DNA from: Lytechinus pictus
Taxonomy: Eukaryota
NCBI RefSeq assembly: GCF_037042905.1
Contig: NC_087245.1
Location: 14,448,001 to 14,512,000, forward strand
Direction: 5' to 3'
Length of the DNA: 64,000 nucleotides
The position numbers were made by a program, and so were the translations under genes. This document shows positions 1-64,000 of the stretch, in pieces (positions within the stretch are counted from its first letter, which is position 1; every line of letters starts with the position of its first letter). A model generated the notes under the pieces. That model did not search any database and was not told the DNA's origin. It saw only the letters and a list, made by a program, of their open reading frames with translations.

Positions 1-1304
1 AAATTAGCAAGATAGGACTTGACATCCACAATATATGCGACATGGGTATCAAGGAACAGTCGTTATATGAACCGATTAGCAGATCTACAAAATTGCAATC
101 CAAAGAAAAGACAATATGTAAGCGGGTAAGCTACAGCAATACGAGTGACGAATCGGTCACGTGTAAGGAAACGAGATTTAAAAAGAAAGATGTCAATTCA
201 AATCGGTACAGTCCTACAATTAATACGACATCGTCGATATTCATACACAATGGAAACAACATTCCATCGTATATCTCGGATTGCCCATGGCTACAAGAAT
301 GTTATTATACGAGTCTAGGGCCAGGGGTATGTCAAGCTGGCACCAGGGAATGCGAGTCATCTGATTTTGAAAGTGATCTCGATCAAAATCATGAAGACTA
401 TGAACTTACAAAACCTCGCGTCAATGACATTCTTATAAACGTTGCTTCCATGGTCTCGCTACCTTCGGAAAAAACGAAGAACGATGGGAAAGTGTGTAAT
501 GTAAAGTATAATTCTTGCCCACCTTCTACCGCTATTACTTATACCAAAGAAAGAGATCGGTGTCCAGCTCAGCATGACGTCGGGAGGCACTTCCTCTCCG
601 ATCACGTACTTCCACAGGAAATGAAAATGTCTAAACTCACTTGCACAACCCAGCCCACCCAGCTTCTCGTTTTGCCTCAAATTGACGTAAAGAGTAATTT
701 TCACTCCCGTACACCAAGAGAAAGTACATCGAAGAAGAAGAAGGCTTGGGGATCACCGGAATCACCTGTCAAGAACTTCCAACCACAATTCCGCGAAGGG
801 GCAAATGTTCCTAAGATTCAGAGTGCACCCAAAGACCAATTTAAATCCGGGTTAATGTGTTCAACACGTGAAATTAATGGCGGAAAGAATGTTAGTAGCA
901 ACGAGACGGGTTTCGTCAAATGTGCAACAAAGAAGGATAAATCCCTACAATATTTCCGGGAATATAGAGTGAACAAACGTGACAAATATAGTGCCAGGTA
1001 CAGTAGCGATAGCATACTTGCTTCTATCAAGACACAGTATGGTGAGGATCAGACCGTGATAAACGGATCTTCTCTGATGGGGATGACCTCATCAAACCTT
1101 CGAAAAACATATGCTTCAAGGGCAGAACGTCTGGAGTACTCGCCTTTGACTAGCCTTAACACTGATTTGGCTCGTTGTGTGAGTACACCGACGATTCGTC
1201 TGCCCTCGGGACCATGTCCTGAAAGAAGGTTACAGGGAATGACCCTTCGTGAATCTTGTTGCTCAAGCCAACCGAATGAACCGAAACGGGCCTCTAATAA
1301 GTGA
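1..1304 (+). CDS. Uncharacterised Ser/Thr/Lys-rich, probably disordered protein; likely the large terminal exon of a gene that starts left of the window
   Basis: 420-aa ORF (42-1304). The same frame is open from base 3 to the ATG at 42, so it may be 5'-partial. GC content is higher than in the flanks. TAA at 1302-1304 is followed by AATAAA at ~1367. No recognisable domain. Confidence 0.6.
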   Translation, partial: ISKIGLDIHNICDMGIKEQSLYEPISRSTKLQSKEKTICKRVSYSNTSDESVTCKETRFKKKDVNSNRYSPTINTTSSIFIHNGNNIPSYISDCPWLQECYYTSLGPGVCQAGTRECESSDFESDLDQNHEDYELTKPRVNDILINVASMVSLPSEKTKNDGKVCNVKYNSCPPSTAITYTKERDRCPAQHDVGRHFLSDHVLPQEMKMSKLTCTTQPTQLLVLPQIDVKSNFHSRTPRESTSKKKKAWGSPESPVKNFQPQFREGANVPKIQSAPKDQFKSGLMCSTREINGGKNVSSNETGFVKCATKKDKSLQYFREYRVNKRDKYSARYSSDSILASIKTQYGEDQTVINGSSLMGMTSSNLRKTYASRAERLEYSPLTSLNTDLARCVSTPTIRLPSGPCPERRLQGMTLRESCCSSQPNEPKRASNK

Positions 1305-1430
1305 TGATTTGTGAATTGACTGGGAATAAGAAACTTTGTGGTCGCGGAAACTTGAAAGAACGGATGAATAAAAACATGAAAAGGGTATACCATTGTACAC
1401 CAACATCTCTAGGCGATCACCATGTTGATC

Positions 1431-3593
1431 CAGTGGTGGCGTAACTACGAGGGGCACGTGCCTATCGGCCATATTCAAAACAAAACAAAATTCGGCTGGC
1501 AAAAAAAAAAACCGGGGGAAAAGAAGTAAAAGAGGGAGAAAGAATGAGAAATGTAGTGGGGGTGAATAAGAAGAAAATATTGTATATCATATCACATTGT
1601 GTTATGTAATATTATACATATATTACATAGTATTTTTTCATATTCTTTCAAACATAGTTTGCTTAGGGCCTATGTGTTCATCACCCCCGGTGATCGCATT
1701 GTCTGTTTGATAAGAATCCTGTTCAAGGGGATTAAATGGTACTAAAGCTATTTCATGTAAAATTATGAACCAAGTTTCTTACGATTGGTCAGATTTCATT
1801 AACCATGTTAACCGTTTCGACTAATGTCGATAAGATTTTTTAAGCGGTTTGTGAGATATGGTTTTGCATCTTTATCTCTGGTTTTCTACATAAATTGTAA
1901 TTATGTTTTTGTTTATGTTTTTTTGTAATGATGATGATTCATTTCATGACAAGATTGTATATTTTCATCTATTGTTGTATACCTGTTAAACACTTACTAG
2001 CTGATTATTTTTTGTACATTGACTATGAAAGCAAATGTAAACTGAGGCTATATATTGAACAAAACGCCCTACTGTGGGGTGAAAAAGAAATTGAAAAAAA
2101 ATTATCCCATTGTCAAGTCAATGTAAACCAAATATATTTTCTCGCACTTCGAGCTTTTATCATTTTATGTAGGTGACATATGCTTCTTTTTTGTGACTAC
2201 TAAAAGTGTGATTGCCCCCTTTTTCGGTCTGAATATAAAACATTTCCAGTCCGTGCTTATGTTCGCATGAGTGGATTAGTGAAATATGTCTGCTCTTCAT
2301 GAATTCCTAAAAACGGTTCCTAAAATTCTCCCTTTTTCTGGTCTAAATATGACAAATTTTCGGTTCGCGCTCGCGTCATTTAATTAGTGAAATACGTATT
2401 GACGCTCGCATTAGATGACTGGTGAGATATGTATGCTTCTCATGAATTCTAAAAAAAACCGATCCTTTGAATGTCCTCGTTTGGGGTCAATATGAATATA
2501 ATTTTCCGCTCGCGCTTCGCGCTCGCATTGTCTGTTTAGTGAGACAGTATTACATGATTACAAAAATTTCGTATAAAGTCCCTTCTTTAGGTCTGATTAT
2601 CGAAAATTTTCAGCTCGCGCTTTGCGCTCGCGTTATTTGATCTGTAAGATATGGCACAGTCCTCGAAATATATCTATTAGATTAGTATACCTGGCTGTTC
2701 GTGAGCGCGCTTCGTGTGCGCCCACTAAGGGTGCGTTTATCCGCCACTTTTTTACCCTAGAATCATGATCTGAATCATGATTCAAATCATGATTCTGCAG
2801 AATCACGATTGCGTTTAGTCGAAATTGAATATAATCATGATTAGAATCACAAACATGAAACACGAAAAAAGGGGCGTTTGGAAAGACGTTTCTGCAGAAT
2901 CACGTACGAAAATGTTCGAATAAACGATATCGTGATTACAATCATGATTCTATGACGTCATTGTGTCGGGCTACTTTAGGTTTGACTCTTGCCAAGCTCA
3001 AGACGCACTATATGCTCAGTGCATTTATACATCATATGATATGCATGCTTTCCGTGTTGGGCATCGCATCGTCCACTTCTTTTCATCTTTTTTTTGTCAT
3101 GTCTTCAACTTCAAGTGAACTAGTAAATGAACTAACTGAACAGACAATGATATCAATTGTTGTTGAGTTAACAAGTGTCAATATGAAATTGGATCTACGC
3201 TAAAATTTACATCCGAACACAATTTTCGATAAACCGACAAGAAGAATAATAGGTAAACAAATTGTGGTATAATAGACTGAATTCGGAAGGTACAGGATTG
3301 ATTTTTCGGGAGCCAAAACACGTGCGAAAAAAGTTGACCTAACTTCCTCTGTCAAACTGCGCACTGTGATGCGCACTGGATCGGTCCGAATCCGAGGAAA
3401 AACAGCTTTAAAATGAAGGTCGTCTGAACGCTGATTATGTGGTATTGTGATTCATGTTTGTGTTTTGAATCATGATTCAAATCATGATTAGAATCATGAT
3501 TCTGACTTGAGGTCGCATAAACGCAGCCTAAGTGACTCCAAATTTTTGATGGTCACCCCCCCCCCCCATTCCGTGACCCACGGTACGCCACTG
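1431..3593. mobile_element. Non-autonomous hAT-like DNA transposon with 8-bp TSD TGTTGATC
   Basis: Ends CAGTGG(TG)GCGTA... and ...TACGCCACTG form imperfect TIRs. An identical 8-mer TGTTGATC lies at 1423-1430 and 3594-3601. The interior has repeated GCTCGCGCTTCGCGCTCGC motifs. No transposase ORF. Confidence 0.8.
2729..3528. mobile_element. PIF/Harbinger-like MITE nested in the hAT-like element
   Basis: TIRs GGGTGCGTTTAT / ATAAACGCAGCC are flanked by TAA on both sides (2726-2728, 3529-3531). Subterminal AATCATGATT repeats occur at both ends. Confidence 0.75.
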
Positions 3594-4835
3594 TGTTGAT
3601 CTTTCATAGCGTCAATAAATGATTTCACTAGATTTTTCCTCTTTTTTGAAGGAGTAGTCCTAATAGTCACTTCTTAGCTTTATTCTTCTAAATCAACATG
3701 AATATATAGTAATCCTTATTTAAACAGTGCGAGCGCAAACTGAAATTTTGTTATATTTCTACCTAAAGAATGGAAATTCTAAACACTTTTTGTTATCATG
3801 AACAATTAAACAATAGATGCGAGTGCGAAGCGCGAGCGAAAAAAAAATCGAGATTTAGGCCTAAAAGCGGACTTTATTCATGTTTTGTAAATCATGAATA
3901 GGATGAATGATTTGGATCTTCCTACATTAATAATGCAATCGCAAAGCGAGCGGGAAATTTGAAACTGTTTATTTGATACCTTAATGACAGAAAATGGTCA
4001 AGAGTAAAAAGGTTATGTTCCCTCGAAACAATGCATGTATTTCCATAATTTCATTAAATAAACGTGTTTTCACCGGTTGCCCACAGAAGCTATCGCTAGG
4101 TTAACAAAAGACTGAATGCTTGGCTGATCGTCAACAAAACGGAGTGTCGAGTGAGTCTGAACGCTAGCCTGTAAAACCTCTTCGTTTGATGAAATTATTG
4201 AAATTCAAGGCTTATTTAAAATAACCAGAACTTTGTTATTTCTTGACCATTTTATGTAATTGAGGTATCAAATTAAAGAACAGATATTGAACTTTTTCCA
4301 AAATGTGGTTTTCTTTTTGAAACCCAGATGCGGCCCGCCAAGTGACTTTTTGGTATCCCCTCTTCAAATTGTTTTTGCTCACTCATGCGTGAATGAGAAA
4401 TAATCTAAGTAATTTCATATGAAAGAGGAGATTCTAAGCTTTACATTGGTAGGTCATTTGTCTATTTTATTAGTGATTAACTTATGATAAATCATCGCTA
4501 AATCTCGATTTCGTTTTTTGTGGGACGCATTGTATAGATACTACATGTATATACGTTAATGACGGTATGTGCCATTTTTGTCAGAAATATAGTCTGTGGA
4601 ACGTCCCCCGGTGGTTTACCTGTTTACTAGATAAACTTTTCTTTCTGTGAAAAAATCAGTTATTTGTCTCAAATTATCTCATAAGAAAGACATGTATATA
4701 TTGTTAATTTTGTAATAAAACCACGTGATTTTCATAGTATTTTGAGATGTTTTAAAATCATTGGCTCTTACACATTCAAGTAGGGCTTAAAGTTGTTGGT
4801 GTTCATCCTAAGATGAATAAAATAAAAATAAACAC

Positions 4836-5110
4836 TATTATATTATATTGTATTATATTATATTATATTATATTATATTATATCATATTATATTATATTA
4901 TATTATATTATATTATATTATATTATATTATATTATATTATATTATATTATATTATATTATATTATATTATATTATATTATATTATATTATATTATATTA
5001 TATTGTATTATATTATATTATATTATATTATATTATATTATATTATATTATATTATATTATATTATATTATATTATATTATATTATATTATATTGTATTA
5101 TATTATATTT
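4836..5110. repeat. (TATTA)n pentanucleotide microsatellite
   Basis: About 270 bp of near-perfect TATTA tandem repeats. Confidence 0.97.
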
Positions 5111-7066
5111 TATTACATCATATACATTACATAATAATTTTTTAATACCTTTATGAAATATTATGTGTTCATCACTCCTGTTGCTAGCATTGCTAATCCT
5201 GTTCAAGGGGATTAAATGATACTAAATTATTTAGTTTTCAAGTCAATATACACCAACTATATGTCTTCGCACTTCGAGCTTTTATTATTATATGTAGTTA
5301 TATCTTTTTCATGAATACTTAAAGAGACTGCCCCTTTTGGTCTGCTAAATATTTAAAATTTCCACTCCGTGCTTACATTTACATAAGTGGATTGATGGGA
5401 CATGTCTGCTCTTCATGAATTCTCCAAACCAGTCCTTAAAATGCTCAACTTACCCCATGGGTGGGGCAAGTTAAGCCATTTTTTTTTTTAAAGGTGACAG
5501 TGACTTTCAGTGTGGGGATAGAATGTTATATAAACTGAGGTAAAAATGTTTCCCAAGAATTAAATTTGAATTGAAGTAAATCATTTCTACAAGATTATGA
5601 ATCATATAAGTTCTAATATGAAAAAAGCAAAAGATTGCTCAACATACTTCGCCTTCCCCTACCCATGCCCCGGACTGATCCGCAAAGCAGAATCCCACGA
5701 ATAAAAATTTTGTCCACTTTCATGACTTAGACGTTAGAGGAAATAACACGTAAAATTAATGCGATTCGAGGAAGAAAATTCCACAAATCTACCAGATGTT
5801 AAGGTATTTTCACCCCTACCCCCCCCCCCCCAAAAAAAAGAGAAAACAATAATACCCCATATGCATTGAAGTGATTTATAAGAATTAGCTTATGTCATTA
5901 ATCGCATTAATTTAAACCGACACACATTGCTTTGAATGTATGAGTTTATTCAAGCATAATGAACATGCACTTGAAACGTGATGTTTCATCATGCTTACAG
6001 CCTGCACGATATGCCTCCTGGTATTGAACTTGTCCTTGGTGCACAGCTGCGGTAATTTGTCTGGGTTCGAGGTTTTTTTTTTTCATTTGTGGAAAGTAAA
6101 TAATATCACACTCAACTATACCGGATATCTCAGAAAAAATAGGAATAATACGTGTGGACTTTAGATAGGCGTACTCAGTTTACAAAATAATGAAAGTACG
6201 TTGCTGATGGTGGTGGTGGTGGGTGATTGTGGTAATGATGATGATGATGATTAGGATGATGATGTTGGTGCTGATGAAAATGATAATGATGATGATGATG
6301 CCTATCAGTATATCAGTATTATTGATACCAATATGGCTCATCTGGGGATGGACCGCGACATGATTAAACGGGCTGCAGGGGGTCACTGTCCCTCTTTCGT
6401 TTTTCATGTACAAAAAAAATGGAAGGTGAAGGGAGAAAAAGGTTGGAAAGGCTCTTTGAGAGTACTGGGACGTATAAATCTACCCATGAAATAAAGGAAG
6501 GTGTCTTCCTATCCTAGTTGAATGGCGTGCCCCTGTATTTTTTTATTTTCATAGAATACATTTTTGTTAAATGAATTCATCTTAGCATGGTCATGCTTTA
6601 GTATGATCAATAATGAAGACCTAATTCTTTTAACAAATAATGTGCCGTTCTTTGTTATAAACTTTCCTTTTTGGGACCCCCTATTTTATTCGGGCATATC
6701 ACTATCCATTTATTCATTCATTGATTTATTGACGCGCCAATAAATCACTTCACTCGGTTCCTTACACTTTTTGTTATTTTTTTTAATTCTCATTTTATTG
6801 GGATGAAAATAGGATTGACATACCAACAGAGGATTTGTTACCTTCACAAATTAGGACAAACAAGAACGTCACAGTCATGAGCAAATTAAATGGTTTGTAA
6901 TGTTCGCAGTGCATATACATTCCTCTGTTTATCCACCAGCTGGCAACGCACGCCGCGCGCTTGGAGACTTGCCACGCTCGTTCAATGAGTAATCAAACAC
7001 CCCTCAATGACAACGATCTAGTTCGACTGCACACGATAGCCTCTCATTATTGCATCATAACTCAGT

Positions 7067-7864
7067 ATGCCTACTTCATCCAATATCGATATGATGGGTG
7101 AGGGTGACAACACCGTTGACGAGGAAGTCAACTGGTTAGACTGTGTATCGGCCATTGAAACCGACAAAGGAGTTGTTTATTTTTGTAACGTCGAGTATTT
7201 TTCACAGGGTGAAGACCCGACGGGTATAGGATGCGAACAAGATGAAGGATCATCCTTGGATTACAAACAGAATGAAGTCAAGCTTAGGAAGATACCGGAT
7301 GAAGTCAATAGTGTGGAGTGTTCTGAGAAAGGGCGGGTACTTGAGGGAAAGCCAACTAAACCTCTGTTAACGCCTGTGACAGACTTTGTGTCTCGTTTTC
7401 ACCGACTAGGTCAAGGGTGTTTCATGTATTCGATCACCGCCTACAACCCTCAAGACACGCAACAAGACAAGGTCCAGAACTGCAGGAGCAACCAACTGCT
7501 CTTTGCGGATCTCCGTGGCGCCTTCCCTGACTGTGACGTCTTCAAGAACTTTTCCTATTTCCCAGGTAGACCACATCACTTCGAACGGGGATACACGGTA
7601 GTTCTACCATTGGCTTACCAAAAAGATCACGAAGGTATCCTTCACAATCTTGCCCTAAAGTACAAGCAAGCAGCCTATTTCAAGTGCCGTATTCTACCCG
7701 ATGGTAGGAGCACCCAAACCATTGTGCTGCTTGAGGAGTATGTGAAGGAAGTCCAGGAAAGCCTCGTCGTGGTGAAGCGATTAGGGTACCACCCTGCTTA
7801 TCTTACGAGGAAGAACAACAGTGTCTTTCATGGACTTCATGACGCTCTGAGCGTACTCTCAAAG
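7067..7864 (+). CDS. Exon 1: acidic N-terminus, DUF3293-like domain (~7424-7690) and start of the CMPK2-like region
   Basis: The motif SITAYNP-x9-N-x3-N-x2-L..DL...FERGY...LALKYKQAAY matches the remembered DUF3293 signature (ITAwNP...eN..rn..L...E.g....lar.f.Q.Ai). Donor AAG|GTAATT at 7864/7865. Confidence 0.8.
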
Positions 7865-10800
7865 GTAATTTGAAGCCAATGAAAAAAATTAGATCCCATA
7901 TCATCTATAATGTTCGTGGGGGTAGGCGTTGGTGTGTGTGTGGGGGGGGGGGGAGGCGTGCGGATGGGGCGAGGACACCAGTTGGATATATTTCGTATGG
8001 CTATAGCTTGCAATTAACTTCTAAAAATCACTTATTACTTCGGAATAAACTTTCGTTAATCCCCCCAAAAAAAAAACAACACACAAACAAACGTGTGGGT
8101 ACCAATGCAGTGATGGATTCTGAATAGTGCACCACCCTGGTTATCTAATCACGTATCCACAACGAAATACTGACAGAGCAACAAATCTGATGATTCGTTG
8201 CCTGCTTAATATTTTGGAAGCTCCACCTACCCCTCCCCCATCACTGATTGGCATGCTTTATTTATACACACACACACGGGACTTGGTCTACTATTAATAG
8301 CAGATGGTCTAATTCTCACATCTTCTAACACCATCATAACTGAACCAATTTGGTATACACTATCAGGTTACTCTAATTTCCACTTTACCCAACTATCATG
8401 TTCACTTGGTGCAACACTCTCTTGGGCTAACTTTGGTTCATAAAACCATGGAGCTATTAATAAAACGGTTCATCTAATAATACAGGGGCCGCGGAAGCGG
8501 GGGGGGGGGTCACCCCCACTTTTTTTTTCCAAAACCGTGTACAAAAACGTAAAAATGACCATAGGATTGTGATTTTTTGCATGGTCAGCCCCCCCCCCCC
8601 CCTTTTCACTTTGAAAACCGTTCCGCGGCCCCTGTAATATACACTTAGAGGTATTAGACCAAGTGAATATTAGACGAGATCTGTATAAATGGCCTAACTA
8701 GAAAGTAGACAAAATGGCGATAGTATGGTAAATGGGCTAAGAGGCAATTAAACGAGATGGTTACAGTAGTAGACGAACTAGGATTAGACCATGTTGGGTG
8801 AGACCAACTGAAAGTAAATAAGTTGGGTGTAGACTTAGCGGCAATTTAGCCCACGTATCATCACGATCATACGTCGTGCTCTTCACGTCACCACATGCTT
8901 GAAAGGCGTGAAATGATGAAATATTGATTTTATTAAGATTCCATATGCATGGTTTCGTCTATCCTAAATTAACATCAAAGTTTCGATGGGGATGATATCC
9001 GGGGGAGAATTGTGTAGAACCTTAAAGGGGTTATTCTGGCCGGGAAACAACTGAGCTATAGGATAACTATATACAAAACGTCAAAGTTTGAAGGTCAAGT
9101 CCACCCCATCAATCAAATTCAGTTGAATAAATTCACAAAAAATAAACAAGCCCTATACTGAAAATTCTTCAAAATCGGATGTAAGATTAGAAAACATTCA
9201 ATTACAAAAAATGATACTTTTCACGCACTTCGTTTACTCATAATCTAGTATTCTATTCATATTTATTATTTGTTGCAATACCCCCTTTGATATTATTAGC
9301 ACATGTACGGTTAATACACTTCCAAAATGAATAATGTTTGTAATGTAAAAGATTCAGACTCTTTTGATTTGTTATGTGTTTCTTTCCATTACTCTTTTGT
9401 TTTCTGTGTTTGTTATAATAATGATCATGATAATAAAAAAAAATTGGCATTGCTTCGTACTTCCATTCTACAGTGTGACTATTTACCCGAGGCTGGTGAA
9501 TTAATGAAAATAGCCCATTGTGAACTGACATTGTCGACGACTTGTAACCATGGAAATCAAAGAGCTTATAATCACCCAGTAATCGTGATGGAAGGAACAA
9601 GTGAGGCAGGTACGTAACCTTACTCCAAAATGGCGATCAAATTTGGGGGTTAACTTTTAAAACTGTGTCACTTTACGATGCAGCTTCTATGACGCGCTTA
9701 TAGGGAAAAGCTGAAGTTTCTCCCTCTCCACCTTTTATAGTGTTGTGACTTCTTTGGTTGCTCGACAAAATTTTGTTTAAGGCTTTTTACTTTTATTTTC
9801 TCCTTTTTTTCTCCCCTCTTGCAGTTTGCCCCTTTTTACCCCACTGTACCTCTCCCGTGAAGCACAACTATTGTTCTTAAAAACGCTCCTGCAAGTTCCT
9901 CTTTACTTCAAAGAGAAATGTAAGATTTTTTTTTTTTTTTTTTTTTTTGGGGGGGGGGGCTTTCACTTCTCTTTGCGACCGAAAATGTTAACCAGGGCCC
10001 CGTCTTACAAAGAGTTACGATTGATCCAATCAATCGTAACTCTATGGAAATCCATCAGTGTCATAATTTTTTCTACAGAAAATTTGCACAATGTCCTTTT
10101 TCACAAAGAGAAGCATAGTAAATTTTCAAGAAAACAATGAGTGATTGAATATATACATTATAGTTAGAAAATATTTTGTACAAACATGAATAATACATGT
10201 TGACGTTGCTGGCCGTCCGCAGTTGTGATTGATTGGATCAATCGTAACTCTTTGTAAGACGGGGCCCTGATCGCTCATAGAGATCCTAAAAAATCACCTA
10301 GGAATGTTTGTTGAGAGGTGTATGGTACATTCGACCAAGAAGCATGTTTTCATGCAACTTTTTCTTGACAATGCGTCATTCATTTTTTTACGCAAAAGGT
10401 CTCATAATTATGGAAGAGGAAGAGGAATATTTAAGTTAAGAAATTGTTTTCTGAATAGATAGCAGTAAAAGTCAGCAAAACTCACTCAAAATCATAATTT
10501 GCTCGTGCAAATGGAAATTTTGTACCACCAATTTTCATTTTTGTAACTCGGTCATCCGGGCATTATGAACGTTGAGATACATGGATCTCAAATGAAAGAA
10601 GAAAAATATATCTTTCCATTCTTGTACATTTTATGAAGCAAATTTATGAAGATGATAGGACAAATTTAAACGGAATCACGTTTTTTTTTGCCTGTGGGAC
10701 GCACTAGATATATAGTGGGGTTGATTGAAAGACCGATTATTGCATGTTCAATGCATTCAATATTTGTTTAGTCCTATCCCCTCTCCTCTCCTCGAAATAT

Positions 10801-13800
10801 ATATATTATTATATATAGTATTTCATTACCTAACTACTATAGTACCTTGGTAGCTCGAGATAGAGCCGGTTGAATAACAATTGCCCTTTGGTTTCACTGA
10901 CAAATGTGTTTCAATCTAGCAATCACGGCTATTTATATTATCATTGTTGTTGTTTATTGCCTTTATTATCATCTTCAATATTATTATCATTAGAATTATT
11001 ATCATTATTATATCAATCAAAGTTAGGTTCGGTATCTCCATAATATGTTCTTTATAAAGTCTTCGCTATTGTATTCAATTTATGTAGAGAGTAAAATAAT
11101 GATTATGAAAAAGGGGCAATACATATTTTTTCAATTTTCCCAATGTGCAGTGCTCACGAATATTCATGAATGATAAACTGGTCGGTGATAGGCCTTCAGA
11201 AAATTCACTCGTCATTATTTGCTTGGTCATTAAACGTCTTAAGAAGACTTGTCTTAATCTAGATATGAAACCACAAAGACATTCATTTATTTCTTATTTA
11301 CCCTAAATTTCATTGTGCAGATATCTTTGTTGATTGATACTTTAACAAACGTTTCCATAATATACAGGGGCGGATCCAGCCTTCGCCAATAGGGGGGCCC
11401 GGAATTTTTTTTCAGCCACATTTTCCCCGATCGGCCGCTCGAAGTTAATTTTTGTTTGTTTATATATAAATATATATTAATATAATATCATAAGCCTTAT
11501 TTAAAAGTGCGAGCTTTTTTTATTTTATGTATTTTGTCTTAAAATTTAAACATTTTGGGCAATGTTTATGATCTTAAACGAGATGTGTATCCAACTAAAT
11601 AATTGCTGCGAGCGCGAAGCGCGAGCAGAAACTTTTAATATACGTTTTGATTTGATAAAAAGGGATCTGCTAACGGCAGCTTGTTAGCCATGATAACGTT
11701 ACATATTTCAACTATCAAATAATGCGAGCGTGAAGCGCGAGCTGAAAATTTTGACATTTCTACCTGAAGAATGGAAAAGGAAAAGTTTAACTAAATAATT
11801 GATGCGAGCGCGAAGCGCGAGCTGAAAAAAATTAAAGGGGAATCCAGCCTTGGCCATAAAATGTTGTGTTGGGAAGGAGAAAAATAAATTAAACAGAATT
11901 GTGAAAGTTTGAAAGAAATCGGATAAGCAAAAAGAAAGTTATAGCTGCTTTAAAATTGAGATCACTAATACTATGTAGATTTCAAATTGGCAACTGGGTA
12001 AGTAAATTATGACAAGGGGCAAGGACAACTTTTCCATAGGCCATGTACTTTATTATCAGGGATTTGTGGTTTTCTCTTAAGTACCCATTCCCCTGGGGGA
12101 GTAATCTAAATATAACCCAGGTAGTATATTGTTTTATGTCCTCATGAAAGAAAAATATAATTTGAAATAAAACTTTTGGGAAAAATGACATTATAGCCAT
12201 AATATGTATTGGAGTACATGGAAGAGTAGTCCTTGCCTTACATCACTATGACATCCCATATGCGGCCAATTTGAAGTCTCCATGGGTATAGTGATTACCA
12301 ATATTTACAACTTTTAAAAATGCATAACTTTCTTGTTGTTTGTCCAATATTGTTCAAACTTTCACCTATCAACTTGTCTGATTTTTCTTTTCCTTATAAA
12401 AACACGTTTTTATTTGGGTAGGATTTCCCTTTAAGATTTAAACTCTAGATATTTTGTAAATCATGAAAAGGATGAGTAATTGGAAATCTTCCTACATTAA
12501 TAATGCGAGCGCAAAGCGCGCAAGCAGAAAAAAAAATATTTTTTTAATATACGTTTTGATCTGATCAAAAAAGGATCTGTTAACGGCTACTTGTTAGCCA
12601 TGATAACGTTACATATTTTAACTATCAAATAATGCGAGCGCGAAGCGCGAGCTGAAAATTTTGACATTTTTACCTGAAGAATGGAAAAGGAAAAGTTTAA
12701 CTAAATAATTGATGCAAACGCGAAGTAAGAGCTGAAAAAAATAAGATTTAAACTCTAGATATTTTGTAAATCATGGAAAGGATGAGTAATTGGAAATCTT
12801 CCTACATTAATAATGCGAGCGCAAAGCGCACAAGCAGAAAAAAAAATTATATACGTTTTGATCTGATCAAAAAAAGATCTGTTAACGGCTACTTGTTAGC
12901 CATTATAACGTTACATATTTTAACAATCAAATAATGCGAGCGCGAAGCGCGAGCTGAAAATTTTGACATTTCTACCTGAAGAATGGAAATTCTAAGCACT
13001 TTTTGTAATCGTGAAAAGGATAAGTATATAACTAAACAATTGATGCGAGCGCGAAGCGCGAGCGAAAAAATTCTGGACACTCTATTCATGTTTTGTCAAT
13101 CATGAAAAGGATGAGTAATTGGAAATTTCCCTACATTAATAATGCGAGCGCAAAGCGCGAGCAGACATTTTTTGATATTGTGATCTGAAACTGGATAATG
13201 ATTTAGATAGAGAACAATCTGCGGATCTGAATAAACGAGTGTTTCAGATTCGACCTAGTATTTGGGTATTCTAAATACCTTTCTTATCATGAAAATCAAT
13301 AAAGCGAGTGCAAAGCGCGAGCTAAAAATACAAGATATTCCCATCTAAAAAAGGGTAAATTTAAGCTCTGTATTTCAAGAACTTTGTGGGAGAATTGTGA
13401 GGTGGGTATGGATCACAGTTAAAAAAGAGCTAATATGTTTCATTAATATTACTTTGAGTTTTTATATAGGACCGGGACATTCTATAGGGACATTATGTCA
13501 TCATATGAAAATGATGACTATCTTCCTATTTCCCTTCTTAAGCATGCATAGCGCAAAATCAGTTAATATTATGGCCTGAAAACTGGACGTTTAAAGCACT
13601 TTTGTAATTATGAATAAGATACACGAGTTAAATATCTTTCAACAATCAATGCGTGCGGAAATCGCGAGCCGAAATTTTTGATAAACTGTTATCAAAATTG
13701 GGGAGTTTAATATACTTGACTCACCCATCAAAATGCGAGCGTGCAGCGCTAGCTGATACGTTTTGACAATATGACCCGAATAGGGATATTTTGATAACTT

Positions 13801-16449
13801 TATGGAATACAGGAAAATAATAGGTATCTGACAAATCAAATTTTGCGAGCGCGCAGCGCAAGCAGAAAATGTTAATATTCAGACCATAAAACAAAAAAAA
13901 ATACAGAGCATTTTTCAAAAATCAATTTGTAAATCAAACAAAATAATGAAAGTTCAATTTCCGAGCTGAAATATGTTTTGTATACCGACTTCAAAATTTG
14001 ATATTCTAAGCTTCATATTGAGCAAGATATGTAAATCACCTAAAAGGGAATGCGAGTGCAAAGCGCGAGCGAAAATTTTATATCCCGACATGAAAGATTT
14101 TTTATAATTATTTTCCAATTCTTCCCCTCATCTTATTTTATTCACTCGTCTTCCCCCTCTTATGTTTCCCTTTTTTCTCATCTCTTTTCCCTTCTTTTTC
14201 TTTTTTTCTTTCTTTCCCCCTTTTTATCTTTTTTTGCTCCGCCAATAGGGGGGGGGGGGGGCGGGCCCCTCGCCCCCTGGATCCGCCTATGATATATATG
14301 TATTTTTTGAATTATTTCCAAAAGTGAGGTTTTGCATCGATTAACAAACGAAGAAAGAGGTTCAAGTTTGCACCCTAAATGCCACAGTCGCAGCAAAAAG
14401 GTGCAAAAAAATTATTTGACTCCTTTAAGGTGGAAAAGTCTTATGTTTGTGATACATAATGGCACCCAAAAAGGAGCTTCTGTCGTGGTGCATAAATATG
14501 AAGGTTACAATGTCATGCTAAAGCATTTTTTTAAAGAGCGATATGAACCTTTTGTAATTATCATTTCTTGGTAAAAATCAATGTCTTCCCTTTACTGTTT
14601 TGAATTTCAACCTTTTTTATCTTCATCATTTTACTTCTTAAATGGTAGCCAGTCATGTAACGTTTTGTGTTTTTGTTTACTTTGTAGAAATAAAGATGAA
14701 TCAATCGATTGTTATTACAGGTTTATCCAATCACACCTTCCGCCTCAGTCAAGCGATCGGCGGAACTCGTCTCCAGTCTCCACCATCTTGCGTGGCGCAT
14801 CTCAGGGAGGCGTTTGTGAAGCAGAACAAACTGATCCAAGCAGCTTACTACACCATGTGTAACTACATCCTGGGTTCGTACGTAGAGAAAGCAAGAAAGA
14901 ATGCACCTGTGGTGCTAGACAGGTTCGTAACACACTCTCGCTCATTTATTTTAGTATAGGCTTAGTTCTTCACATGAGCTTCTAGTAGCTACTATACTAC
15001 TTCCGAAAATGAAATACCAACTATACCCCCATCCTTTTGTTATGCTTTGAAGTGGCATATCAGGGAAGAACACTTAGCATGCAGGGTATCAGTCAATTAG
15101 GGCCATGCTTCTGTTCCAGGTCACATACGACTTGGAAGCTTTGTCACATCTGACCTTATTCTTGGTATTTTTTTAACCCAAACGGAGTTCGAGTGTGGCC
15201 CCAACTGACTGATGTCCAGATCAAATCCGATCCTGGGCTTTTGAGACGCTCTGAGTGTAAATGTTCTTTTCAATTCTCAGGTTCTGGAACAGCACCGCTG
15301 CTTTTTCTATAGCGTCGGAGATTGAGAGAGGCGTATCGAACCTCCCACCGAAAGATCACTTTGTGTATGAGTGGCCACAGGACCTCACCAAACCTGACGT
15401 AGTCATACTAGTTGGATCCAAGAAGGCCATACGACACAAGAGCAACCGGAGCGGTGGCGAGCGTATTACCAAACAACTGTAAGTTAAAAACCTTTCTGGT
15501 TTGAAAAAAAAATTGTGAATCGTTTTTGCCTATATCTCATCCTTAGCTACGGAGCCTTTAAAGTGCCATCGACTTGACGACTTGGCGAGATACTTTATCT
15601 TGCCATGACGACATAATAACCTTATTATGTCGACATGGCGAGATACGTTATCTCGCCAATTCGACTTATAAAAGGTTATATGTCAACATGGCGAGATACG
15701 GTATCTGGCCAAGGTGACATATAACTTTTTATAAGTCAACTTGGCAAGATAACGTATCTCGCCATGTCGACATATAACCTTTTATAAGTCGACTTGGCGA
15801 GATAACGTATCTCGCCATGTCGACATAATAAGGTTAATTAAGGATGTTTAGCGCCCTCTTTCGGTATAAAAAAAATAAAGACAAGATAATGATTGCATAT
15901 TAAAAAAAAGCTGCATTCAAAGATTACATCTGCTATTTTGTAAATGTGTGGATTGAAAAAGTAAAAATCATTAATGGGATTTTAAATACAAAATAGCCTA
16001 TATTTACATCGGAAAGAAAAGGATGAAGAAACGTATAAAAGGTAAAATCATATTTTACCTAAGCTAATGCAAAGATGTTGATTATTAAGTGATTCAATCA
16101 CATCAATATATCTGGAGGGTGCGCCTTTTGACCAACTGCATTGCTCTTTTTGATCTATTGTTTTCCACGTTGTCACAGGATGTTTGAAATCTTACGCCGG
16201 ATGAAGACTTCGTCTTGGATCGAAGTTGATAGTATCCGAGACCAATGCCATTCAGATGAAGCTGTTACCATGGTGACAGTGGACAAACTGCAGTCCAAGA
16301 ATATTGGTAACTTCCGGTCCGGCCCTAAAGAGAATGGGATGTGTCCTGGTACCGGACTGTATGCAACCAAGGAACACGATACCCTGCCCGTTGGCGGGCT
16401 TGTGGTACTTAAGGAAAATTTAGAACAGGAAGAGATTGGATTCATGTGA
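7067..16449 (+). CDS. Five-exon gene: DUF3293-like domain fused to a CMPK2-like (UMP-CMP kinase 2 / thymidylate kinase fold) domain with a degenerate P-loop; 534 aa
   Basis: Exons 7067-7864, 9474-9609, 14721-14922, 15281-15478 and 16179-16449. All introns are GT-AG with compatible phases (0,1,2,2). The spliced product reads SVFHGLHDALSVLSK|CDYLPEAGELM...HPVIVMEGTSEA|GLSNHTFRLSQAIGGTRLQSPPSC...PVVLDR|FWNSTAAFSIASE...NLPPKDHFVYEWPQDLTKPDVVILV. This is colinear with vertebrate CMPK2 as I remember it (PEARAVL...VVAIEGLDATGKTT...KSPPSC...PVIVDRYWHSTATYAIATE...LPPAHHPVYQWPEDLLKPDLILLL). Confidence 0.85.
8483..8634. mobile_element. Short hAT-like MITE
   Basis: TIRs CAGGGGCCGCGGAA / TTCCGCGGCCCCTG, internal polyG/polyC tracts, and imperfect AT-rich TSD (TAATAATA/TAATATAC). 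Confidence 0.75.
9474..9609 (+). CDS. Exon 2 of the DUF3293-CMPK2-like gene (PEA helix, beta1 and first half of the P-loop)
   Basis: Acceptor TTCCATTCTACAG| and donor GCAG|GTACGT. Encodes CDYLPEAGELMKIAHC...HPVIVMEGTSEA. Confidence 0.8.
9993..10269. mobile_element. MITE with ~43-bp perfect terminal inverted repeats
   Basis: CAGGGCCCCGTCTTACAAAGAGTTACGATTGATCCAATCAATC at the left end and its exact reverse complement at the right. A diverged second copy lies at 35376-35649. Confidence 0.9.
11365..14291. mobile_element. ~2.9-kb non-autonomous TIR DNA transposon with internal ~300-bp tandem duplications
   Basis: Ends CAGGGGCGGATCCAG / CTGGATCCGCCTATG. Many GCGAGCGCGAAGCGCGAGC motifs. A repeated internal unit occurs at ~11630-11830, ~12440-12740 and ~12740-13050. 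Confidence 0.8.
11836..12430. mobile_element. TTAA-targeting MITE (Kolobok/piggyBac-type) nested in the 11365-14291 element
   Basis: TTAA|AGGGGAATCC...GGATTTCCCT|TTAA. The corresponding uninterrupted sequence (GCTGAAAAAAATAAGATTTAAACTCTAG) is seen in the tandem copy at ~12732. Confidence 0.8.
14721..14922 (+). CDS. Exon 3 of the DUF3293-CMPK2-like gene
   Basis: Acceptor TTATTACAG| and donor AG|GTTCGT. Encodes (G)LSNHTFRLSQAIGGTRLQSPPSC...APVVLDR. An in-frame alternative acceptor lies at ~14687. Confidence 0.85.
15281..15478 (+). CDS. Exon 4 of the DUF3293-CMPK2-like gene
   Basis: Acceptor TTCTCAG| and donor CT|GTAAGT. Encodes FWNSTAAFSIASEIERGVSNLPPKDHFVYEWPQDLTKPDVVILV, including the CMPK2-typical WPxDLxKPD. 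Confidence 0.9.
15565..15836. repeat. Foldback array of ~42-bp units in inverted orientation
   Basis: Units such as ATGTCGACATGGCGAGATACGTTATCTCGCCAATTCGACTTATAAAAGGTT run forward to ~15710 and then appear as reverse complements. Each unit is itself hairpin-forming. Confidence 0.8.
16179..16449 (+). CDS. Exon 5 (terminal) of the DUF3293-CMPK2-like gene
   Basis: Acceptor TGTCACAG|. MFEILRRMKTSSWIEVDS parallels CMPK2 YQRMENPGCHVVDAS, followed by a C-terminal extension. TGA at 16447-16449. Confidence 0.75.
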
Positions 16450-16667
16450 ATTTAGAAAATTGAAAAAGATACAACATCCACTTCGTAAAGGTGGTATTGA
16501 TAATTATAGCAGAATACCAAAAGATGCATAAAGTTTTGGAGGAAATTCGTCAAAGAACTATCTTTTTTTTTGTGACGTCACATGCCAGCAGCGCCCCCAT
16601 ATGCATTGTGATATGTCGTGGGACCCTCTGTCGTCTAGCTAGAAGGCTTGCTTTTCACACTACACTT

Positions 16668-17444
16668 ATATGCTTTTCACACTGCACATATTTTCCTTAA
16701 CCCCAGGAAATTGGCGGGGCTGGGGGGGGGGGGGGTCTTAGCCCCACCAATTTCCTGGGGTTTAGGCATAGGCGGCGGAAGCGGGGGGGGGGGGGACCTG
16801 TCCCCCCCTAAATTTGAGGTGGGGGGGACGATCCCCCTAACTTTATAGTGGATAACCTTTTTTTTTTTTTTTTTTTTTTTTTTTGCTTGTCAATTTTGTT
16901 TCCTACGCGTCCCCCCTAAAAGTTTAGTTGATAAGATAACATTTTTTTGTTTTGCTTGTCAATTTTGTTTCCTGCGCGTCCCCCCCTAAAAATTTGGTTG
17001 ATAAGATAACTTTTTTTTGTTTTGCTTGTCAAAATTTTTTGGTGGTCCCCCCCCCTAAATTTGTTGGCTTCCGCCGCCAATGGGTTTATGTTGGCCCACT
17101 TCAGTTTCACACTACGTTTTAGCAAAGTGGTCTAGCACGGTAAATAGTACGGCACTATCTGGCCCTGCAAAAAAAAAGCAGGGTTAGTCGGCTAATTACG
17201 GTGCTAAGAGATGCAGTGTGAAACGAAACCGGGCCAAGGATCGAGTGAGGCTAAGCATTAGCCAGTCACAGAAGTCGAAATTGCATGTTAATCACGCTCT
17301 GTGTGGCAAAATATCCATGAACCGTGCGATAGTCCGGGGTTAAGGCGTTAAACCCGGCTAAGCAAATAGTACGGGGTTAAGAAAGACAATGTGAAACCCC
17401 CAAAAGATAGTATGGGGTTAAGGAAATGCAGTGTGAAAAGCATA
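16668..17444. mobile_element. Nested MITE cluster just 3' of the CMPK2-like stop codon
   Basis: Outer TIRs TATGCTTTTCACACTGCA / TGCAGTGTGAAAAGCATA. Inner hairpin CCCCAGGAAATTGG...CCAATTTCCTGGGG (16701-16760). Inner hAT-like MITE at 16767-17082 (CATAGGCGGCGGAAGC / GCTTCCGCCGCCAATG; TSD GGTTTAGG/GGTTTATG). Confidence 0.75.
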
Positions 17445-17514
17445 ATAGCCATGGACAAATGAAAAATCTGTAACGGCTCAAGCGGCTACCTGTTTTATAG
17501 AATTGTTTTTTTTT

Positions 17515-17792
17515 AGAGTTGTGGCCCAGTGGATTAGTCTTCTGACTTTGAAGCAGAGGGTCGTGGGTTCGAATCGCAGTCATGGCGTAATTTCCTTCAG
17601 CAATAAATTTATCCACATTGTGCTGCACTCAACCCAGGTGAAGTGAATGGGTACCCAGCAGGAATAATTACTTGAATGCATGAGAGCTGAGAGGCAGCTC
17701 GAGCTAAAGCCGGGGTAATAATAATAACAACGCGCCTCGGAATAGAATATTTCTAGGTAGATGGCGCTATATAAATGCCTATTATCATTATT
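17515..17792 (+). mobile_element. tRNA-derived SINE
   Basis: A-box TGGCCCAGTGG and B-box GGTTCGAATC, a central core (CACTCAACCCAGGTGAAGTGAATGGGTACC), and a 3' tail GCGCTATATAAAT...(TAT)n. Confidence 0.85.
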
Positions 17793-19619
17793 TATATAGG
17801 ACGTAATTATACGTATTATGTAAATTCAACAAAATCTATTTTCTTCCTTAGAAATACAAAGAAAAATGCTTATGTAACCAGTTTGACCATCAAAATGTGA
17901 GAATTGAAGTCAATCACGTTATTCATGACGTATCATGCGCGTGTATGATGTAACAAAATATTAAGCAAATGTAAATCATAACTCTTAGTATTCTTTTAAT
18001 GGATTTTCGATAAACCTCACCAATATTTTTCTCTATTTTGCCTGAATTTGAGCAAATTTAACGGCTAAGTGAACTTCTCCTTCAAGACTAGCTTACCAAC
18101 AAAGATATGAAGAAGGCGAGTGATGAAGACTTAAAAAAATAATTCTGGCAGAACGAAAGTGGTTAGATCAACTTACGTTTAAAGAACTGGGGTGATACTG
18201 AAGTTTTGATATCTTTTTGTATAAGGAACTCCACAAATTGGGGCCATTAAGTAAAATGATGTTCGCATTTTACGAAAGTGAAAGTCCTTGGCAGATCGAG
18301 TATCATAAGAAAGAAACTTGTAAAAGTCATATGATGATTATGATAAGATAACGTGAGATAACGTACCATGAAATCCTATAACGTTTGAAATTTCTTTATT
18401 TTTTTAAATGTCACTCAGCTGCGTTGTACTTGTTTTATGACGTTGTTTTTGTTTTTCTATTGGTTCATTTTCAAAATGTCTGCTTTGTTTTCAAAATGCA
18501 ACCCCCCCCCTCCCATCGGATCTGCCTCTGTCTAGATACAAAGAACATAATTTGGAAGTCTCTTATAGTGCCAAACTTAACTAATATGATACTTTTGCAA
18601 TGAAAATCGTAAATAAGCTCGTTGTTGTGCCCGAAATCATCTAGTTTCGATACGTATATAGCTTTTACGAGAGCTGGAGAAACTAGCTAGCGTGAAAAGA
18701 TCTTGTGGGTTTTTTTTAGTTTGTTTGTATTTCTTTTCTCCCTTTTTCATTATGTAATGAAATGCTCATTCTTCAGATAGAATCCTTGGAGTAATAATCG
18801 GCTAGGATGATGCTATTATTATATGAGTGTTATAATGGTAACACAACATAAAATTAAAATCAAAGGTTCAAACTATTTCCTTCCATAAGAAATGTAATTC
18901 AACATCGTATTAAACAAGTTACTTAAATGCTTACAAGCAAAAGGAGTGACGGTTTCCAGATATACCATGTAACTTCTTTTTGCTTTCCCTTTCTTTTCCA
19001 CTGTTTTCCCCTCTTTCCAATGGGGGGGGGGGGCATGCCCCATCCCTTGCAGTTACGTCACTCTTCAGCAAATACATCCTTTATAATTATGGTAGTTTTC
19101 TCCTTTCCCGACTGAATATTCAGAAAAAAATAAGTCAATAACAGAATAAAATAAAGCAAAGGTATAATATATGCCACCCATTATTGGTCAGTTTTCTTCA
19201 TTTTTCACGTTTTGCCGGTAGGTCAGTGCTAGAGTCAGAACTCAAAATGGAATTTTCCATGCCAAAAAAAAACACATTTACTTTCATATTCCTAAATGGT
19301 TGGTCTTAAAGTCGTGAGAGTTTTGTTGGCTACGTTACATTAATGAACAAACATAGTTGCAATATTGAAGTACATGTAGTTCTTATTTCATGGCGAGTTT
19401 CACTTATGGGCGTGTGTGTGGGAGTGGGTTGGTGTGCGCGTGGGGGTGTATGTGTGTGATGGGTGGGTGATTTAAATTTTGTATTTATTACAAATATGTT
19501 TTAAGAGTATCCTGTTCAGTCCGATTAAAAAATGCATTAAATTAAAGTCTTTCACAGGAATATAGCGATAGAAATGGAAAGTGGCGTGGAGGGGGTACGG
19601 TACGGGGTACGGAGGCGTC

Positions 19620-19872
19620 AATCCACAATTTGCCACTCTCCACCCAGGTGTTAAATGGGTACCCGGTAGGATTCGAAAGCCTATGTAGTATGCCTAGCAA
19701 TTGAGTCTTGGAACTCTTGTTGGAATGCTCCCCAGGGAGTGGAGAAGGTGCATACATTGTATGCGGGCATGCAAGGATCCGATGACCGGGGTAATAATAT
19801 ATCTGTAAAGCGCTTAGAGACGTCGTTCCGATGTGTTAAGCGCTATATAAATGCGGAATATTATTATTATTA
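19620..19872 (+). mobile_element. 5'-truncated SINE
   Basis: Shares the core CACTCTCCACCCAGGTGTTAAATGGGTACC and the tail GCGCTATATAAAT...(TAT)n. Close to the minus-strand copy at ~60535-60860. Confidence 0.8.
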
Positions 19873-20760
19873 AGCTCTTTACATGTATAATGGCATTTGA
19901 TATTGCACGAACTTGAGAACGTAGGGGTGGGGTTGTGTGTTTTTCTTTCATATTTCTATCGGGGATGCTTTGCGTAATGATAAATGAAGAGCTCGTATTA
20001 AAGTTGTTGGAATTGAATAACATTAAAACTGAAATATGGAAAATTATTAATATGCGCATATTTTTTTGTAGATTTAAGTAAAACTCGTTTTTCAAAGCCC
20101 CCCAAAAATGTGTATTATCAACTATATTTCGTTCATTTTGTTATATACGTGTACCCGTATATTTGCTAATGCCCTCTTAACGTTGCCCATACCCAGGGAT
20201 ATCGGTTTGAAAACGACACCACCAGCTTATTGTAAAAATAGATTCTAAGGCCAATAGGCTCATTGATTAAGGAGTGCCCTCCTCAAGATTCGTCAAGTGC
20301 ATTCCGAAAGGCAGAGGACATATAGCGATATCAACAGTGATCTTTGGAGGAAATCTGCATAGCTCAGGTGACTCTCTGCGAAATTGACAAATTATTGAAA
20401 TATGGTGAATTTTCGTCGCTATGATACGATCTTTTAACTTGTCTTAAAACTGATCAATTAAGCCATTAAGGAAACGTGTGGTTTTTTTTTTCTACAAAAG
20501 AGAAACATTCGACGTTAATAGAAGGGTGCTACATAAACATTGATGTAACTGCATTAAAGGAGCCATAAACGTAACTTGTAAGTAGAGCTTTGTACATCAA
20601 TATGTGTTAAAACTTAATTGGGACATAAATACAACTTTAATGGCTCAATTTGTTTTATGTTTTTAAAGCGGTGACGAAATTATTGACTGGACACAAAAGC
20701 AGTTCGAAGAAAGCGGAACGAAGAATTTGTTTTTAGCCAAGCTTCTATTCTATAAAAAAA

Positions 20761-21310
20761 ATGCAAAATTACAGCCCAGAAACCTGGACACCAGTTAACC
20801 CCCAGAGAACTCCATCCACCTCATCATCGACTGCAACGATAACAGGGCATCTCATTGCTCCTCGTCCAGAAGCTGCCCCCATTGGCCACTTGACCGCCCC
20901 TCATCACCCGACATCGGCCGTACCGCTAACCCATCGCTATACTTCTTTCTACAACAATTTGGATGGCAGCTCGAGTAATTCCTCGGCCACCATCCCGCCC
21001 TACAACGATGAATACTCTGCGTGGAATTCCTTCGATTTTTCATCGCCGACGACCCACCCCCACCCACATCAAGCGACAAGGAGTCCATTTGCAGCTGCCG
21101 TGCATCATGGCCACTTTCACCATCACAGTCCCACTGCAATGACGCCGAACCCACAACCGACCGGTCTTAATCCCACCGCTGCCACCATGGGTGTTGGTTC
21201 ACAGCACCGTGACACGCTGCTCTCTGCAGCGGCTGTGGCATCAGCAGCAGCGGCGGCCGCGGTCTCAGGGAGCAACTTCGTCAACATTTCTCATCGACAT
21301 CCTTCTTTCA
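20761..21310 (+). CDS. Hox gene exon 1 (low-complexity transactivation-type region)
   Basis: GC-rich [12 protein letters not shown]...HRHPSF with donor A|GTAAGT. Phase 1 matches the exon 2 acceptor. Confidence 0.8.
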
Positions 21311-24300
21311 GTAAGTATGATATGAAATATTGAAAACATGCTAATTAAGAAAATTACGCCTACATAACACTTAATCAAAACTATCATCAGTTTTGCAGTT
21401 TTTAAAGGTTGAAAAGAAAACAGATACAGTATACATTCATTTGTTATATAAAAAAAAAAATAAACACACCTTAACTTTCATAACTCGAAGATTTGCGACT
21501 CCCTTAATATAAAAGCAATAAGCTAGCTAAGCTAATATTTGATGCGAAATATCAAACAAAAAGTAATGATAACTTTGTTAAATGTATGTAACTTTCGACA
21601 TAATACATGTGAAACAAACTATAATTGAATCTTGAAATACCTATATTAACTCAGGGAGTTGAGTTTAGACTCTCAACTCCCTGATTAACCTATCGATGAG
21701 CAAGATTATTCCCCTTAAAATCCTGCATATTGATAAACTATAACACGAAAAGCATGCAACAAAAACAACAATAGAAAGCTTCCATGCAGTCTCCTTTCAA
21801 ATTTTGACAAGTTTGGGCATGACTCTACTTTCATTTGGTACAATCAGCCGAAAATCATCATTAGCCCAATATAATCGACTTTTCAATATGTATATTTCAG
21901 GTCAGAAAAGGGGCGTAACATTTTGACCAATGAAAGTCGTCCCCCCCCCCTGATTTTGAAGCAAAAACAAATTGTAACTAAAAAGGACTAAGTGGTAAAT
22001 GGGCTTAATGGCAATTAGACTAATTGGTTAGGAGACAAACTAGCCGTAGAGAAAATAGGATTATTTAGACTGTGTAGGATGAGACCAAACAGAACGAAGA
22101 CAAAATGTGCTAAGTGCCAATTTATCACAATAACAGAGGATGCTTGGTCACTTCTTAAAGTACTTTTTTTGTCATGAAATGAATATGTTGATACTTTTTA
22201 GCCTAATTTTTTAAAGAGAGATTTTCACGAAAAACTCAGAAAGAACTCAGAAATATCGAGAAGAATTGACACCCCAATAAAGCGACTTGTTTAACCCGAC
22301 TGTAAACCAGTCTTTGAATTGAGTTGGTGTTTTGTTATTAAAAAAACAATATTGCTTATAATGGGAGCATGTTATGTGAACAATGGTGGAAACTGTGGCG
22401 GTGTGTATTGTTTGAATGCTGCTTTGGCAAATAATTCAAAATTTGTAAATCTTCATTGTCTAAAATCTCTTGAAAAAAGAAACTTGCTAAGATAGCTGCC
22501 ATTTGCCGTTCAGAGACTCTATACATTTTCATCAGAAACGAAATATAATATCCATAAAAAATAGTTAAAAACAAGAAAACATAAAATTCGCAGCGTAAGA
22601 GCAATGGTAGTTTTAATGTATATTTCAAGCTTCCATGACAATACAATATTAAATGAGCAAGGCACGGTCATGACGGTGGTTACTCATTGTTCTTTATGAA
22701 CAATTTTTTTCTGTAGTTTATGGAAAACTGCTTATTCCAAAGCATTTAATAAATTAATTTGTCAACATTCTCTACAAATAATATTCTCATAAATATATAA
22801 TTAATTCCCGCGTTTTGATGAGATAAATTTATAATTAATTGGCCATCAACTATAAACTAATAAATATGATTTTTTTTCTAATAGTATATTATAGATAACA
22901 TACATTATGTCATTCGCGTTCTGAAACCATGGAAACTATCGGTCTTTAGATTTTATAATCAGCGTCATAAAAATAATGTTTGAAAGTTAATAAATATTAT
23001 CTATTTGTTGGATGGTTATGAGAAAGAACCAGTATTTCCAGAACTACTTCAAATTCTACTTCACACATTTTCGGTCAGCCATTTAGAACTCCTGCAGATT
23101 TCACAAAGATCATGGTTACAGTATTTGTCCTACCTTTTAATCACAAACGGATGCTAACTGTAGATAAACAGAAAGTCAGCCACTTCTCTTTATCAAAATA
23201 TCCTCTGATAGAAGTTTATAGAACATTATTTGTCATATCATACTTTTAATGACGTGCTGAGAAAAAGGAATTCTAATAATACGATTTAGATGTCAGTCAT
23301 TTAGCGCTGATTTTTTTTTTACAGGTGTTTGGTTTTTATTTCATTGATACAATATAATAATGAAATTATATGTTATTAATATTACCGCTATGTCCTAATC
23401 CACTGTTTAGTACGCTAGTTAACAAAACGGCAGGCTATAATGTACAGATTACAACTTTTATGGAGATTGTTACTTTTTATGATTATAACAAAAAATTATC
23501 CCCAATTTCATTCACTGTACTACACACATTTAGGAGCTTCTATGGAGACCGTTCACATGGCACGGGTCCAATATAAGGATTGTTTAGAATTTTAGTGTTT
23601 CGCAGTTTATGATGCCACATTAAAACTATATCAAATGCTGATATTGAAAAGACACATATCAATTTTTATGTAGAGACAGTGGAAACGTGCGAATGGCTGA
23701 ATGCTGTGCGCTTTTGGAGTATTTAAGTGCAAAATACCGCACGCGTTTCTACCCGCTTAATGTTAGAGATAGGACGAGGGCCTTGGATCATAAGAAAATA
23801 AATAGCGGATATAAAGTTTTATAGACGATGAGAAGGTATAGTGTGTCGGTATTCCGTTTATATGAATGGTACCAGCACATGGTATACTAGAATACAATAA
23901 GAAATAAGATAGAATGGAAAATATTTTTTATGAAGTCACGAGAAGATAAATTGAAGGCTATATACCCTGAAATCGAGTTTATTAGCATGATTAGATTGAC
24001 GGGTATGACTGTCAGATAGATCCTACATGATGAATGCGTGATAGAAGCGAGAGAGTAAGAGAGAGAGAGAGAGAGGGAGGGAGAGAAAATGAATGGAGAG
24101 GAGATGGAAGAAAAAGAGAGTTGGTTGTCAGTGATAGATGGATATGTAAAAGGAGAAATGGAGAGGGAGTATACAAGAGAGAGAGAGAGATTCATCGTAT
24201 TTTTTTGTAATCATCATCATCGCAATTTGTAATCATCATCATCACAATTACCAGTCTTCATCATCATCACATTTATTGTTACTATCATTTTTAATTGTAT

Positions 24301-24349
24301 TATTATGTGTCATGATATTATTATTCTGATTGTATTATTATCATTATTG

Positions 24350-24403
<54 letters not shown>

Positions 24404-25400
24404 ATTAATATAAATTATCATCTTCATATTCATCGTCGTCATCTACAACATCATTATCACTGTAATAATTACTGTATTGTCAAGATTTTTATTAACATTA
24501 CCGTTATATTTTTATGACAATAACCTAATATTGGCATTGATAATAATGCAATGACGATGAAGGTGATGATTATGAGGACACCATCGTTCATTGATATAGA
24601 ATTCAAACAAATTTGAAACAAAGAGAAGACAGCAATCTTCTCCCACCATCTCTCTGTCAGATGACTTCATTAACTTAATTATTATCTAATCGTAGACTTA
24701 CAATAAATAAATAGTCCAGAGTACACCTTTTCTTACAGCAGGTGTTCATAATGATTAGGGCAAAGATACATCTCATTACATTTATTAGCACATCGGGTAA
24801 AAAATTCCATTTTCATTTGCTGACGTGCTAGAGTATTTTTCTGAGCAATCTTGCATTATGTTTCAGAGCACACTCTTGTTTTCTCTCGCAATATTGATCT
24901 TGCACTAGGATGAGTAAAATGAGGAAAAACATTGAATTTATTAGCCGACAAGTAACAAAAGCTTGATTATAATTCTGCCTTCTCATCCCTCGGATAGGAC
25001 GTTAAATGGAGGCCCCGTGTAGAGGAGAGTAACCACATTTGCACGTTAAGAACCCACTGCACTATTCGTATAAGTGTAGGGGGAAACCCCGGTTTAGTGG
25101 TCCACCTGCACTCCCCCAATCAGTTATATCGGGAGGAGAGACCTGCGGGTCACAGTGATTCAGTTCGCTTTTTGCCTCCCAGGCACAGGTGATGCCAAAC
25201 AAATAATAAAAAATAAAATAAAAAACAACAGGAAGCAACTCTTTTTTTCATCGACTTTTTCTCTGATTTGGAATATTTCTAAAATGGCATTTCAAAGATA
25301 AGATCTCAAAGCATCTATTAACATCAAAATATAGATATAATAATTTCAAACAAATTTTTTATAAACTTTTCAAAACTGTCCCGTTTTTTTTTATACGCAC

Positions 25401-25437
<37 letters not shown>

Positions 25438-28400
25438 TGTGTGTGTATGTGTGTGTGTATGTATGTATGTATTTTATTCAGAAATTATGAAGGCTTGGCA
25501 AGACTTAAGGAGATTTCGTTATTCTGAAGAGGAGGTTAACCCTATTATATTCAATAATCAACATATTTGTATAAAAGGTAAAACAATTTTTGACAATGAT
25601 CTTTTTAATAAAGGAATATTTAGCGTTGATCAAATCTTTGATAATGGCCACTTGAAGCCTGTGACTTTTTTTCAAAATCTCGGTATTACCGCAAATCAAC
25701 TTCTCCAAATAATAGATATTGTGCACGTTATACCAGCAAGCTGGAAAATTTTTAATAGTTTAATAAAGTTTAAAAAAATTGATTTGGTAGACTTTGGGAT
25801 AAGTATGAATATTGGAAAACAGGAAACAGCTTTTGAAGTAATTAAATCAAAAACAATTTATAACTTGTTTATTACTAAGCTACAAGAGCTATACAAGTTA
25901 ACACTTAAGGATGGTCACAGTGATTTTGATTTTACTGATGTAGAAATTTGTAAATTATTTGAATATATCAGGAGTACAACTCTTATAAGAAAACAAAGGG
26001 AATTTCAGTTTATGCTTTTACATGGAGCAATATATACAAAAGAGCATTTGATGAGATTTGGTTTCGTGGGAGATAATTATTGTTCGTTTGGTTGTACAAA
26101 AACTGAATCGTACTTTCATATACTCATGGATTGCATAAAAGTTAAACCTCTTTGGCAATTTTGTATTGATCATTTTTGTTTAGCTGAATTAAGAACTTTG
26201 AATTGGAGGGAAATATTCTTAGGGTTACCTGGAAATTCTTGTAGAATTAAATGTGTCAATTCTGTTATTCTTTTTATTAAATATGCAATTTTTAATTCCA
26301 GAGCTGAAGGCCGGGTACCGTCATTTATTAAAATACACAAATATATAACGGGTTGTATAGAAGAAGAAAGACGCCTGGCAACGAAGTCAGGCAAGTTAAG
26401 TTTACATTTGCAGAAATGGGATGAACTGAAGGTGAAAAGGGATTTGAATGTGAACAGGTGGGATGTGTCTAGTGTGGTGCGAGTGTGAATCCTGGTGTGT
26501 ATGTTGATGTTTTTTTTTCTTTTTACTAGTTCTTTTCAATTTCCCCTTCTCTTGTATCAATATGATTTGCAGGGTTTTTTTCTTTCTGTATCCTATTGCG
26601 CCAAAATGTTAAACGTTCATTATGCAGATTTGTATATATTATGTTTGTTTACGTATGCGTGGTATGTGCATGTGTGTATGGGTGTTAAGGTGGGTGTGTG
26701 TATGTGTGTATAATTATGTAAAGTTATGTTGAAGCTTGATTTAAAATGGGATGCAATGATAATACATTTAGGTTGATTTCTGTTTTCCTGCAAATCATTT
26801 ATATAGCCGTTTAACATTAATTATTATTGAAATACATAGAGGGTTGGGGACTCAGTTGAGTTATTTTTTTTTTTTTTCAGATATGAAAATATAATTTTAA
26901 GGAGTTTCATTCCGTCCTTATTTGCTTCAGTTCTTGGTAAATATATGTACTTTTTTGCATATCCTTGTTGATATGAAATGAAGATTTGTATTTTGTTTTG
27001 TATTTATCTGCAGTTTATGTAATTCATTTGAATGAAATCCTTAATAAAAACATATTGAAAAAAAAAATGTATACTTCCACATATTTTCCTCATATACTAA
27101 GCTAAGACACTCATTCCACAGTTTTTGGCTAGGGACGGCAGAATTTATGAGCAATTTGCACCCAAAAATAATCCACAAACTAGTTACGAGGACAAACTAT
27201 TTAGTTAAATTCATAATCTTAGTTACAGTGTGTTTTTTTATTATAATACTTGACGTTGATATCATTTGCTATTCTCCTATCAAATCTTTTTGAAATAAAA
27301 TTCCGACAGCTTCCTCTGTTGTAGTTTCATATTCATATAGTTTCAGTTCTTTTCATCATATTCATCATATCATTGTAGTCGTCACCATATTGTCATCATT
27401 AACATCTTTATCGTTATTATTCATCGTCAATCGAAGTTCCATCATCATGGTCGTGATCACAATCATCAACATAAACTCATCATGGTTGTCGTTGCTATAT
27501 CTCAATCACCACCACAGCAACTGGCGTACAGATGAAGAGTGGAGGTGGTGGGGGGGGGGGGGTCTTGGGGCCATGGACCACACCCCCTCCCCCAATTGTT
27601 CATGATCAAGTAAACAGGAAGGAAAGGGTGTGAAATATATTTTTTTCTAGATTTTTTGTCAAAATCTATCATAGACTTTGATTTTTTAAATTCGTATTGA
27701 AAAGGTCGCTCGCTCGCAGCTTTTCAGAGATTTTCCCTGTACGCTATGTCTGGCCCCCTTCGTCAAAATTTTCGACTCACTACGCTACTTGCCATGGCCA
27801 CTACATAATTTACCACTTACGTCAACACCATTGCCACACCACCACTGCCACACCACCACCACCATTTAAACATGCAGAACTCACAGAATAGATCTATCTT
27901 TATTTCCCCCACAGCGTCACAAAGCCATGGCAGCAACTGGGTTCCGCCGTCATCGTCCAGTTCGGCTCGGAGGACGAAAAGGAGACCGTATTCGAAGCTC
28001 CAGATCATCGAACTCGAAAAAGCTTTTCAAGAAAACATGTACTTGACAAGGGAGAGGAGGACAAGAATAGCAGATTCTCTTAATCTCACGGATCGACAGG
28101 TCAGTAAAGATATGTATATATATACAGAATACAGATCTTTCAGATAGATATATAGCAAGCTAGATGGATAGATAGATAAACTGATAGTAAGACAAGTTAG
28201 ATGCATATATCGTTTGGTAGACATCTAACATCTGGGCCCCATTGCATAGAACTTACCTTTATGGTAACTTTGTCATCCAATGGTAACCTCCATGGAATCC
28301 TTGATTTTGATTGGCTGTTGATCATTGTTTCCATGGTAGTTACAATTGGATGGCAAAGTTACCGTAACAGTAACTTTTATGTAACTGGGCCCTGAAATCA

Positions 28401-28656
28401 GATGTCTTCTCTGGTGACAAGTTACATCTTCTTACCCCCCCTTCTCTCTTTGCCTTTCTCCTTCACTTTATTTATCGCTCTTTCTACTTATCACTCTCTC
28501 TCTCTTTTGCTGCAGGTGAAAATCTGGTTCCAGAACCGCCGCATGAAGATGAAGAAGATGACAGAGCGAGAACGAACTGAACAGGAGCAAATAGAACGAG
28601 AAAAGCAGGCCCTGGGAGCAAAGTTTTACATCAAGACAGAACCAACAATGATGTGA
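20761..28656 (+). CDS. Posterior (Abd-B class) Hox homeodomain protein, Hox11/13b/c/d/e-like; three exons, 291 aa
   Basis: Exons 20761-21310, 27915-28099 and 28516-28656 (phases 1 and 0, GT-AG). Homeodomain [59 protein letters not shown] is preceded by the posterior-Hox NW motif (GSNW). Exon 1 is Pro/Ser/His-rich with polyAla. Confidence 0.92.
24990..25225 (+). mobile_element. SINE-like 3' fragment in Hox intron 1
   Basis: GC-rich block starting GGATAGGACGTTAAATGGAGGCCCCGTG and ending in an A-rich tail (AAATAATAAAAAATAAAATAAAAA). Confidence 0.5.
25405..25470. repeat. (TA)n(TG)n compound microsatellite
   Basis: Seen directly; it abuts the 5' end of the truncated LINE. Confidence 0.9.
25471..27067 (+). 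mobile_element. 5'-truncated non-LTR retrotransposon (L1/Tx1-like): ORF2 C-terminus with zf-RVT-like region, 3' UTR and poly(A)
   Basis: Uninterrupted ~340-aa frame with [18 protein letters not shown]...[27 protein letters not shown] (zinc-binding C-terminal region of L1/Tx1 ORF2). Stop at 26488, then AATAAA at ~27044 and an A-run to 27067. No RT or endonuclease core. Confidence 0.88.
27915..28099 (+). CDS. Hox gene exon 2 (NW motif and homeodomain up to RQ)
   Basis: Acceptor CCCCCACAG| and donor CAG|GTCAGT. Confidence 0.93.
28232..28395. mobile_element. MITE in the homeobox intron
   Basis: Imperfect TIRs CTGGGCCCCATTGCATAGAA / TTTTATGTAACTGGGCCCTG. Same end type as the 9993 MITE. Confidence 0.6.
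28516..28656 (+). CDS. Hox gene exon 3 (recognition helix and C-terminal tail)
   Basis: Acceptor TTTTGCTGCAG|. Encodes [46 protein letters not shown]. Confidence 0.95.
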   Translation: MKIWFQNRRMKMKKMTERERTEQEQIEREKQALGAKFYIKTEPTMM

Positions 28657-30844
28657 TTTTGATAAATCCTATAATGCATTTACACCTTTGTAATTATGAA
28701 AAATGCTACAGCCGGTTGCATTTACAGTGTCATTGGTATGTCATGATTACATTATAATTGGTCAAAATTAAAAATGATCAAATGGTATCAAACAGCAAAG
28801 ATGGTGTTGACAATTCTCCGTGCCATAAGATACGATATGCTGACATTTGATACAAAGATTTTGCATAGCCTACCATCAGGGATGGTGCCACGTGGTGAGC
28901 TCCCCCCCCCCCCCCCCGCAAGAAAAAAAATCTTCTTGGAGAGAAAAGAGGGAATGGGGGAGAAAAGATGAAAGAAGAATCTAACATAGAGTGATATGTC
29001 GCATGTAGCACGATAATACCCCTATATTATTCCATTTAATAATAAAAATGTCAATTTTAGGTCATCTTGCCTCACCACGAGCAAAACACCCTGCCATCAT
29101 CCCCGACTATCACCATTTCATTTTTTAATGATGTGATATAATGCATCTAAAATCATGGGTATTGGAAATAAATATAATTTCCATCTAAACCAATATATAA
29201 TATTGTATATTTGAATAGTTTTTATATTGGAAAATCCTTGAAATAGACAGATTGAAAGAAGGGAATTTATATTAAAGCCCCCGTATTTTTAATGAAGTAT
29301 ATTTGTGCAATATCAGAAGGGTGTATTCTAGGTCGGCCTCAATGCTACATTTTGACAAGCCTTGGTCTTGACTGTATCTCTTTTACAAAGTCAATGGGAG
29401 AAAGAGTAATTAAATTCATTGTTTGGGAACAAGGCAAAGTTTTTTTGTATGTAGAGAATATGTTGAAAATGCTATTGTTAGCAATAAAACACATATGATA
29501 AACAATCTGTTTGTGCAAATAATGGGTTCTGCATGGTGTGATTGTCAGCCTGAATTTCACTCATATTTCTACAATACTCTCTTAATAGTCTAAATATATT
29601 ACAGAAGTACAATTCATAGTTTCCTGTTGAATTTATTTGATATAATTTATGCAGCAATAATGAATCAATGAGAGCAAATAAAGTAAGTTTTCTCATTTTC
29701 AGACAATGTGCAAAAATTCATGTACAATTTCTGAGAAAAAAAGGGTGAGGGAAATACAGTTATATGACATGAACAGGAACAAAATAATGGGAAAATGTGG
29801 GGCTATCTGGAATAAAATGAAATCATTGTTAACAGATGAATTGAAATTGCAATTCTTCTTCCATGCCACAAGCAAGTGTTATATGAAAATCTCAAAAGAT
29901 TTGAATTTTCTGCAATAAATCTGTAAAAAAAAATATTTCAAATTATTAAAATTCCTAATATCATTTCACTATCTAAAATCTGTAAACCAATTAACAGTCT
30001 CGAGTTGTTGCTGCATTTCATCTTCAGTTGGGTTTCATATGGCAATGAGTGCACTAAACAGGGCTGAAATACAACTCTCTCTTTACAGTGATTTTAAGAC
30101 CGTATTTTAATACTAAAAGTGATATTTGGGATACTTAGGGGTGATGTAAAATTGATCATTGATTCCTTGAGCTTTGGCTATTGAATGAAGAAAATTATAT
30201 ATGCAATATTCAAAGCTCATCTCTTTGTTTGTTCTTAAAATATTTTCTTGTTTACTTTTCTCAACCTGATCAACAATAATAAAATGCAAACAATCTTATG
30301 AAAATTTAAATTAAAATTGATTTAATGCAGATTTCATCATTCACCAAATAATTCTGCAATAATAAAAAAGCTCCTTACCATATAAAAATTTCAGATAACA
30401 ATGCAAAAATGGATACAACTAATCATACAATATATGAAATATATAACACTGTTCAAGTTTCCCCGATACTACATGTATGAAATATTTATTATACTTTCAT
30501 AGAAAACAGGTAGCTATTGACAGTTTAATACAGAAAGCTAATACCTGAATATGATGCCATAGTCTATAATACTGGGATGTCTATGTATTGAAAACCAAGT
30601 CAAATTGAGTTACAATGTGAAATCAGCTGAATTATCACAGCTTAAAAAAATAGAGAAATAAGAAAGTTATTGAAGTACTACATGTATCTAAAAAAATTGT
30701 TGAAAATATACAGCATATAATAGTTTCATACTTATGCACTTCATTTGGAATGTATATGTATGTATTTTAATGCAATTCATAGCATTTTTTCATCTCAAAG
30801 TAAACATCTGACAATGTAAGCAAACATATATCCTTAACTTTCAA

Positions 30845-31096
30845 CCCTTTGTGCACTTGTATAATTTTGAGGTGATAAAATTTTAAATTTTCGTTGAATC
30901 CATCTATTCTAAATGCACCAGTGATAATGGGTAATCAATCTATATAGACTACATATATATATGTCTACTTAGGTACTATAGCCACTTTAAGTTTCTCTTG
31001 TCCAGAGATGGAGGAGAAACTTTTCTTTTCTATTCATTACTATCATTGTTATTAATTGAGAGAATGTGAAATTTTACAGAATTCGTGCACAAAGGG
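30845..31096. mobile_element. piggyBac-like MITE
   Basis: TIRs CCCTTTGTGCAC / GTGCACAAAGGG flanked by TCAA / TTAA. Confidence 0.65.
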
Positions 31097-31258
31097 TTAA
31101 AATACTCATGAACACAGTTTTTCACAAGTAAACTTATCATTGTATAAACTCAGACAAGGTACAGTTGCACAATTGAAGAAATCATAATAAATCAAGGGGT
31201 AGGGAATAAACATCAACTTTTAAAATATAGAATACTTAAGCCAGATGCAGCTCCTCCA

Positions 31259-31520
31259 TCACTCCTCGTCCTCCGAAGCCTCGACGCCGGCCTCCACGTC
31301 AGCCCTCACCGACTTGGTACTCGCCTTCTTCTGCGGGGCAGCATAGGTGGGGTCTGTAGAGGTGGGCGTGGTGGAGAAGCTGGTGGTAGCTACCTCATAG
31401 GCTTGTCCATTGGTCTGGGGAGTGATGGAGGGCGGGGCTGATTTCTTGATGTCCTTCTCGTCCTCTACAATGCGTTCTCCGGATTGGAAATAGACATTTT
31501 CGTTGTAGGTGCTGTCTCTT
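31259..31520 (-). CDS. Terminal cytoplasmic exon of the membrane protein
   Basis: GC-rich exon RRDSTYNENVYF...PTYAAPQKK...EASEDEE*. Phase 2 acceptor CCATCCAG. Confidence 0.8.
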
Positions 31521-31664
31521 CTGGATGGAAGGTGGTTTGAAGAGGATTTGAAGGAAGGTGTGATAAATGGAAGAGGAAGAGAAAGAAAGCCAGGAGAAGA
31601 ATTAAATATTGTTTCATAGGAAAAATAAATAGAGAGATACATGACAGACAGAAAGACAGACAGT

Positions 31665-31696
<32 letters not shown>

Positions 31697-34600
31697 TAGA
31701 TAGATAGATATATGAAGGGATAGATACGATAGATAGATAGATAAATAGATAGATAGATAAGACATAAAATAGAGAGAATTGATAAGAGAGAGGGAGTACA
31801 CTTGATTATCATTGGGTACATTTCAAATGTTATATTTTCAAAATTTACAATATTTTTTTAATAGAGGCATACATTTTATCATTATTTGATATCACTTGAA
31901 AGCAAAAAACAAAATGAACCTATGGAATAGACATAATCTAATTCTAATAATGATCAATGTTGCATTTTTTCTGAATTATTCATGAAAAATTAAGCGGTAC
32001 AATGATATATGGGGCAAAAGCAATTTGTAATGTAACAGCAAAGAGCAAACTTTACATCTATTTTACAAAATATGAAGAAAAAAATCAATAAAAGGAATTC
32101 AGTATTTCTGGAAAAAATATTTTTTGTATGTTTACCCAACATTAATGTCATCATTGTGACTAATTTCAATAACTATACATCTATATCATCATAACTAATC
32201 TTTCATGGAATATTTTAGTATTATGTAATAGTATTTCTGGTTACTTGCACATTTCTACCAATATTCAATATCATATCTCACCTCTTTTCATTATTTTCTG
32301 AGTCAACGGTTGCAGTGACTGTTCCCAAAGAATGCAAACAAGAAAAAAGTAGAAAACAAAAATTGATTATAAATAGGAGTTGACATCTCTTTGTTGAATG
32401 CATGAATCTGCAAGGGGGGTACAGGAAGCTTGTACCTTAATCGGAATAGAAATTTATAGGATACTTGCATGGTAGTGACTTAAGGGGGGTACATTTAACT
32501 GTGACATAAATGTCATGAGATGCAGATGAGTACAATATTTTCTTTTGCAGCAAGTGCCAATATTTCATACCCCCAAAAAAAAAAATAATGTCATCCAATA
32601 TCATACTACATACAGCAAAATTGTGATAAAATTCTAGATTCTGATAAAATGAAGATTCTCCCTCCCGCATGTTCCCAAATTGAAAAAAAAAGTTCATCAT
32701 TCCAGCTATTTCTATTGGCTTCCTGCCTGGTACTTCTGGCCTGGCACTTCAAGAATGCTTGACAAGAAGTAACACACCAGTTTCACTCTATAAGCCTTGA
32801 CTTGATATGAAATGGAAAACTTAAGCATATATTTTCATGACATGAAAACTTGCATGTTTCAAAATGTTTTAATGTACATGTATATGCATGGGAGATGGTT
32901 CAAACAAATGTTTAAACAACTTGCATTTAGAAAGACCTTGTATCACAGATTTAGGGGGAATTTCGTCAATGACTACTCCATGTTCCTACCAGGGCTTCGT
33001 AACACAAAGGTTTGCAATGAATTGCAAATATGAAAGAACCGCAGATTGGTTCCCAGTCAGTATTTTAAACAGAGTGCGCATTGGTCACTGGTATTTAGCG
33101 ATTAATTGCAAACCTTTGTGTTACGGAGGTCCTGTCACTATCCCAGCCAAGCCACTTTGTCATGTCAAAGAGAATATCATTGCATTGAACACAGAGTTAT
33201 AATAGCCATGTTTTTTTTTTTACTTGATGAAAACCAATAAAAGGCCTAATCGTCTAAGCAGCAATAATTGGAATATTACAGAATACATTTCTGTGTTTAA
33301 ACCTAGCCCCCCCCCCTATAGAATAAAAAAAAAAATCTTTGATATAATGGTCAGTAATCTCACACAGTCTTTATGCATGGATGAAAAGCATGGAATGTAT
33401 GGAAATAGTGCAACGTGGTGGAACTGGAAGACTAGACTAGTTAGATCAGAGCCAGAGAGGTGGATTAAATAAGTTTTTTCCACCTCTATGATCATAGCCT
33501 AATACTTCAAACTACTGGGACCTGTAACACAGTGACCAAATGGCCATTTTGCAGTCAATTTTTTTTTCTTATTATAGCTGTTTTGATTCCGTTTTTAGTG
33601 CTTTCAACAAACATGAATAAAAATAAAAAAATTGTTGATTTTCATAGATTAGTTTATGGGTATTATTAATTAATGAAATTGATACAAAACAAGGGATTTG
33701 TCCATTTTCCTCAGATTTTTTTTTTTTTTTGCTAGAACTCTTACATAATCTCCAAGGTCATGTCCAAACACATCACTGCATCTTTAAGCAGCAATCCTAT
33801 TCTGCATCATTTTACATTTAATCCTCCGCCTCCTGCTTTAACAAATAAAAAGTGGATAGAATATAAGATCCTGCAGTGACAAATTTTTTTTATATTTAGT
33901 ATGTTATGAAAGTGTTCCTATGTAGGATGATAACTAAGGAGCATCTATCGTTGGGACAACTTACCATTCGGCATCATTTGCAGTGAATCAACTGAGGGTG
34001 TCTTCTCATCTCTGTACATTAAAGTGAAAGAAAATAAATGAGTTGTAAGAACTATGATACATGCTTCCATTATCCTTATTGCATATAGCCAAAATACTAG
34101 GTGATATCAACTATCAATATCAACATCCAGGGTAATTTGATGGGACATGCACTCATCCCTGTCATCATCACCACCTTTGTCATTAAAGTGACACACAGAG
34201 AATCTTGATATTTTTGCATCATGAATTCTTCCTCCTTCTCTTACTCATCGTCATCATCACAACCACTACCACCATCACCACCACCACCGTCATGATCATC
34301 ATCCAAAGTAATTTCTGAGTTCTATACTTTTGTTTTATGAATTTCCACAAACCCCCTTCTCCCACCACCTCTTTCTCTCCCTCCTCATCATAATTATCAG
34401 CAACACTAATAACAAAATATCCTTTTTGTCATCATCAAAATCATCAAATCATCACCATAATCATATCATCATCATTATCATCATCACCTCCATCTATACC
34501 ATCAACATTATGGCATCATCAAGGAAAGTTGAAATTACTCATGATTTTTCTCCACAACCTCATTCACCCATCTTTTCTCTTTAAAGTCAGAATGTTCTTA

Positions 34601-37600
34601 ACTTTGTATGGTATCAGAAGGTTAAAGGGTTTTCAATCAGACTGAATATTTCACTTGTTTGGCTGCATTTGATAGACAATTACATTGCAGAAATAACACA
34701 GTTTTATTTCAAATTTTGCCTCAGAAAAGAATGGCAGGACATCTATCCAAACAAAACAGGTTCAATTCAACAGATGAGTAAAACTGAAAAACACTATAGT
34801 GGAATTACATCAAAACAAAAAGAGAAGAGAATTATGGCATTATGGCATTAATTTTCAAACAGAAGTGATATGTCTCATACAAGCATTATAATTTTTTTCA
34901 TTAAGACAAATGAGCTGATGATGTCAGTCACACAAACACACAATTTCTTTGATACTTCACAGAATGTCAAATCTCTCAAGTTTTTATTTCAAAAATATAT
35001 GTTACATAACAACACCACATTTCTGGCTAGAAAAATGGTATCAAATAAAATATATCTTGGATTTTACAACACGACTTTGAAACAAGATTTTGAAAAGCAC
35101 AAAGGCATAATTAGGGAGATTACCGGTAGTTAGAACCCTTTGAAGCTCTGTAATTCTCATTTCACAATCTCTGTGCCTACATTTATTTCAGTTTTAAGCT
35201 CCCAGAACCAGTATCATAAAGCTGTTTGTAAGTTACAAGTGACTTAAAGGACGACTGGTGATCCTGTAGTGGAACACAACAGAATTCCATTGGAGTTGAT
35301 TTAGTTCCTAAGAAAGGATCATCAGTCATTCGTAAAGTCACTCGTAACCTACGAACAGCTTTCTGAAACACCCACCAGTGCCCTGTCTGACAAAGATTTA
35401 CAATTGATCCAATCAATCTTAAGTGTATGGAAATCCATCAATGTCATAACTTTTCTTTAGGAAATTTGCTCAATATCCTTTGAAAACAATGAGAAGAATA
35501 CTGAATTGTCAAGAAAAAACAGTGAATGTATGAATAAACATTTCTAAAAAATATTTTGAACAAACACGTATTTTAGATGATGACGTTACTGGCTTTCCAT
35601 AGCTACAATTGATCAGATCAATTGTAACTCTTTGTAAGACAGGGCCCTGGTGTACTTACATTTTCTGAAATGGGTATACAACATTTTTTTGATAGATGAA
35701 CACATTTAAGACACCTTTTCAAAAGTCTTTGCAGGATCTTTCATCAAGGATCCTGCTAGTACTGTGTCCTTACATAGTGGCATACCCACATTCTACATTG
35801 ATTTTGTCTATGGTGAAATGTGAGAATGAAGAAAAGTTTGTGATTCCTGAATGAGAGACATTTTACTTTGCCCTTAATGAATATAAAAATTATCAGGATT
35901 ATTTGGATTACCTGTAAGTCATACATACTACCTCCACTACTTAGTTGCCCACAATGATGGCTACTGCAGTACTGCTCAAAGAGTCCTAATCATCCTTCCT
36001 ATTTTATTTCATCTGACTTAATTTACAACATTATCACTACTGCCTCATATGATATTGCAGATGGTTATTCTCATACTTCAGTGAATGCGATCCACCCATT
36101 ACCAGTAAAAAAAATATAATATTGATTTTTTTTATAATGAAATGAAAGAATAGCAGTAGTCATTATGTGAGCAGCAAGCATGAACAATTAATTTTCTACA
36201 TTTTGTTAATTTTCCAATAACATCAGATAAGCATGTCCAAATTTGTATTATGCTTGGGTGAGTTTTGTATTCATGTTCATAATGGTACATGTATATGGTG
36301 TTTGTATACAATTACATAGAGTTTTAATGTTTGGATGATACATTGCCCAGGCAAACAACTGCTCTATAAATAATCTCAAATCTGCACATAAAGCCAAGCT
36401 TTAAAAGATAAACATCAAACTAACTTCTAGGCCAACTCCTAATCCCAAGACTAAACCTCACATTATTGTGAATAAAAATAACCCTATCAATAAGTATGGT
36501 TTCATAGCAATTAAGAAAGGAGAAATGGCCTAGCCACAATATAAATCCACTTGCACGCATCTCTGATGTTATTTTACAAGCTCTATGACTGCCATGCATA
36601 TTGCGTTTGTTGTATCAATAAACGTAAATAAATAATGATTGATAAGACTTGGTGCCCCACAAAGGAATCTTAGGCAATGTGCCTTTCTTTAGTGCCCTAA
36701 TTTAAAGTGGTTTTGACCCCCCCCCCCATTCTGACCCCGAGGTTGATGAAATGTTCTGAAGTGAACTGCTGGTCTTCCTGGAGCCCTCAACCAAGCGATC
36801 TGTATGTCATAACATTACTTTGGGGAGTAGACCTTTTACGGAGGAAAGACATTGCAAATAAGGAACCCATAAATTAATTGCAAATCAGAATTCTTAGTGG
36901 GAGGATGAATCATTAATAATTTATAAAGAGTAGAGAAATTGGCAAACACATCATTTCTTGTTAAACCTCCTGTAGAATTGTTGATTATACACTGATGATT
37001 CATTAAAAATGTGGCATTGGCCTTATCGCCACATAAAAATATAAATTGGAAACATACGGCTCATGTGGGACCTCATAGGAAATTTGGAATACATATTATG
37101 ATTTTTGCAAAGGCCAAAGTGAGGATTATTCAACAGAATCTATGATGATGACGATGATAATGACAACGAAGATGATGATGATGAAAGCTAATCCTAATGT
37201 TTGGGGTACTCACTTGAGATCTATCTATCTGATATGAAATTGACCTATATGTAGGAAAATTAAATCAGTTTCTAAGATATGGTAAGTGGTATTTCATGTG
37301 ACATATCTCTCTACTGCTTCACACATCATTCTAATTAACTGAAGAAGTTTTAATCATTCAATATTCCGGTAACATAGAAAACCACTGCATTTTTTAAATA
37401 TTTATTTTTCTTTTTGATTGCTAAAGAAGTGATATGAATGACAATGATTGTCAGAAGAGTAACATAAAATGAATATACTATAAAAGAGGGTATATATGAT
37501 TAAAGATATAATGACTGTGTAGCAATGAATATGGCCTATTACTATAAGGCCTTTGATAGTAAGTGATTAAAATAGTGTCCCAAATGTGACAAGATATGCC

Positions 37601-40600
37601 CTGACTGGTGATCACTAAAACCATCCTGGTTGGTGTTTCATAAAACTGTAAGTTACGAATGACCTTATGCACGACTAATGACCTTTTCTTGTGCTAAATG
37701 ATATATCCCTATCGACTTAGCAATTACAAACATATTCCAGTCGTTTGTAAAGATTTTCATAGCTTTACGACCAGCTTCAGGAAACACCCAACAGTGCCCC
37801 ATTGCATAAACGTTACCACAACTATGTTGTTATCAAATTTAACATTCTTTTTGTTAATGGGAGTACGCTATCATGTAGTGCACAGGCCAAGAACCTGAAC
37901 CAATCACGCACTTTAAAGAAGACTGTACAGCCTCTTTTTGGGGGCAGGAATTCTGGCCAGCACCTATCATCACAACTGTCACACATTCTTCATTGTTATG
38001 ATGTCTAAGCTGAGAAAGAAATGAGATTAGAAATGAAAAGATGCTAAGCAGTATTCCTGCAGAAAGAAGCCCAGTGCACACTATGTGATGCAATGGCACT
38101 AACATCCAATCCCATCTCGGTGCAATCAGATCGCGGGCCAGCGCACACATTGCAACAGCTCTGCAGCCCACTGCATCTAATGGCGCCTCTTCTTTTGCGC
38201 GTATGTTGTCTGTGCTGCAGAGGCGCAGCAAATTGGCCATAAGGTCATCATCAAGGACAAATCTGATTGGCTGATATGAGCAAAATCGCAGAAAGATTTG
38301 ATGTACCAAATGACTGAGTTGCAGTTGCAGCCAGTTGTAGATTGGCGCAAACACTGTGATGTTGTTGCAATCATATCTTGGTGCAATCGCATCGCATAGT
38401 TTGCGCTGGGCTTTAAGGTGGCTTACAGGCTGATCAGATAGGTAGATGAAAATACTCACGTCTTTTTGAAACAGTCTCTGACGAGCACAACGCACAGGAT
38501 AAAGAAGCAGAAGCAGAGGAGACAAATGACGGCAATAACCCAAGGCTCTTCAATGGCGTTCGTAACCTTAGGTCGCATGATGTAATCAAAGTTAGGTCCG
38601 CCTTCCTCGATCGGAGCCTCATTTTCAATTAGGAAGTTCTCAAGCTGTTCGCTGGTCAAGGCAGCGGCGTTGCCTGTGGGGTCATTAGGATCACTGACCC
38701 AGAAGGTAACCTCGACACCCTCGCTGACCTCAACCACGCTGGTGATGATGACGTTGTCAGCACTGATGGACATAAGTGATATAAATATGTAAATCTTGAT
38801 GCAGCATAGTGGAATTGCATGATAAGTGGTACTCGAGATTGAAATGAATATAAATTGAAAACTAAGCACTCAAATAATAATCGAAACTTCAAATGAAAAT
38901 TGATGAAAAATATCAAAGTTGTGAAACTCTAAATTACAGTAAACAAATATATCAGGCTTTGAGAAAGTATAGTGGAATTATTTATCCGAGGTTGGTCTGG
39001 CAATTACTATTTTCCCGAGGGGCGAAGCCCCGAGGGAAATATAGTAATTTTGCCAGTCCAACCGAGGATTAATAATTCCCACTATTCTTTCGAATGAAAC
39101 GCCTGATATATTTGTTTTATATCCTACTTTTAATAATTTATAACCAAAATCTATGCGCTGAGCTTGCAAAGTCCGGCTACTTGCGTTAAATTACCCACTT
39201 TTCTCCGAGCCACCGCTCAGCGGAACGCAGATTAGTGCCTGCGCCGACGCATCGCGGGACTTGCCCGGGAGAGAGAGCTCGCTGGCCGGTGCGCCCGAGA
39301 GTTAAGATAAATATCCAGTTTTCTGAAATAATGACGTCGGAATATTGGTATAGCGAAAAATATATCGAGGTCTGACGTCACGCAACATCATAGTTGAAAT
39401 ATATTTGGTCACATGATGCTATTTGAACCAATCACTATACAGGATTCAATCTATGTAGGATATAATATTCAATATTTCTTATGACAATGCAATGAGTGAT
39501 CTGATGTCCAGTCATGTCCCAATTTTCTCTTCTATTTCACTACATATAATTTCAATCATTAAATGATCCCGCTTGAAGAAAATGAAATTAAACAGGATGA
39601 ACTTGTTAATGTGTACAGTTTTCATGGCCAGACTTGTTTATGGAGGTGTTGTGGTCTACTGGATATATCTATAGATAGTAGATAACATGGTTAGGGTTTC
39701 ATTTCCTGCTGTAGCACTAATCTCCTTTGGCAAGGTATTTATCTATATTTACAGCACTCAACACAGGTGAGATTATATATATGGGTATCGGGAAGAAAAT
39801 TATTCCTTGAAATGCGGGAGTGCACTATTGGTAGCTATAATTACTGACAGAAATGAGTGCCATTTAAGACACCGCTATCATTATTATCATTATGTTTACA
39901 CTCGTATATAAAGAATGAACAAAGAAAATATGCTATCAAATACACAGGGAAATGAAGAGATGAGACATCATTTGTTCACTCATTTTTGTTTCTGTTGATG
40001 GTAACACTCGGCAGGACAGCGTTTTGCTGGTTAATGCCTAGCTGGTATATAACCAATCACCTACATGTAGGAAACATTTTATGTCTAGGTCATAGTGGCT
40101 GACCTTATAGATGACAGAAATTATTCTCGGGCCTTCTTATCAAAGTGGAAACAATGGCAGAGTGGGGACTTGAACTCACAACCTTGCAATACGAGTCCAA
40201 CGCTCTAACCACTGGACCACACGACCCGTATGGGTCGTGTGGTCCGTATGAATCTGATATGTATAACTTTGTGTTTTTTATCAGTTTGATGACAAAAGTG
40301 AAACATGATAAAGAATAGTATTCACTCCACATGGAAAAAATATCATTTTACCATATCACCTTATCCATTCATTACATTCTAATACTTCAACAGAGAAAAG
40401 AAAAACATCAATTAAATTTATCAAAAAAGTGTATAAGATTTGTTGTTTTTTTACGTGAATTGGTTTCCGTTCATGTCAGCCAGACAATTTTCTTGTGAAG
40501 CCATGCAATAGACGTTTAGTTGCTCAGCTACACTTGAAGTAAACATGTCTTGGTCCTCGGGAGTTAGCTAGAAAAAAAAGAAGAATAAAGTAAGATGTCA

Positions 40601-43600
40601 ATCAAAGGTTCAGTCCGGTCCTTGACATTTCATGCACTAAACGTGAGAGTAAGAAAAACATGTTTTTATATCAAATGTCAAACCTTTTACCTTCAACATT
40701 CTTGACATTTCACCAAATCAACTCTTAACATGAATATACAAAGTAAATCTCAATAACACAAGTTTTAGACTCGATGATTCAGCAACATGAAATCATTCTT
40801 ATTCTGAATTTCAGTGTATCTTCAGTTGATAAGCTGCAAACTATGTTGCTATTTAAAAAAAGAAAATTTCCAAAACAACCGACTCAATCGATGAGTAGAT
40901 CTTTATTTCAGGGGAGATAATCTATTGCGTAATCTCCCTCCCATACTTGAATATAGTAACATCACATAACTACGCCTCTGCACAACAATATTGATACCTG
41001 GTTATGACACATAACTCAAATAACAAAATATTTTAAATAATAATTCCATGTTGGAAGCACTAACATTTCTAATACAATAGCTAAATATTAGTCTTTGCAA
41101 AGCAGTTAGAAAGAGCAAATCTTCTCAGATTTGTTTTCGTGTATTTTGCCTTTTATCAAAAGTAACCTTTTCCTTGATTTTTTTTAAATTACTTACTTAT
41201 TTCTCATTTCTATTTTTATTTCATTCATTATTCTTTTTGAGGGGGGAATTATGATTCTCTTATTGTTTGATGATGGTTACAATGCAGACAGGTATTTAAT
41301 CATCCAAACAAGAACTCTAAAAGCATTGAGTTATAACCATAGAATTCAAACAGATGAAACCAAGCAACAAAGGTAGACAACCTGTTGACAAATCATTCTC
41401 TAATTATGTGTAAATACCACATTTCAAATACAAAACTCAAAAGGTACACTCAACATTTCATTTACATTACATGAAATATTGCATGTATCACTTTGATGGG
41501 GTTTTTATTCACTCTTGAGAGAGTTAAAAGTGTGACTTACTGTTTCTGCAGTTTCGTCTACTAGTAAGATGGTTACACTACCGATCATCTCTCCATCCTT
41601 CTCAACTGAAAGGAAGACAAAAAGAAAAATATTATATGACATTTGTTATCAAAATGGCTTCTTCACGGAACATCAAATACAAGGAGAATAGAATAGTGCA
41701 TTGGTATGTTTGCCCATTTTTATCATTATTATGATTATCATAATGGAGTTCATCTTTCAAAGAGGTAAATTGTCCTCACTAGACTCATGAGCTATGAACT
41801 AGTCTGGATGAAATATCATCAAAGACAAATACATTGTGAAATGTTGTATAAATCATGATGGCTACTTGAATTTTACACTGGAAAAGACAATGCTTATGTG
41901 GCGTGGATGTTGGATCATAGAACTACATAGTCAAAATGTTGTGTTCTGGGTAAATAATGGGGACCATTGAGCAGTTCAGGGGGCTATTGAATAAAACTAT
42001 TAAACTATAATGCCAAATTTGCCATCCAATGGTAACTTTGATGGTTAAAGTGCTCAACAGCCTATCAGAATCAATGATTTCATGGAAGTTAATATTGGCA
42101 AAGTAACCGTAATAGCAACTCAAGCTGCAGCTATTCAATGGGGGTGTGGCCTACTGGCTTTGAAATACCTGTCTTGGACTCGTAAGAGATTGAAAACCCT
42201 GAAGCGGAAATGGATTCATCACTCATGAATCTCATCCAGGCATAGTTAGAGTCGGTAATGAGGGTTTCCTCAGGAATGGTATCCCCGCTTAGGGTGGCAA
42301 GAATGCCCTCATCAACTGTAGCGCCTGATCCAATGAGCAAGAAATCTTGTCTGGGGAGAGATTTAAGAAATACCATCAAATACTTTACAGGGAATCCAAT
42401 ATTTATTTTTCCATTCACATGTTCATTTGTTAACCATTGGTGAAAAGTTAGAGAGCACTTCCTATAAATGATAGGTTGCTATAAAAAACAAATAACAAAT
42501 TTTATTCACTGTTTGATTGTCACAGATCAAAACATTTACTAGTAATCTCATTCATAAAATAGTTACGAATTTTGTACTCCTAATCCAAATTCTTCTAACC
42601 TTTCAAAATTCTAAGAAAAAAATACAAAATTTTGCATAATTCAAAGGTGACTAGTGTAAAAAAAACTTGCTCCTTAACAAAAATTAATAAATTTTCAATC
42701 AGAATACTATCACAGAGAAACGATAAGATGGCTATGAGAAGGTAGTAAGAAGCAGAAGAGAGAGTTTTTACGTGTGTGGGCAGGTGATGTACAGGGCGTG
42801 TACAAGTATAATCATTTTTCAACATATAGGGACAGTGATTTTCCACGATCGCGGAAAACGGACGGAATTCACGGAAAGGGCCTTTTGAAACGGAAAATGG
42901 CATTTCAAACGGAAAATCACGGAAAACGTATTTCCCCTCAAAATACACAGAATAGCAACAGAAATTACTCCAAAATCACAACAAAATGAGAATATTAAAT
43001 GGCCAAAAAAACCCAGAAAACACGATCTCACTTCGCTACTATCATGACAATTCACACATCGTGACTGCACTCGACATCAGCACACTCGATTGTACCCGTA
43101 CCCCGCACCGTACCCGTACCCGGCCGGCCGGGTTGGGCTTCACATGCACACATGTATCGTTCAACTACATGTACACAGTTGTGTGTTGCTGCCCTCTACG
43201 TTTGAAGATGTAACAGCACGATATCGTGGTCTTAAAATCCAAGATGGCGGATTGGGAAAAGACGTTGACTGATGATAACGATGTCCAAAAACCCCCAAAA
43301 TTATCGATGAAATATCATTTCACCGTGAAATAATGCTAATAATATGAAAGGTGAGGATGTATGCATGCAAAATGGGTGTGTTAAAATATTTTATTCACCC
43401 GCATAGATCCGATTAGAACGGATTTTATTGTGTTGTTGGTACAGTAGCAGATACAAATTTTGACCAGTGCGAGTGTGCATGTAAATGTGTAAACGGAATT
43501 GTCACTTTTCCGTGTGTACAAAGTCTATGGGGAAACGGAATTTCCGTTTTCTGACATGCTGAAACGGAATTTGAGATTTTCTGAAACGGAAAGGGCAATT

Positions 43601-46600
43601 TTTTGAAACGGAAAATCACTGTCCCTAAACATAGCATAATAAAAAGCAAACATTATCCATCATAATGATAAACATACAAAGCATTATTCTTATTCAAAAT
43701 AATTATACTTGCAAAATATCTTTTTTATTGTACATGTATATGAACTGAAAAAAATATAAATGCCACATTGGTAGAAATGTGGGATATTGCCATTTGAAAA
43801 AATGGTTGTCCTATGAACATGTTGATTTTTTTCTTTAACTCATTCAAATTGTTTGGTAATTAACTAATCTTCATTCCACATAATGAATCCATCCATCTAC
43901 AATATTCAACAAGAAGCCATAGAAATCAAGACATTTCCTGAATGCCTTTGTTTCTTTCAAGCTAAGGTTGGGCAGAAATTAAATCTAAATCCAATTACGC
44001 TGGATAGGAGTGTCCACCTGTAGGAGGCAAGGTCGACATTAGTGGGGATTATTGTTTGATATTAACAAAACCTTTTCTTCATGACCACAAGTTGGAGAAT
44101 TCTAAATCTTAGTCAGGGTAAAGTTTTCTTCAATCTCTGAGATTCTAGCCCAATTAGCTCTCATCATCTGAAGTGAGGGTGGGGAGGGGGGGGGGGGCTT
44201 CTTGAGTATGGAATGTGACCATGGACAAGCTCACTCTGGACTCCATGGTGGAATATCATGCAATGGTATCATATAGCATTTTCCTTAGCCTTAATTCAAG
44301 TGCATCTTTACTTCCTAATAAGTTGATTCTCCAAAGAGCATGCTTTTTCAGACAGAACTGTAAGTTGATTCAGGACTATTATATTGAGATGAAGATAGTA
44401 TTATAATGAGATGAGATAATAAAAATATTTCAGAATAGTGCTCTATCATGTCTAAATATTAAACACTATGCAAATCAATGTTCATGTCGCTTTGACAGCC
44501 ATGCAATACTGTGTTATTCATCTTTTTTTTAATTTTCAAATGAACATATTTCCTATAATATATCATTCATTCAATCAATATTTGTGTACACTTAAATTGT
44601 GAATCTTAAATGTCATATTTTAATAAACAAACAAGCAAACAAATAAAGAAAATATAATTTGATACACCCAAAAATAAAACAATGTAATAAATACATGAAT
44701 AAATAAACAATTAAATGAATAAAATACAATTTCATCCACTAACCCTTGCTCAAGGTCCAAATTCTCAACCTTGATCTCCACCACCTTAGTTGGATCTGGA
44801 AGCATGATGGTGTACACGCAGTCTTGGTTGTCTGGATAAGCATTGGGGTAGTTAGGTGAGATGACAAAACCAGACTCCTCAAGGAATTCAGTGATGCCAC
44901 ATTCTCCACCTGCAAACAGTGAAGTTAAGATGACATTGTGTGACATCTGGGCTATTTATGCTCTTGGATATATCAAATTATTAAATTATTATAATGATGA
45001 TAATGATCCCTTGAATTGTATTAAACATCATCACCCCAGCAATAGCCATGTAGTAACCAGTGCTTCAGGTACACTATTATAACAAGGGTAGAGAGTGACA
45101 TAGTGAAGATGAATTGAGGACACTAGTTGGATTTGAACACATGACCCTCTAATTGCTTCAACTTTGGTCACTTAATTTTCCTGGAGTTATGTTGACTTTA
45201 CAGAATTGATATTAGTAAATTTATCAAATATTTGCAGGTGAAATGCATGTTTGAATGACAGTTTAATTCAGAAAGAGCGCTTACTTGCAGGAGTACTGAC
45301 ACGAACCAAAGTTCCAACCGCTGGGAGGATCCTGCTTGTTGTGATAGCAGCAATATCAAAGGTATAGACAGTATTGGCCATCAGATTCTTCATGAGGAAT
45401 GAATCCGTCTCTCCGCCGACCACATCCACACTGTACGCCTCATCATCAGGTTCTACAACGACGTAGATGCGGTAGCCCGTGACCTCGCAGTTGGTACCAG
45501 AGGTTCGCCACTCCAGCTGAATGGTGTGGGGATCGATGGCTTCTCCGCGCAGACGAGATGGATTTTGATCAATAATGCCCCAATCTATGGGATAAAGGTT
45601 TAGCGATGAATCAAGGTTTATCACTTTTAATTCAATTCATTTCCATTGGATTTAAATTACATGAAGAATGACATTTGAATTCAATTAAATAGTTAAGAGG
45701 GGGAGACAATTCAAGTTTTTAAGGTTTGTAGAGAAAGAACTAAGTTAGGCAAATATTCTTCCGAAGAGAGATTGTTCAAGGACTTTGGACCGAGGATGCT
45801 TTTGAATGGACATTTCATTTCTAATGAACACAATTTCTGGAAAACTATAGATAAAGCTTGATGCCAATATATGCATGCTGATTTTGTTAAGGAAACAATT
45901 ACGTTTGGGGCACTTTTTCTACCGAATAAATATTCAAATCCACCTAGAGAAAATTTAATTGAAAAGAAATTGCAGCATCAAATCAATTTCTTATGCATTT
46001 CATTGTTATTTTTTAATCTATTATGTATTTCCTTGCTTTTCATTCCCTTTATTTATTTAGTTCTAATTTTTTTTCACTGACATACTTTGGCAACGTTATC
46101 ACAAAAAATTATTGTGCAGGAACAAAAATCATTCATTAATTTGGAACAAGGCACCCTATTGTCAGTAATCTGGTATCAAATATGAAAAAAGGTCAGAAAA
46201 GTAAAGATGACAGCATCTTGCATAGGTTATTAAATATGTCAGCAGATCAGCCCTGCACCACCAGACTTTTTATAGAGTTTCACAAAGAACTAAAACAGCA
46301 CAGGGGGAAAAGGTTGAAACAGCCCATAATGCCATTCACACACCATCACATTTGTACACGTATCTCACCTTTAGGGGTGACCTCACAGATGTACTGGCCA
46401 GTGCGTTCACACTCCCAATCATTCCACGTTCCAGCATTTGTCATCTGACCACAGTCCTGGGTTCCAGAGAGGTCGTTGGGTTGACCCACAGCCCAGTTGG
46501 TCCTGGCCCAGACGGATGGAACGGCACAGTCTACCCATTTCCAGTCTCCCTCGCTACCCTTATCATAGAAGCCTAAAGGTGAGGGAATATAGAAATGCTT

Positions 46601-49600
46601 TCTGTTTTCATGGCTATGAATTGCCCCTTAGGCTACTGCAATTCTGTAATTCCCACAGATATTTCAAAGTGAAACCCTGTTCAAGTACGTAATTGGTTTA
46701 CTTATTCCAAACATTAAGATTATTTGAAGCCTTATTTAATCAGATTTTACCCTTAAAATTGGCAAAGGCAGGATTTTTCTTTTGTTGCTGCTCGTTAAGA
46801 AAAATAATGTCCCATGAATAAAAATTTATTGATAAAGGATATGATTTAAAGGTAAAAAGTTACCAAATTGGATTAAGACAGTAATGCAACATTTCAATCG
46901 CAGTGCTTAGGTGGAGTCTTAGGTGATTTTATCTTGTTCATCTCATTCTTAACTGTTATAATACTTAGATCATTAAGAAAAAATCAATTGCGTCCTAAAG
47001 TGGGCTCAGTCTGTGTAGAATTTTTTGTATTATTCTTCTCATATAATTTTAATGACTTTTCAACTGATCAGAATATTCTACTTCAGATTTGCATTGAATT
47101 AATTTAACTGTCTGAATCGGCTGGTTTCAATATTTTAAGAAATGGGATGCAGTCATTTAAAGCAACCATTGTTCATTCAATTTAAGTGATTTATTTATAA
47201 AATTCATAAAGGAATTCACAAAGAGTTAATGAGAATAGTTACGGGATAATCCCTACCTATCCAATAATCGCCTTCATTCACATTTTCACGGATATAGTTG
47301 AGTTCCTCTTCGGTTTCTATGATGACCAGATCACCATCTTGGATAGACTGGCAATCAGCACGAGCTTCGTCCCAGGTAACCAGGTCCAGGACTACCTTGT
47401 AGCAAACATAGTTGTAGCCTGGAAACCAGCCTGGTTCACACAGATCTAGTTCAAAGAAAAAACAACAAGGTCATGTATTTTTGTTGTTGTAAATTTATAG
47501 CAAAAGATACATCCATTGGATTTCCAAAGTTATGGGTATTACAATATACAAGATATTTATTTTGTCTTCGCAAACATGATGATTACAAAGAAATTTGTTT
47601 TTCACTGGTGTAATATTACATTAGACATGCATGAACAAAATAAAACAAAGAAACAAATAAGTTACTTAAGCAGCTCTCGCAATCTGTAATAGTTTGTCAT
47701 GAGCAATTTCATTTTGCTAAAGCATTATTAATATCTTTCAGAGTTTGTCCGCCTTTTTTTGCACCCACATGTAGCTGTCAACACGAAAGGTGGGTGGAGG
47801 CATAAATATATTATACTGGTGAATCCTTGTCTTCTGCTGAGGACCTCTTGACATTGGCAGGAAAAGATCTTTTCTGTTCTCTGTATTATCAGTAAGAATT
47901 TCTTAATCTTATGAAGTAATAATAATAATAATAATTCAATACTTATATAGCGCCTAACAAAATTTCTCTAAGCGCTTTACATCACAAAACCTAACTACTT
48001 AACTTAATAAACTAAACTTACTTATCAACTTAACTACCTTTACAACTAAACATCCAACGTAACTACCTTACATATGCTACATAGCATACCTAAGTATGCT
48101 ATTCTTTTATTCAATCCAACTGTATTATTCAAATGCAGATATAATTCAAGTAAATCCAACTGACATAGTTAAATATATGTTGATGAATAATTGAATGATT
48201 CAGAAATCTTGCATTACCATCCAACGATGGAGTCATGACCATGGTTTCCTGTGCAGCGAGCACCGGTCCAGAAGCAAGCACCGACGAGATGGAGAAATTG
48301 TACATCACTCCATCTTGAAGGTCTCCAAGTGTTACCGAGGATGCATCTGCTCCTGGAACATCTACACTCGTAGGAATGGTATCTCTTGGGTCCTCGTAGG
48401 TGATGCGGTAGGCGACGACGTCACAGCTGTAGCGGACAGACGGGGTCCAGGAAAGGGTGACTGTGTTGGGGTTGATTGCTTCTCCACGGAACAAACTTGG
48501 GTTTGCTTGTGATGGGAGGTAACCTTGAAGGAAAGCAGACACATTATTGGAAATCTGAGTTAAGATGGATATGGTGAATTACAATTCATCTCAGCATTGT
48601 TGTTCTTGTTGCTGACTGTTCTTATCTGCACTTTTATTCATGTTATCATAATCATTGTCATTATCATTATGAATATAATTATCATCATAATTCATTTTTC
48701 ATCATCATCATCATCATCACCATCATCATCATCACAATTACTATCATAAGAATTATACTTATCAACCTCCACCCAACCATACATTTTTTTTGCAGCTCTA
48801 CAAATTTATTGCGCGGCATCGTGCATTTTGGATCCATCATTTTCCCCATAGCGCATTTAAAACACTGAGACGCGATATGAAATACATGTTTTTCAAAGAA
48901 AAGGCTACGGCAAAGATTTGGATGGCGGCGCTTACATAGGTGTACATTCTAGATACGCCTGCAATGTCATATCTTCCTACAAAAATAAGAAAATACAATA
49001 TATTCAAAAGGCAATGAAAGTGGCTGATTGAGTCTTCTACCAATGCACCATACATAGGATGTACAAATTTGATTTAAAGACAGACTTGATTTATAAGCAC
49101 TAAGCATTTCCTCGACTTACTCTTTGCCCAGATCTCACAGATGTACATCATAGTGCGATCACACTCCCAGTCGTTATACTCCCCAAAGTTGGTAACTTGC
49201 CCACAATCCTGGACGCCATTGAGGTCATTAGGCTGTCCCGGTGCCCAGTTGGAATAGGCAAACTCAGTATCTGCTCCACAGTCAACCCAGCTCCACTGGC
49301 CCTCCCTTGCTCGATCATAGTAACCTTGAGGAATATTGGAGTTCAGAATTTAATTCGCATTTTTTTTGCATTGGACATATAAAAGAATAAACATATTTGC
49401 AAACATTTATAACTGAAATGAGAGAACGATGAAATTGGGAAAATTCATTGAAAATTAACGTCAAACATACACTGTAGAGGTAAACATTAAAAAAACACTA
49501 TTAGGAATGGTTGAGCAGATAGCTTAATGGTAATGGTGACTTGGAGGAATAAAAGGGGACATTGCGAAAAAACCTGTAAAACTGTAATCAGGAGAGTCCA

Positions 49601-52600
49601 ATTCAAGTTAAATGAAAAGTAGACAAGCTATGGCAAATTGTTAGTTTTTCTATCACATTTGTCAATTTCTTTTAAATGAGGTATACAAGTTTATTGTAAA
49701 TTATACACCATAATATGAATAGTGATATTCCCACCAATATAACACCAAGATCATTCACTTACATGTATCCTACATCATATTCAATATACAGTTTGGGAAA
49801 TAATTATAAGACTACTTTCCTACTATGCTCCCATATTACATGGTCTTATTAATATTTAGAACACTGATGTCTGATCAATGAAAAGTATATGTAAATTTTA
49901 CAATTATCATAACATAGGATGTCAAATTACGACACCAGGGTGATTTTCTGCTTACCAATCCAATAGTCATTTCCAAGAGTCTCATTCCACAGGTATTGAT
50001 TCTCTGTTTCTGTTTCTATGACAACCAGATCACCATCTTCGACAGACATGCAGTCCTGGCGGGCTTCATCCCAGGTGACAAGGGACTTGGCGACCTTGTA
50101 GCAATGATCTTCGTAACCGACAAACCAGCCCTCAGGACAAGGATCTAAATGAAAGATCAAGAAAGAAAGATAGGGCAGGTTTCTCAAAAACTATTCTTTA
50201 CTGCTCCCCACCACATCTAACCTTGGACATTAAAGGTCTAAGCAATGATTCAAATCATTATGGCATTAAATGTGAAATAAGCAGTGTTTTATAGCATTTC
50301 ATGAACATCAGGATTTTAATTTGTTTATACACAAATTCATACAACTGTCCCCCCACTTTTTTTCAGCTGGCATGTGATCACAAACTGCATCATGAGCCTA
50401 CCAAGCCTTGTCCAATCTGCAAAATTTGGTATAAAAAAAGCGTGCAAAATTTCACAGTATGTGCGATTTGAACAGTTGCAGAGCTATCACAAATTTCATG
50501 CAAGGGGTCAATTGACCCTTTCAACTCCCCAACAGTTAAGTTAATACAGGACCAACAGTGTGATAGCTTACTTGCTGGTGGTAACGTGGTCGCTGTTGTT
50601 GTTTGAGTTGTATCCCTTGGTCCCATGTACATGTTTGCACGTAGGGTAAATGTGTAAGTAGTCTCTGGCATGAGATCCATGATCAGCTGGCTATTAGAGT
50701 CACCTCCTGGCACCTCAACAATCTGGGGACCATCGTTGGTGTAGGTAATTCTAATTAGATGCAAAGGATTCATATAAATCTATCAATAATCAGATGAATT
50801 TCCTTTCATTCCCATATTTCACCGACAATACAAAAAATATGACTGCAACCAGCAAGCATTAATTGAAGTGATTTTGCTGCATGACCATTTTTCAAAATAA
50901 CTTTCCTGATCCCACAATGATATGGCTATGCAATATATGAAGGGGAGTTGTAAAGGAACATTATAAAAGGCAGAATTACTTTTAAAAAATTTGGATAATG
51001 TTGGTCATACTTTTCTTAGGTACCTATGTAGGGCTCTATTTTGGGACTATCACCAGTAATAAAACAACTTCCACACACCTTTTTTTCTACATCCATCTAG
51101 ATGAAATTATTATTCAAGTGCATCAGACAGGGAGGTTGGTTGGAGTGGAAACATATGACTCATTTCCTTGGACCATGTTCAGTTGGATTAGGGTAACAAG
51201 AATTTCTGGGCTTTATCATTTTTTCTAGCAGGTTCCGAGTCTGAGAAATGTTAATCGCTTTTGTTTTTTCTTAACAATATCATGCAAATTAGTATCAATA
51301 TTAGAATCACACCAAATATCATCTATTCATTACAGCTTTAATATCACATTATTTTAATATTATCACCACATCATTAAATATAAATTAAAGTTTCATTTTT
51401 GCAGTTTACAAGAGTAACAGAGTATAAGGAGAATACGGTTTTTAAGATTAGCACAGATTTAGAGGGCTAGAAATGGCATTTTACTCACGTATATCCAACA
51501 ATGTCACAGTTGTAATCTGATGGTAACCATTGAAGCAGAAGTGAATTCTCTGTGACTGACATGCTTATGAACAGAATAGGGTCTACATCTTCATCATCAA
51601 AATCTGCATTTCAAAGGGAAAAAGTTAAAAGTTGATAACCTGCCACAAATTTGTAGGAAGCTTGTTGTAGCACCAATCTTATTTGGTTTCCATTTGGACA
51701 ATTGGAACCATCAAATAATCAATTATTAATTCTATTACATAATATAAAAATCATACAATGGGGACAACGATCAGGAGGAGAAACTCACGGGTCCCAGGCA
51801 TGGATGACACCAAACAAAATAATAATAAAAATAAGTGGAAAATAATGATTATTCTATATCAATTACCTTAAGTTTTGAAAGATCAAATAATTCATCAAAG
51901 TAATGCTAATATTGTGACTATATCATAAATGGGCATCACTAGACCAGTGGCCCATAAATAATCTTTGCGATTGATCGCAAGGCTGATTTTTGTGCTTGAT
52001 TACATTGATTTTTATGTGCAATCACATATACAAATTAACTATACGATCAATCTCTAAGATTTGTGATACAGGCCCCGATAGGATCAGACCAATGGGCATC
52101 ATAAGGTATTTTGGATTAGACTAATGGAGTGTTGCAAGAAACTTGCAAACAATTGCAAGTAAAAATAAATCAATTGCAAGTCATATTTAATCAATTGCAA
52201 GTCAATTTCAGGTCTCAAAATCAATCATAAATCTTGATATTAATTGTAAATTTGCAAAAGATTGCTGGTCTGCTTTTTGTATCAATATTTATAAATTGAT
52301 TTTCTCGAGTTAAAAATTTGCTCTATCACTTGTAAATTTGTAACTGAAATTTGCAATCACTTGCAAATTTTTTCTTGCAACACCCCTTAAGTAGCAATTC
52401 ATTAGAATACAAGTTACCTTTGACAATGATCTCGCACACGTAAGGCAGGGCCCTTTCACAGGCCCTATCATTGAACTTGGCGTTGTCTTGAAGCTGACCA
52501 CAGTTCTCGCTGCCATCAATGTCCGATGGTTGACCTGCGTCCCACTGGGATTGACCCCAGCCTGAGAGATCAGAACAGTCCACCCATCGATAGGATCCTT

Positions 52601-55600
52601 CGTCCGCCCTGTCATACAGACCTAAGGAACAACAACGAAAAATGTATAGAAAATCAAAGCTTACTTGATATATAATGGCTTGTGGCAAGACTGGGAAAAA
52701 ATACCAAATTACCTAAATGAATACATGCAGTTGAGGAATATGTATTCAGATAGTTTGAGTGTTTTATAATATTCATGTTCTGTGTTAATATATTGTCAAT
52801 TAATTGCAAATCTAAGTGCAGTAAACTAAAAATAACATGATGGATACACACTATTCCAAAGGGATTTGTAGCAACTAGAAAATACATGTAGCAGTACTGT
52901 GTTACATCTTTGTCTGATGTAATATATGTCTATGACATATCATTGCTTTGTGTTCTCAAGTCCAATTCTGCCTTGATTTTTAACCCCCTACTTCCTGAGA
53001 CTGGTTGTTTAATCATGTTTTTTCTTTTCATGAATTGGTAATAAATACTGAACTGAATTGAATTCGTACAAAGCTGATCGGTGGTAATTCAGAACATTCC
53101 CAGGCCTATAGTTTGTGGAATATCTCTGAATGTTCGTGTCAAGTTTAAGGGAGGGAACTCATTCAGTTTTAATTTCATCTGCTCCACATACTTAAATGAA
53201 AAGAGGGAAGTCAGGCAACAAAGTTCGGAATGATCATCTACTCACCGACCCACCAGTCGTAGCCACCGAATCCTTTCTCGATGAAGAAATCCATCTCATC
53301 CTCCGTGTCTACAACAGCAAGATCTCCATTGGTAGTATTCATGCAGTCCATGCGAGCAGCGTCCCAATCCTTGGGTTCAGTAACGAAGCGGTAACATCCA
53401 AAGTTGTAACCGAGCTCGAAACCGTCAGGGCAGATCGCTGGTAGGGGAGGGGGTGTTAAAGATTAACAAAAAATATGGAAAATTGATTACATTATTCTGA
53501 TTTCACTAAAAAGATTCATGACAGACCATACTCGTTTTCTGGAAAAGATTTGAAAGGTGAAGAATGAAGTCTCCTATGCCAAATGCAATTTTTATTTTTT
53601 ATGTATTTGTATTGTTTAATGACAGGCTGCACGTTTCTAAATTTTTACACAAATTCATACATAACATCACATTACAGTACGCTAAAATTTATGAGGTGGT
53701 GAATCTTTTTGTTACGAAATCATGACTGTACTTCAAATTATTTAATTTATATGGTGTGAAAAGATAGACTTTACACTAAAAATGTTCACTGGCAAAAAGA
53801 TCAGTTTCACTGAACTCACTGGATTCATCAAATGTCTCGATCAGGGTCTCGTATCTGCTTTCCAAAGTACGCTGAGCGGAGTATGGAACGATGGAAATGA
53901 CGTAGAAAGTGCTTGGTAAGAGACCTGTGATCTCCCCCTGTACGGAAATGGCACCAACAATGTCAGTGATGATGTCATCATTGATACCACCATCGGAAGC
54001 AATGAGGTAGTAGCCGAGGAGGTTACAGCTGGAGAGGGATGGTAACCACGTTGCCGATGCGGTCAGGGCAGAGGTTGCTTGGACGGTGAACTGGGACGGG
54101 TACATGTCTTCCTCGGTGAAACCTGGTGGGGAACAGTAATATGGGAGTCAATGTGTTCCTTCAGAGTTTCCATGAAGTGCAAATGGATTAAACACCTGCT
54201 CTATCTTGTCTTTCTTGCCCTTCATTATCTCTGTATCTGTCTTTGACTATCTTTGTTTCTGTTTGTCAGTCTCTTTTACTGTCTCTGGAGGCTCTTTGGT
54301 GATTTTTCTCCCTCTGTTTTTCTTGCTGTATCTGTATGAATTTTTTCTTCTCTCTGACGTTTAATCTTTTATCTTTACTTTCCTTCTTTCTTCTATATCT
54401 CTCAGTCATTCTCTTACTCCTACTGCAAATTATTATCATCATTATCATTGTATAATTACAATCACATTCCCAGTCTGTTCTTTATTGGCCAAGGTACAAA
54501 TTTCGACCAAAATTCAAAACAAAATCAATGAAGCCTTGTCAAACTGGCCCATTTTTTGAAACATAGTACAACTTGTAATTACATTTTTGTACATAAAAAA
54601 TGAAAGATAGAGAAGTTTCCCTCACCCTTAGCCTGGACCTTACAGATGAAAGGTCTGGTGGTATCACAGGTGATATCATCCCATTGGCCTGCTTCATTGA
54701 GCTCAACACAATCATTGTTACCAAGAAGATCAGAGGGTGCACCAGGAGCCCAGTTGAGAGTCTGCCAGGTGTCCGGGGCCTGGCAGTCCATCCAACGGAA
54801 CAACCGCTCGGTTCCAAGGTCATTGAAACCTAAAGAAGGATAAAATCATTTTTCAATATTGGTAAAGACTTATTCAGATATGGTGAAACAGCCAAACAGT
54901 CTTATCAACATTTTTCACGTTTGTACATGTTCCCTATCTTAAAATATGAGAGAGTGAGAATGAGGTGGACATGTTTAATATGATGAGGAAAAGCACTGAT
55001 TGCCTTTTCTTGTATAGAATCAACCCAATCATTAGCTAGATATTACCAAACTGTAGGCATGTACATGTAAACCTCCAGACAGGATTGACATATTGAAGTC
55101 TGTTAAAGATGTTTAGGATGTTATTTGAGGCCAAGGCCGTGTAAATTCCATCTCAAATCACAAAGCCATTATATGATTTTCTTGGAATAGTTGGGAATGT
55201 AGTGAGAACCAGAATGAAATTTTATTTTATTATTTTTTTTTTGGGGGGGGTTACGTCCCCTTGAAGTCAGAGCTTAATCTTTCTGCAGTATCTTTTAATC
55301 GCTAATCACCAGGTTTCATCATAGACAAAACAAATGAAGAATGCATTAGAGCTGCTATGAAGACACTTGTGCAATTATAGAAGGATTCCTGTACAAAGCC
55401 TTTGCAAACGAATTTTGTAATCAAGAGATTAAAACATTTGGCCTATCATATTGTCAAGCAAGACTGAAATCTTACCAATCCAGTATGATAATGGAAGACG
55501 AGTGTTGTTGACAAAATCAAGTTCTTCAAGAGTGTCAATGACAGCTAGATCTGCCTCCGGATCATCTGATTGACAACTGAGTCGAGCATCAAACCAAGTT

Positions 55601-58600
55601 GATGGGTTCACTGCAAATCTCCAGCAAGTATAGTCCGGTCCCTGCTGATAGCCAGTTGGACAATTGGTTGCTGGCAAATACCAAGATGAAACAAGAGTAA
55701 TGAAAATTTGACACTGAAAAATGATTTGGTATTATATCTGACTTTTAATCAGCGATATAGTCAAGTCCTTCCTTCCAACCAGAGTCTGAGTCCAAGCATC
55801 CAAGTCCTGAGACATAGGGGCTCTGGTACAGTCTGGACTAAGTACTACAGTATTTATTTGCTTATTATAATCTCATAATAATGTGATGTCTGAAAACACT
55901 TTATCATGAAGTTAGGGTCAAATACTTCAGAGTTATCTATAGATTAATGATCCTTTGAGTTTCTCATTTTAATATAAAGAAAGTGGGGCATGTCATTTTC
56001 CAACCCTGATAAATGGAGACCATATCTCATATCTGACTAATAAATTTTAAATATAGTCCTAAAAAACATAAAGACTGTTTTTCATTCCCTAATATCCCTT
56101 TTTGCTCATTACAATACAAGACACATTATGGCTCATTAGTCATTTTCTGGTGGAGACTCAAAAATGTGATGGATGTGTATATGTGTCTTTCTTGCTGAAA
56201 GGCTGCTACTTACTGCCTTCTGGTAGTGTTGTTTGCATCATAGGTGGCAAGGCCGGGAGATCTTCAAAACTGAATGTCGTTGTTCTTAAGGTGATGACAT
56301 ACCCTGTGTTTGGACTGAGTGAACTCAGATCGTAAAAACTAGTGGTTGACCCCTCGATAACCTCGGTCTATAAATTCAAGAAGTGTTGCATCATTATAGT
56401 ACGGACAACAATATTTGGTAATAGGCCAGGGCAAATATCCAGGTATTTTTAATCTCCTGTCCTAGCAACTGACCGGCCGATGAAAACACACTAGCGACCC
56501 TTACAGCAGCGCAGCGTTTTGGCATGCCTACAATGCATAACACACAAACATTGCATTCATACTTTGTGCTGAACATTGTGATAATCAAGTTTACCCATTT
56601 TGTTATCTGGAAGTTTACAAATCTTTCTGAAATTTTCAGTGCTGTTTCTGACATTATTTCATTGTGTTTTTTACAGTCACTTTGTTTCATCAAAGTAAGG
56701 TCATTGCTGTCGTTAAGTGGATGTGACGTCACTCCGCCCCCGCCTATAGACATATTGATAGGTATACTTAAAAATCATTTAAAACTTTAGTGAGCTTGTA
56801 TTTGGGGGACTGATCAAGGAAAAAAAAGAAAAATCAATAACTGTCCTATTCACATTATTTTAGAAAGAATTTTACCGTGTAACAGAGTCCACTTTAAAAG
56901 GGATACTCTACACATACCCTAACATTCATTGACACAGACTGTCAATGTCCTCATGCCACAACTTCACGTCAAGCATACTCACAGCAGTCACCACTTGAAC
57001 GAGCTTAAAACCATATAATGGGTGATATTACAATATTCTTTGTTGCTTAAATAAACCATTTTATCTGAACATCCAACCAGTCAGATTACCATTTAAATGT
57101 ATGTAGCAATTTACAATGTTAAGAATTTGAGAAGTTATAATATCTGAAGATAAACAAAGATGCTGACCAGTTCATTTCCACCAATGCCTACTGGCGAGTA
57201 ACTGATCGTGTATCCTGTGACATCACAACGATATGAGCTTGGTGTCCAACTGACACGAATAGTGTCAGGGGATAGTGCTTCTGTCTTCAAGTTACTGGGG
57301 TCAAATGCATCCGGAATAATATCAGGAACTATAAGAGGTAAAGCAGAAAAATAACATGATTATATATTGTTGATCCATCTCAATAATAAAGTTATGCACA
57401 ATGTTTTTTTAGACTAAAATCCCCTGATGCCAGTTGCATAATGAGCCAATTTTTTTGGGGGGGGCCAGATATAGCATATCAGGCAAAATTTATAAAAAGT
57501 TGCGAGCGAGCAAAGTGAGGGAGTAAAAATTTTGACCTTTTTAAAAAAAAAATCAAATTTTGTGATAGATTTTTACATAAATGAAATGCATTGAAATTGA
57601 ATTATTTTACACATAATCTGAATTTTTAGAGACAGAAAAAAATCTATAACTGCAGGGTAAAACATCAACACGATTAATTATAGAAGATAAAATGTACCTG
57701 GAATTGTTTCACAGATGTACCTCTTGGCAAAATCACACTCATCATCATAGTAATACCCATCGGTACCAAGGATATACACACAGTCTTCTTCATTTCCAGG
57801 TATGCGACTGGGTTGATCATCAGCCCAATTATAGATTGCCCATCCCGAAGTTGAAGTGTCACATTCTACATACGAGAAAACACCCTCTTGGCCTCCGTCG
57901 TAGTAACCTTTCATCAAAAAAGAGCAGGGATTACTCGATAGTTAAGCTAAATAATATGATCAAATTTAACAAAGTGACCACTCACGTGTTTGCATGTATA
58001 AAGAAAAAATTACACAATGTGTCTTATGACTTAAGTAAAAAATGGGTAATCAGGAAATATAAGCATGGCATTCTGTCAGATAAACAGATCTTTTCCCAAG
58101 CAATGAGAAGATTATGTTGGCCATCTTACACCTACTTGGTTTTAAATAAAGATTTAATTAATTCAGAAAGACCAATTTACATGAATTATATCATAACTTA
58201 CAAGATCTAAATCTAGATCTATGATGATATGGTAACAATTGACCTTCATCTTAAAGGCTGTCTCTTGAAATTATTTCGAGCTGCAACAACTCAATAATAG
58301 CTTCAGCAGCATCAGACTCACCAATCCACCACTCTTCCCCACCGGAAACATCCCTGATATACCGGTTCTCCAGCGCATTGTTGATCATGATAAGATCAGC
58401 ACCAGGGGTAGAACGACAGTCCTCTCTGGCCTGCAACCAGGTGGATGTCCTGTCGACGAACTTGTAGCAAGTCGGGCCATTGACATCAGCCTCGACATAA
58501 CCCTCTGGACAATCAACTGCACCAGGAAAAAAATATTTAAAAAATGAAATTTTCTTCGTAAATAAGGGCTGGACAATACAGCATATCAGGTTATTTGATT

Positions 58601-61600
58601 ATCACTGGCTGTAATTTCAATAGGGCAATATGAGGTCCCCCATGAATAATTTTCAACCAATGTTTTGTTGACATTACCCGTTACTTGGATCCTGGTGAGT
58701 TTTAATTGTGGCTTTCTGTAGCTTATGACCTGTTGTCACAAATTAATAGCAATATGAGCAATGTCTAAACATATTAATATCCCAATATTAAATGTAATGG
58801 CAGGTGATATATAGTATCTAACCAATATCATATTATCTACACGTAAAAAGCTTCAATGTCTCAACATTTTTATATCCTGATCATAAAATGTAATCATGAC
58901 ATTATCAGGGATAACATATCATGGAACAATTATCGTTTATTCAATAAACGTCATGATATTTCAATACCATCGTCTTATCATGCAGCCCTGACATAAACTA
59001 AAAACAATATCAGTCAAAACCATGATAGGTCAACCAATCTTGTATCTATCACTATTGCTGCATATGAAAATAAGCACCTGGGTCCTGTTTAAAAAAAGAC
59101 TTCAACTATTGTGATATTTCTATTAGAGAAACTATCACAAAATCTTGGTCGTGATTGGCCGCTGAGCCCTGTTACCATAATAGCATAATCACCGTGACCA
59201 CAGTTTAAAGTCTTCATAAATTGGGCATCAGAAATATGAAGAATTCATGAATGTGTACAAACAATTATAAAATATCTGCAAAACATAATATTGGCATATA
59301 AAGTATTATATCAACAATGTACCTATGTCATCCATGTATATGGAGTTAAATGTCTATTAAAAATTTTAAAAACTCACAGAATTTTTCATAGGTAAATGAG
59401 AATCCGCGTCCAACAACGGAGGAGTCCGCAGTGAACTGGATGATGAGACTATTGATAGAGCTAATGACATCCTCAGGTACTTCAGAACCAGTTAGAACCT
59501 GAAATCAAGTATTAATTACTTCAAAACTTGGCATATAAGGTATATACGAAGATGCTCTTTCTTTCTACATATAATAACAATACTGTGAATGATTTTAACT
59601 TTTCGAGCTACGAGAATAGTACAAATCTTATTACAAGGTGAACGTTAATGCCTAGTCAAGTTTTAGTTTACATAAAAATTATTCATTTTCAAAGTTTAAA
59701 TAAATTTCCATGAAAAAATGAAGACGTATGTCATAAAACACATTCTGTGTGAAAGATGCAAACTGAAACCTGATATTTATAGGTTTTAAGTCAGTTTAAA
59801 GTCAGATTTAAAAAAAATTTAATTAGATGGATTCTCGATTTCACTCATAAATTTTTTTGACTTATGAAGTGTTCAAATACTTCATATCAAATGGTCACTT
59901 TCAAACATATGAACTATTGTAGATTCTTTAATCTTTTGTACGGATTTGTAAAACATGTATGTTAATGGTTCAAACCCTCTTACAAAATACAATTTAGGAG
60001 AAGTCTGAAAAATCAATTTGTGAAATTTGAAATAATCAATTACATGTAATCCCACTCTACAGCAGGATATAAAACACATTCCTTTTCAGAAAGATGACAT
60101 TTCAAAGAATGTCAAACAAAAATATGATCAATAAAAGCAGGAAGACAAAATATCCAACAGGAGCAAACAATTTGTCTAAAGTGATAAACATATCAAAGAC
60201 AGTGGATAATGACACACGTACCAAGGATCCAACAGGGTTGGCACGGCTTCCCACAATGCTGAGCGTATCACGGCCGGTCTCAAGGTCAAAGCCTTGGAAG
60301 GATAGGCGGATGTTGTAACCCTCTTCCACCTGGATGGCCCAGTTACAGGAGGCATAGTTAGGATACTGGAAGCCATATCCAGGCGATTGGATGGTTCCCG
60401 AATCATCGGTGATAATCTCATTGGAACACATGTCTGAGAAGAAAGAGGGGGAAATACTTCGAGGTTGGAAAGAGTATTCAGTCATGTGAAGCCATTCATA
60501 GCAGGGATGCGATTGCTTGGTCATTGATCACCAGTGTAATAATGAATAATAAGTTAATGTATATAGCAATTATTACACTTTGTTTCTATTAAAGCGATTT
60601 TAATAGATTGTAATTACTATTACCCCGGTAATCGAATCCTGGCATGCCAGCACACAAAGTATGCACTTTCTCCACTCCCTGGGGAGCATTCCAACAAGAG
60701 TTTCAAGACTCAGTTGCTAGGCATACTACATAGGCTTTCGCATCCTACCGGGTACCCATTTAACACTCTTGCCAAATGGTGCAATGCTGCGGGATACAAA
60801 CACACGACCCTCTGATTGCAAGGCAAGAGTCTGCACCATCACACCACAATGCTTCCACTACAAGGAATGTGATTGATTAATCAATATATTATGCATAACG
60901 TATATGGGCAATTCCATAAAATATACACATCCAACCCTGAAAAAGCAGGACCTTCCTAAAAAAAATATATTGTCTGTTTTGTAGTTCATCTCAAAAGGTT
61001 GAAATGCTCTCAAATAATCATGGATTGAACAAATCATCAAAAGATATAAGAATGGAAAAGAATAGGATTTGGAAGAACAAAAAGGTTGATTATTTCATGG
61101 AATTGCCCATGTGCACGCTCTGAACAGTTATATAACGCTTAAGGAAAAGACGATGACGTTTTAATGTAAGGAGGGTGGGTAATTATACTAATAAATCAAT
61201 TCTACCTAAAGAGCCATCAATGCTATAATGTGTCCATCATATATGTGCATTTTCAAACACAGTGCTTAAAACCTTACACAAAAATGTTATAATTAACATT
61301 TTGGGTGTATAAAACAATGTTCATATCACTCTTATTATGATCCGAGAGCATACAGTCTAGTATCGATCTAAAGAAAAATTCATCCAATCCTACCATCAAA
61401 GAATGTTATTTCGAATCCACCAAAGTTGTTGCTGCCATCAGTGGTGAACGCAAGCCACATGAGAATAGAGTTGGTGGTGAAGGACTCATTGACGTGGCCG
61501 GAGAGCTGAGCAACACGGGTATCCAAGGAGACGGCGCTGTCACCTCGACCGGTTCCTACATCCAAGATGTCATACTGACCCTCTGAAAGGGAAATGTACA

Positions 61601-64000
61601 TGTATAGGTTAAATCAGGCATGGTGCCATAGAGTTTAGCTATCTGTGTTTAATCAGTGCAACGTTCCTTTACGTATTCAAGGGCAAAAAACATGGAAGCT
61701 TGGGGCAATTTTGCCCCCCCCCCCCTCAAACGATCAAAAGAACCCTGAAAAATGAAAAAGGCCCCAGAAATTCCCATTCCCTGCAATTATGGGTTGTACA
61801 ATATTGCAGATTTTGGGACTAGATTGTGAATAGTACCCCCTGAAAATGTAAAGAAAAATGTTTTTTACCTTTTTTATTCTGATTTATCAATCATCCCATG
61901 TTCTTTGTAATGTCACTGCTATATCTTAATCGTTTAAATAGGATGGATGAAATGTAAATTACCAGTCTTAAAATCATTGACGACGGCTCTGATTGGGGCT
62001 CCAGACGATGATACGATAGACCAGAGGCAGTAGCGGTTGATGTCGTAGGGTAAAGGATAGTTAGGTGATCGTATCGTCCTGGTAAGAGGGGAAATTATGA
62101 TTGTCTCCTCACAATCTAAACAAAATGAACAATCAAAAAAGTTATTCAATATTAGTTCATGTAGGCCTTGGGTAATGTAGGGAGCATTTCATCAACATTT
62201 ATATCTAACAAGTTGTCAGATCTGACAACTTTCCCTGATTTTAACTGACTGAGGAGCATAGTTCCTATGGTATCTGTCAGATAAAACAGGACTTGTCGGA
62301 TAAAATGTCTGACAAGTCCTTTCATGAAACACGCCGAAGACCTCATAATTCATAATAGGGGGGTCACTTTTGTTTTAATCTTGTCTGAAACCAAGTTTCT
62401 TATCTCAAATAAAGCCAATGCAACATATAAGAAAGGGAAGAAAATCTCATGGATACAGAATTCAACATGTTTTTCAATCTCCTGAGCATTTTTTTAAAAT
62501 GATGATACAACTATTCTTGTCTTGGCACAAAAATATTATACAATTTTAGATTAATCAAATGATTTCATGATTATCAAAGTGATCTTGAGAAGATGATGTT
62601 CTATCCCGATACTATTCAATTCAGTACTTTGAGTAAAACTTTTACCAAGTAGTTGCTGGGCTTAGAAATGTACTTTATTACAATTTATGTGTCGATTGGA
62701 CTTCCATACCTCTATCTTGCTTTGCATCAAGTGAGAATCCTATATCGACAGTGGAGTAGTCAGATGTGAACCTGACCCAGCCGATAGACTCTTCAATCAT
62801 GAGAGAGAATGGTTCCACCGAGCCAGAGAGTGAGACATAGTGAGAAGTGGGATCAGATGCATCATTACCACGACCAATCTCAACGATATCATACCTAGTG
62901 ACAAAGATGAGCATACCGATACGAGGTAACTTTACTATGATAACAATATGAACATCAAGACGGCTATAACGGATGTTTTAAACGAGTGTTACATGAAAGA
63001 TACCATTAACAGCAGAGTTACAGCCATTAATGTGTACCTGGAAAATCACAAGTTGCTTGGTACAATCAAATTATAGCATATTCCATGAAAAATTGCACTT
63101 CATTTTTATAAATTTCATTTATCATTGCAAAAACAGAGTAGACAGTCATTTGATAGACCAAATGGGTTGCGTTCTCACAACGGTGTCCTAGCTTCTATGG
63201 AACTCTAGGTTTAGTCTTTAGGATTTATTCCAAAGATAATGTTCAAAAGAATCCATAGGAAATCCTACTTTCTATATTTCATTGTGAAATAATTTTCTTC
63301 TTTTTTTAATATACTTTTCACTACAGGATTGAAATACTTCGTATTTATCAAATTTAACGGAATAATCGCTCCATTCACTATTCTACTGTAAGTTAATCTA
63401 GGATCATGTGACTCAATGTTAGGCAATTCCATATCCAACATTTTTAGATTTTGTGTGCCTGATTTAGCACCTTGCTTTCCTTTTTAAAATTTGATACAAG
63501 GAAAATATGTCTTTCCTATCATCTGAATTTATTCATTCAAACAATTTTCTACTTACATTCCGAGTATAGTGGTATTTAGTCATGGTAATGGAATAAACTG
63601 GATATCTAAGCCTATGTCACAGGTTAATTAAATCATATAAATCAATTCAGTATTATACCAACACTGACTATCATCCTGTTCCTGTTTGTTGCAAGCTTCA
63701 TTTAATCAAAGGATTTGGGTTTTGAGGACGATCAACATGATTATTCCTACTGTATATATGAAGTGAGATGAAAATTTAAGAGGAATTGACCTGTTATGAG
63801 ACAAACAATGATATGAAAACTTACCCATATTCTGTAAAGAAAGCATTGGTGTCCATGCCAATCCTAAACCTGCCACCCTGATCTGCCTGTAGGTACCAGA
63901 CGCAGTCCAGGTTTGTGGGGTAACCTTGAGGGTAGTTAGGAGACTGGACCCTCTGGAAACCAGATACAGGGACAATCAATGTGCCGCCGCAGGTTAGGTT
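31259..64000 (-). CDS. Large type I membrane protein, 5'-partial: CUBx>=3 - [C-type lectin + FN3]x5 - CUB - juxtamembrane domain - TM - cytoplasmic tail
   Basis: 31 exons, all GT-AG and phase-consistent: 63825-64000 (partial), 62710-62894, 61963-62115, 61394-61582, 60222-60433, 59378-59498, 58322-58516, 57698-57907, 57168-57328, 56214-56367, 55476-55670, 54626-54829, 53820-54122, 53246-53437, 52418-52621, 51489-51603, 50572-50750, 49956-50144, 49121-49324, 48218-48523, 47257-47445, 46369-46572, 45285-45584, 44744-44909, 42169-42350, 41541-41605, 40455-40567, 38460-38762, 33965-34011, 32282-32318, 31259-31520. Motifs: CUB (CGG..SPNYP..Y....C.W; F.SD.S...GF), CTLD (CP.G...CY...W..AR..C...L.....E...WIG; NW...QP...C..ND..C...ICE), FN3 (W.P...GY...L.P.T.Y). 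Confidence 0.92.
31640..31762. repeat. (GACA)n/(GATA)n tetranucleotide microsatellite
   Basis: Seen directly. Confidence 0.9.
32990..33134. mobile_element. MITE
   Basis: Inverted ends CAGGGCTTCGTAACACAAAGGTTTGCAAT / ATTGCAAACCTTTGTGTTACGGAGGTCCTG. Confidence 0.7.
35376..35649. mobile_element. Diverged second copy of the 9993-10269 MITE
   Basis: Colinear similarity throughout, e.g. ATGGAAATCCATCA.TGTCATAA and the end CTCTTTGTAAGACAGGGCCCTG. Confidence 0.85.
38067..38414. mobile_element. MITE about 45 bp from the TM-exon donor
   Basis: Inverted ends AAGCCCAGTGCACACTATG / CATAGTTTGCGCTGGGCTT with internal TGCAATC/GTTGCA repeats. Confidence 0.65.
38460..38762 (-). CDS. Exon encoding the end of the juxtamembrane domain and the transmembrane helix
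   Basis: Hydrophobic stretch PWVIAVICLLCFCFFILCVVLV followed by the basic stop-transfer RDCFKK. Donor AC|GTGAGT. Confidence 0.9.
38977..39466. mobile_element. Unclassified non-autonomous element with a GCGAAGC hairpin
   Basis: Short inverted ends ATTATTTATCC / GGATATAAT, subterminal CCCGAGGGGCGAAGCCCCGAGGG, and a CpG-rich core unlike the surrounding intron. Confidence 0.5.
39645..39893 (+). mobile_element. Degenerate tRNA-derived SINE
   Basis: Decayed A box, core CACTCAACACAGGTGA...ATGGGTATC and (TAT)n tail, similar to the 17515 SINE. Confidence 0.6.
42169..44909 (-). CDS. Membrane-proximal CUB domain (2 exons)
   Basis: ECGITEFLEESGFVISPNYPNAYPDNQDCVYTI...AWMRFMSDESISASGFSISY. Confidence 0.9.
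42827..43627. mobile_element. ~800-bp non-autonomous TIR transposon (hAT-like)
   Basis: Perfect 18-bp TIRs TAGGGACAGTGATTTTCC / GGAAAATCACTGTCCCTA, AACATA on both flanks, and many subterminal AAACGGAA motifs. Confidence 0.8.
45285..58516 (-). CDS. Five tandem C-type lectin + fibronectin type III modules (17 exons)
   Basis: Each CTLD is split at the WIG glycine into exons of ~190 and ~204 nt. Each is followed by one FN3 domain. Confidence 0.92.
59378..64000 (-). CDS. Three tandem CUB domains (6 exons) of the membrane protein
   Basis: For example TCGGTLIVPVSGFQRVQSPNYPQGYPTNLDCVWYL, DCEETIII..RSPNYPLPYDINRYCLWSI and MCSNEIITDDSGTIQSPGYGFQYPNYASCNWAI. Confidence 0.9.
60535..60860 (-). mobile_element. 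tRNA-derived SINE, same family as the 19620 copy
   Basis: Reverse complement of GTTAAATGGGTACCCGGTAGGAT.CGAAAGCCTATGTAGTATGCCTAGCAA...GAATGCTCCCCAGGGAGTGGAGAA, with a tRNA-like head near 60790-60860. Confidence 0.8.

Follow-up and report, generated by a model that had tools for sequence, protein, structure and literature searches.

The gene described here, which lies in a window of 64,000 nucleotides of Lytechinus pictus DNA (the whole stretch analysed), is one expressed gene of five exons encoding 534 amino acids, and the open reading frame (ORF) of 268 codons at position 7067 is its first exon (Table 1). Sequence comparisons identify it as the echinoderm orthologue of CMPK2, with exon 1 corresponding to the CMPK2 N-terminal domain (NTD). 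The CMPK2 NTD belongs to the DUF3293 superfamily and, in structural models, its fold is like that of the phage SAM lyases T3 SAMase and Svi3-3, as is the fold of DUF3293 itself. As a whole, the explanation that combines a CMPK2 orthologue, a DUF3293/SAM-lyase-like NTD and a probably dead kinase is a likely one. Vertebrate CMPK2 is UMP-CMP kinase 2, mitochondrial, and is an interferon-induced partner of viperin/RSAD2.

Both the DUF3293 identity of the CMPK2 NTD and the probably dead kinase half of echinoderm CMPK2 seem to be unpublished. The front half of the echinoderm protein is well kept, and through it the antiviral CMPK2 NTD, so far unexplained, is tied to a family of bacterial and phage proteins that are built like SAM-destroying enzymes.

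Table 1. Features of the CMPK2 orthologue, in window coordinates
Feature	Position	Strand	Content	Evidence
Exon 1	7067..7864	+	266 codons; acidic N-terminus, short beta-hairpin (residues ~22-46), disordered linker (53-93), NTD	ORF, donor, RNA splice
DUF3293-like core	7433..7681	+	residues 123-205; I-T-A-Y-N-P, N138, F-E-R-G (E173 = 7583-7585), K-Y-K-Q-A-A-Y-F (Q201 = 7667-7669)	Pfam, hhalign, conservation
Intron 1	7865..9473	+	1609 nt	GT..AG; joint in 4/4 RNA runs
ORF stop codon	7871-7873	+	inside intron 1	
Exon 2	9474..9609	+	linker helix (C-D-Y-L-P-E-A-G...), strand V-I-V-M-E-G, start of degenerate P-loop (9594-9609)	RNA contigs over 9472-9611
Exon 3	14721..14922	+	starts G/GT-TTA-TCC, giving Gly-Leu-Ser (canonical CMPK2: Gly-Lys-Thr/Ser), Leu codon 14723-14725; S-P-P-S-C, N-Y-I, D-R	RNA contigs from 14718, 17-letter overhang
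Exon 4	15281..15478	+	F-W-N-S-T-A-A..., N-L-P-P, shortened lid region	both flanking joints in 4/4 RNA runs; weak PF02223 match, E 0.053
Exon 5	16179..16449	+	end of kinase-like domain, echinoderm-specific C-terminal extension ending I-G-F-M, then stop	RNA contigs over 16179-16473

Assignment of the NTD to DUF3293

The sequence-only reading had assigned exon 1 to DUF3293, and profile and structure comparisons bore this out. Against the Pfam profile PF11697, exon 1 scored 21.4 bits (E 4e-4; residues 123-203, profile 1-72 of 73), below the gathering cut-off of 25 bits. None of the 28 proteins scanned reached that cut-off, the best family member scoring 24.8 bits. Sub-threshold matches (E 3.5e-5 to 9e-3) were found in 12 of the 28, namely P0001, all five full-length echinoderm proteins and six of eight unnamed exon-1-only proteins; eleven of these matches cover the profile from 1 to 70-72 of 73, and that of P0012 covers 2-68. 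An hhalign comparison of the echinoderm NTDs (set A1) with bacterial DUF3293 (A3; eight proteins, all above the Pfam cut-off, best E 4.2e-15) gave 91.4%, E 9.1e-7 and 31% identity over 72 columns, at residues 123-205. When BFVD was searched with the NTD model, the first-ranked viral structure was a phage 'DUF3293 domain-containing protein' (E 9.7e-6; TM 0.74, normalised to target; rmsd 3.5). The nearest ESM Atlas clusters carry PF23780 and PF11697 (scores 0.86-0.89), which is a lead only.

Vertebrate CMPK2 NTDs alone fail to reach DUF3293, and the echinoderm sequences are therefore the bridge. A phmmer search with P0001 against 1.84 billion representatives returned 15 matches, all from the CMPK2-NTD family and none bacterial; nor did any bacterial protein come up among 5.8 billion in a profile search, whose reach was restricted by its word index. 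PF11697 had no match at E <= 0.01 in the window's own genome.

A fold in common with phage SAM lyases

The two AF2 models, built on shallow alignments of 40 and 8 rows, reach a mean pLDDT of 76.5 and 71.4, a medium quality; residues 110-230 of the NTD model stand at 85-97. In a search of 48,161 chains with a program other than Foldseek, the NTD model placed 7ock_L (T3 SAMase) first at Z 10.4 (rmsd 3.5, 126 of 152 residues aligned), the only chain with Z of at least 8, followed by 6zm9_A (Svi3-3) at Z 7.8; the best unrelated rows stood at 7.5 and at most 6.8. The model of bacterial DUF3293 left the top two unchanged (7ock_L, Z 8.7; 6zm9_A, Z 5.4), with just three chains at Z of at least 5. For the NTD model, Foldseek against the PDB placed 6zm9 at rank 1, 6znb at rank 3 and 8bb1_E at rank 7 (probability 0.97-1.0), with no match at E <= 0.001. 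Comparisons by hhalign with the T3-type SAMases (A4) were not significant, either for A1 (E 0.21, probability 0.3%) or for DUF3293 (E 0.037, probability 1.4%); PF23780 had no match at E <= 1 in P0001 or any relative, T3 SAMase itself scoring 143 bits, and a PHROG search gave no informative match. The NTD fold is ferredoxin-like, and many unrelated rows lie at Z 6-7.

According to Guo 2021 (PMC7877911), the sole residues that SAMases conserve strictly are Gly56, Glu69 and Gln104. The A4 alignment has G55, E68 and Q94 as invariant positions, and A3 has G80, E87 and Q109; within A1, Q201 is invariant and E173 nearly so. In low-confidence alignments E173 and Q201 line up with T3 E68 and Q94 exactly or one residue off, with Ser at the Gly equivalent, these equivalences being drawn from weak alignments and strand order and not from residue-level superposition. 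The echinoderm NTD would thus keep a putative SAM-lyase ligand triad, in which a small residue at 163, E173 and Q201 correspond to T3 G55, E68 and Q94.

The structural resemblance to phage SAM lyases, seen for DUF3293 as well as for the NTD, points to SAM-related chemistry and not to generic nucleotide metabolism. The functional hint that had been read from the domain fusion was in this way sharpened. We infer that the chances are about even of SAM, or another adenosyl-sulfonium or nucleoside compound, being a ligand of the NTD; the NTD may also cleave such a ligand, which we think rather unlikely.

A purely structural or protein-binding role, with no SAM-related ligand or chemistry, is a serious possibility that falls somewhat short of an even chance. 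The NTD would then descend from DUF3293 or merely have a ferredoxin-like fold in common with it, and the conserved Glu and Gln would be needed for folding or for contact with a partner. E173 and Q201 are absent from the NTDs of vertebrates, amphioxus and molluscs, yet the human NTD is functional in the account of Pawlak 2023 (PMC10150978); this speaks for such a role, as do the lack of significant sequence similarity to SAMases, the number of ferredoxin-like chains at Z 6-7, and the neighbours of bacterial DUF3293 genes that were examined, which are housekeeping genes (gyrA, an SLT transglycosylase, a phosphoribosyltransferase-like gene and DAHP synthase) and hold no SAM hint. It is opposed by the finding that T3 SAMase comes out as the single best match for both proteins, which were modelled independently, with a wide margin over the generic rows, and by the conservation pattern: the three SAMase-defining positions, as reported in PMC7877911, are the invariant ones in bacterial DUF3293, and two of the three are kept across echinoderm classes.

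The kinase half

Judging from its P-loop, the echinoderm kinase half probably no longer transfers phosphate. The window P-loop reads G-T-S-E-A-G-L-S across the joint of exons 2 and 3 and is without the Walker-A lysine, the residue that contacts the ATP phosphates in P-loop kinases; its place is taken by Leu in the window protein and by Val, Ile or Met in the other echinoderm sequences examined. GK[ST] is absent from all seven other echinoderm rows and present in 19 of 19 non-echinoderm rows. Loss of this lysine predicts, and does not prove, loss of kinase activity. Three further exons had been expected to complete the kinase fold: the exon count was right, and the P-loop lacks its lysine. A Pfam scan of the gene model had likewise been expected to recover both domains, and it gave DUF3293 below threshold and PF02223 only weakly, on single exons (E 0.053).

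That the kinase half is an active UMP/CMP kinase with a non-canonical P-loop, and the protein an ordinary CMPK2 enzyme, we regard as improbable. Such an enzyme would fit the conservation of the kinase-like domain across echinoderm classes, the retention of D-R-F/Y (in all echinoderm rows), S-P-P-x-C, N-Y-I and N-L-P-P, and the Amphiura score of 29.4 bits, above the PF02223 cut-off. It is at odds with the hydrophobic residue that replaces the ATP-contacting lysine in eight of eight echinoderm sequences (the window's included), with a lid shorter than in amphioxus, and with PF02223 scores far under those of canonical CMPK2 (14-29 bits in four echinoderm proteins and no match in two, against 43-71 bits). 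A kinase half without phosphate transfer would still appear to be under selection, with its NMP-site motifs kept, and its role may be to bind nucleotides or to act as a scaffold.

In their first 30 residues the echinoderm proteins have 0-3 K+R and 5-12 D+E (0 and 7 in the window protein), as against 5-7 and 0-2 in amphioxus and most vertebrate CMPK2, a comparison of composition only. Because a basic presequence of the chordate type seems to be missing, the echinoderm protein is probably not imported into mitochondria as chordate CMPK2 is. With the kinase half predicted to be dead and no such presequence apparent, the protein would act through its NTD. Vertebrate CMPK2 has lost E173/Q201 from its NTD and kept an active kinase, with the opposite predicted in echinoderms, which would amount to reciprocal decay of the two halves in two lineages.

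Orthology with CMPK2

Comparison with the vertebrate CMPK2 NTD found exon 1 homologous to it (A1 against A5, 14 vertebrate CMPK2: hhalign 98.9%, E 1.4e-17, 192 columns). Exon 1 also matches the amphioxus CMPK2 NTD (phmmer E 4.8e-9) and is probably homologous to that of mollusc CMPK2 (A6; hhalign 85%, E 6.1e-6). Echinoderm proteins named UMP-CMP kinase 2 match it at E 1e-43 to 1e-96. The C-terminal half, a thymidylate-kinase-fold domain encoded by exons 2-5 and rightly taken for CMPK2-like from the start, aligns gap-free with amphioxus and echinoderm proteins named CMPK2. When the 811-Mb assembly was searched with amphioxus CMPK2, three exon matches were obtained, all inside the window (exon 3 at E 1.9e-10, exon 4 at E 7.8e-9), and this is the only CMPK2-family locus found in the L. 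pictus genome with that query. No viperin (RSAD2)-like ORF was noted in the 64-kb window, and a TIGR04278 search of the 811-Mb assembly gave no viperin candidate, an exon-by-exon search of such a genome being weak evidence.

The gene had been taken for an undescribed two-domain architecture, that is, a lineage-specific fusion in which a bacterial-type domain is joined to a CMPK2-like kinase. Elsewhere DUF3293 is a domain of bacteria and phages, and the word DUF3293 was not found in the literature searched, both of which favour that proposal; it is nevertheless very improbable. Sea urchins, sea cucumbers, brittle stars and crinoids all have the two-domain protein, echinoderm homologues with both halves (489-556 aa) already bear the name UMP-CMP kinase 2, and the NTD has its homologues in amphioxus, vertebrates and probably molluscs. 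The NTD-plus-kinase layout is moreover published: it is described in Pawlak 2023 (PMC10150978) and placed in nearly all Deuterostomia in Shomar 2023 (bioRxiv 10.1101/2023.09.13.557418). Lineage specificity is ruled out by the echinoderm homologues, the vertebrate NTD homology and the latter study, and the one part of the proposal that is still new is the placing of the NTD in DUF3293. Pawlak 2023 gives the human CMPK2 NTD as antiviral without kinase activity and as having no known homology.

Splicing and expression

The ORF at 7067-7873 (268 aa and a stop) carries a phase-0 donor, AAG/GTAATT at 7864/7865, two codons upstream of its stop. All five exons have GT..AG borders, and the joined frame is open over 1605 nt, which gives the length of 534 aa proposed earlier. 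Four RNA runs with the same species label were aligned to window positions 6500-17000. The predicted hidden splice, 7864/9474, was seen in contigs of X1 (depth 75) and X19 (6.8) and in raw reads of X21 (n=3) and X22 (n=2); joints 14922/15281 and 15478/16179 were each seen in both contig runs and in 3 and 4 raw reads. First mates of the exon reads map to the minus strand only, which fits plus-strand RNA in a stranded library. Joint 9609/14721 was not among the 15 of 65 RNA joints listed and has indirect support: a contig runs on for 8 letters past exon 2, another begins 17 letters before exon 3, and echinoderm proteins align ungapped across the junction.

Depth was 0 over 7904-8254 in all four runs, so that no read-through transcript ending at the ORF's own stop (after 7873) was seen. 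A stand-alone intronless gene of 268 aa, with the downstream exons belonging to another transcript, is barely credible: several related assemblies do carry predicted proteins made of exon 1 only (P0007-P0009, P0012-P0018), but the first splice is present in 4/4 runs, depth falls to zero just past the donor, and in a relative the entire fused protein of 538 aa is read from one contig of 2167 nt.

Comparison with known systems

Vertebrate and amphioxus CMPK2 have the same domain order and linker helix as the window protein, and their thymidylate-kinase-fold domain aligns throughout. The window protein differs in its P-loop (G-x4-G-L-S, not G-x4-G-K-T/S), its shortened lid, a C-terminal extension of ~60 aa and an acidic N-terminus instead of a basic presequence. 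Its NTD keeps I-T-A-Y-N-P, F-E-R-G and K-Y-x-Q-A-x-Y-F, which vertebrate CMPK2 NTDs have lost.

Members of DUF3293 (PF11697) are bacterial and phage proteins whose function is not known, and their motifs run in the same order as in the NTD: I-T-A-x-N-P, N, E-x-G/S and Q-x-A/S-x-F. I-T-A-Y-N-P, E173 and Q201 are all there in the window protein, whereas Ser stands at the position of the invariant bacterial Gly (some relatives have Gly or Ala there). The NTD further differs in a longer loop between strands 2 and 3, in its fusion to a kinase-like domain, and in an extra N-terminal hairpin and C-terminal helix common to all CMPK2 NTDs.

The closest solved structures to the NTD are the phage SAM lyases (T3 gp0.3 SAMase, Svi3-3; PF23780; PDB 7OCK, 8BB1, 6ZM9, 6ZNB). 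Their fold is an alpha-beta sandwich with a five-stranded sheet, which the NTD model matches, and the order of strands and helices described in Guo 2021 (PMC7877911) is that of the model. These enzymes cleave SAM to MTA and homoserine lactone and are trimers with active sites at subunit interfaces. Unlike them, the window protein is eukaryotic and multi-domain and does not act in counter-defence. The SAM-AMP lyase of CorA-associated type III CRISPR (PDB 9GAB) belongs to the same fold family as the NTD and is an example of this fold acting on SAM-nucleotide conjugates in immunity. It matches far less well than T3 SAMase (at Foldseek rank 42 with the NTD model and at Z 4.2 with that of DUF3293) and has no contextual link.

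Results

Gene structure and transcript evidence

The open frame was confirmed as 268 codons plus a stop, and a phase-0 donor (AAG/GTAATT) lies at 7864/7865, two codons ahead of that stop; joining exons 1-5 gives 1605 nt, or 534 aa. Splicing was assessed with four runs carrying the same species label, mapped on positions 6500-17000, and expression with the raw RNA reads of X21 and X22. The joint 7864/9474 was found in contigs of two runs (X1 and X19), in three raw reads of X21 and in two of X22, and the joints 14922/15281 and 15478/16179 were present in all four runs. The first mates of exon reads in the stranded RNA runs fell on the minus strand only, and depth directly past the donor (7904-8254) was zero in the four runs. 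Because the joints occur in RNA, depth past the donor is zero and homologues align free of gaps, the hidden splice to the exon at 9474, proposed in the sequence-only reading, is confirmed, and a stand-alone intronless gene is ruled out. The joint 9609/14721 is absent from the 15 best joints of a longer list; it is compatible with contigs that overhang by 8 and by 17 letters, and homologues align across it with no gap. As an alternative, an in-frame exon 3 acceptor near 14686 was rejected, as RNA contigs start at 14718 and their overhangs match the acceptor at 14721.

Features of the CMPK2-like gene and its surroundings
Feature	Position	Strand	Remarks
Upstream frame	3-1304	+	433 aa, continues beyond the 5' edge of the window; next to the CMPK2-like gene on its upstream side; Ser/Lys-rich, no Pfam match
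Open frame	7067-7873	+	
Exon 1	7067-7864	+	
Exon 2	9474-9609	+	GT..AG borders
Intron 2 repeats	9659-10360 and 11765-12466		Very high copy, summed contig depth up to about 1e5; raw RNA read depth of about 100x at most, with both strands covered; loose ends are numerous at 9991-9995, 10267-10272 and 11832
Exon 3	14721-14922	+	GT..AG borders
Exon 4	15281-15478	+	GT..AG borders
Intron 4 repeat	15550-15830		Run of ~40-nt palindromic units sharing one core, which occurs in either orientation; resembles a MITE or foldback element
Exon 5	16179-16449	+	GT..AG borders
C-terminal extension	16290-16446	+	Within exon 5
Ser/Ala/His-rich ORF	20737-21333	+	May be the homeobox gene's first exon
350-aa frame	25436-26488	+	zf-RVT match, E 3e-5 (below cut-off); probably a retroelement fragment in the homeobox gene's intron
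Homeobox gene	27809-28147	+	ORF with a homeodomain (PF00046, E 5e-12) over profile positions 1-44 of 57; an intron apparently cuts it
Multi-exon gene	about 42100-60530	-	Encodes CUB domains in three exons, fibronectin type III domains in two and C-type lectin domains in two

Orthology with CMPK2

CMPK2 is a much-studied interferon-stimulated gene. Using exon 1 as the query for longer proteins, we retrieved five (489-556 aa; E values from 1e-43 to 1e-96), all aligning end to end with the 534-aa model: three are named UMP-CMP kinase 2 (sea cucumber, brittle star and crinoid), one is an uncharacterised protein of the sea urchin Diadema and one is an unnamed 538-aa protein on a 2167-nt contig. Exon 1 was also run exhaustively with phmmer over 1.84 billion representatives, with 15 matches in total, among them an amphioxus CMPK2 of 461 aa whose P-loop is canonical (E 4.8e-9 across the N-terminal domain, NTD). 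In profile-profile comparisons, an alignment of ten exon-1-only proteins (A1) matched 14 vertebrate CMPK2 sequences (A5) over the vertebrate NTD (98.9%, E 1.4e-17, 192 columns) as well as seven mollusc-type CMPK2 sequences (85%, E 6.1e-6), of which five come from named mollusc records and two are unnamed. Across the 811-Mb assembly, this locus was the sole match to the amphioxus CMPK2 query. The homologue names, the profile matches and the single genomic locus therefore identify this expressed five-exon gene as the echinoderm CMPK2 orthologue, and its "fusion" is the normal CMPK2 architecture.

The sequence-only reading had described a DUF3293-like part joined to a CMPK2-like kinase as a layout not known to be described; the joining stands, the novelty does not. 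The NTD (residues 23-201) and kinase domain of the human protein are defined in the accessible text of Pawlak (2023; PMC10150978), and that of Shomar (2023; bioRxiv 10.1101/2023.09.13.557418) places a human-type NTD in nearly all Deuterostomia. What seems to be new here is the DUF3293 link of the CMPK2 NTD. Judged by title, neither of the two papers in the searched literature that mention both CMPK2 and sea urchin was on echinoderm CMPK2. At the other end of the protein, echinoderm CMPK2-like proteins (the window's protein and P0002-P0006) have a common C-terminal extension of ~60 aa, absent from amphioxus, with a conserved Cys-Pro and, in four of the seven full-length proteins, the window's included, the ending I-G/P-F-L/M.

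The N-terminal domain and DUF3293

The Pfam profile of DUF3293 (PF11697) matched residues 123-203 over profile positions 1-72 of 73 with 21.4 bits (E 4e-4), below the Pfam cut-off of 25 bits. Sub-threshold matches were obtained in 12 of 28 proteins scanned (best 24.8 bits, none at the cut-off): the window's protein (1/1), the full-length echinoderm proteins (5/5) and the unnamed exon-1-only proteins (6/8), with none in vertebrates (0/9), amphioxus (0/2), Ciona (0/1) or molluscs (0/2). The profile had no match at E <= 0.01 in the window's own genome; PF11697 genes occurred in 9 of 301 genomes sampled from one bacterial phylum and in none of 401 from a second. Eight full bacterial DUF3293 ORFs, all above the Pfam cut-off, were aligned (A3), a narrow set from one phylum in which seven are close relatives. 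Compared by hhalign, A1 and A3 matched at 91.4% (E 9.1e-7, 31% identity across 72 columns), placing I-T-A-Y-N-P opposite I-T-A-F/H-N-P, N138 opposite an invariant Asn, F-E-R-G-Y opposite C-E-E-G-Y and K-Y-K-Q-A-A-Y-F opposite R-Y-E-Q-F-A-V-F. Exon 1 was modelled with AF2 from a 40-row alignment (mean pLDDT 76.5, core 110-230 at 85-97), and the best-matching viral model was a phage "DUF3293 domain-containing protein" (E 9.7e-6, TM 0.74). The assignment of exon 1 to DUF3293, first made from the sequence alone, is thus borne out by the sub-threshold Pfam match, the hhalign comparison and the phage model.

The vertebrate alignment A5 against A3 gave only E 0.57 in the wrong register; vertebrates alone do not reach DUF3293. 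Since A1 reaches both A5 and A3, whereas A5 misses A3, the echinoderm-type sequences are, as judged from these alignments, the bridge that makes the kinship visible, and the NTD is shown to be homologous both to the vertebrate CMPK2 NTD and to DUF3293. A word-indexed profile search with the NTD-only alignment returned 17 proteins, all of the CMPK2 NTD family and none bacterial, and an NCBIfam search gave no match. Seven of the eight bacterial proteins (L008-L014) have a conserved N-terminal extension of ~90 aa, absent from L007, and their gene lies between an SLT transglycosylase gene and gyrA; the neighbourhoods of the bacterial DUF3293 genes are made up of housekeeping genes and offer no functional hint. 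A second NTD group (P0148, a JGI protein named UMP-CMP kinase 2, with P0012-P0018 and P0143) keeps F-E-R-G and the Gln, and several of its members have T-A-Y-N-P as well. In P0148 such an NTD is joined to a kinase half whose G-K-S P-loop is intact; therefore, there are proteins whose two halves are both in the presumed ancestral state.

Predicted fold and the putative ligand triad

A search of the ESM Atlas with residues 95-266 gave, as a lead only, phage clusters carrying the S-AdoMet lyase family PF23780, some also with PF11697, as nearest (scores 0.86-0.89). Foldseek on the PDB ranked 6zm9 and 6znb (Svi3-3) and 8bb1_E (T3 SAM lyase) first, third and seventh with probability 0.97-1.0, and no match at E <= 0.001. 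In a Foldseek-independent search of 48,161 chains, the NTD model had 7ock_L (T3 SAMase) at rank 1 (Z 10.4, rmsd 3.5, 126 residues), the only chain at Z >= 8, followed by 6zm9_A at Z 7.8 and a de novo design at 7.5; generic GGDEF or ferredoxin-like chains reached 6.8 or less. When a bacterial DUF3293 protein was modelled separately (mean pLDDT 71.4), the top two were identical (7ock_L, Z 8.7; 6zm9_A, Z 5.4), among three chains in all at Z >= 5. Both the NTD and DUF3293 are thus shown, at the level of predicted models, to have a SAM-lyase-like fold.

Sequence comparisons gave weaker signals. A1 had no hhalign match to a single T3 SAMase sequence, and against eight T3-type SAMases (A4) the values were E 0.21 for A1 and E 0.037 for A3. 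PF23780 had no match in the proteins scanned, a PDB sequence-profile search gave chance antibody matches only (E >= 0.09), and PHROGs had no informative match for eight NTD or two DUF3293 proteins, while the T3 SAMase hit phrog_2226. The weak SAMase alignments agree on register, placing N138 at T3 N27, E173 at E67/E68 and Q201 at Q94. In the accessible text of Guo (2021; PMC7877911), Gly56, Glu69 and Gln104 are the only strictly conserved SAMase residues, all three of them ligand contacts. Invariant residues are G55, E68 and Q94 in A4 and G80, E87 and Q109 in A3; in echinoderm-type NTDs the counterparts would be Ser/Gly/Ala 163, E173 and Q201, equivalences we infer from alignment register and strand order. 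In the model, residue 163 is on strand 2, E173 on strand 3 and Q201 where strand 4 begins, following helix 2, which agrees with the SAMase layout given by Guo (2021; PMC7877911). SAM lyases are trimers; a predicted three-copy complex of residues 95-266, run without controls, scored 0.00 and speaks neither for nor against a trimer here.

The kinase-like half

The P-loop over the exon 2/3 joint reads G-T-S-E-A-G-L-S. At the P-loop in alignment A2, Val, Ile or Met replaces the lysine in all seven other echinoderm rows, and G-K-T/S is present in all 19 non-echinoderm kinase-bearing rows (amphioxus, Ciona, 14 vertebrates and one JGI protein); these counts drop four exon-1-only rows with misaligned tails, and a further ten rows have gaps there. 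Compared with amphioxus, the lid region is shortened, and the thymidylate kinase profile PF02223 scored 14-29 bits in four echinoderm proteins and had no match in two, against 43-71 bits in canonical CMPK2. We infer from sequence that the echinoderm kinase half is probably an inactive pseudokinase. The motifs D-R-F/Y, S-P-P-x-C, N-Y-I and N-L-P-P are retained across echinoderm classes, which shows that the kinase-like domain is under selection; it may still bind a nucleoside monophosphate. N-termini are acidic in echinoderms and basic in chordates, a composition which suggests that echinoderm CMPK2 has no mitochondrial presequence.

Discussion

Reciprocal decay appears to have taken place: in echinoderms the NTD motifs persist and the kinase is lost, whereas in vertebrates the kinase persists and E173 and Q201 are gone. 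This reading fits the finding that the human NTD is active without kinase activity, as given in the accessible text of Pawlak (2023; PMC10150978). An NTD that persisted over hundreds of millions of years while its kinase partner was not working would agree with that kinase-independent role in human cells, and the echinoderm-wide loss of the P-loop lysine would amount to a natural separation-of-function allele. For DUF3293, the link would provide a first functional lead and a first eukaryotic context. The searched literature did not mention DUF3293, nor did SAM lyase, SAMase or SAM hydrolase occur in it together with CMPK2; subscription journals, InterPro, Pfam clans and AlphaFold-cluster annotation were outside its scope.

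With the kinase half a putative pseudokinase, the function of the protein would rest on the NTD. The likeliest role of the NTD is to bind SAM or a related nucleoside, at about even odds; it may also cleave such a ligand, which we consider rather less likely. The main rival, in which the NTD is a binding module only, is a serious contender, somewhat short of an even chance.

Viperin, the partner of CMPK2, is a radical-SAM enzyme, which makes a SAM-related reading of the NTD suggestive. The viperin profile TIGR04278 gave no candidate in the window's own genome, a result not to be read as absence. An ancestral viperin-CMPK2 module would have comprised a radical-SAM enzyme, a CTP-supplying kinase and a domain that binds or destroys SAM or a nucleoside derived from it; the dead kinase half and the retained ligand-binding Glu and Gln of echinoderms would leave a SAM-cleaving or SAM-sensing immune effector, which might, for example, starve viral cap or genome methylation of SAM. 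Taken as a whole, this joint reading, in which the antiviral NTD of CMPK2 derives from a bacterial or phage SAM-lyase-type enzyme represented by DUF3293, is improbable as it stands. If true, it would explain in chemical terms how the human NTD can, as reported, block viral translation independently of the kinase.

What the first reader, a model, noticed from the sequence alone, without database searches (positions are those of the whole stretch)
20761..28656. Posterior Hox gene standing alone, outside a Hox cluster context
Seen: an Abd-B-class homeodomain ([25 protein letters not shown]...[14 protein letters not shown], with upstream NW). A CMPK2-like gene ends 4.3 kb upstream, a lectin receptor ends 2.6 kb downstream, and I saw no other homeobox in the 64 kb. 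Established: this signature is typical of ambulacrarian Hox11/13b/c, and additional echinoderm posterior genes (Hox11/13d, Hox11/13e) have been reported as unlinked to the main cluster. Inference: this is likely one of those dispersed genes or a further paralogue. I cannot tell which from the sequence alone.
Basis: partly seen in the sequence, partly recalled or inferred. Interest (0 to 1): 0.7.

Follow-up and report, generated by a model that had tools for sequence, protein, structure and literature searches.

The report
Sea urchin Hox11/13d, known off-cluster gene
This is an intact copy of Hox11/13d, a body-patterning gene already described in 2018 as sitting away from the main Hox cluster in sea urchins and their relatives, here between the same two neighbour genes as reported then, so it is real but not new.

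Summary
Three exons (20761-21310, 27915-28099, 28516-28656, GT-AG introns) give an intact 291-aa protein. It is identical to RefSeq XP_054752315.2 of Lytechinus pictus and 250/291 identical to XP_011680299.2, the accession Szabo and Ferrier 2018 (PMC6307216) name as S. purpuratus Hox11/13d. All five motifs they list for 11/13d are present. A full-length tree places it in the d clade (96/90), apart from b, c and e. The flanks are the two genes that paper reports in both its sea urchins, in the same order and orientation. No other homeobox lies in the 64 kb. Small addition: in 6 of 6 other echinoderms with records on 18-79 Mb sequences, d lies on a different sequence from a cluster gene. Not tested: the cluster's position in this genome, and expression. 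Already known; function still untested.

The parts
20761..21310 (+). Hox11/13d exon 1 (ATG; motifs N06 20761-20799, N03 20926-20964, N04 21001-21057; His- and Ala-rich stretches)
   Evidence: in-frame stop 9 codons upstream of the ATG; motifs compared with suppl. file MOESM4 of PMC6307216
21311..27914 (+). Intron 1 (GT-AG, phase 1, 6.6 kb)
   Evidence: the spliced product equals RefSeq protein P0036
25436..26488 (+). 350-codon open frame inside intron 1, probably the 3' part of a non-LTR retrotransposon ORF2; not part of the Hox protein
   Evidence: Pfam zf-RVT E=3e-5, 25 bits, below the curated cut-off of 27.5; element type is inference
27915..28099 (+). Exon 2: Trp-containing N-peptide (N05, 27923-27955), Ser-rich linker, homeodomain positions 1-44
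28100..28515 (+). Intron 2 (GT-AG, phase 0) inside the homeobox, between positions 44 and 45
28516..28656 (+). Exon 3: recognition helix (I47 W48 F49 Q50 N51 R53 M54), charged C-peptide C01 (28570-28629), stop
   Evidence: C01 identical to the Lyva-Hox11/13d row
7067..16449 (+). Upstream neighbour: five-exon CMPK2-like gene, 534 codons, the published 'Tyki'
   Evidence: open, in-phase exons with GT-AG introns; Pfam DUF3293 E=4e-4, below cut-off; thymidylate kinase only E=0.05; the paper lists Tyki with pfam11697 and top hit UMP-CMP kinase 2
31259..60527 (-). Downstream neighbour, tail to tail: large CUB / C-type lectin / FN3 gene with a hydrophobic, probably membrane-spanning exon near 38456-38869; the published 'Clect/Fn3_18'. 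5' end not mapped.
   Evidence: of 22 frames scanned, 3 CUB, 3 Lectin_C and 3 fn3 hits (one Lectin_C and one fn3 below cut-off), all on the minus strand; stop at 31259; no full gene model built

Best explanation
The gene is the Lytechinus orthologue of echinoderm Hox11/13d, a posterior (Abd-B class) Hox transcription factor that left the Hox cluster early in echinoderm evolution. SHOWN here: intact three-exon gene, orthology to the published gene, conserved sea-urchin flanks. ESTABLISHED for the family (recalled): the homeodomain binds TTTAT/TTTAC-type DNA through helix 3 (I47, Q50, N51, M54) and the N-terminal arm (R5), and the upstream Trp can dock on Pbx-type cofactors. REPORTED (PMC6307216, second-hand for the in situs): the orthologue is expressed in the vegetal plate of blastula and early gastrula in the sand dollar Peronella, and transcripts occur in S. 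purpuratus and L. variegatus developmental transcriptomes. INFERRED (about 0.55): it regulates early vegetal endomesoderm or posterior-gut genes alongside Hox11/13b, driven by its own local enhancers rather than cluster-wide control; its charged C-peptide probably extends helix 3 as a protein-contact surface.
For: Identity to XP_054752315.2; 250/291 overall and 60/60 in the homeodomain to XP_011680299.2, named as Stpu-Hox11/13d in the paper. 5 of 5 motifs listed for d present: N03, N04, N05 and C01 identical to the L. variegatus rows, N06 identical to the S. purpuratus row. Homeodomain identity 49-60/60 to 13 d rows, 43-47 to 8 b, 42-44 to 5 c, 34-38 to 6 e; d-type residue at 4 of 4 discriminating columns. 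Tree of 42 full-length proteins: d clade 96/90, sister to e 97/95. Flank order and orientation Tyki(+), Hox(+), Clect/Fn3(-) as in S. purpuratus scaffold 1168 and L. variegatus scaffold 9600. d and a cluster gene on records of different length in 6 of 6 species with 18-79 Mb records. W192 aligns with the Trp before the HOXA9 and HOXC9 homeodomains, with a linker 4 residues longer.
Against: The cluster could not be located in this genome (no G000; no Lytechinus cluster protein surfaced), so 'off-cluster' rests here on non-Hox flanks and on orthologues. In the homeodomain-plus-flanks tree (47 rows) d was not resolved as a clade: d and e rows formed one set at 99/100 with e unresolved inside it. 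Hemichordate 11/13b-c homeodomains reach 51/60 identity, overlapping the d range. No expression evidence was obtained here. DNA-binding preference, cofactor use and developmental role are inferred, not measured; the three papers found to mention 11/13d gave no loss-of-function data in what I read.
Confidence: 0.97

Rival explanations
1. It is clustered Hox11/13b or Hox11/13c at the edge of the Hox cluster, with the rest beyond the window.
For: The N-terminal arm [10 protein letters not shown] is shared with b and c; one close relative (P0007, Peronella) is named 'Hox11/13c' in UniProt; the window is short.
Against: The b motifs (N01, N08, N18) and c motifs (N07, N15) are absent from the protein printed (checked by eye); b (96/90) and c (100/100) form separate clades; the Peronella name is the misidentification corrected in PMC6307216; non-Hox genes lie on both sides within 4.3 and 2.6 kb.
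Confidence: 0.01
2. It is Hox11/13e or a further, undescribed dispersed paralogue.
For: d and e share the C01 peptide and group together.
Against: Only 34-38/60 homeodomain identity to 6 e rows; e lacks the upstream Trp, present here; e has other neighbours (HNMT, astacin); this protein is 60/60 identical in the homeodomain to the published S. purpuratus d. The exon-1 search found only 4 proteins, all echinoid d-type.
Confidence: 0.01
3. Same gene, different function: it acts mainly after metamorphosis or in gonad, or is dispensable and redundant with Hox11/13b, and the vegetal expression seen in Peronella is not general.
For: Spatial data exist for one species only; transcripts were also reported from adult brittle-star arm and sea-star testis (PMC6307216).
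Against: Transcripts in developmental transcriptomes of two regular sea urchins; the homeodomain is unchanged between Lytechinus and Strongylocentrotus and kept in all five classes, which argues against dispensability.
Confidence: 0.35

Closest known systems
Echinoderm Hox11/13d (Szabo and Ferrier 2018, PMC6307216); S. purpuratus XP_011680299; L. pictus XP_054752315.2; L. variegatus XP_041476074.1
   Same: Protein sequence (identical to the L. pictus record; 97% to L. variegatus), all five d motifs, Ser-rich linker, charged C-peptide, both flanking genes with order and orientation.
   Different: Nothing of kind. Spacing to the flanks is 4.3 and 2.6 kb here against about 3.4 and 3.5 kb in S. 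purpuratus and 7.5 and 2.8 kb in L. variegatus (from coordinates). RefSeq labels the protein 'Hox-A10-like' or 'Hox-D9a-like', not Hox11/13d.
Echinoderm Hox11/13b and Hox11/13c (clustered)
   Same: Abd-B class homeodomain with RRTKRRPY arm; 42-47/60 identity.
   Different: Lack the full C01 peptide; different N-peptides (b has lost the Trp); Y/F at homeodomain position 14 where d has I/L; located in or next to the cluster.
Echinoderm Hox11/13e
   Same: Off-cluster; shares the C01 charged peptide; sister clade.
   Different: Divergent homeodomain (34-38/60), no upstream Trp, other neighbours, and on a different record from d in 6 of 6 species compared.
Vertebrate HOXA9 / HOXC9 and Drosophila Abd-B (solved homeodomains 1puf, 2msy, 5zjq)
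   Same: Recognition-helix residues and upstream Trp; best PDB matches at E 7e-21, 1e-20 and 1e-17.
   Different: T instead of K at position 3, linker 4 residues longer, echinoderm-specific C-peptide; not one-to-one orthologues.

Membership tests
Posterior (Abd-B class) Hox | Complete homeodomain with I47 W48 F49 Q50 N51 R53 M54, basic arm ending in PY, upstream Trp | tested here: met
Echinoderm Hox11/13d | Groups with published d sequences, apart from b, c and e | tested here: met
   full-length tree, d clade 96/90; the shorter alignment resolved only d+e and a three-row echinoid group with S. purpuratus d at 99/96
Echinoderm Hox11/13d | Exon-1 motifs N03 and N04, and N06-like N-terminus | tested here: met
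   compared by eye with the paper's rows
Echinoderm Hox11/13d | Trp-containing N-peptide with Ser/Thr-rich linker | tested here: met
   W192; 5 of 9 linker residues are Ser; definition
Echinoderm Hox11/13d | Charged C-peptide C01 | tested here: met
   identical to the Lyva row; 11 of the 20 residues after the homeodomain are charged
Echinoderm Hox11/13d | Sea-urchin flanks Tyki and Clect/Fn3_18 | tested here: met
   domain content, order and orientation; flank orthology judged by domains and position, not by alignment to the published proteins
Echinoderm Hox11/13d | Not linked to the Hox cluster in this genome | tested here: inconclusive
   no other homeobox in 64 kb, but no whole genome; orthologues on different records in 6 of 6 other species
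Echinoderm Hox11/13d | Embryonic (vegetal plate) expression | not tested
   no reads were laid; literature only
Echinoderm Hox11/13b | N01 N-peptide without Trp; motifs N08, N18 | tested here: not met
Echinoderm Hox11/13c | WMFxLA-type N-peptide; motifs N07, N15 | tested here: not met
Echinoderm Hox11/13e | Divergent homeodomain (MYPxRERR type), no upstream Trp | tested here: not met

The most novel reading that the evidence does not exclude
The gene is not new; the boldest reading left concerns history and function. Hox11/13d and e are sister genes from one posterior Hox copy that left the cluster in the echinoderm stem, gained the charged C-peptide, duplicated, and moved to two further chromosomes. 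Freed from cluster control, d became an overlooked node of the sea-urchin vegetal endomesoderm network, acting with Hox11/13b through its C-terminal helix. This locus gives a compact unit (about 15 kb between the neighbours' stop codons) in which to test how an escaped Hox gene keeps an axial expression domain.
Probability: 0.3. Interest if true: 0.45.

Novelty: already known. Interest (0 to 1): 0.12.

Why it matters
As a discovery it does not: gene, off-cluster position and microsynteny were published in 2018 (PMC6307216) and repeated for a crinoid in 2020 (PMC7351957). It has modest practical value. Automated annotation hides the gene under vertebrate names, and a 2026 sea-cucumber genome preprint counts ten Hox genes with no d or e in the passages found (PMC13228809). 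Only 3 papers in the held library mention it, and I saw no functional test in them. The record-length comparison extends the 2018 scaffold-level unlinking towards chromosome scale in six species.

Tried and rejected
Whole-genome search for the Hox cluster: no genome held. Indirect route through record lengths of Lytechinus cluster proteins: none surfaced among the 120 listed of 1,375 hits, the 150 listed of 14,688 or the ten clusters looked up. Expression: the run search listed 19 runs and no holder on record as RNA, which is no evidence either way; no reads were laid, so splicing and expression are unconfirmed by reads. First exon-3 boundary (28517) was one base off and gave a frameshift; corrected to 28516. 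Wrong exon edges for the upstream gene, corrected. PDB searches with two upstream-gene exons found nothing significant (best E 0.45; none). The Atlas search with its first exon gave only sub-0.9 leads to DUF3293 and SAM-lyase clusters. Homeodomain-only evidence was judged too weak alone, because hemichordate b/c overlap the d range. The UniProt name 'Hox11/13c' for the Peronella relative was rejected on tree, motifs and the paper's correction. The intron-1 frame was considered as an extra exon and rejected: it resembles a retrotransposon tail and the RefSeq protein omits it. No structure or complex prediction was run. A phrase search 'hox11 13d' found nothing even for the known paper, so it carries no weight.

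Full report
OBSERVATION. The window holds a three-exon gene on the + strand: 20761-21310, 27915-28099 and 28516-28656, with GT-AG introns of phase 1 and 0, coding for 291 residues without a break. The homeodomain is residues 202-261 and is split between positions 44 and 45; the recognition helix reads I47 W48 F49 Q50 N51 R53 M54, and a Trp (W192) lies ten residues upstream. Pfam Homeodomain scores E=1.5e-21; the best solved relatives are HOXC9 and HOXA9. An HMM from 136 homeodomains matched 2 of 3,410 six-frame segments significantly, both exons of this gene; the next was E 2.3. The window reaches only 20.7 kb upstream and 35.3 kb downstream, so this alone does not exclude a cluster.

IDENTITY. 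The spliced protein is identical to P0036 = XP_054752315.2, Lytechinus pictus, labelled 'Hox-A10-like' and recorded on a 44.3 Mb sequence. It is 250/291 identical, and 60/60 in the homeodomain, to P0006 = XP_011680299.2. Szabo and Ferrier 2018 (PMC6307216) name XP_011680299.1 as S. purpuratus Hox11/13d. Of that paper I read parts 1-4 of 6 of the main text, supplementary files MOESM3 and MOESM4 whole, and parts 1-2 of 4 of MOESM6; the two FASTA supplements could not be read and the zip of trees was not opened, so their alignment was not reused. All 5 motifs their file lists for d are present: N03, N04, N05 and C01 match the L. variegatus rows letter for letter and N06 the S. purpuratus row (compared by eye). 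The b motifs (N01, N08, N18) and c motifs (N07, N15) are absent from the protein.

TREES. From the hits I chose ambulacrarian posterior Hox proteins; most vertebrate and unnamed fragments were left out. On 42 full-length proteins, the 14 d rows form a clade at 96/90, sister to 6 e rows (97/95); b (96/90) and c (100/100) are separate. The a-e labels are mine, from source names and the paper's motifs. Homeodomain identity is 49-60/60 to the other 13 d rows, 43-47 to b, 42-44 to c, 34-38 to e and 44-51 to hemichordate b/c, and the window has the d-type residue at 4 of 4 discriminating columns. Against: on homeodomain plus flanks (47 rows) d was not resolved as a clade; d and e rows formed one set (99/100), with the window next to L. 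variegatus and S. purpuratus d (99/96). The Peronella protein named 'Hox11/13c' falls in d in both trees, as the paper reported.

NEIGHBOURS. [quoted passage not shown] Its table gives Tyki (pfam11697 DUF3293; top hit UMP-CMP kinase 2) upstream on the same strand and Clect/Fn3_18 downstream on the opposite strand. The window shows the same: a five-exon, 534-codon gene at 7067-16449 (+) with DUF3293 at E=4e-4, below cut-off, and nine CUB, lectin or FN3 frames on the minus strand among 22 scanned, with a stop at 31259. Flank orthology rests on domains and position, not on alignment to the published proteins. The paper found this pairing only partly outside echinoids: the lectin gene lies about 1.6 Mb away in Acanthaster.

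OFF-CLUSTER STATUS. No whole genome was held and no Lytechinus cluster protein surfaced, so this was not tested directly. As a proxy I compared the lengths of the records that carry d and a cluster gene. In 6 of 6 species with both on records of 18 Mb or more they differ: Asterias rubens d 22,587,610 v b,c 22,888,987; A. amurensis 24,821,337 v 28,008,033; Amphiura filiformis 78,615,430 v 64,335,885; Apostichopus japonicus 18,212,455 v 29,647,521; Diadema setosum 30,926,319 v a 39,439,362; Patiria miniata 41,642,996 v 48,504,769. In each, e is on a third record. Control: b and c share one length in both Asterias species and in Acanthaster. Left out of the count: three species with short scaffolds (Acanthaster, D. 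antillarum, Anneissia; also different) and four without a cluster gene in hand (L. pictus, L. variegatus, S. purpuratus, Antedon). The proxy assumes one assembly per species. Li et al. 2020 (PMC7351957; passages only) likewise place crinoid d and e on other scaffolds.

HOW IT WORKS. Shown: an intact gene for a posterior Hox protein, conserved in all five echinoderm classes. From established knowledge of Abd-B class proteins (recalled): it binds TTTAT/TTTAC-type sites through helix 3 and the N-terminal arm, and the upstream Trp, which aligns with that of HOXA9 across a linker four residues longer, may contact a Pbx cofactor. Reported in PMC6307216 (the Peronella in situ paper itself was not seen): vegetal-plate expression at blastula and early gastrula, more vegetal than Hox11/13b, and transcripts in S. 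purpuratus and L. variegatus developmental data. Inferred, about 0.55: an early vegetal endomesoderm or posterior-gut regulator run by local enhancers. The rival, a mainly adult or redundant role, stays at about 0.35. No read evidence was obtained here.

NOVELTY. Already known. Searches for 'Hox11' + '13d' + 'echinoderm' and for '13d' + '13e' + 'Hox' + 'echinoderms' each returned the same 3 papers; the third (PMC11861897, one passage) only cites the gene. The library lacks most subscription journals, so later functional work may exist unseen. Passages of four newer papers (PMC11310086, PMC12126913, PMC13228809, bioRxiv 2023.02.05.527185) discuss Hox11/13a-c and showed no mention of d; the preprint's supplements were closed. 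Verdict: a correct and well-spotted observation of a published gene in its published setting; interest 0.12.

Noticed in passing
window 7067-16449 (+): CMPK2-like neighbour: N-terminal exon with a weak DUF3293 match and sub-0.9 Atlas leads to SAM-lyase clusters; the expected P-loop across the exon 2/3 junction has Leu-Ser where the Walker A consensus (recalled) has Lys-Thr/Ser, so the kinase may be inactive. Covered by another note of this scan (e1-8075862).
   Followed up: partly
window 25436-26488 (+): Uninterrupted 350-codon frame with a weak zf-RVT match inside Hox intron 1, starting right after an (AT)n/(GT)n microsatellite; probably a fairly recent 5'-truncated non-LTR retrotransposon copy.
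   Followed up: partly
P0035 (XP_041476074.1, L. variegatus): Its homeodomain differs from the window's at positions 13 (T for I) and 40 (F for L), while the 2018 L. variegatus model has I and L there: allele or assembly error.
   Followed up: no
P0007 (UniProt X5I198, Peronella japonica): Still named 'Hox11/13c' although it is Hox11/13d; RefSeq d orthologues carry names such as Hox-D9a, Hox-A10-like and mab-5-like.
   Followed up: yes
window about 11590-14070 and 15560-15830: Introns of the upstream gene hold many copies of a short GC-rich palindrome-like motif within longer repeated units, and a separate small array of similar units (seen by eye); likely common sea-urchin repeats.
   Followed up: no
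P0008 / P0041 and P0087 / P0286 (Diadema antillarum): Two near-identical records each for Hox11/13d and Hox11/13a on different contigs; probably uncollapsed haplotypes rather than duplicates.
   Followed up: no
window 28657-31258: The 2.6 kb between the convergent Hox and lectin genes holds 15 AATAAA/ATTAAA hexamers on the + strand; the 3' UTRs may approach or overlap.
   Followed up: no
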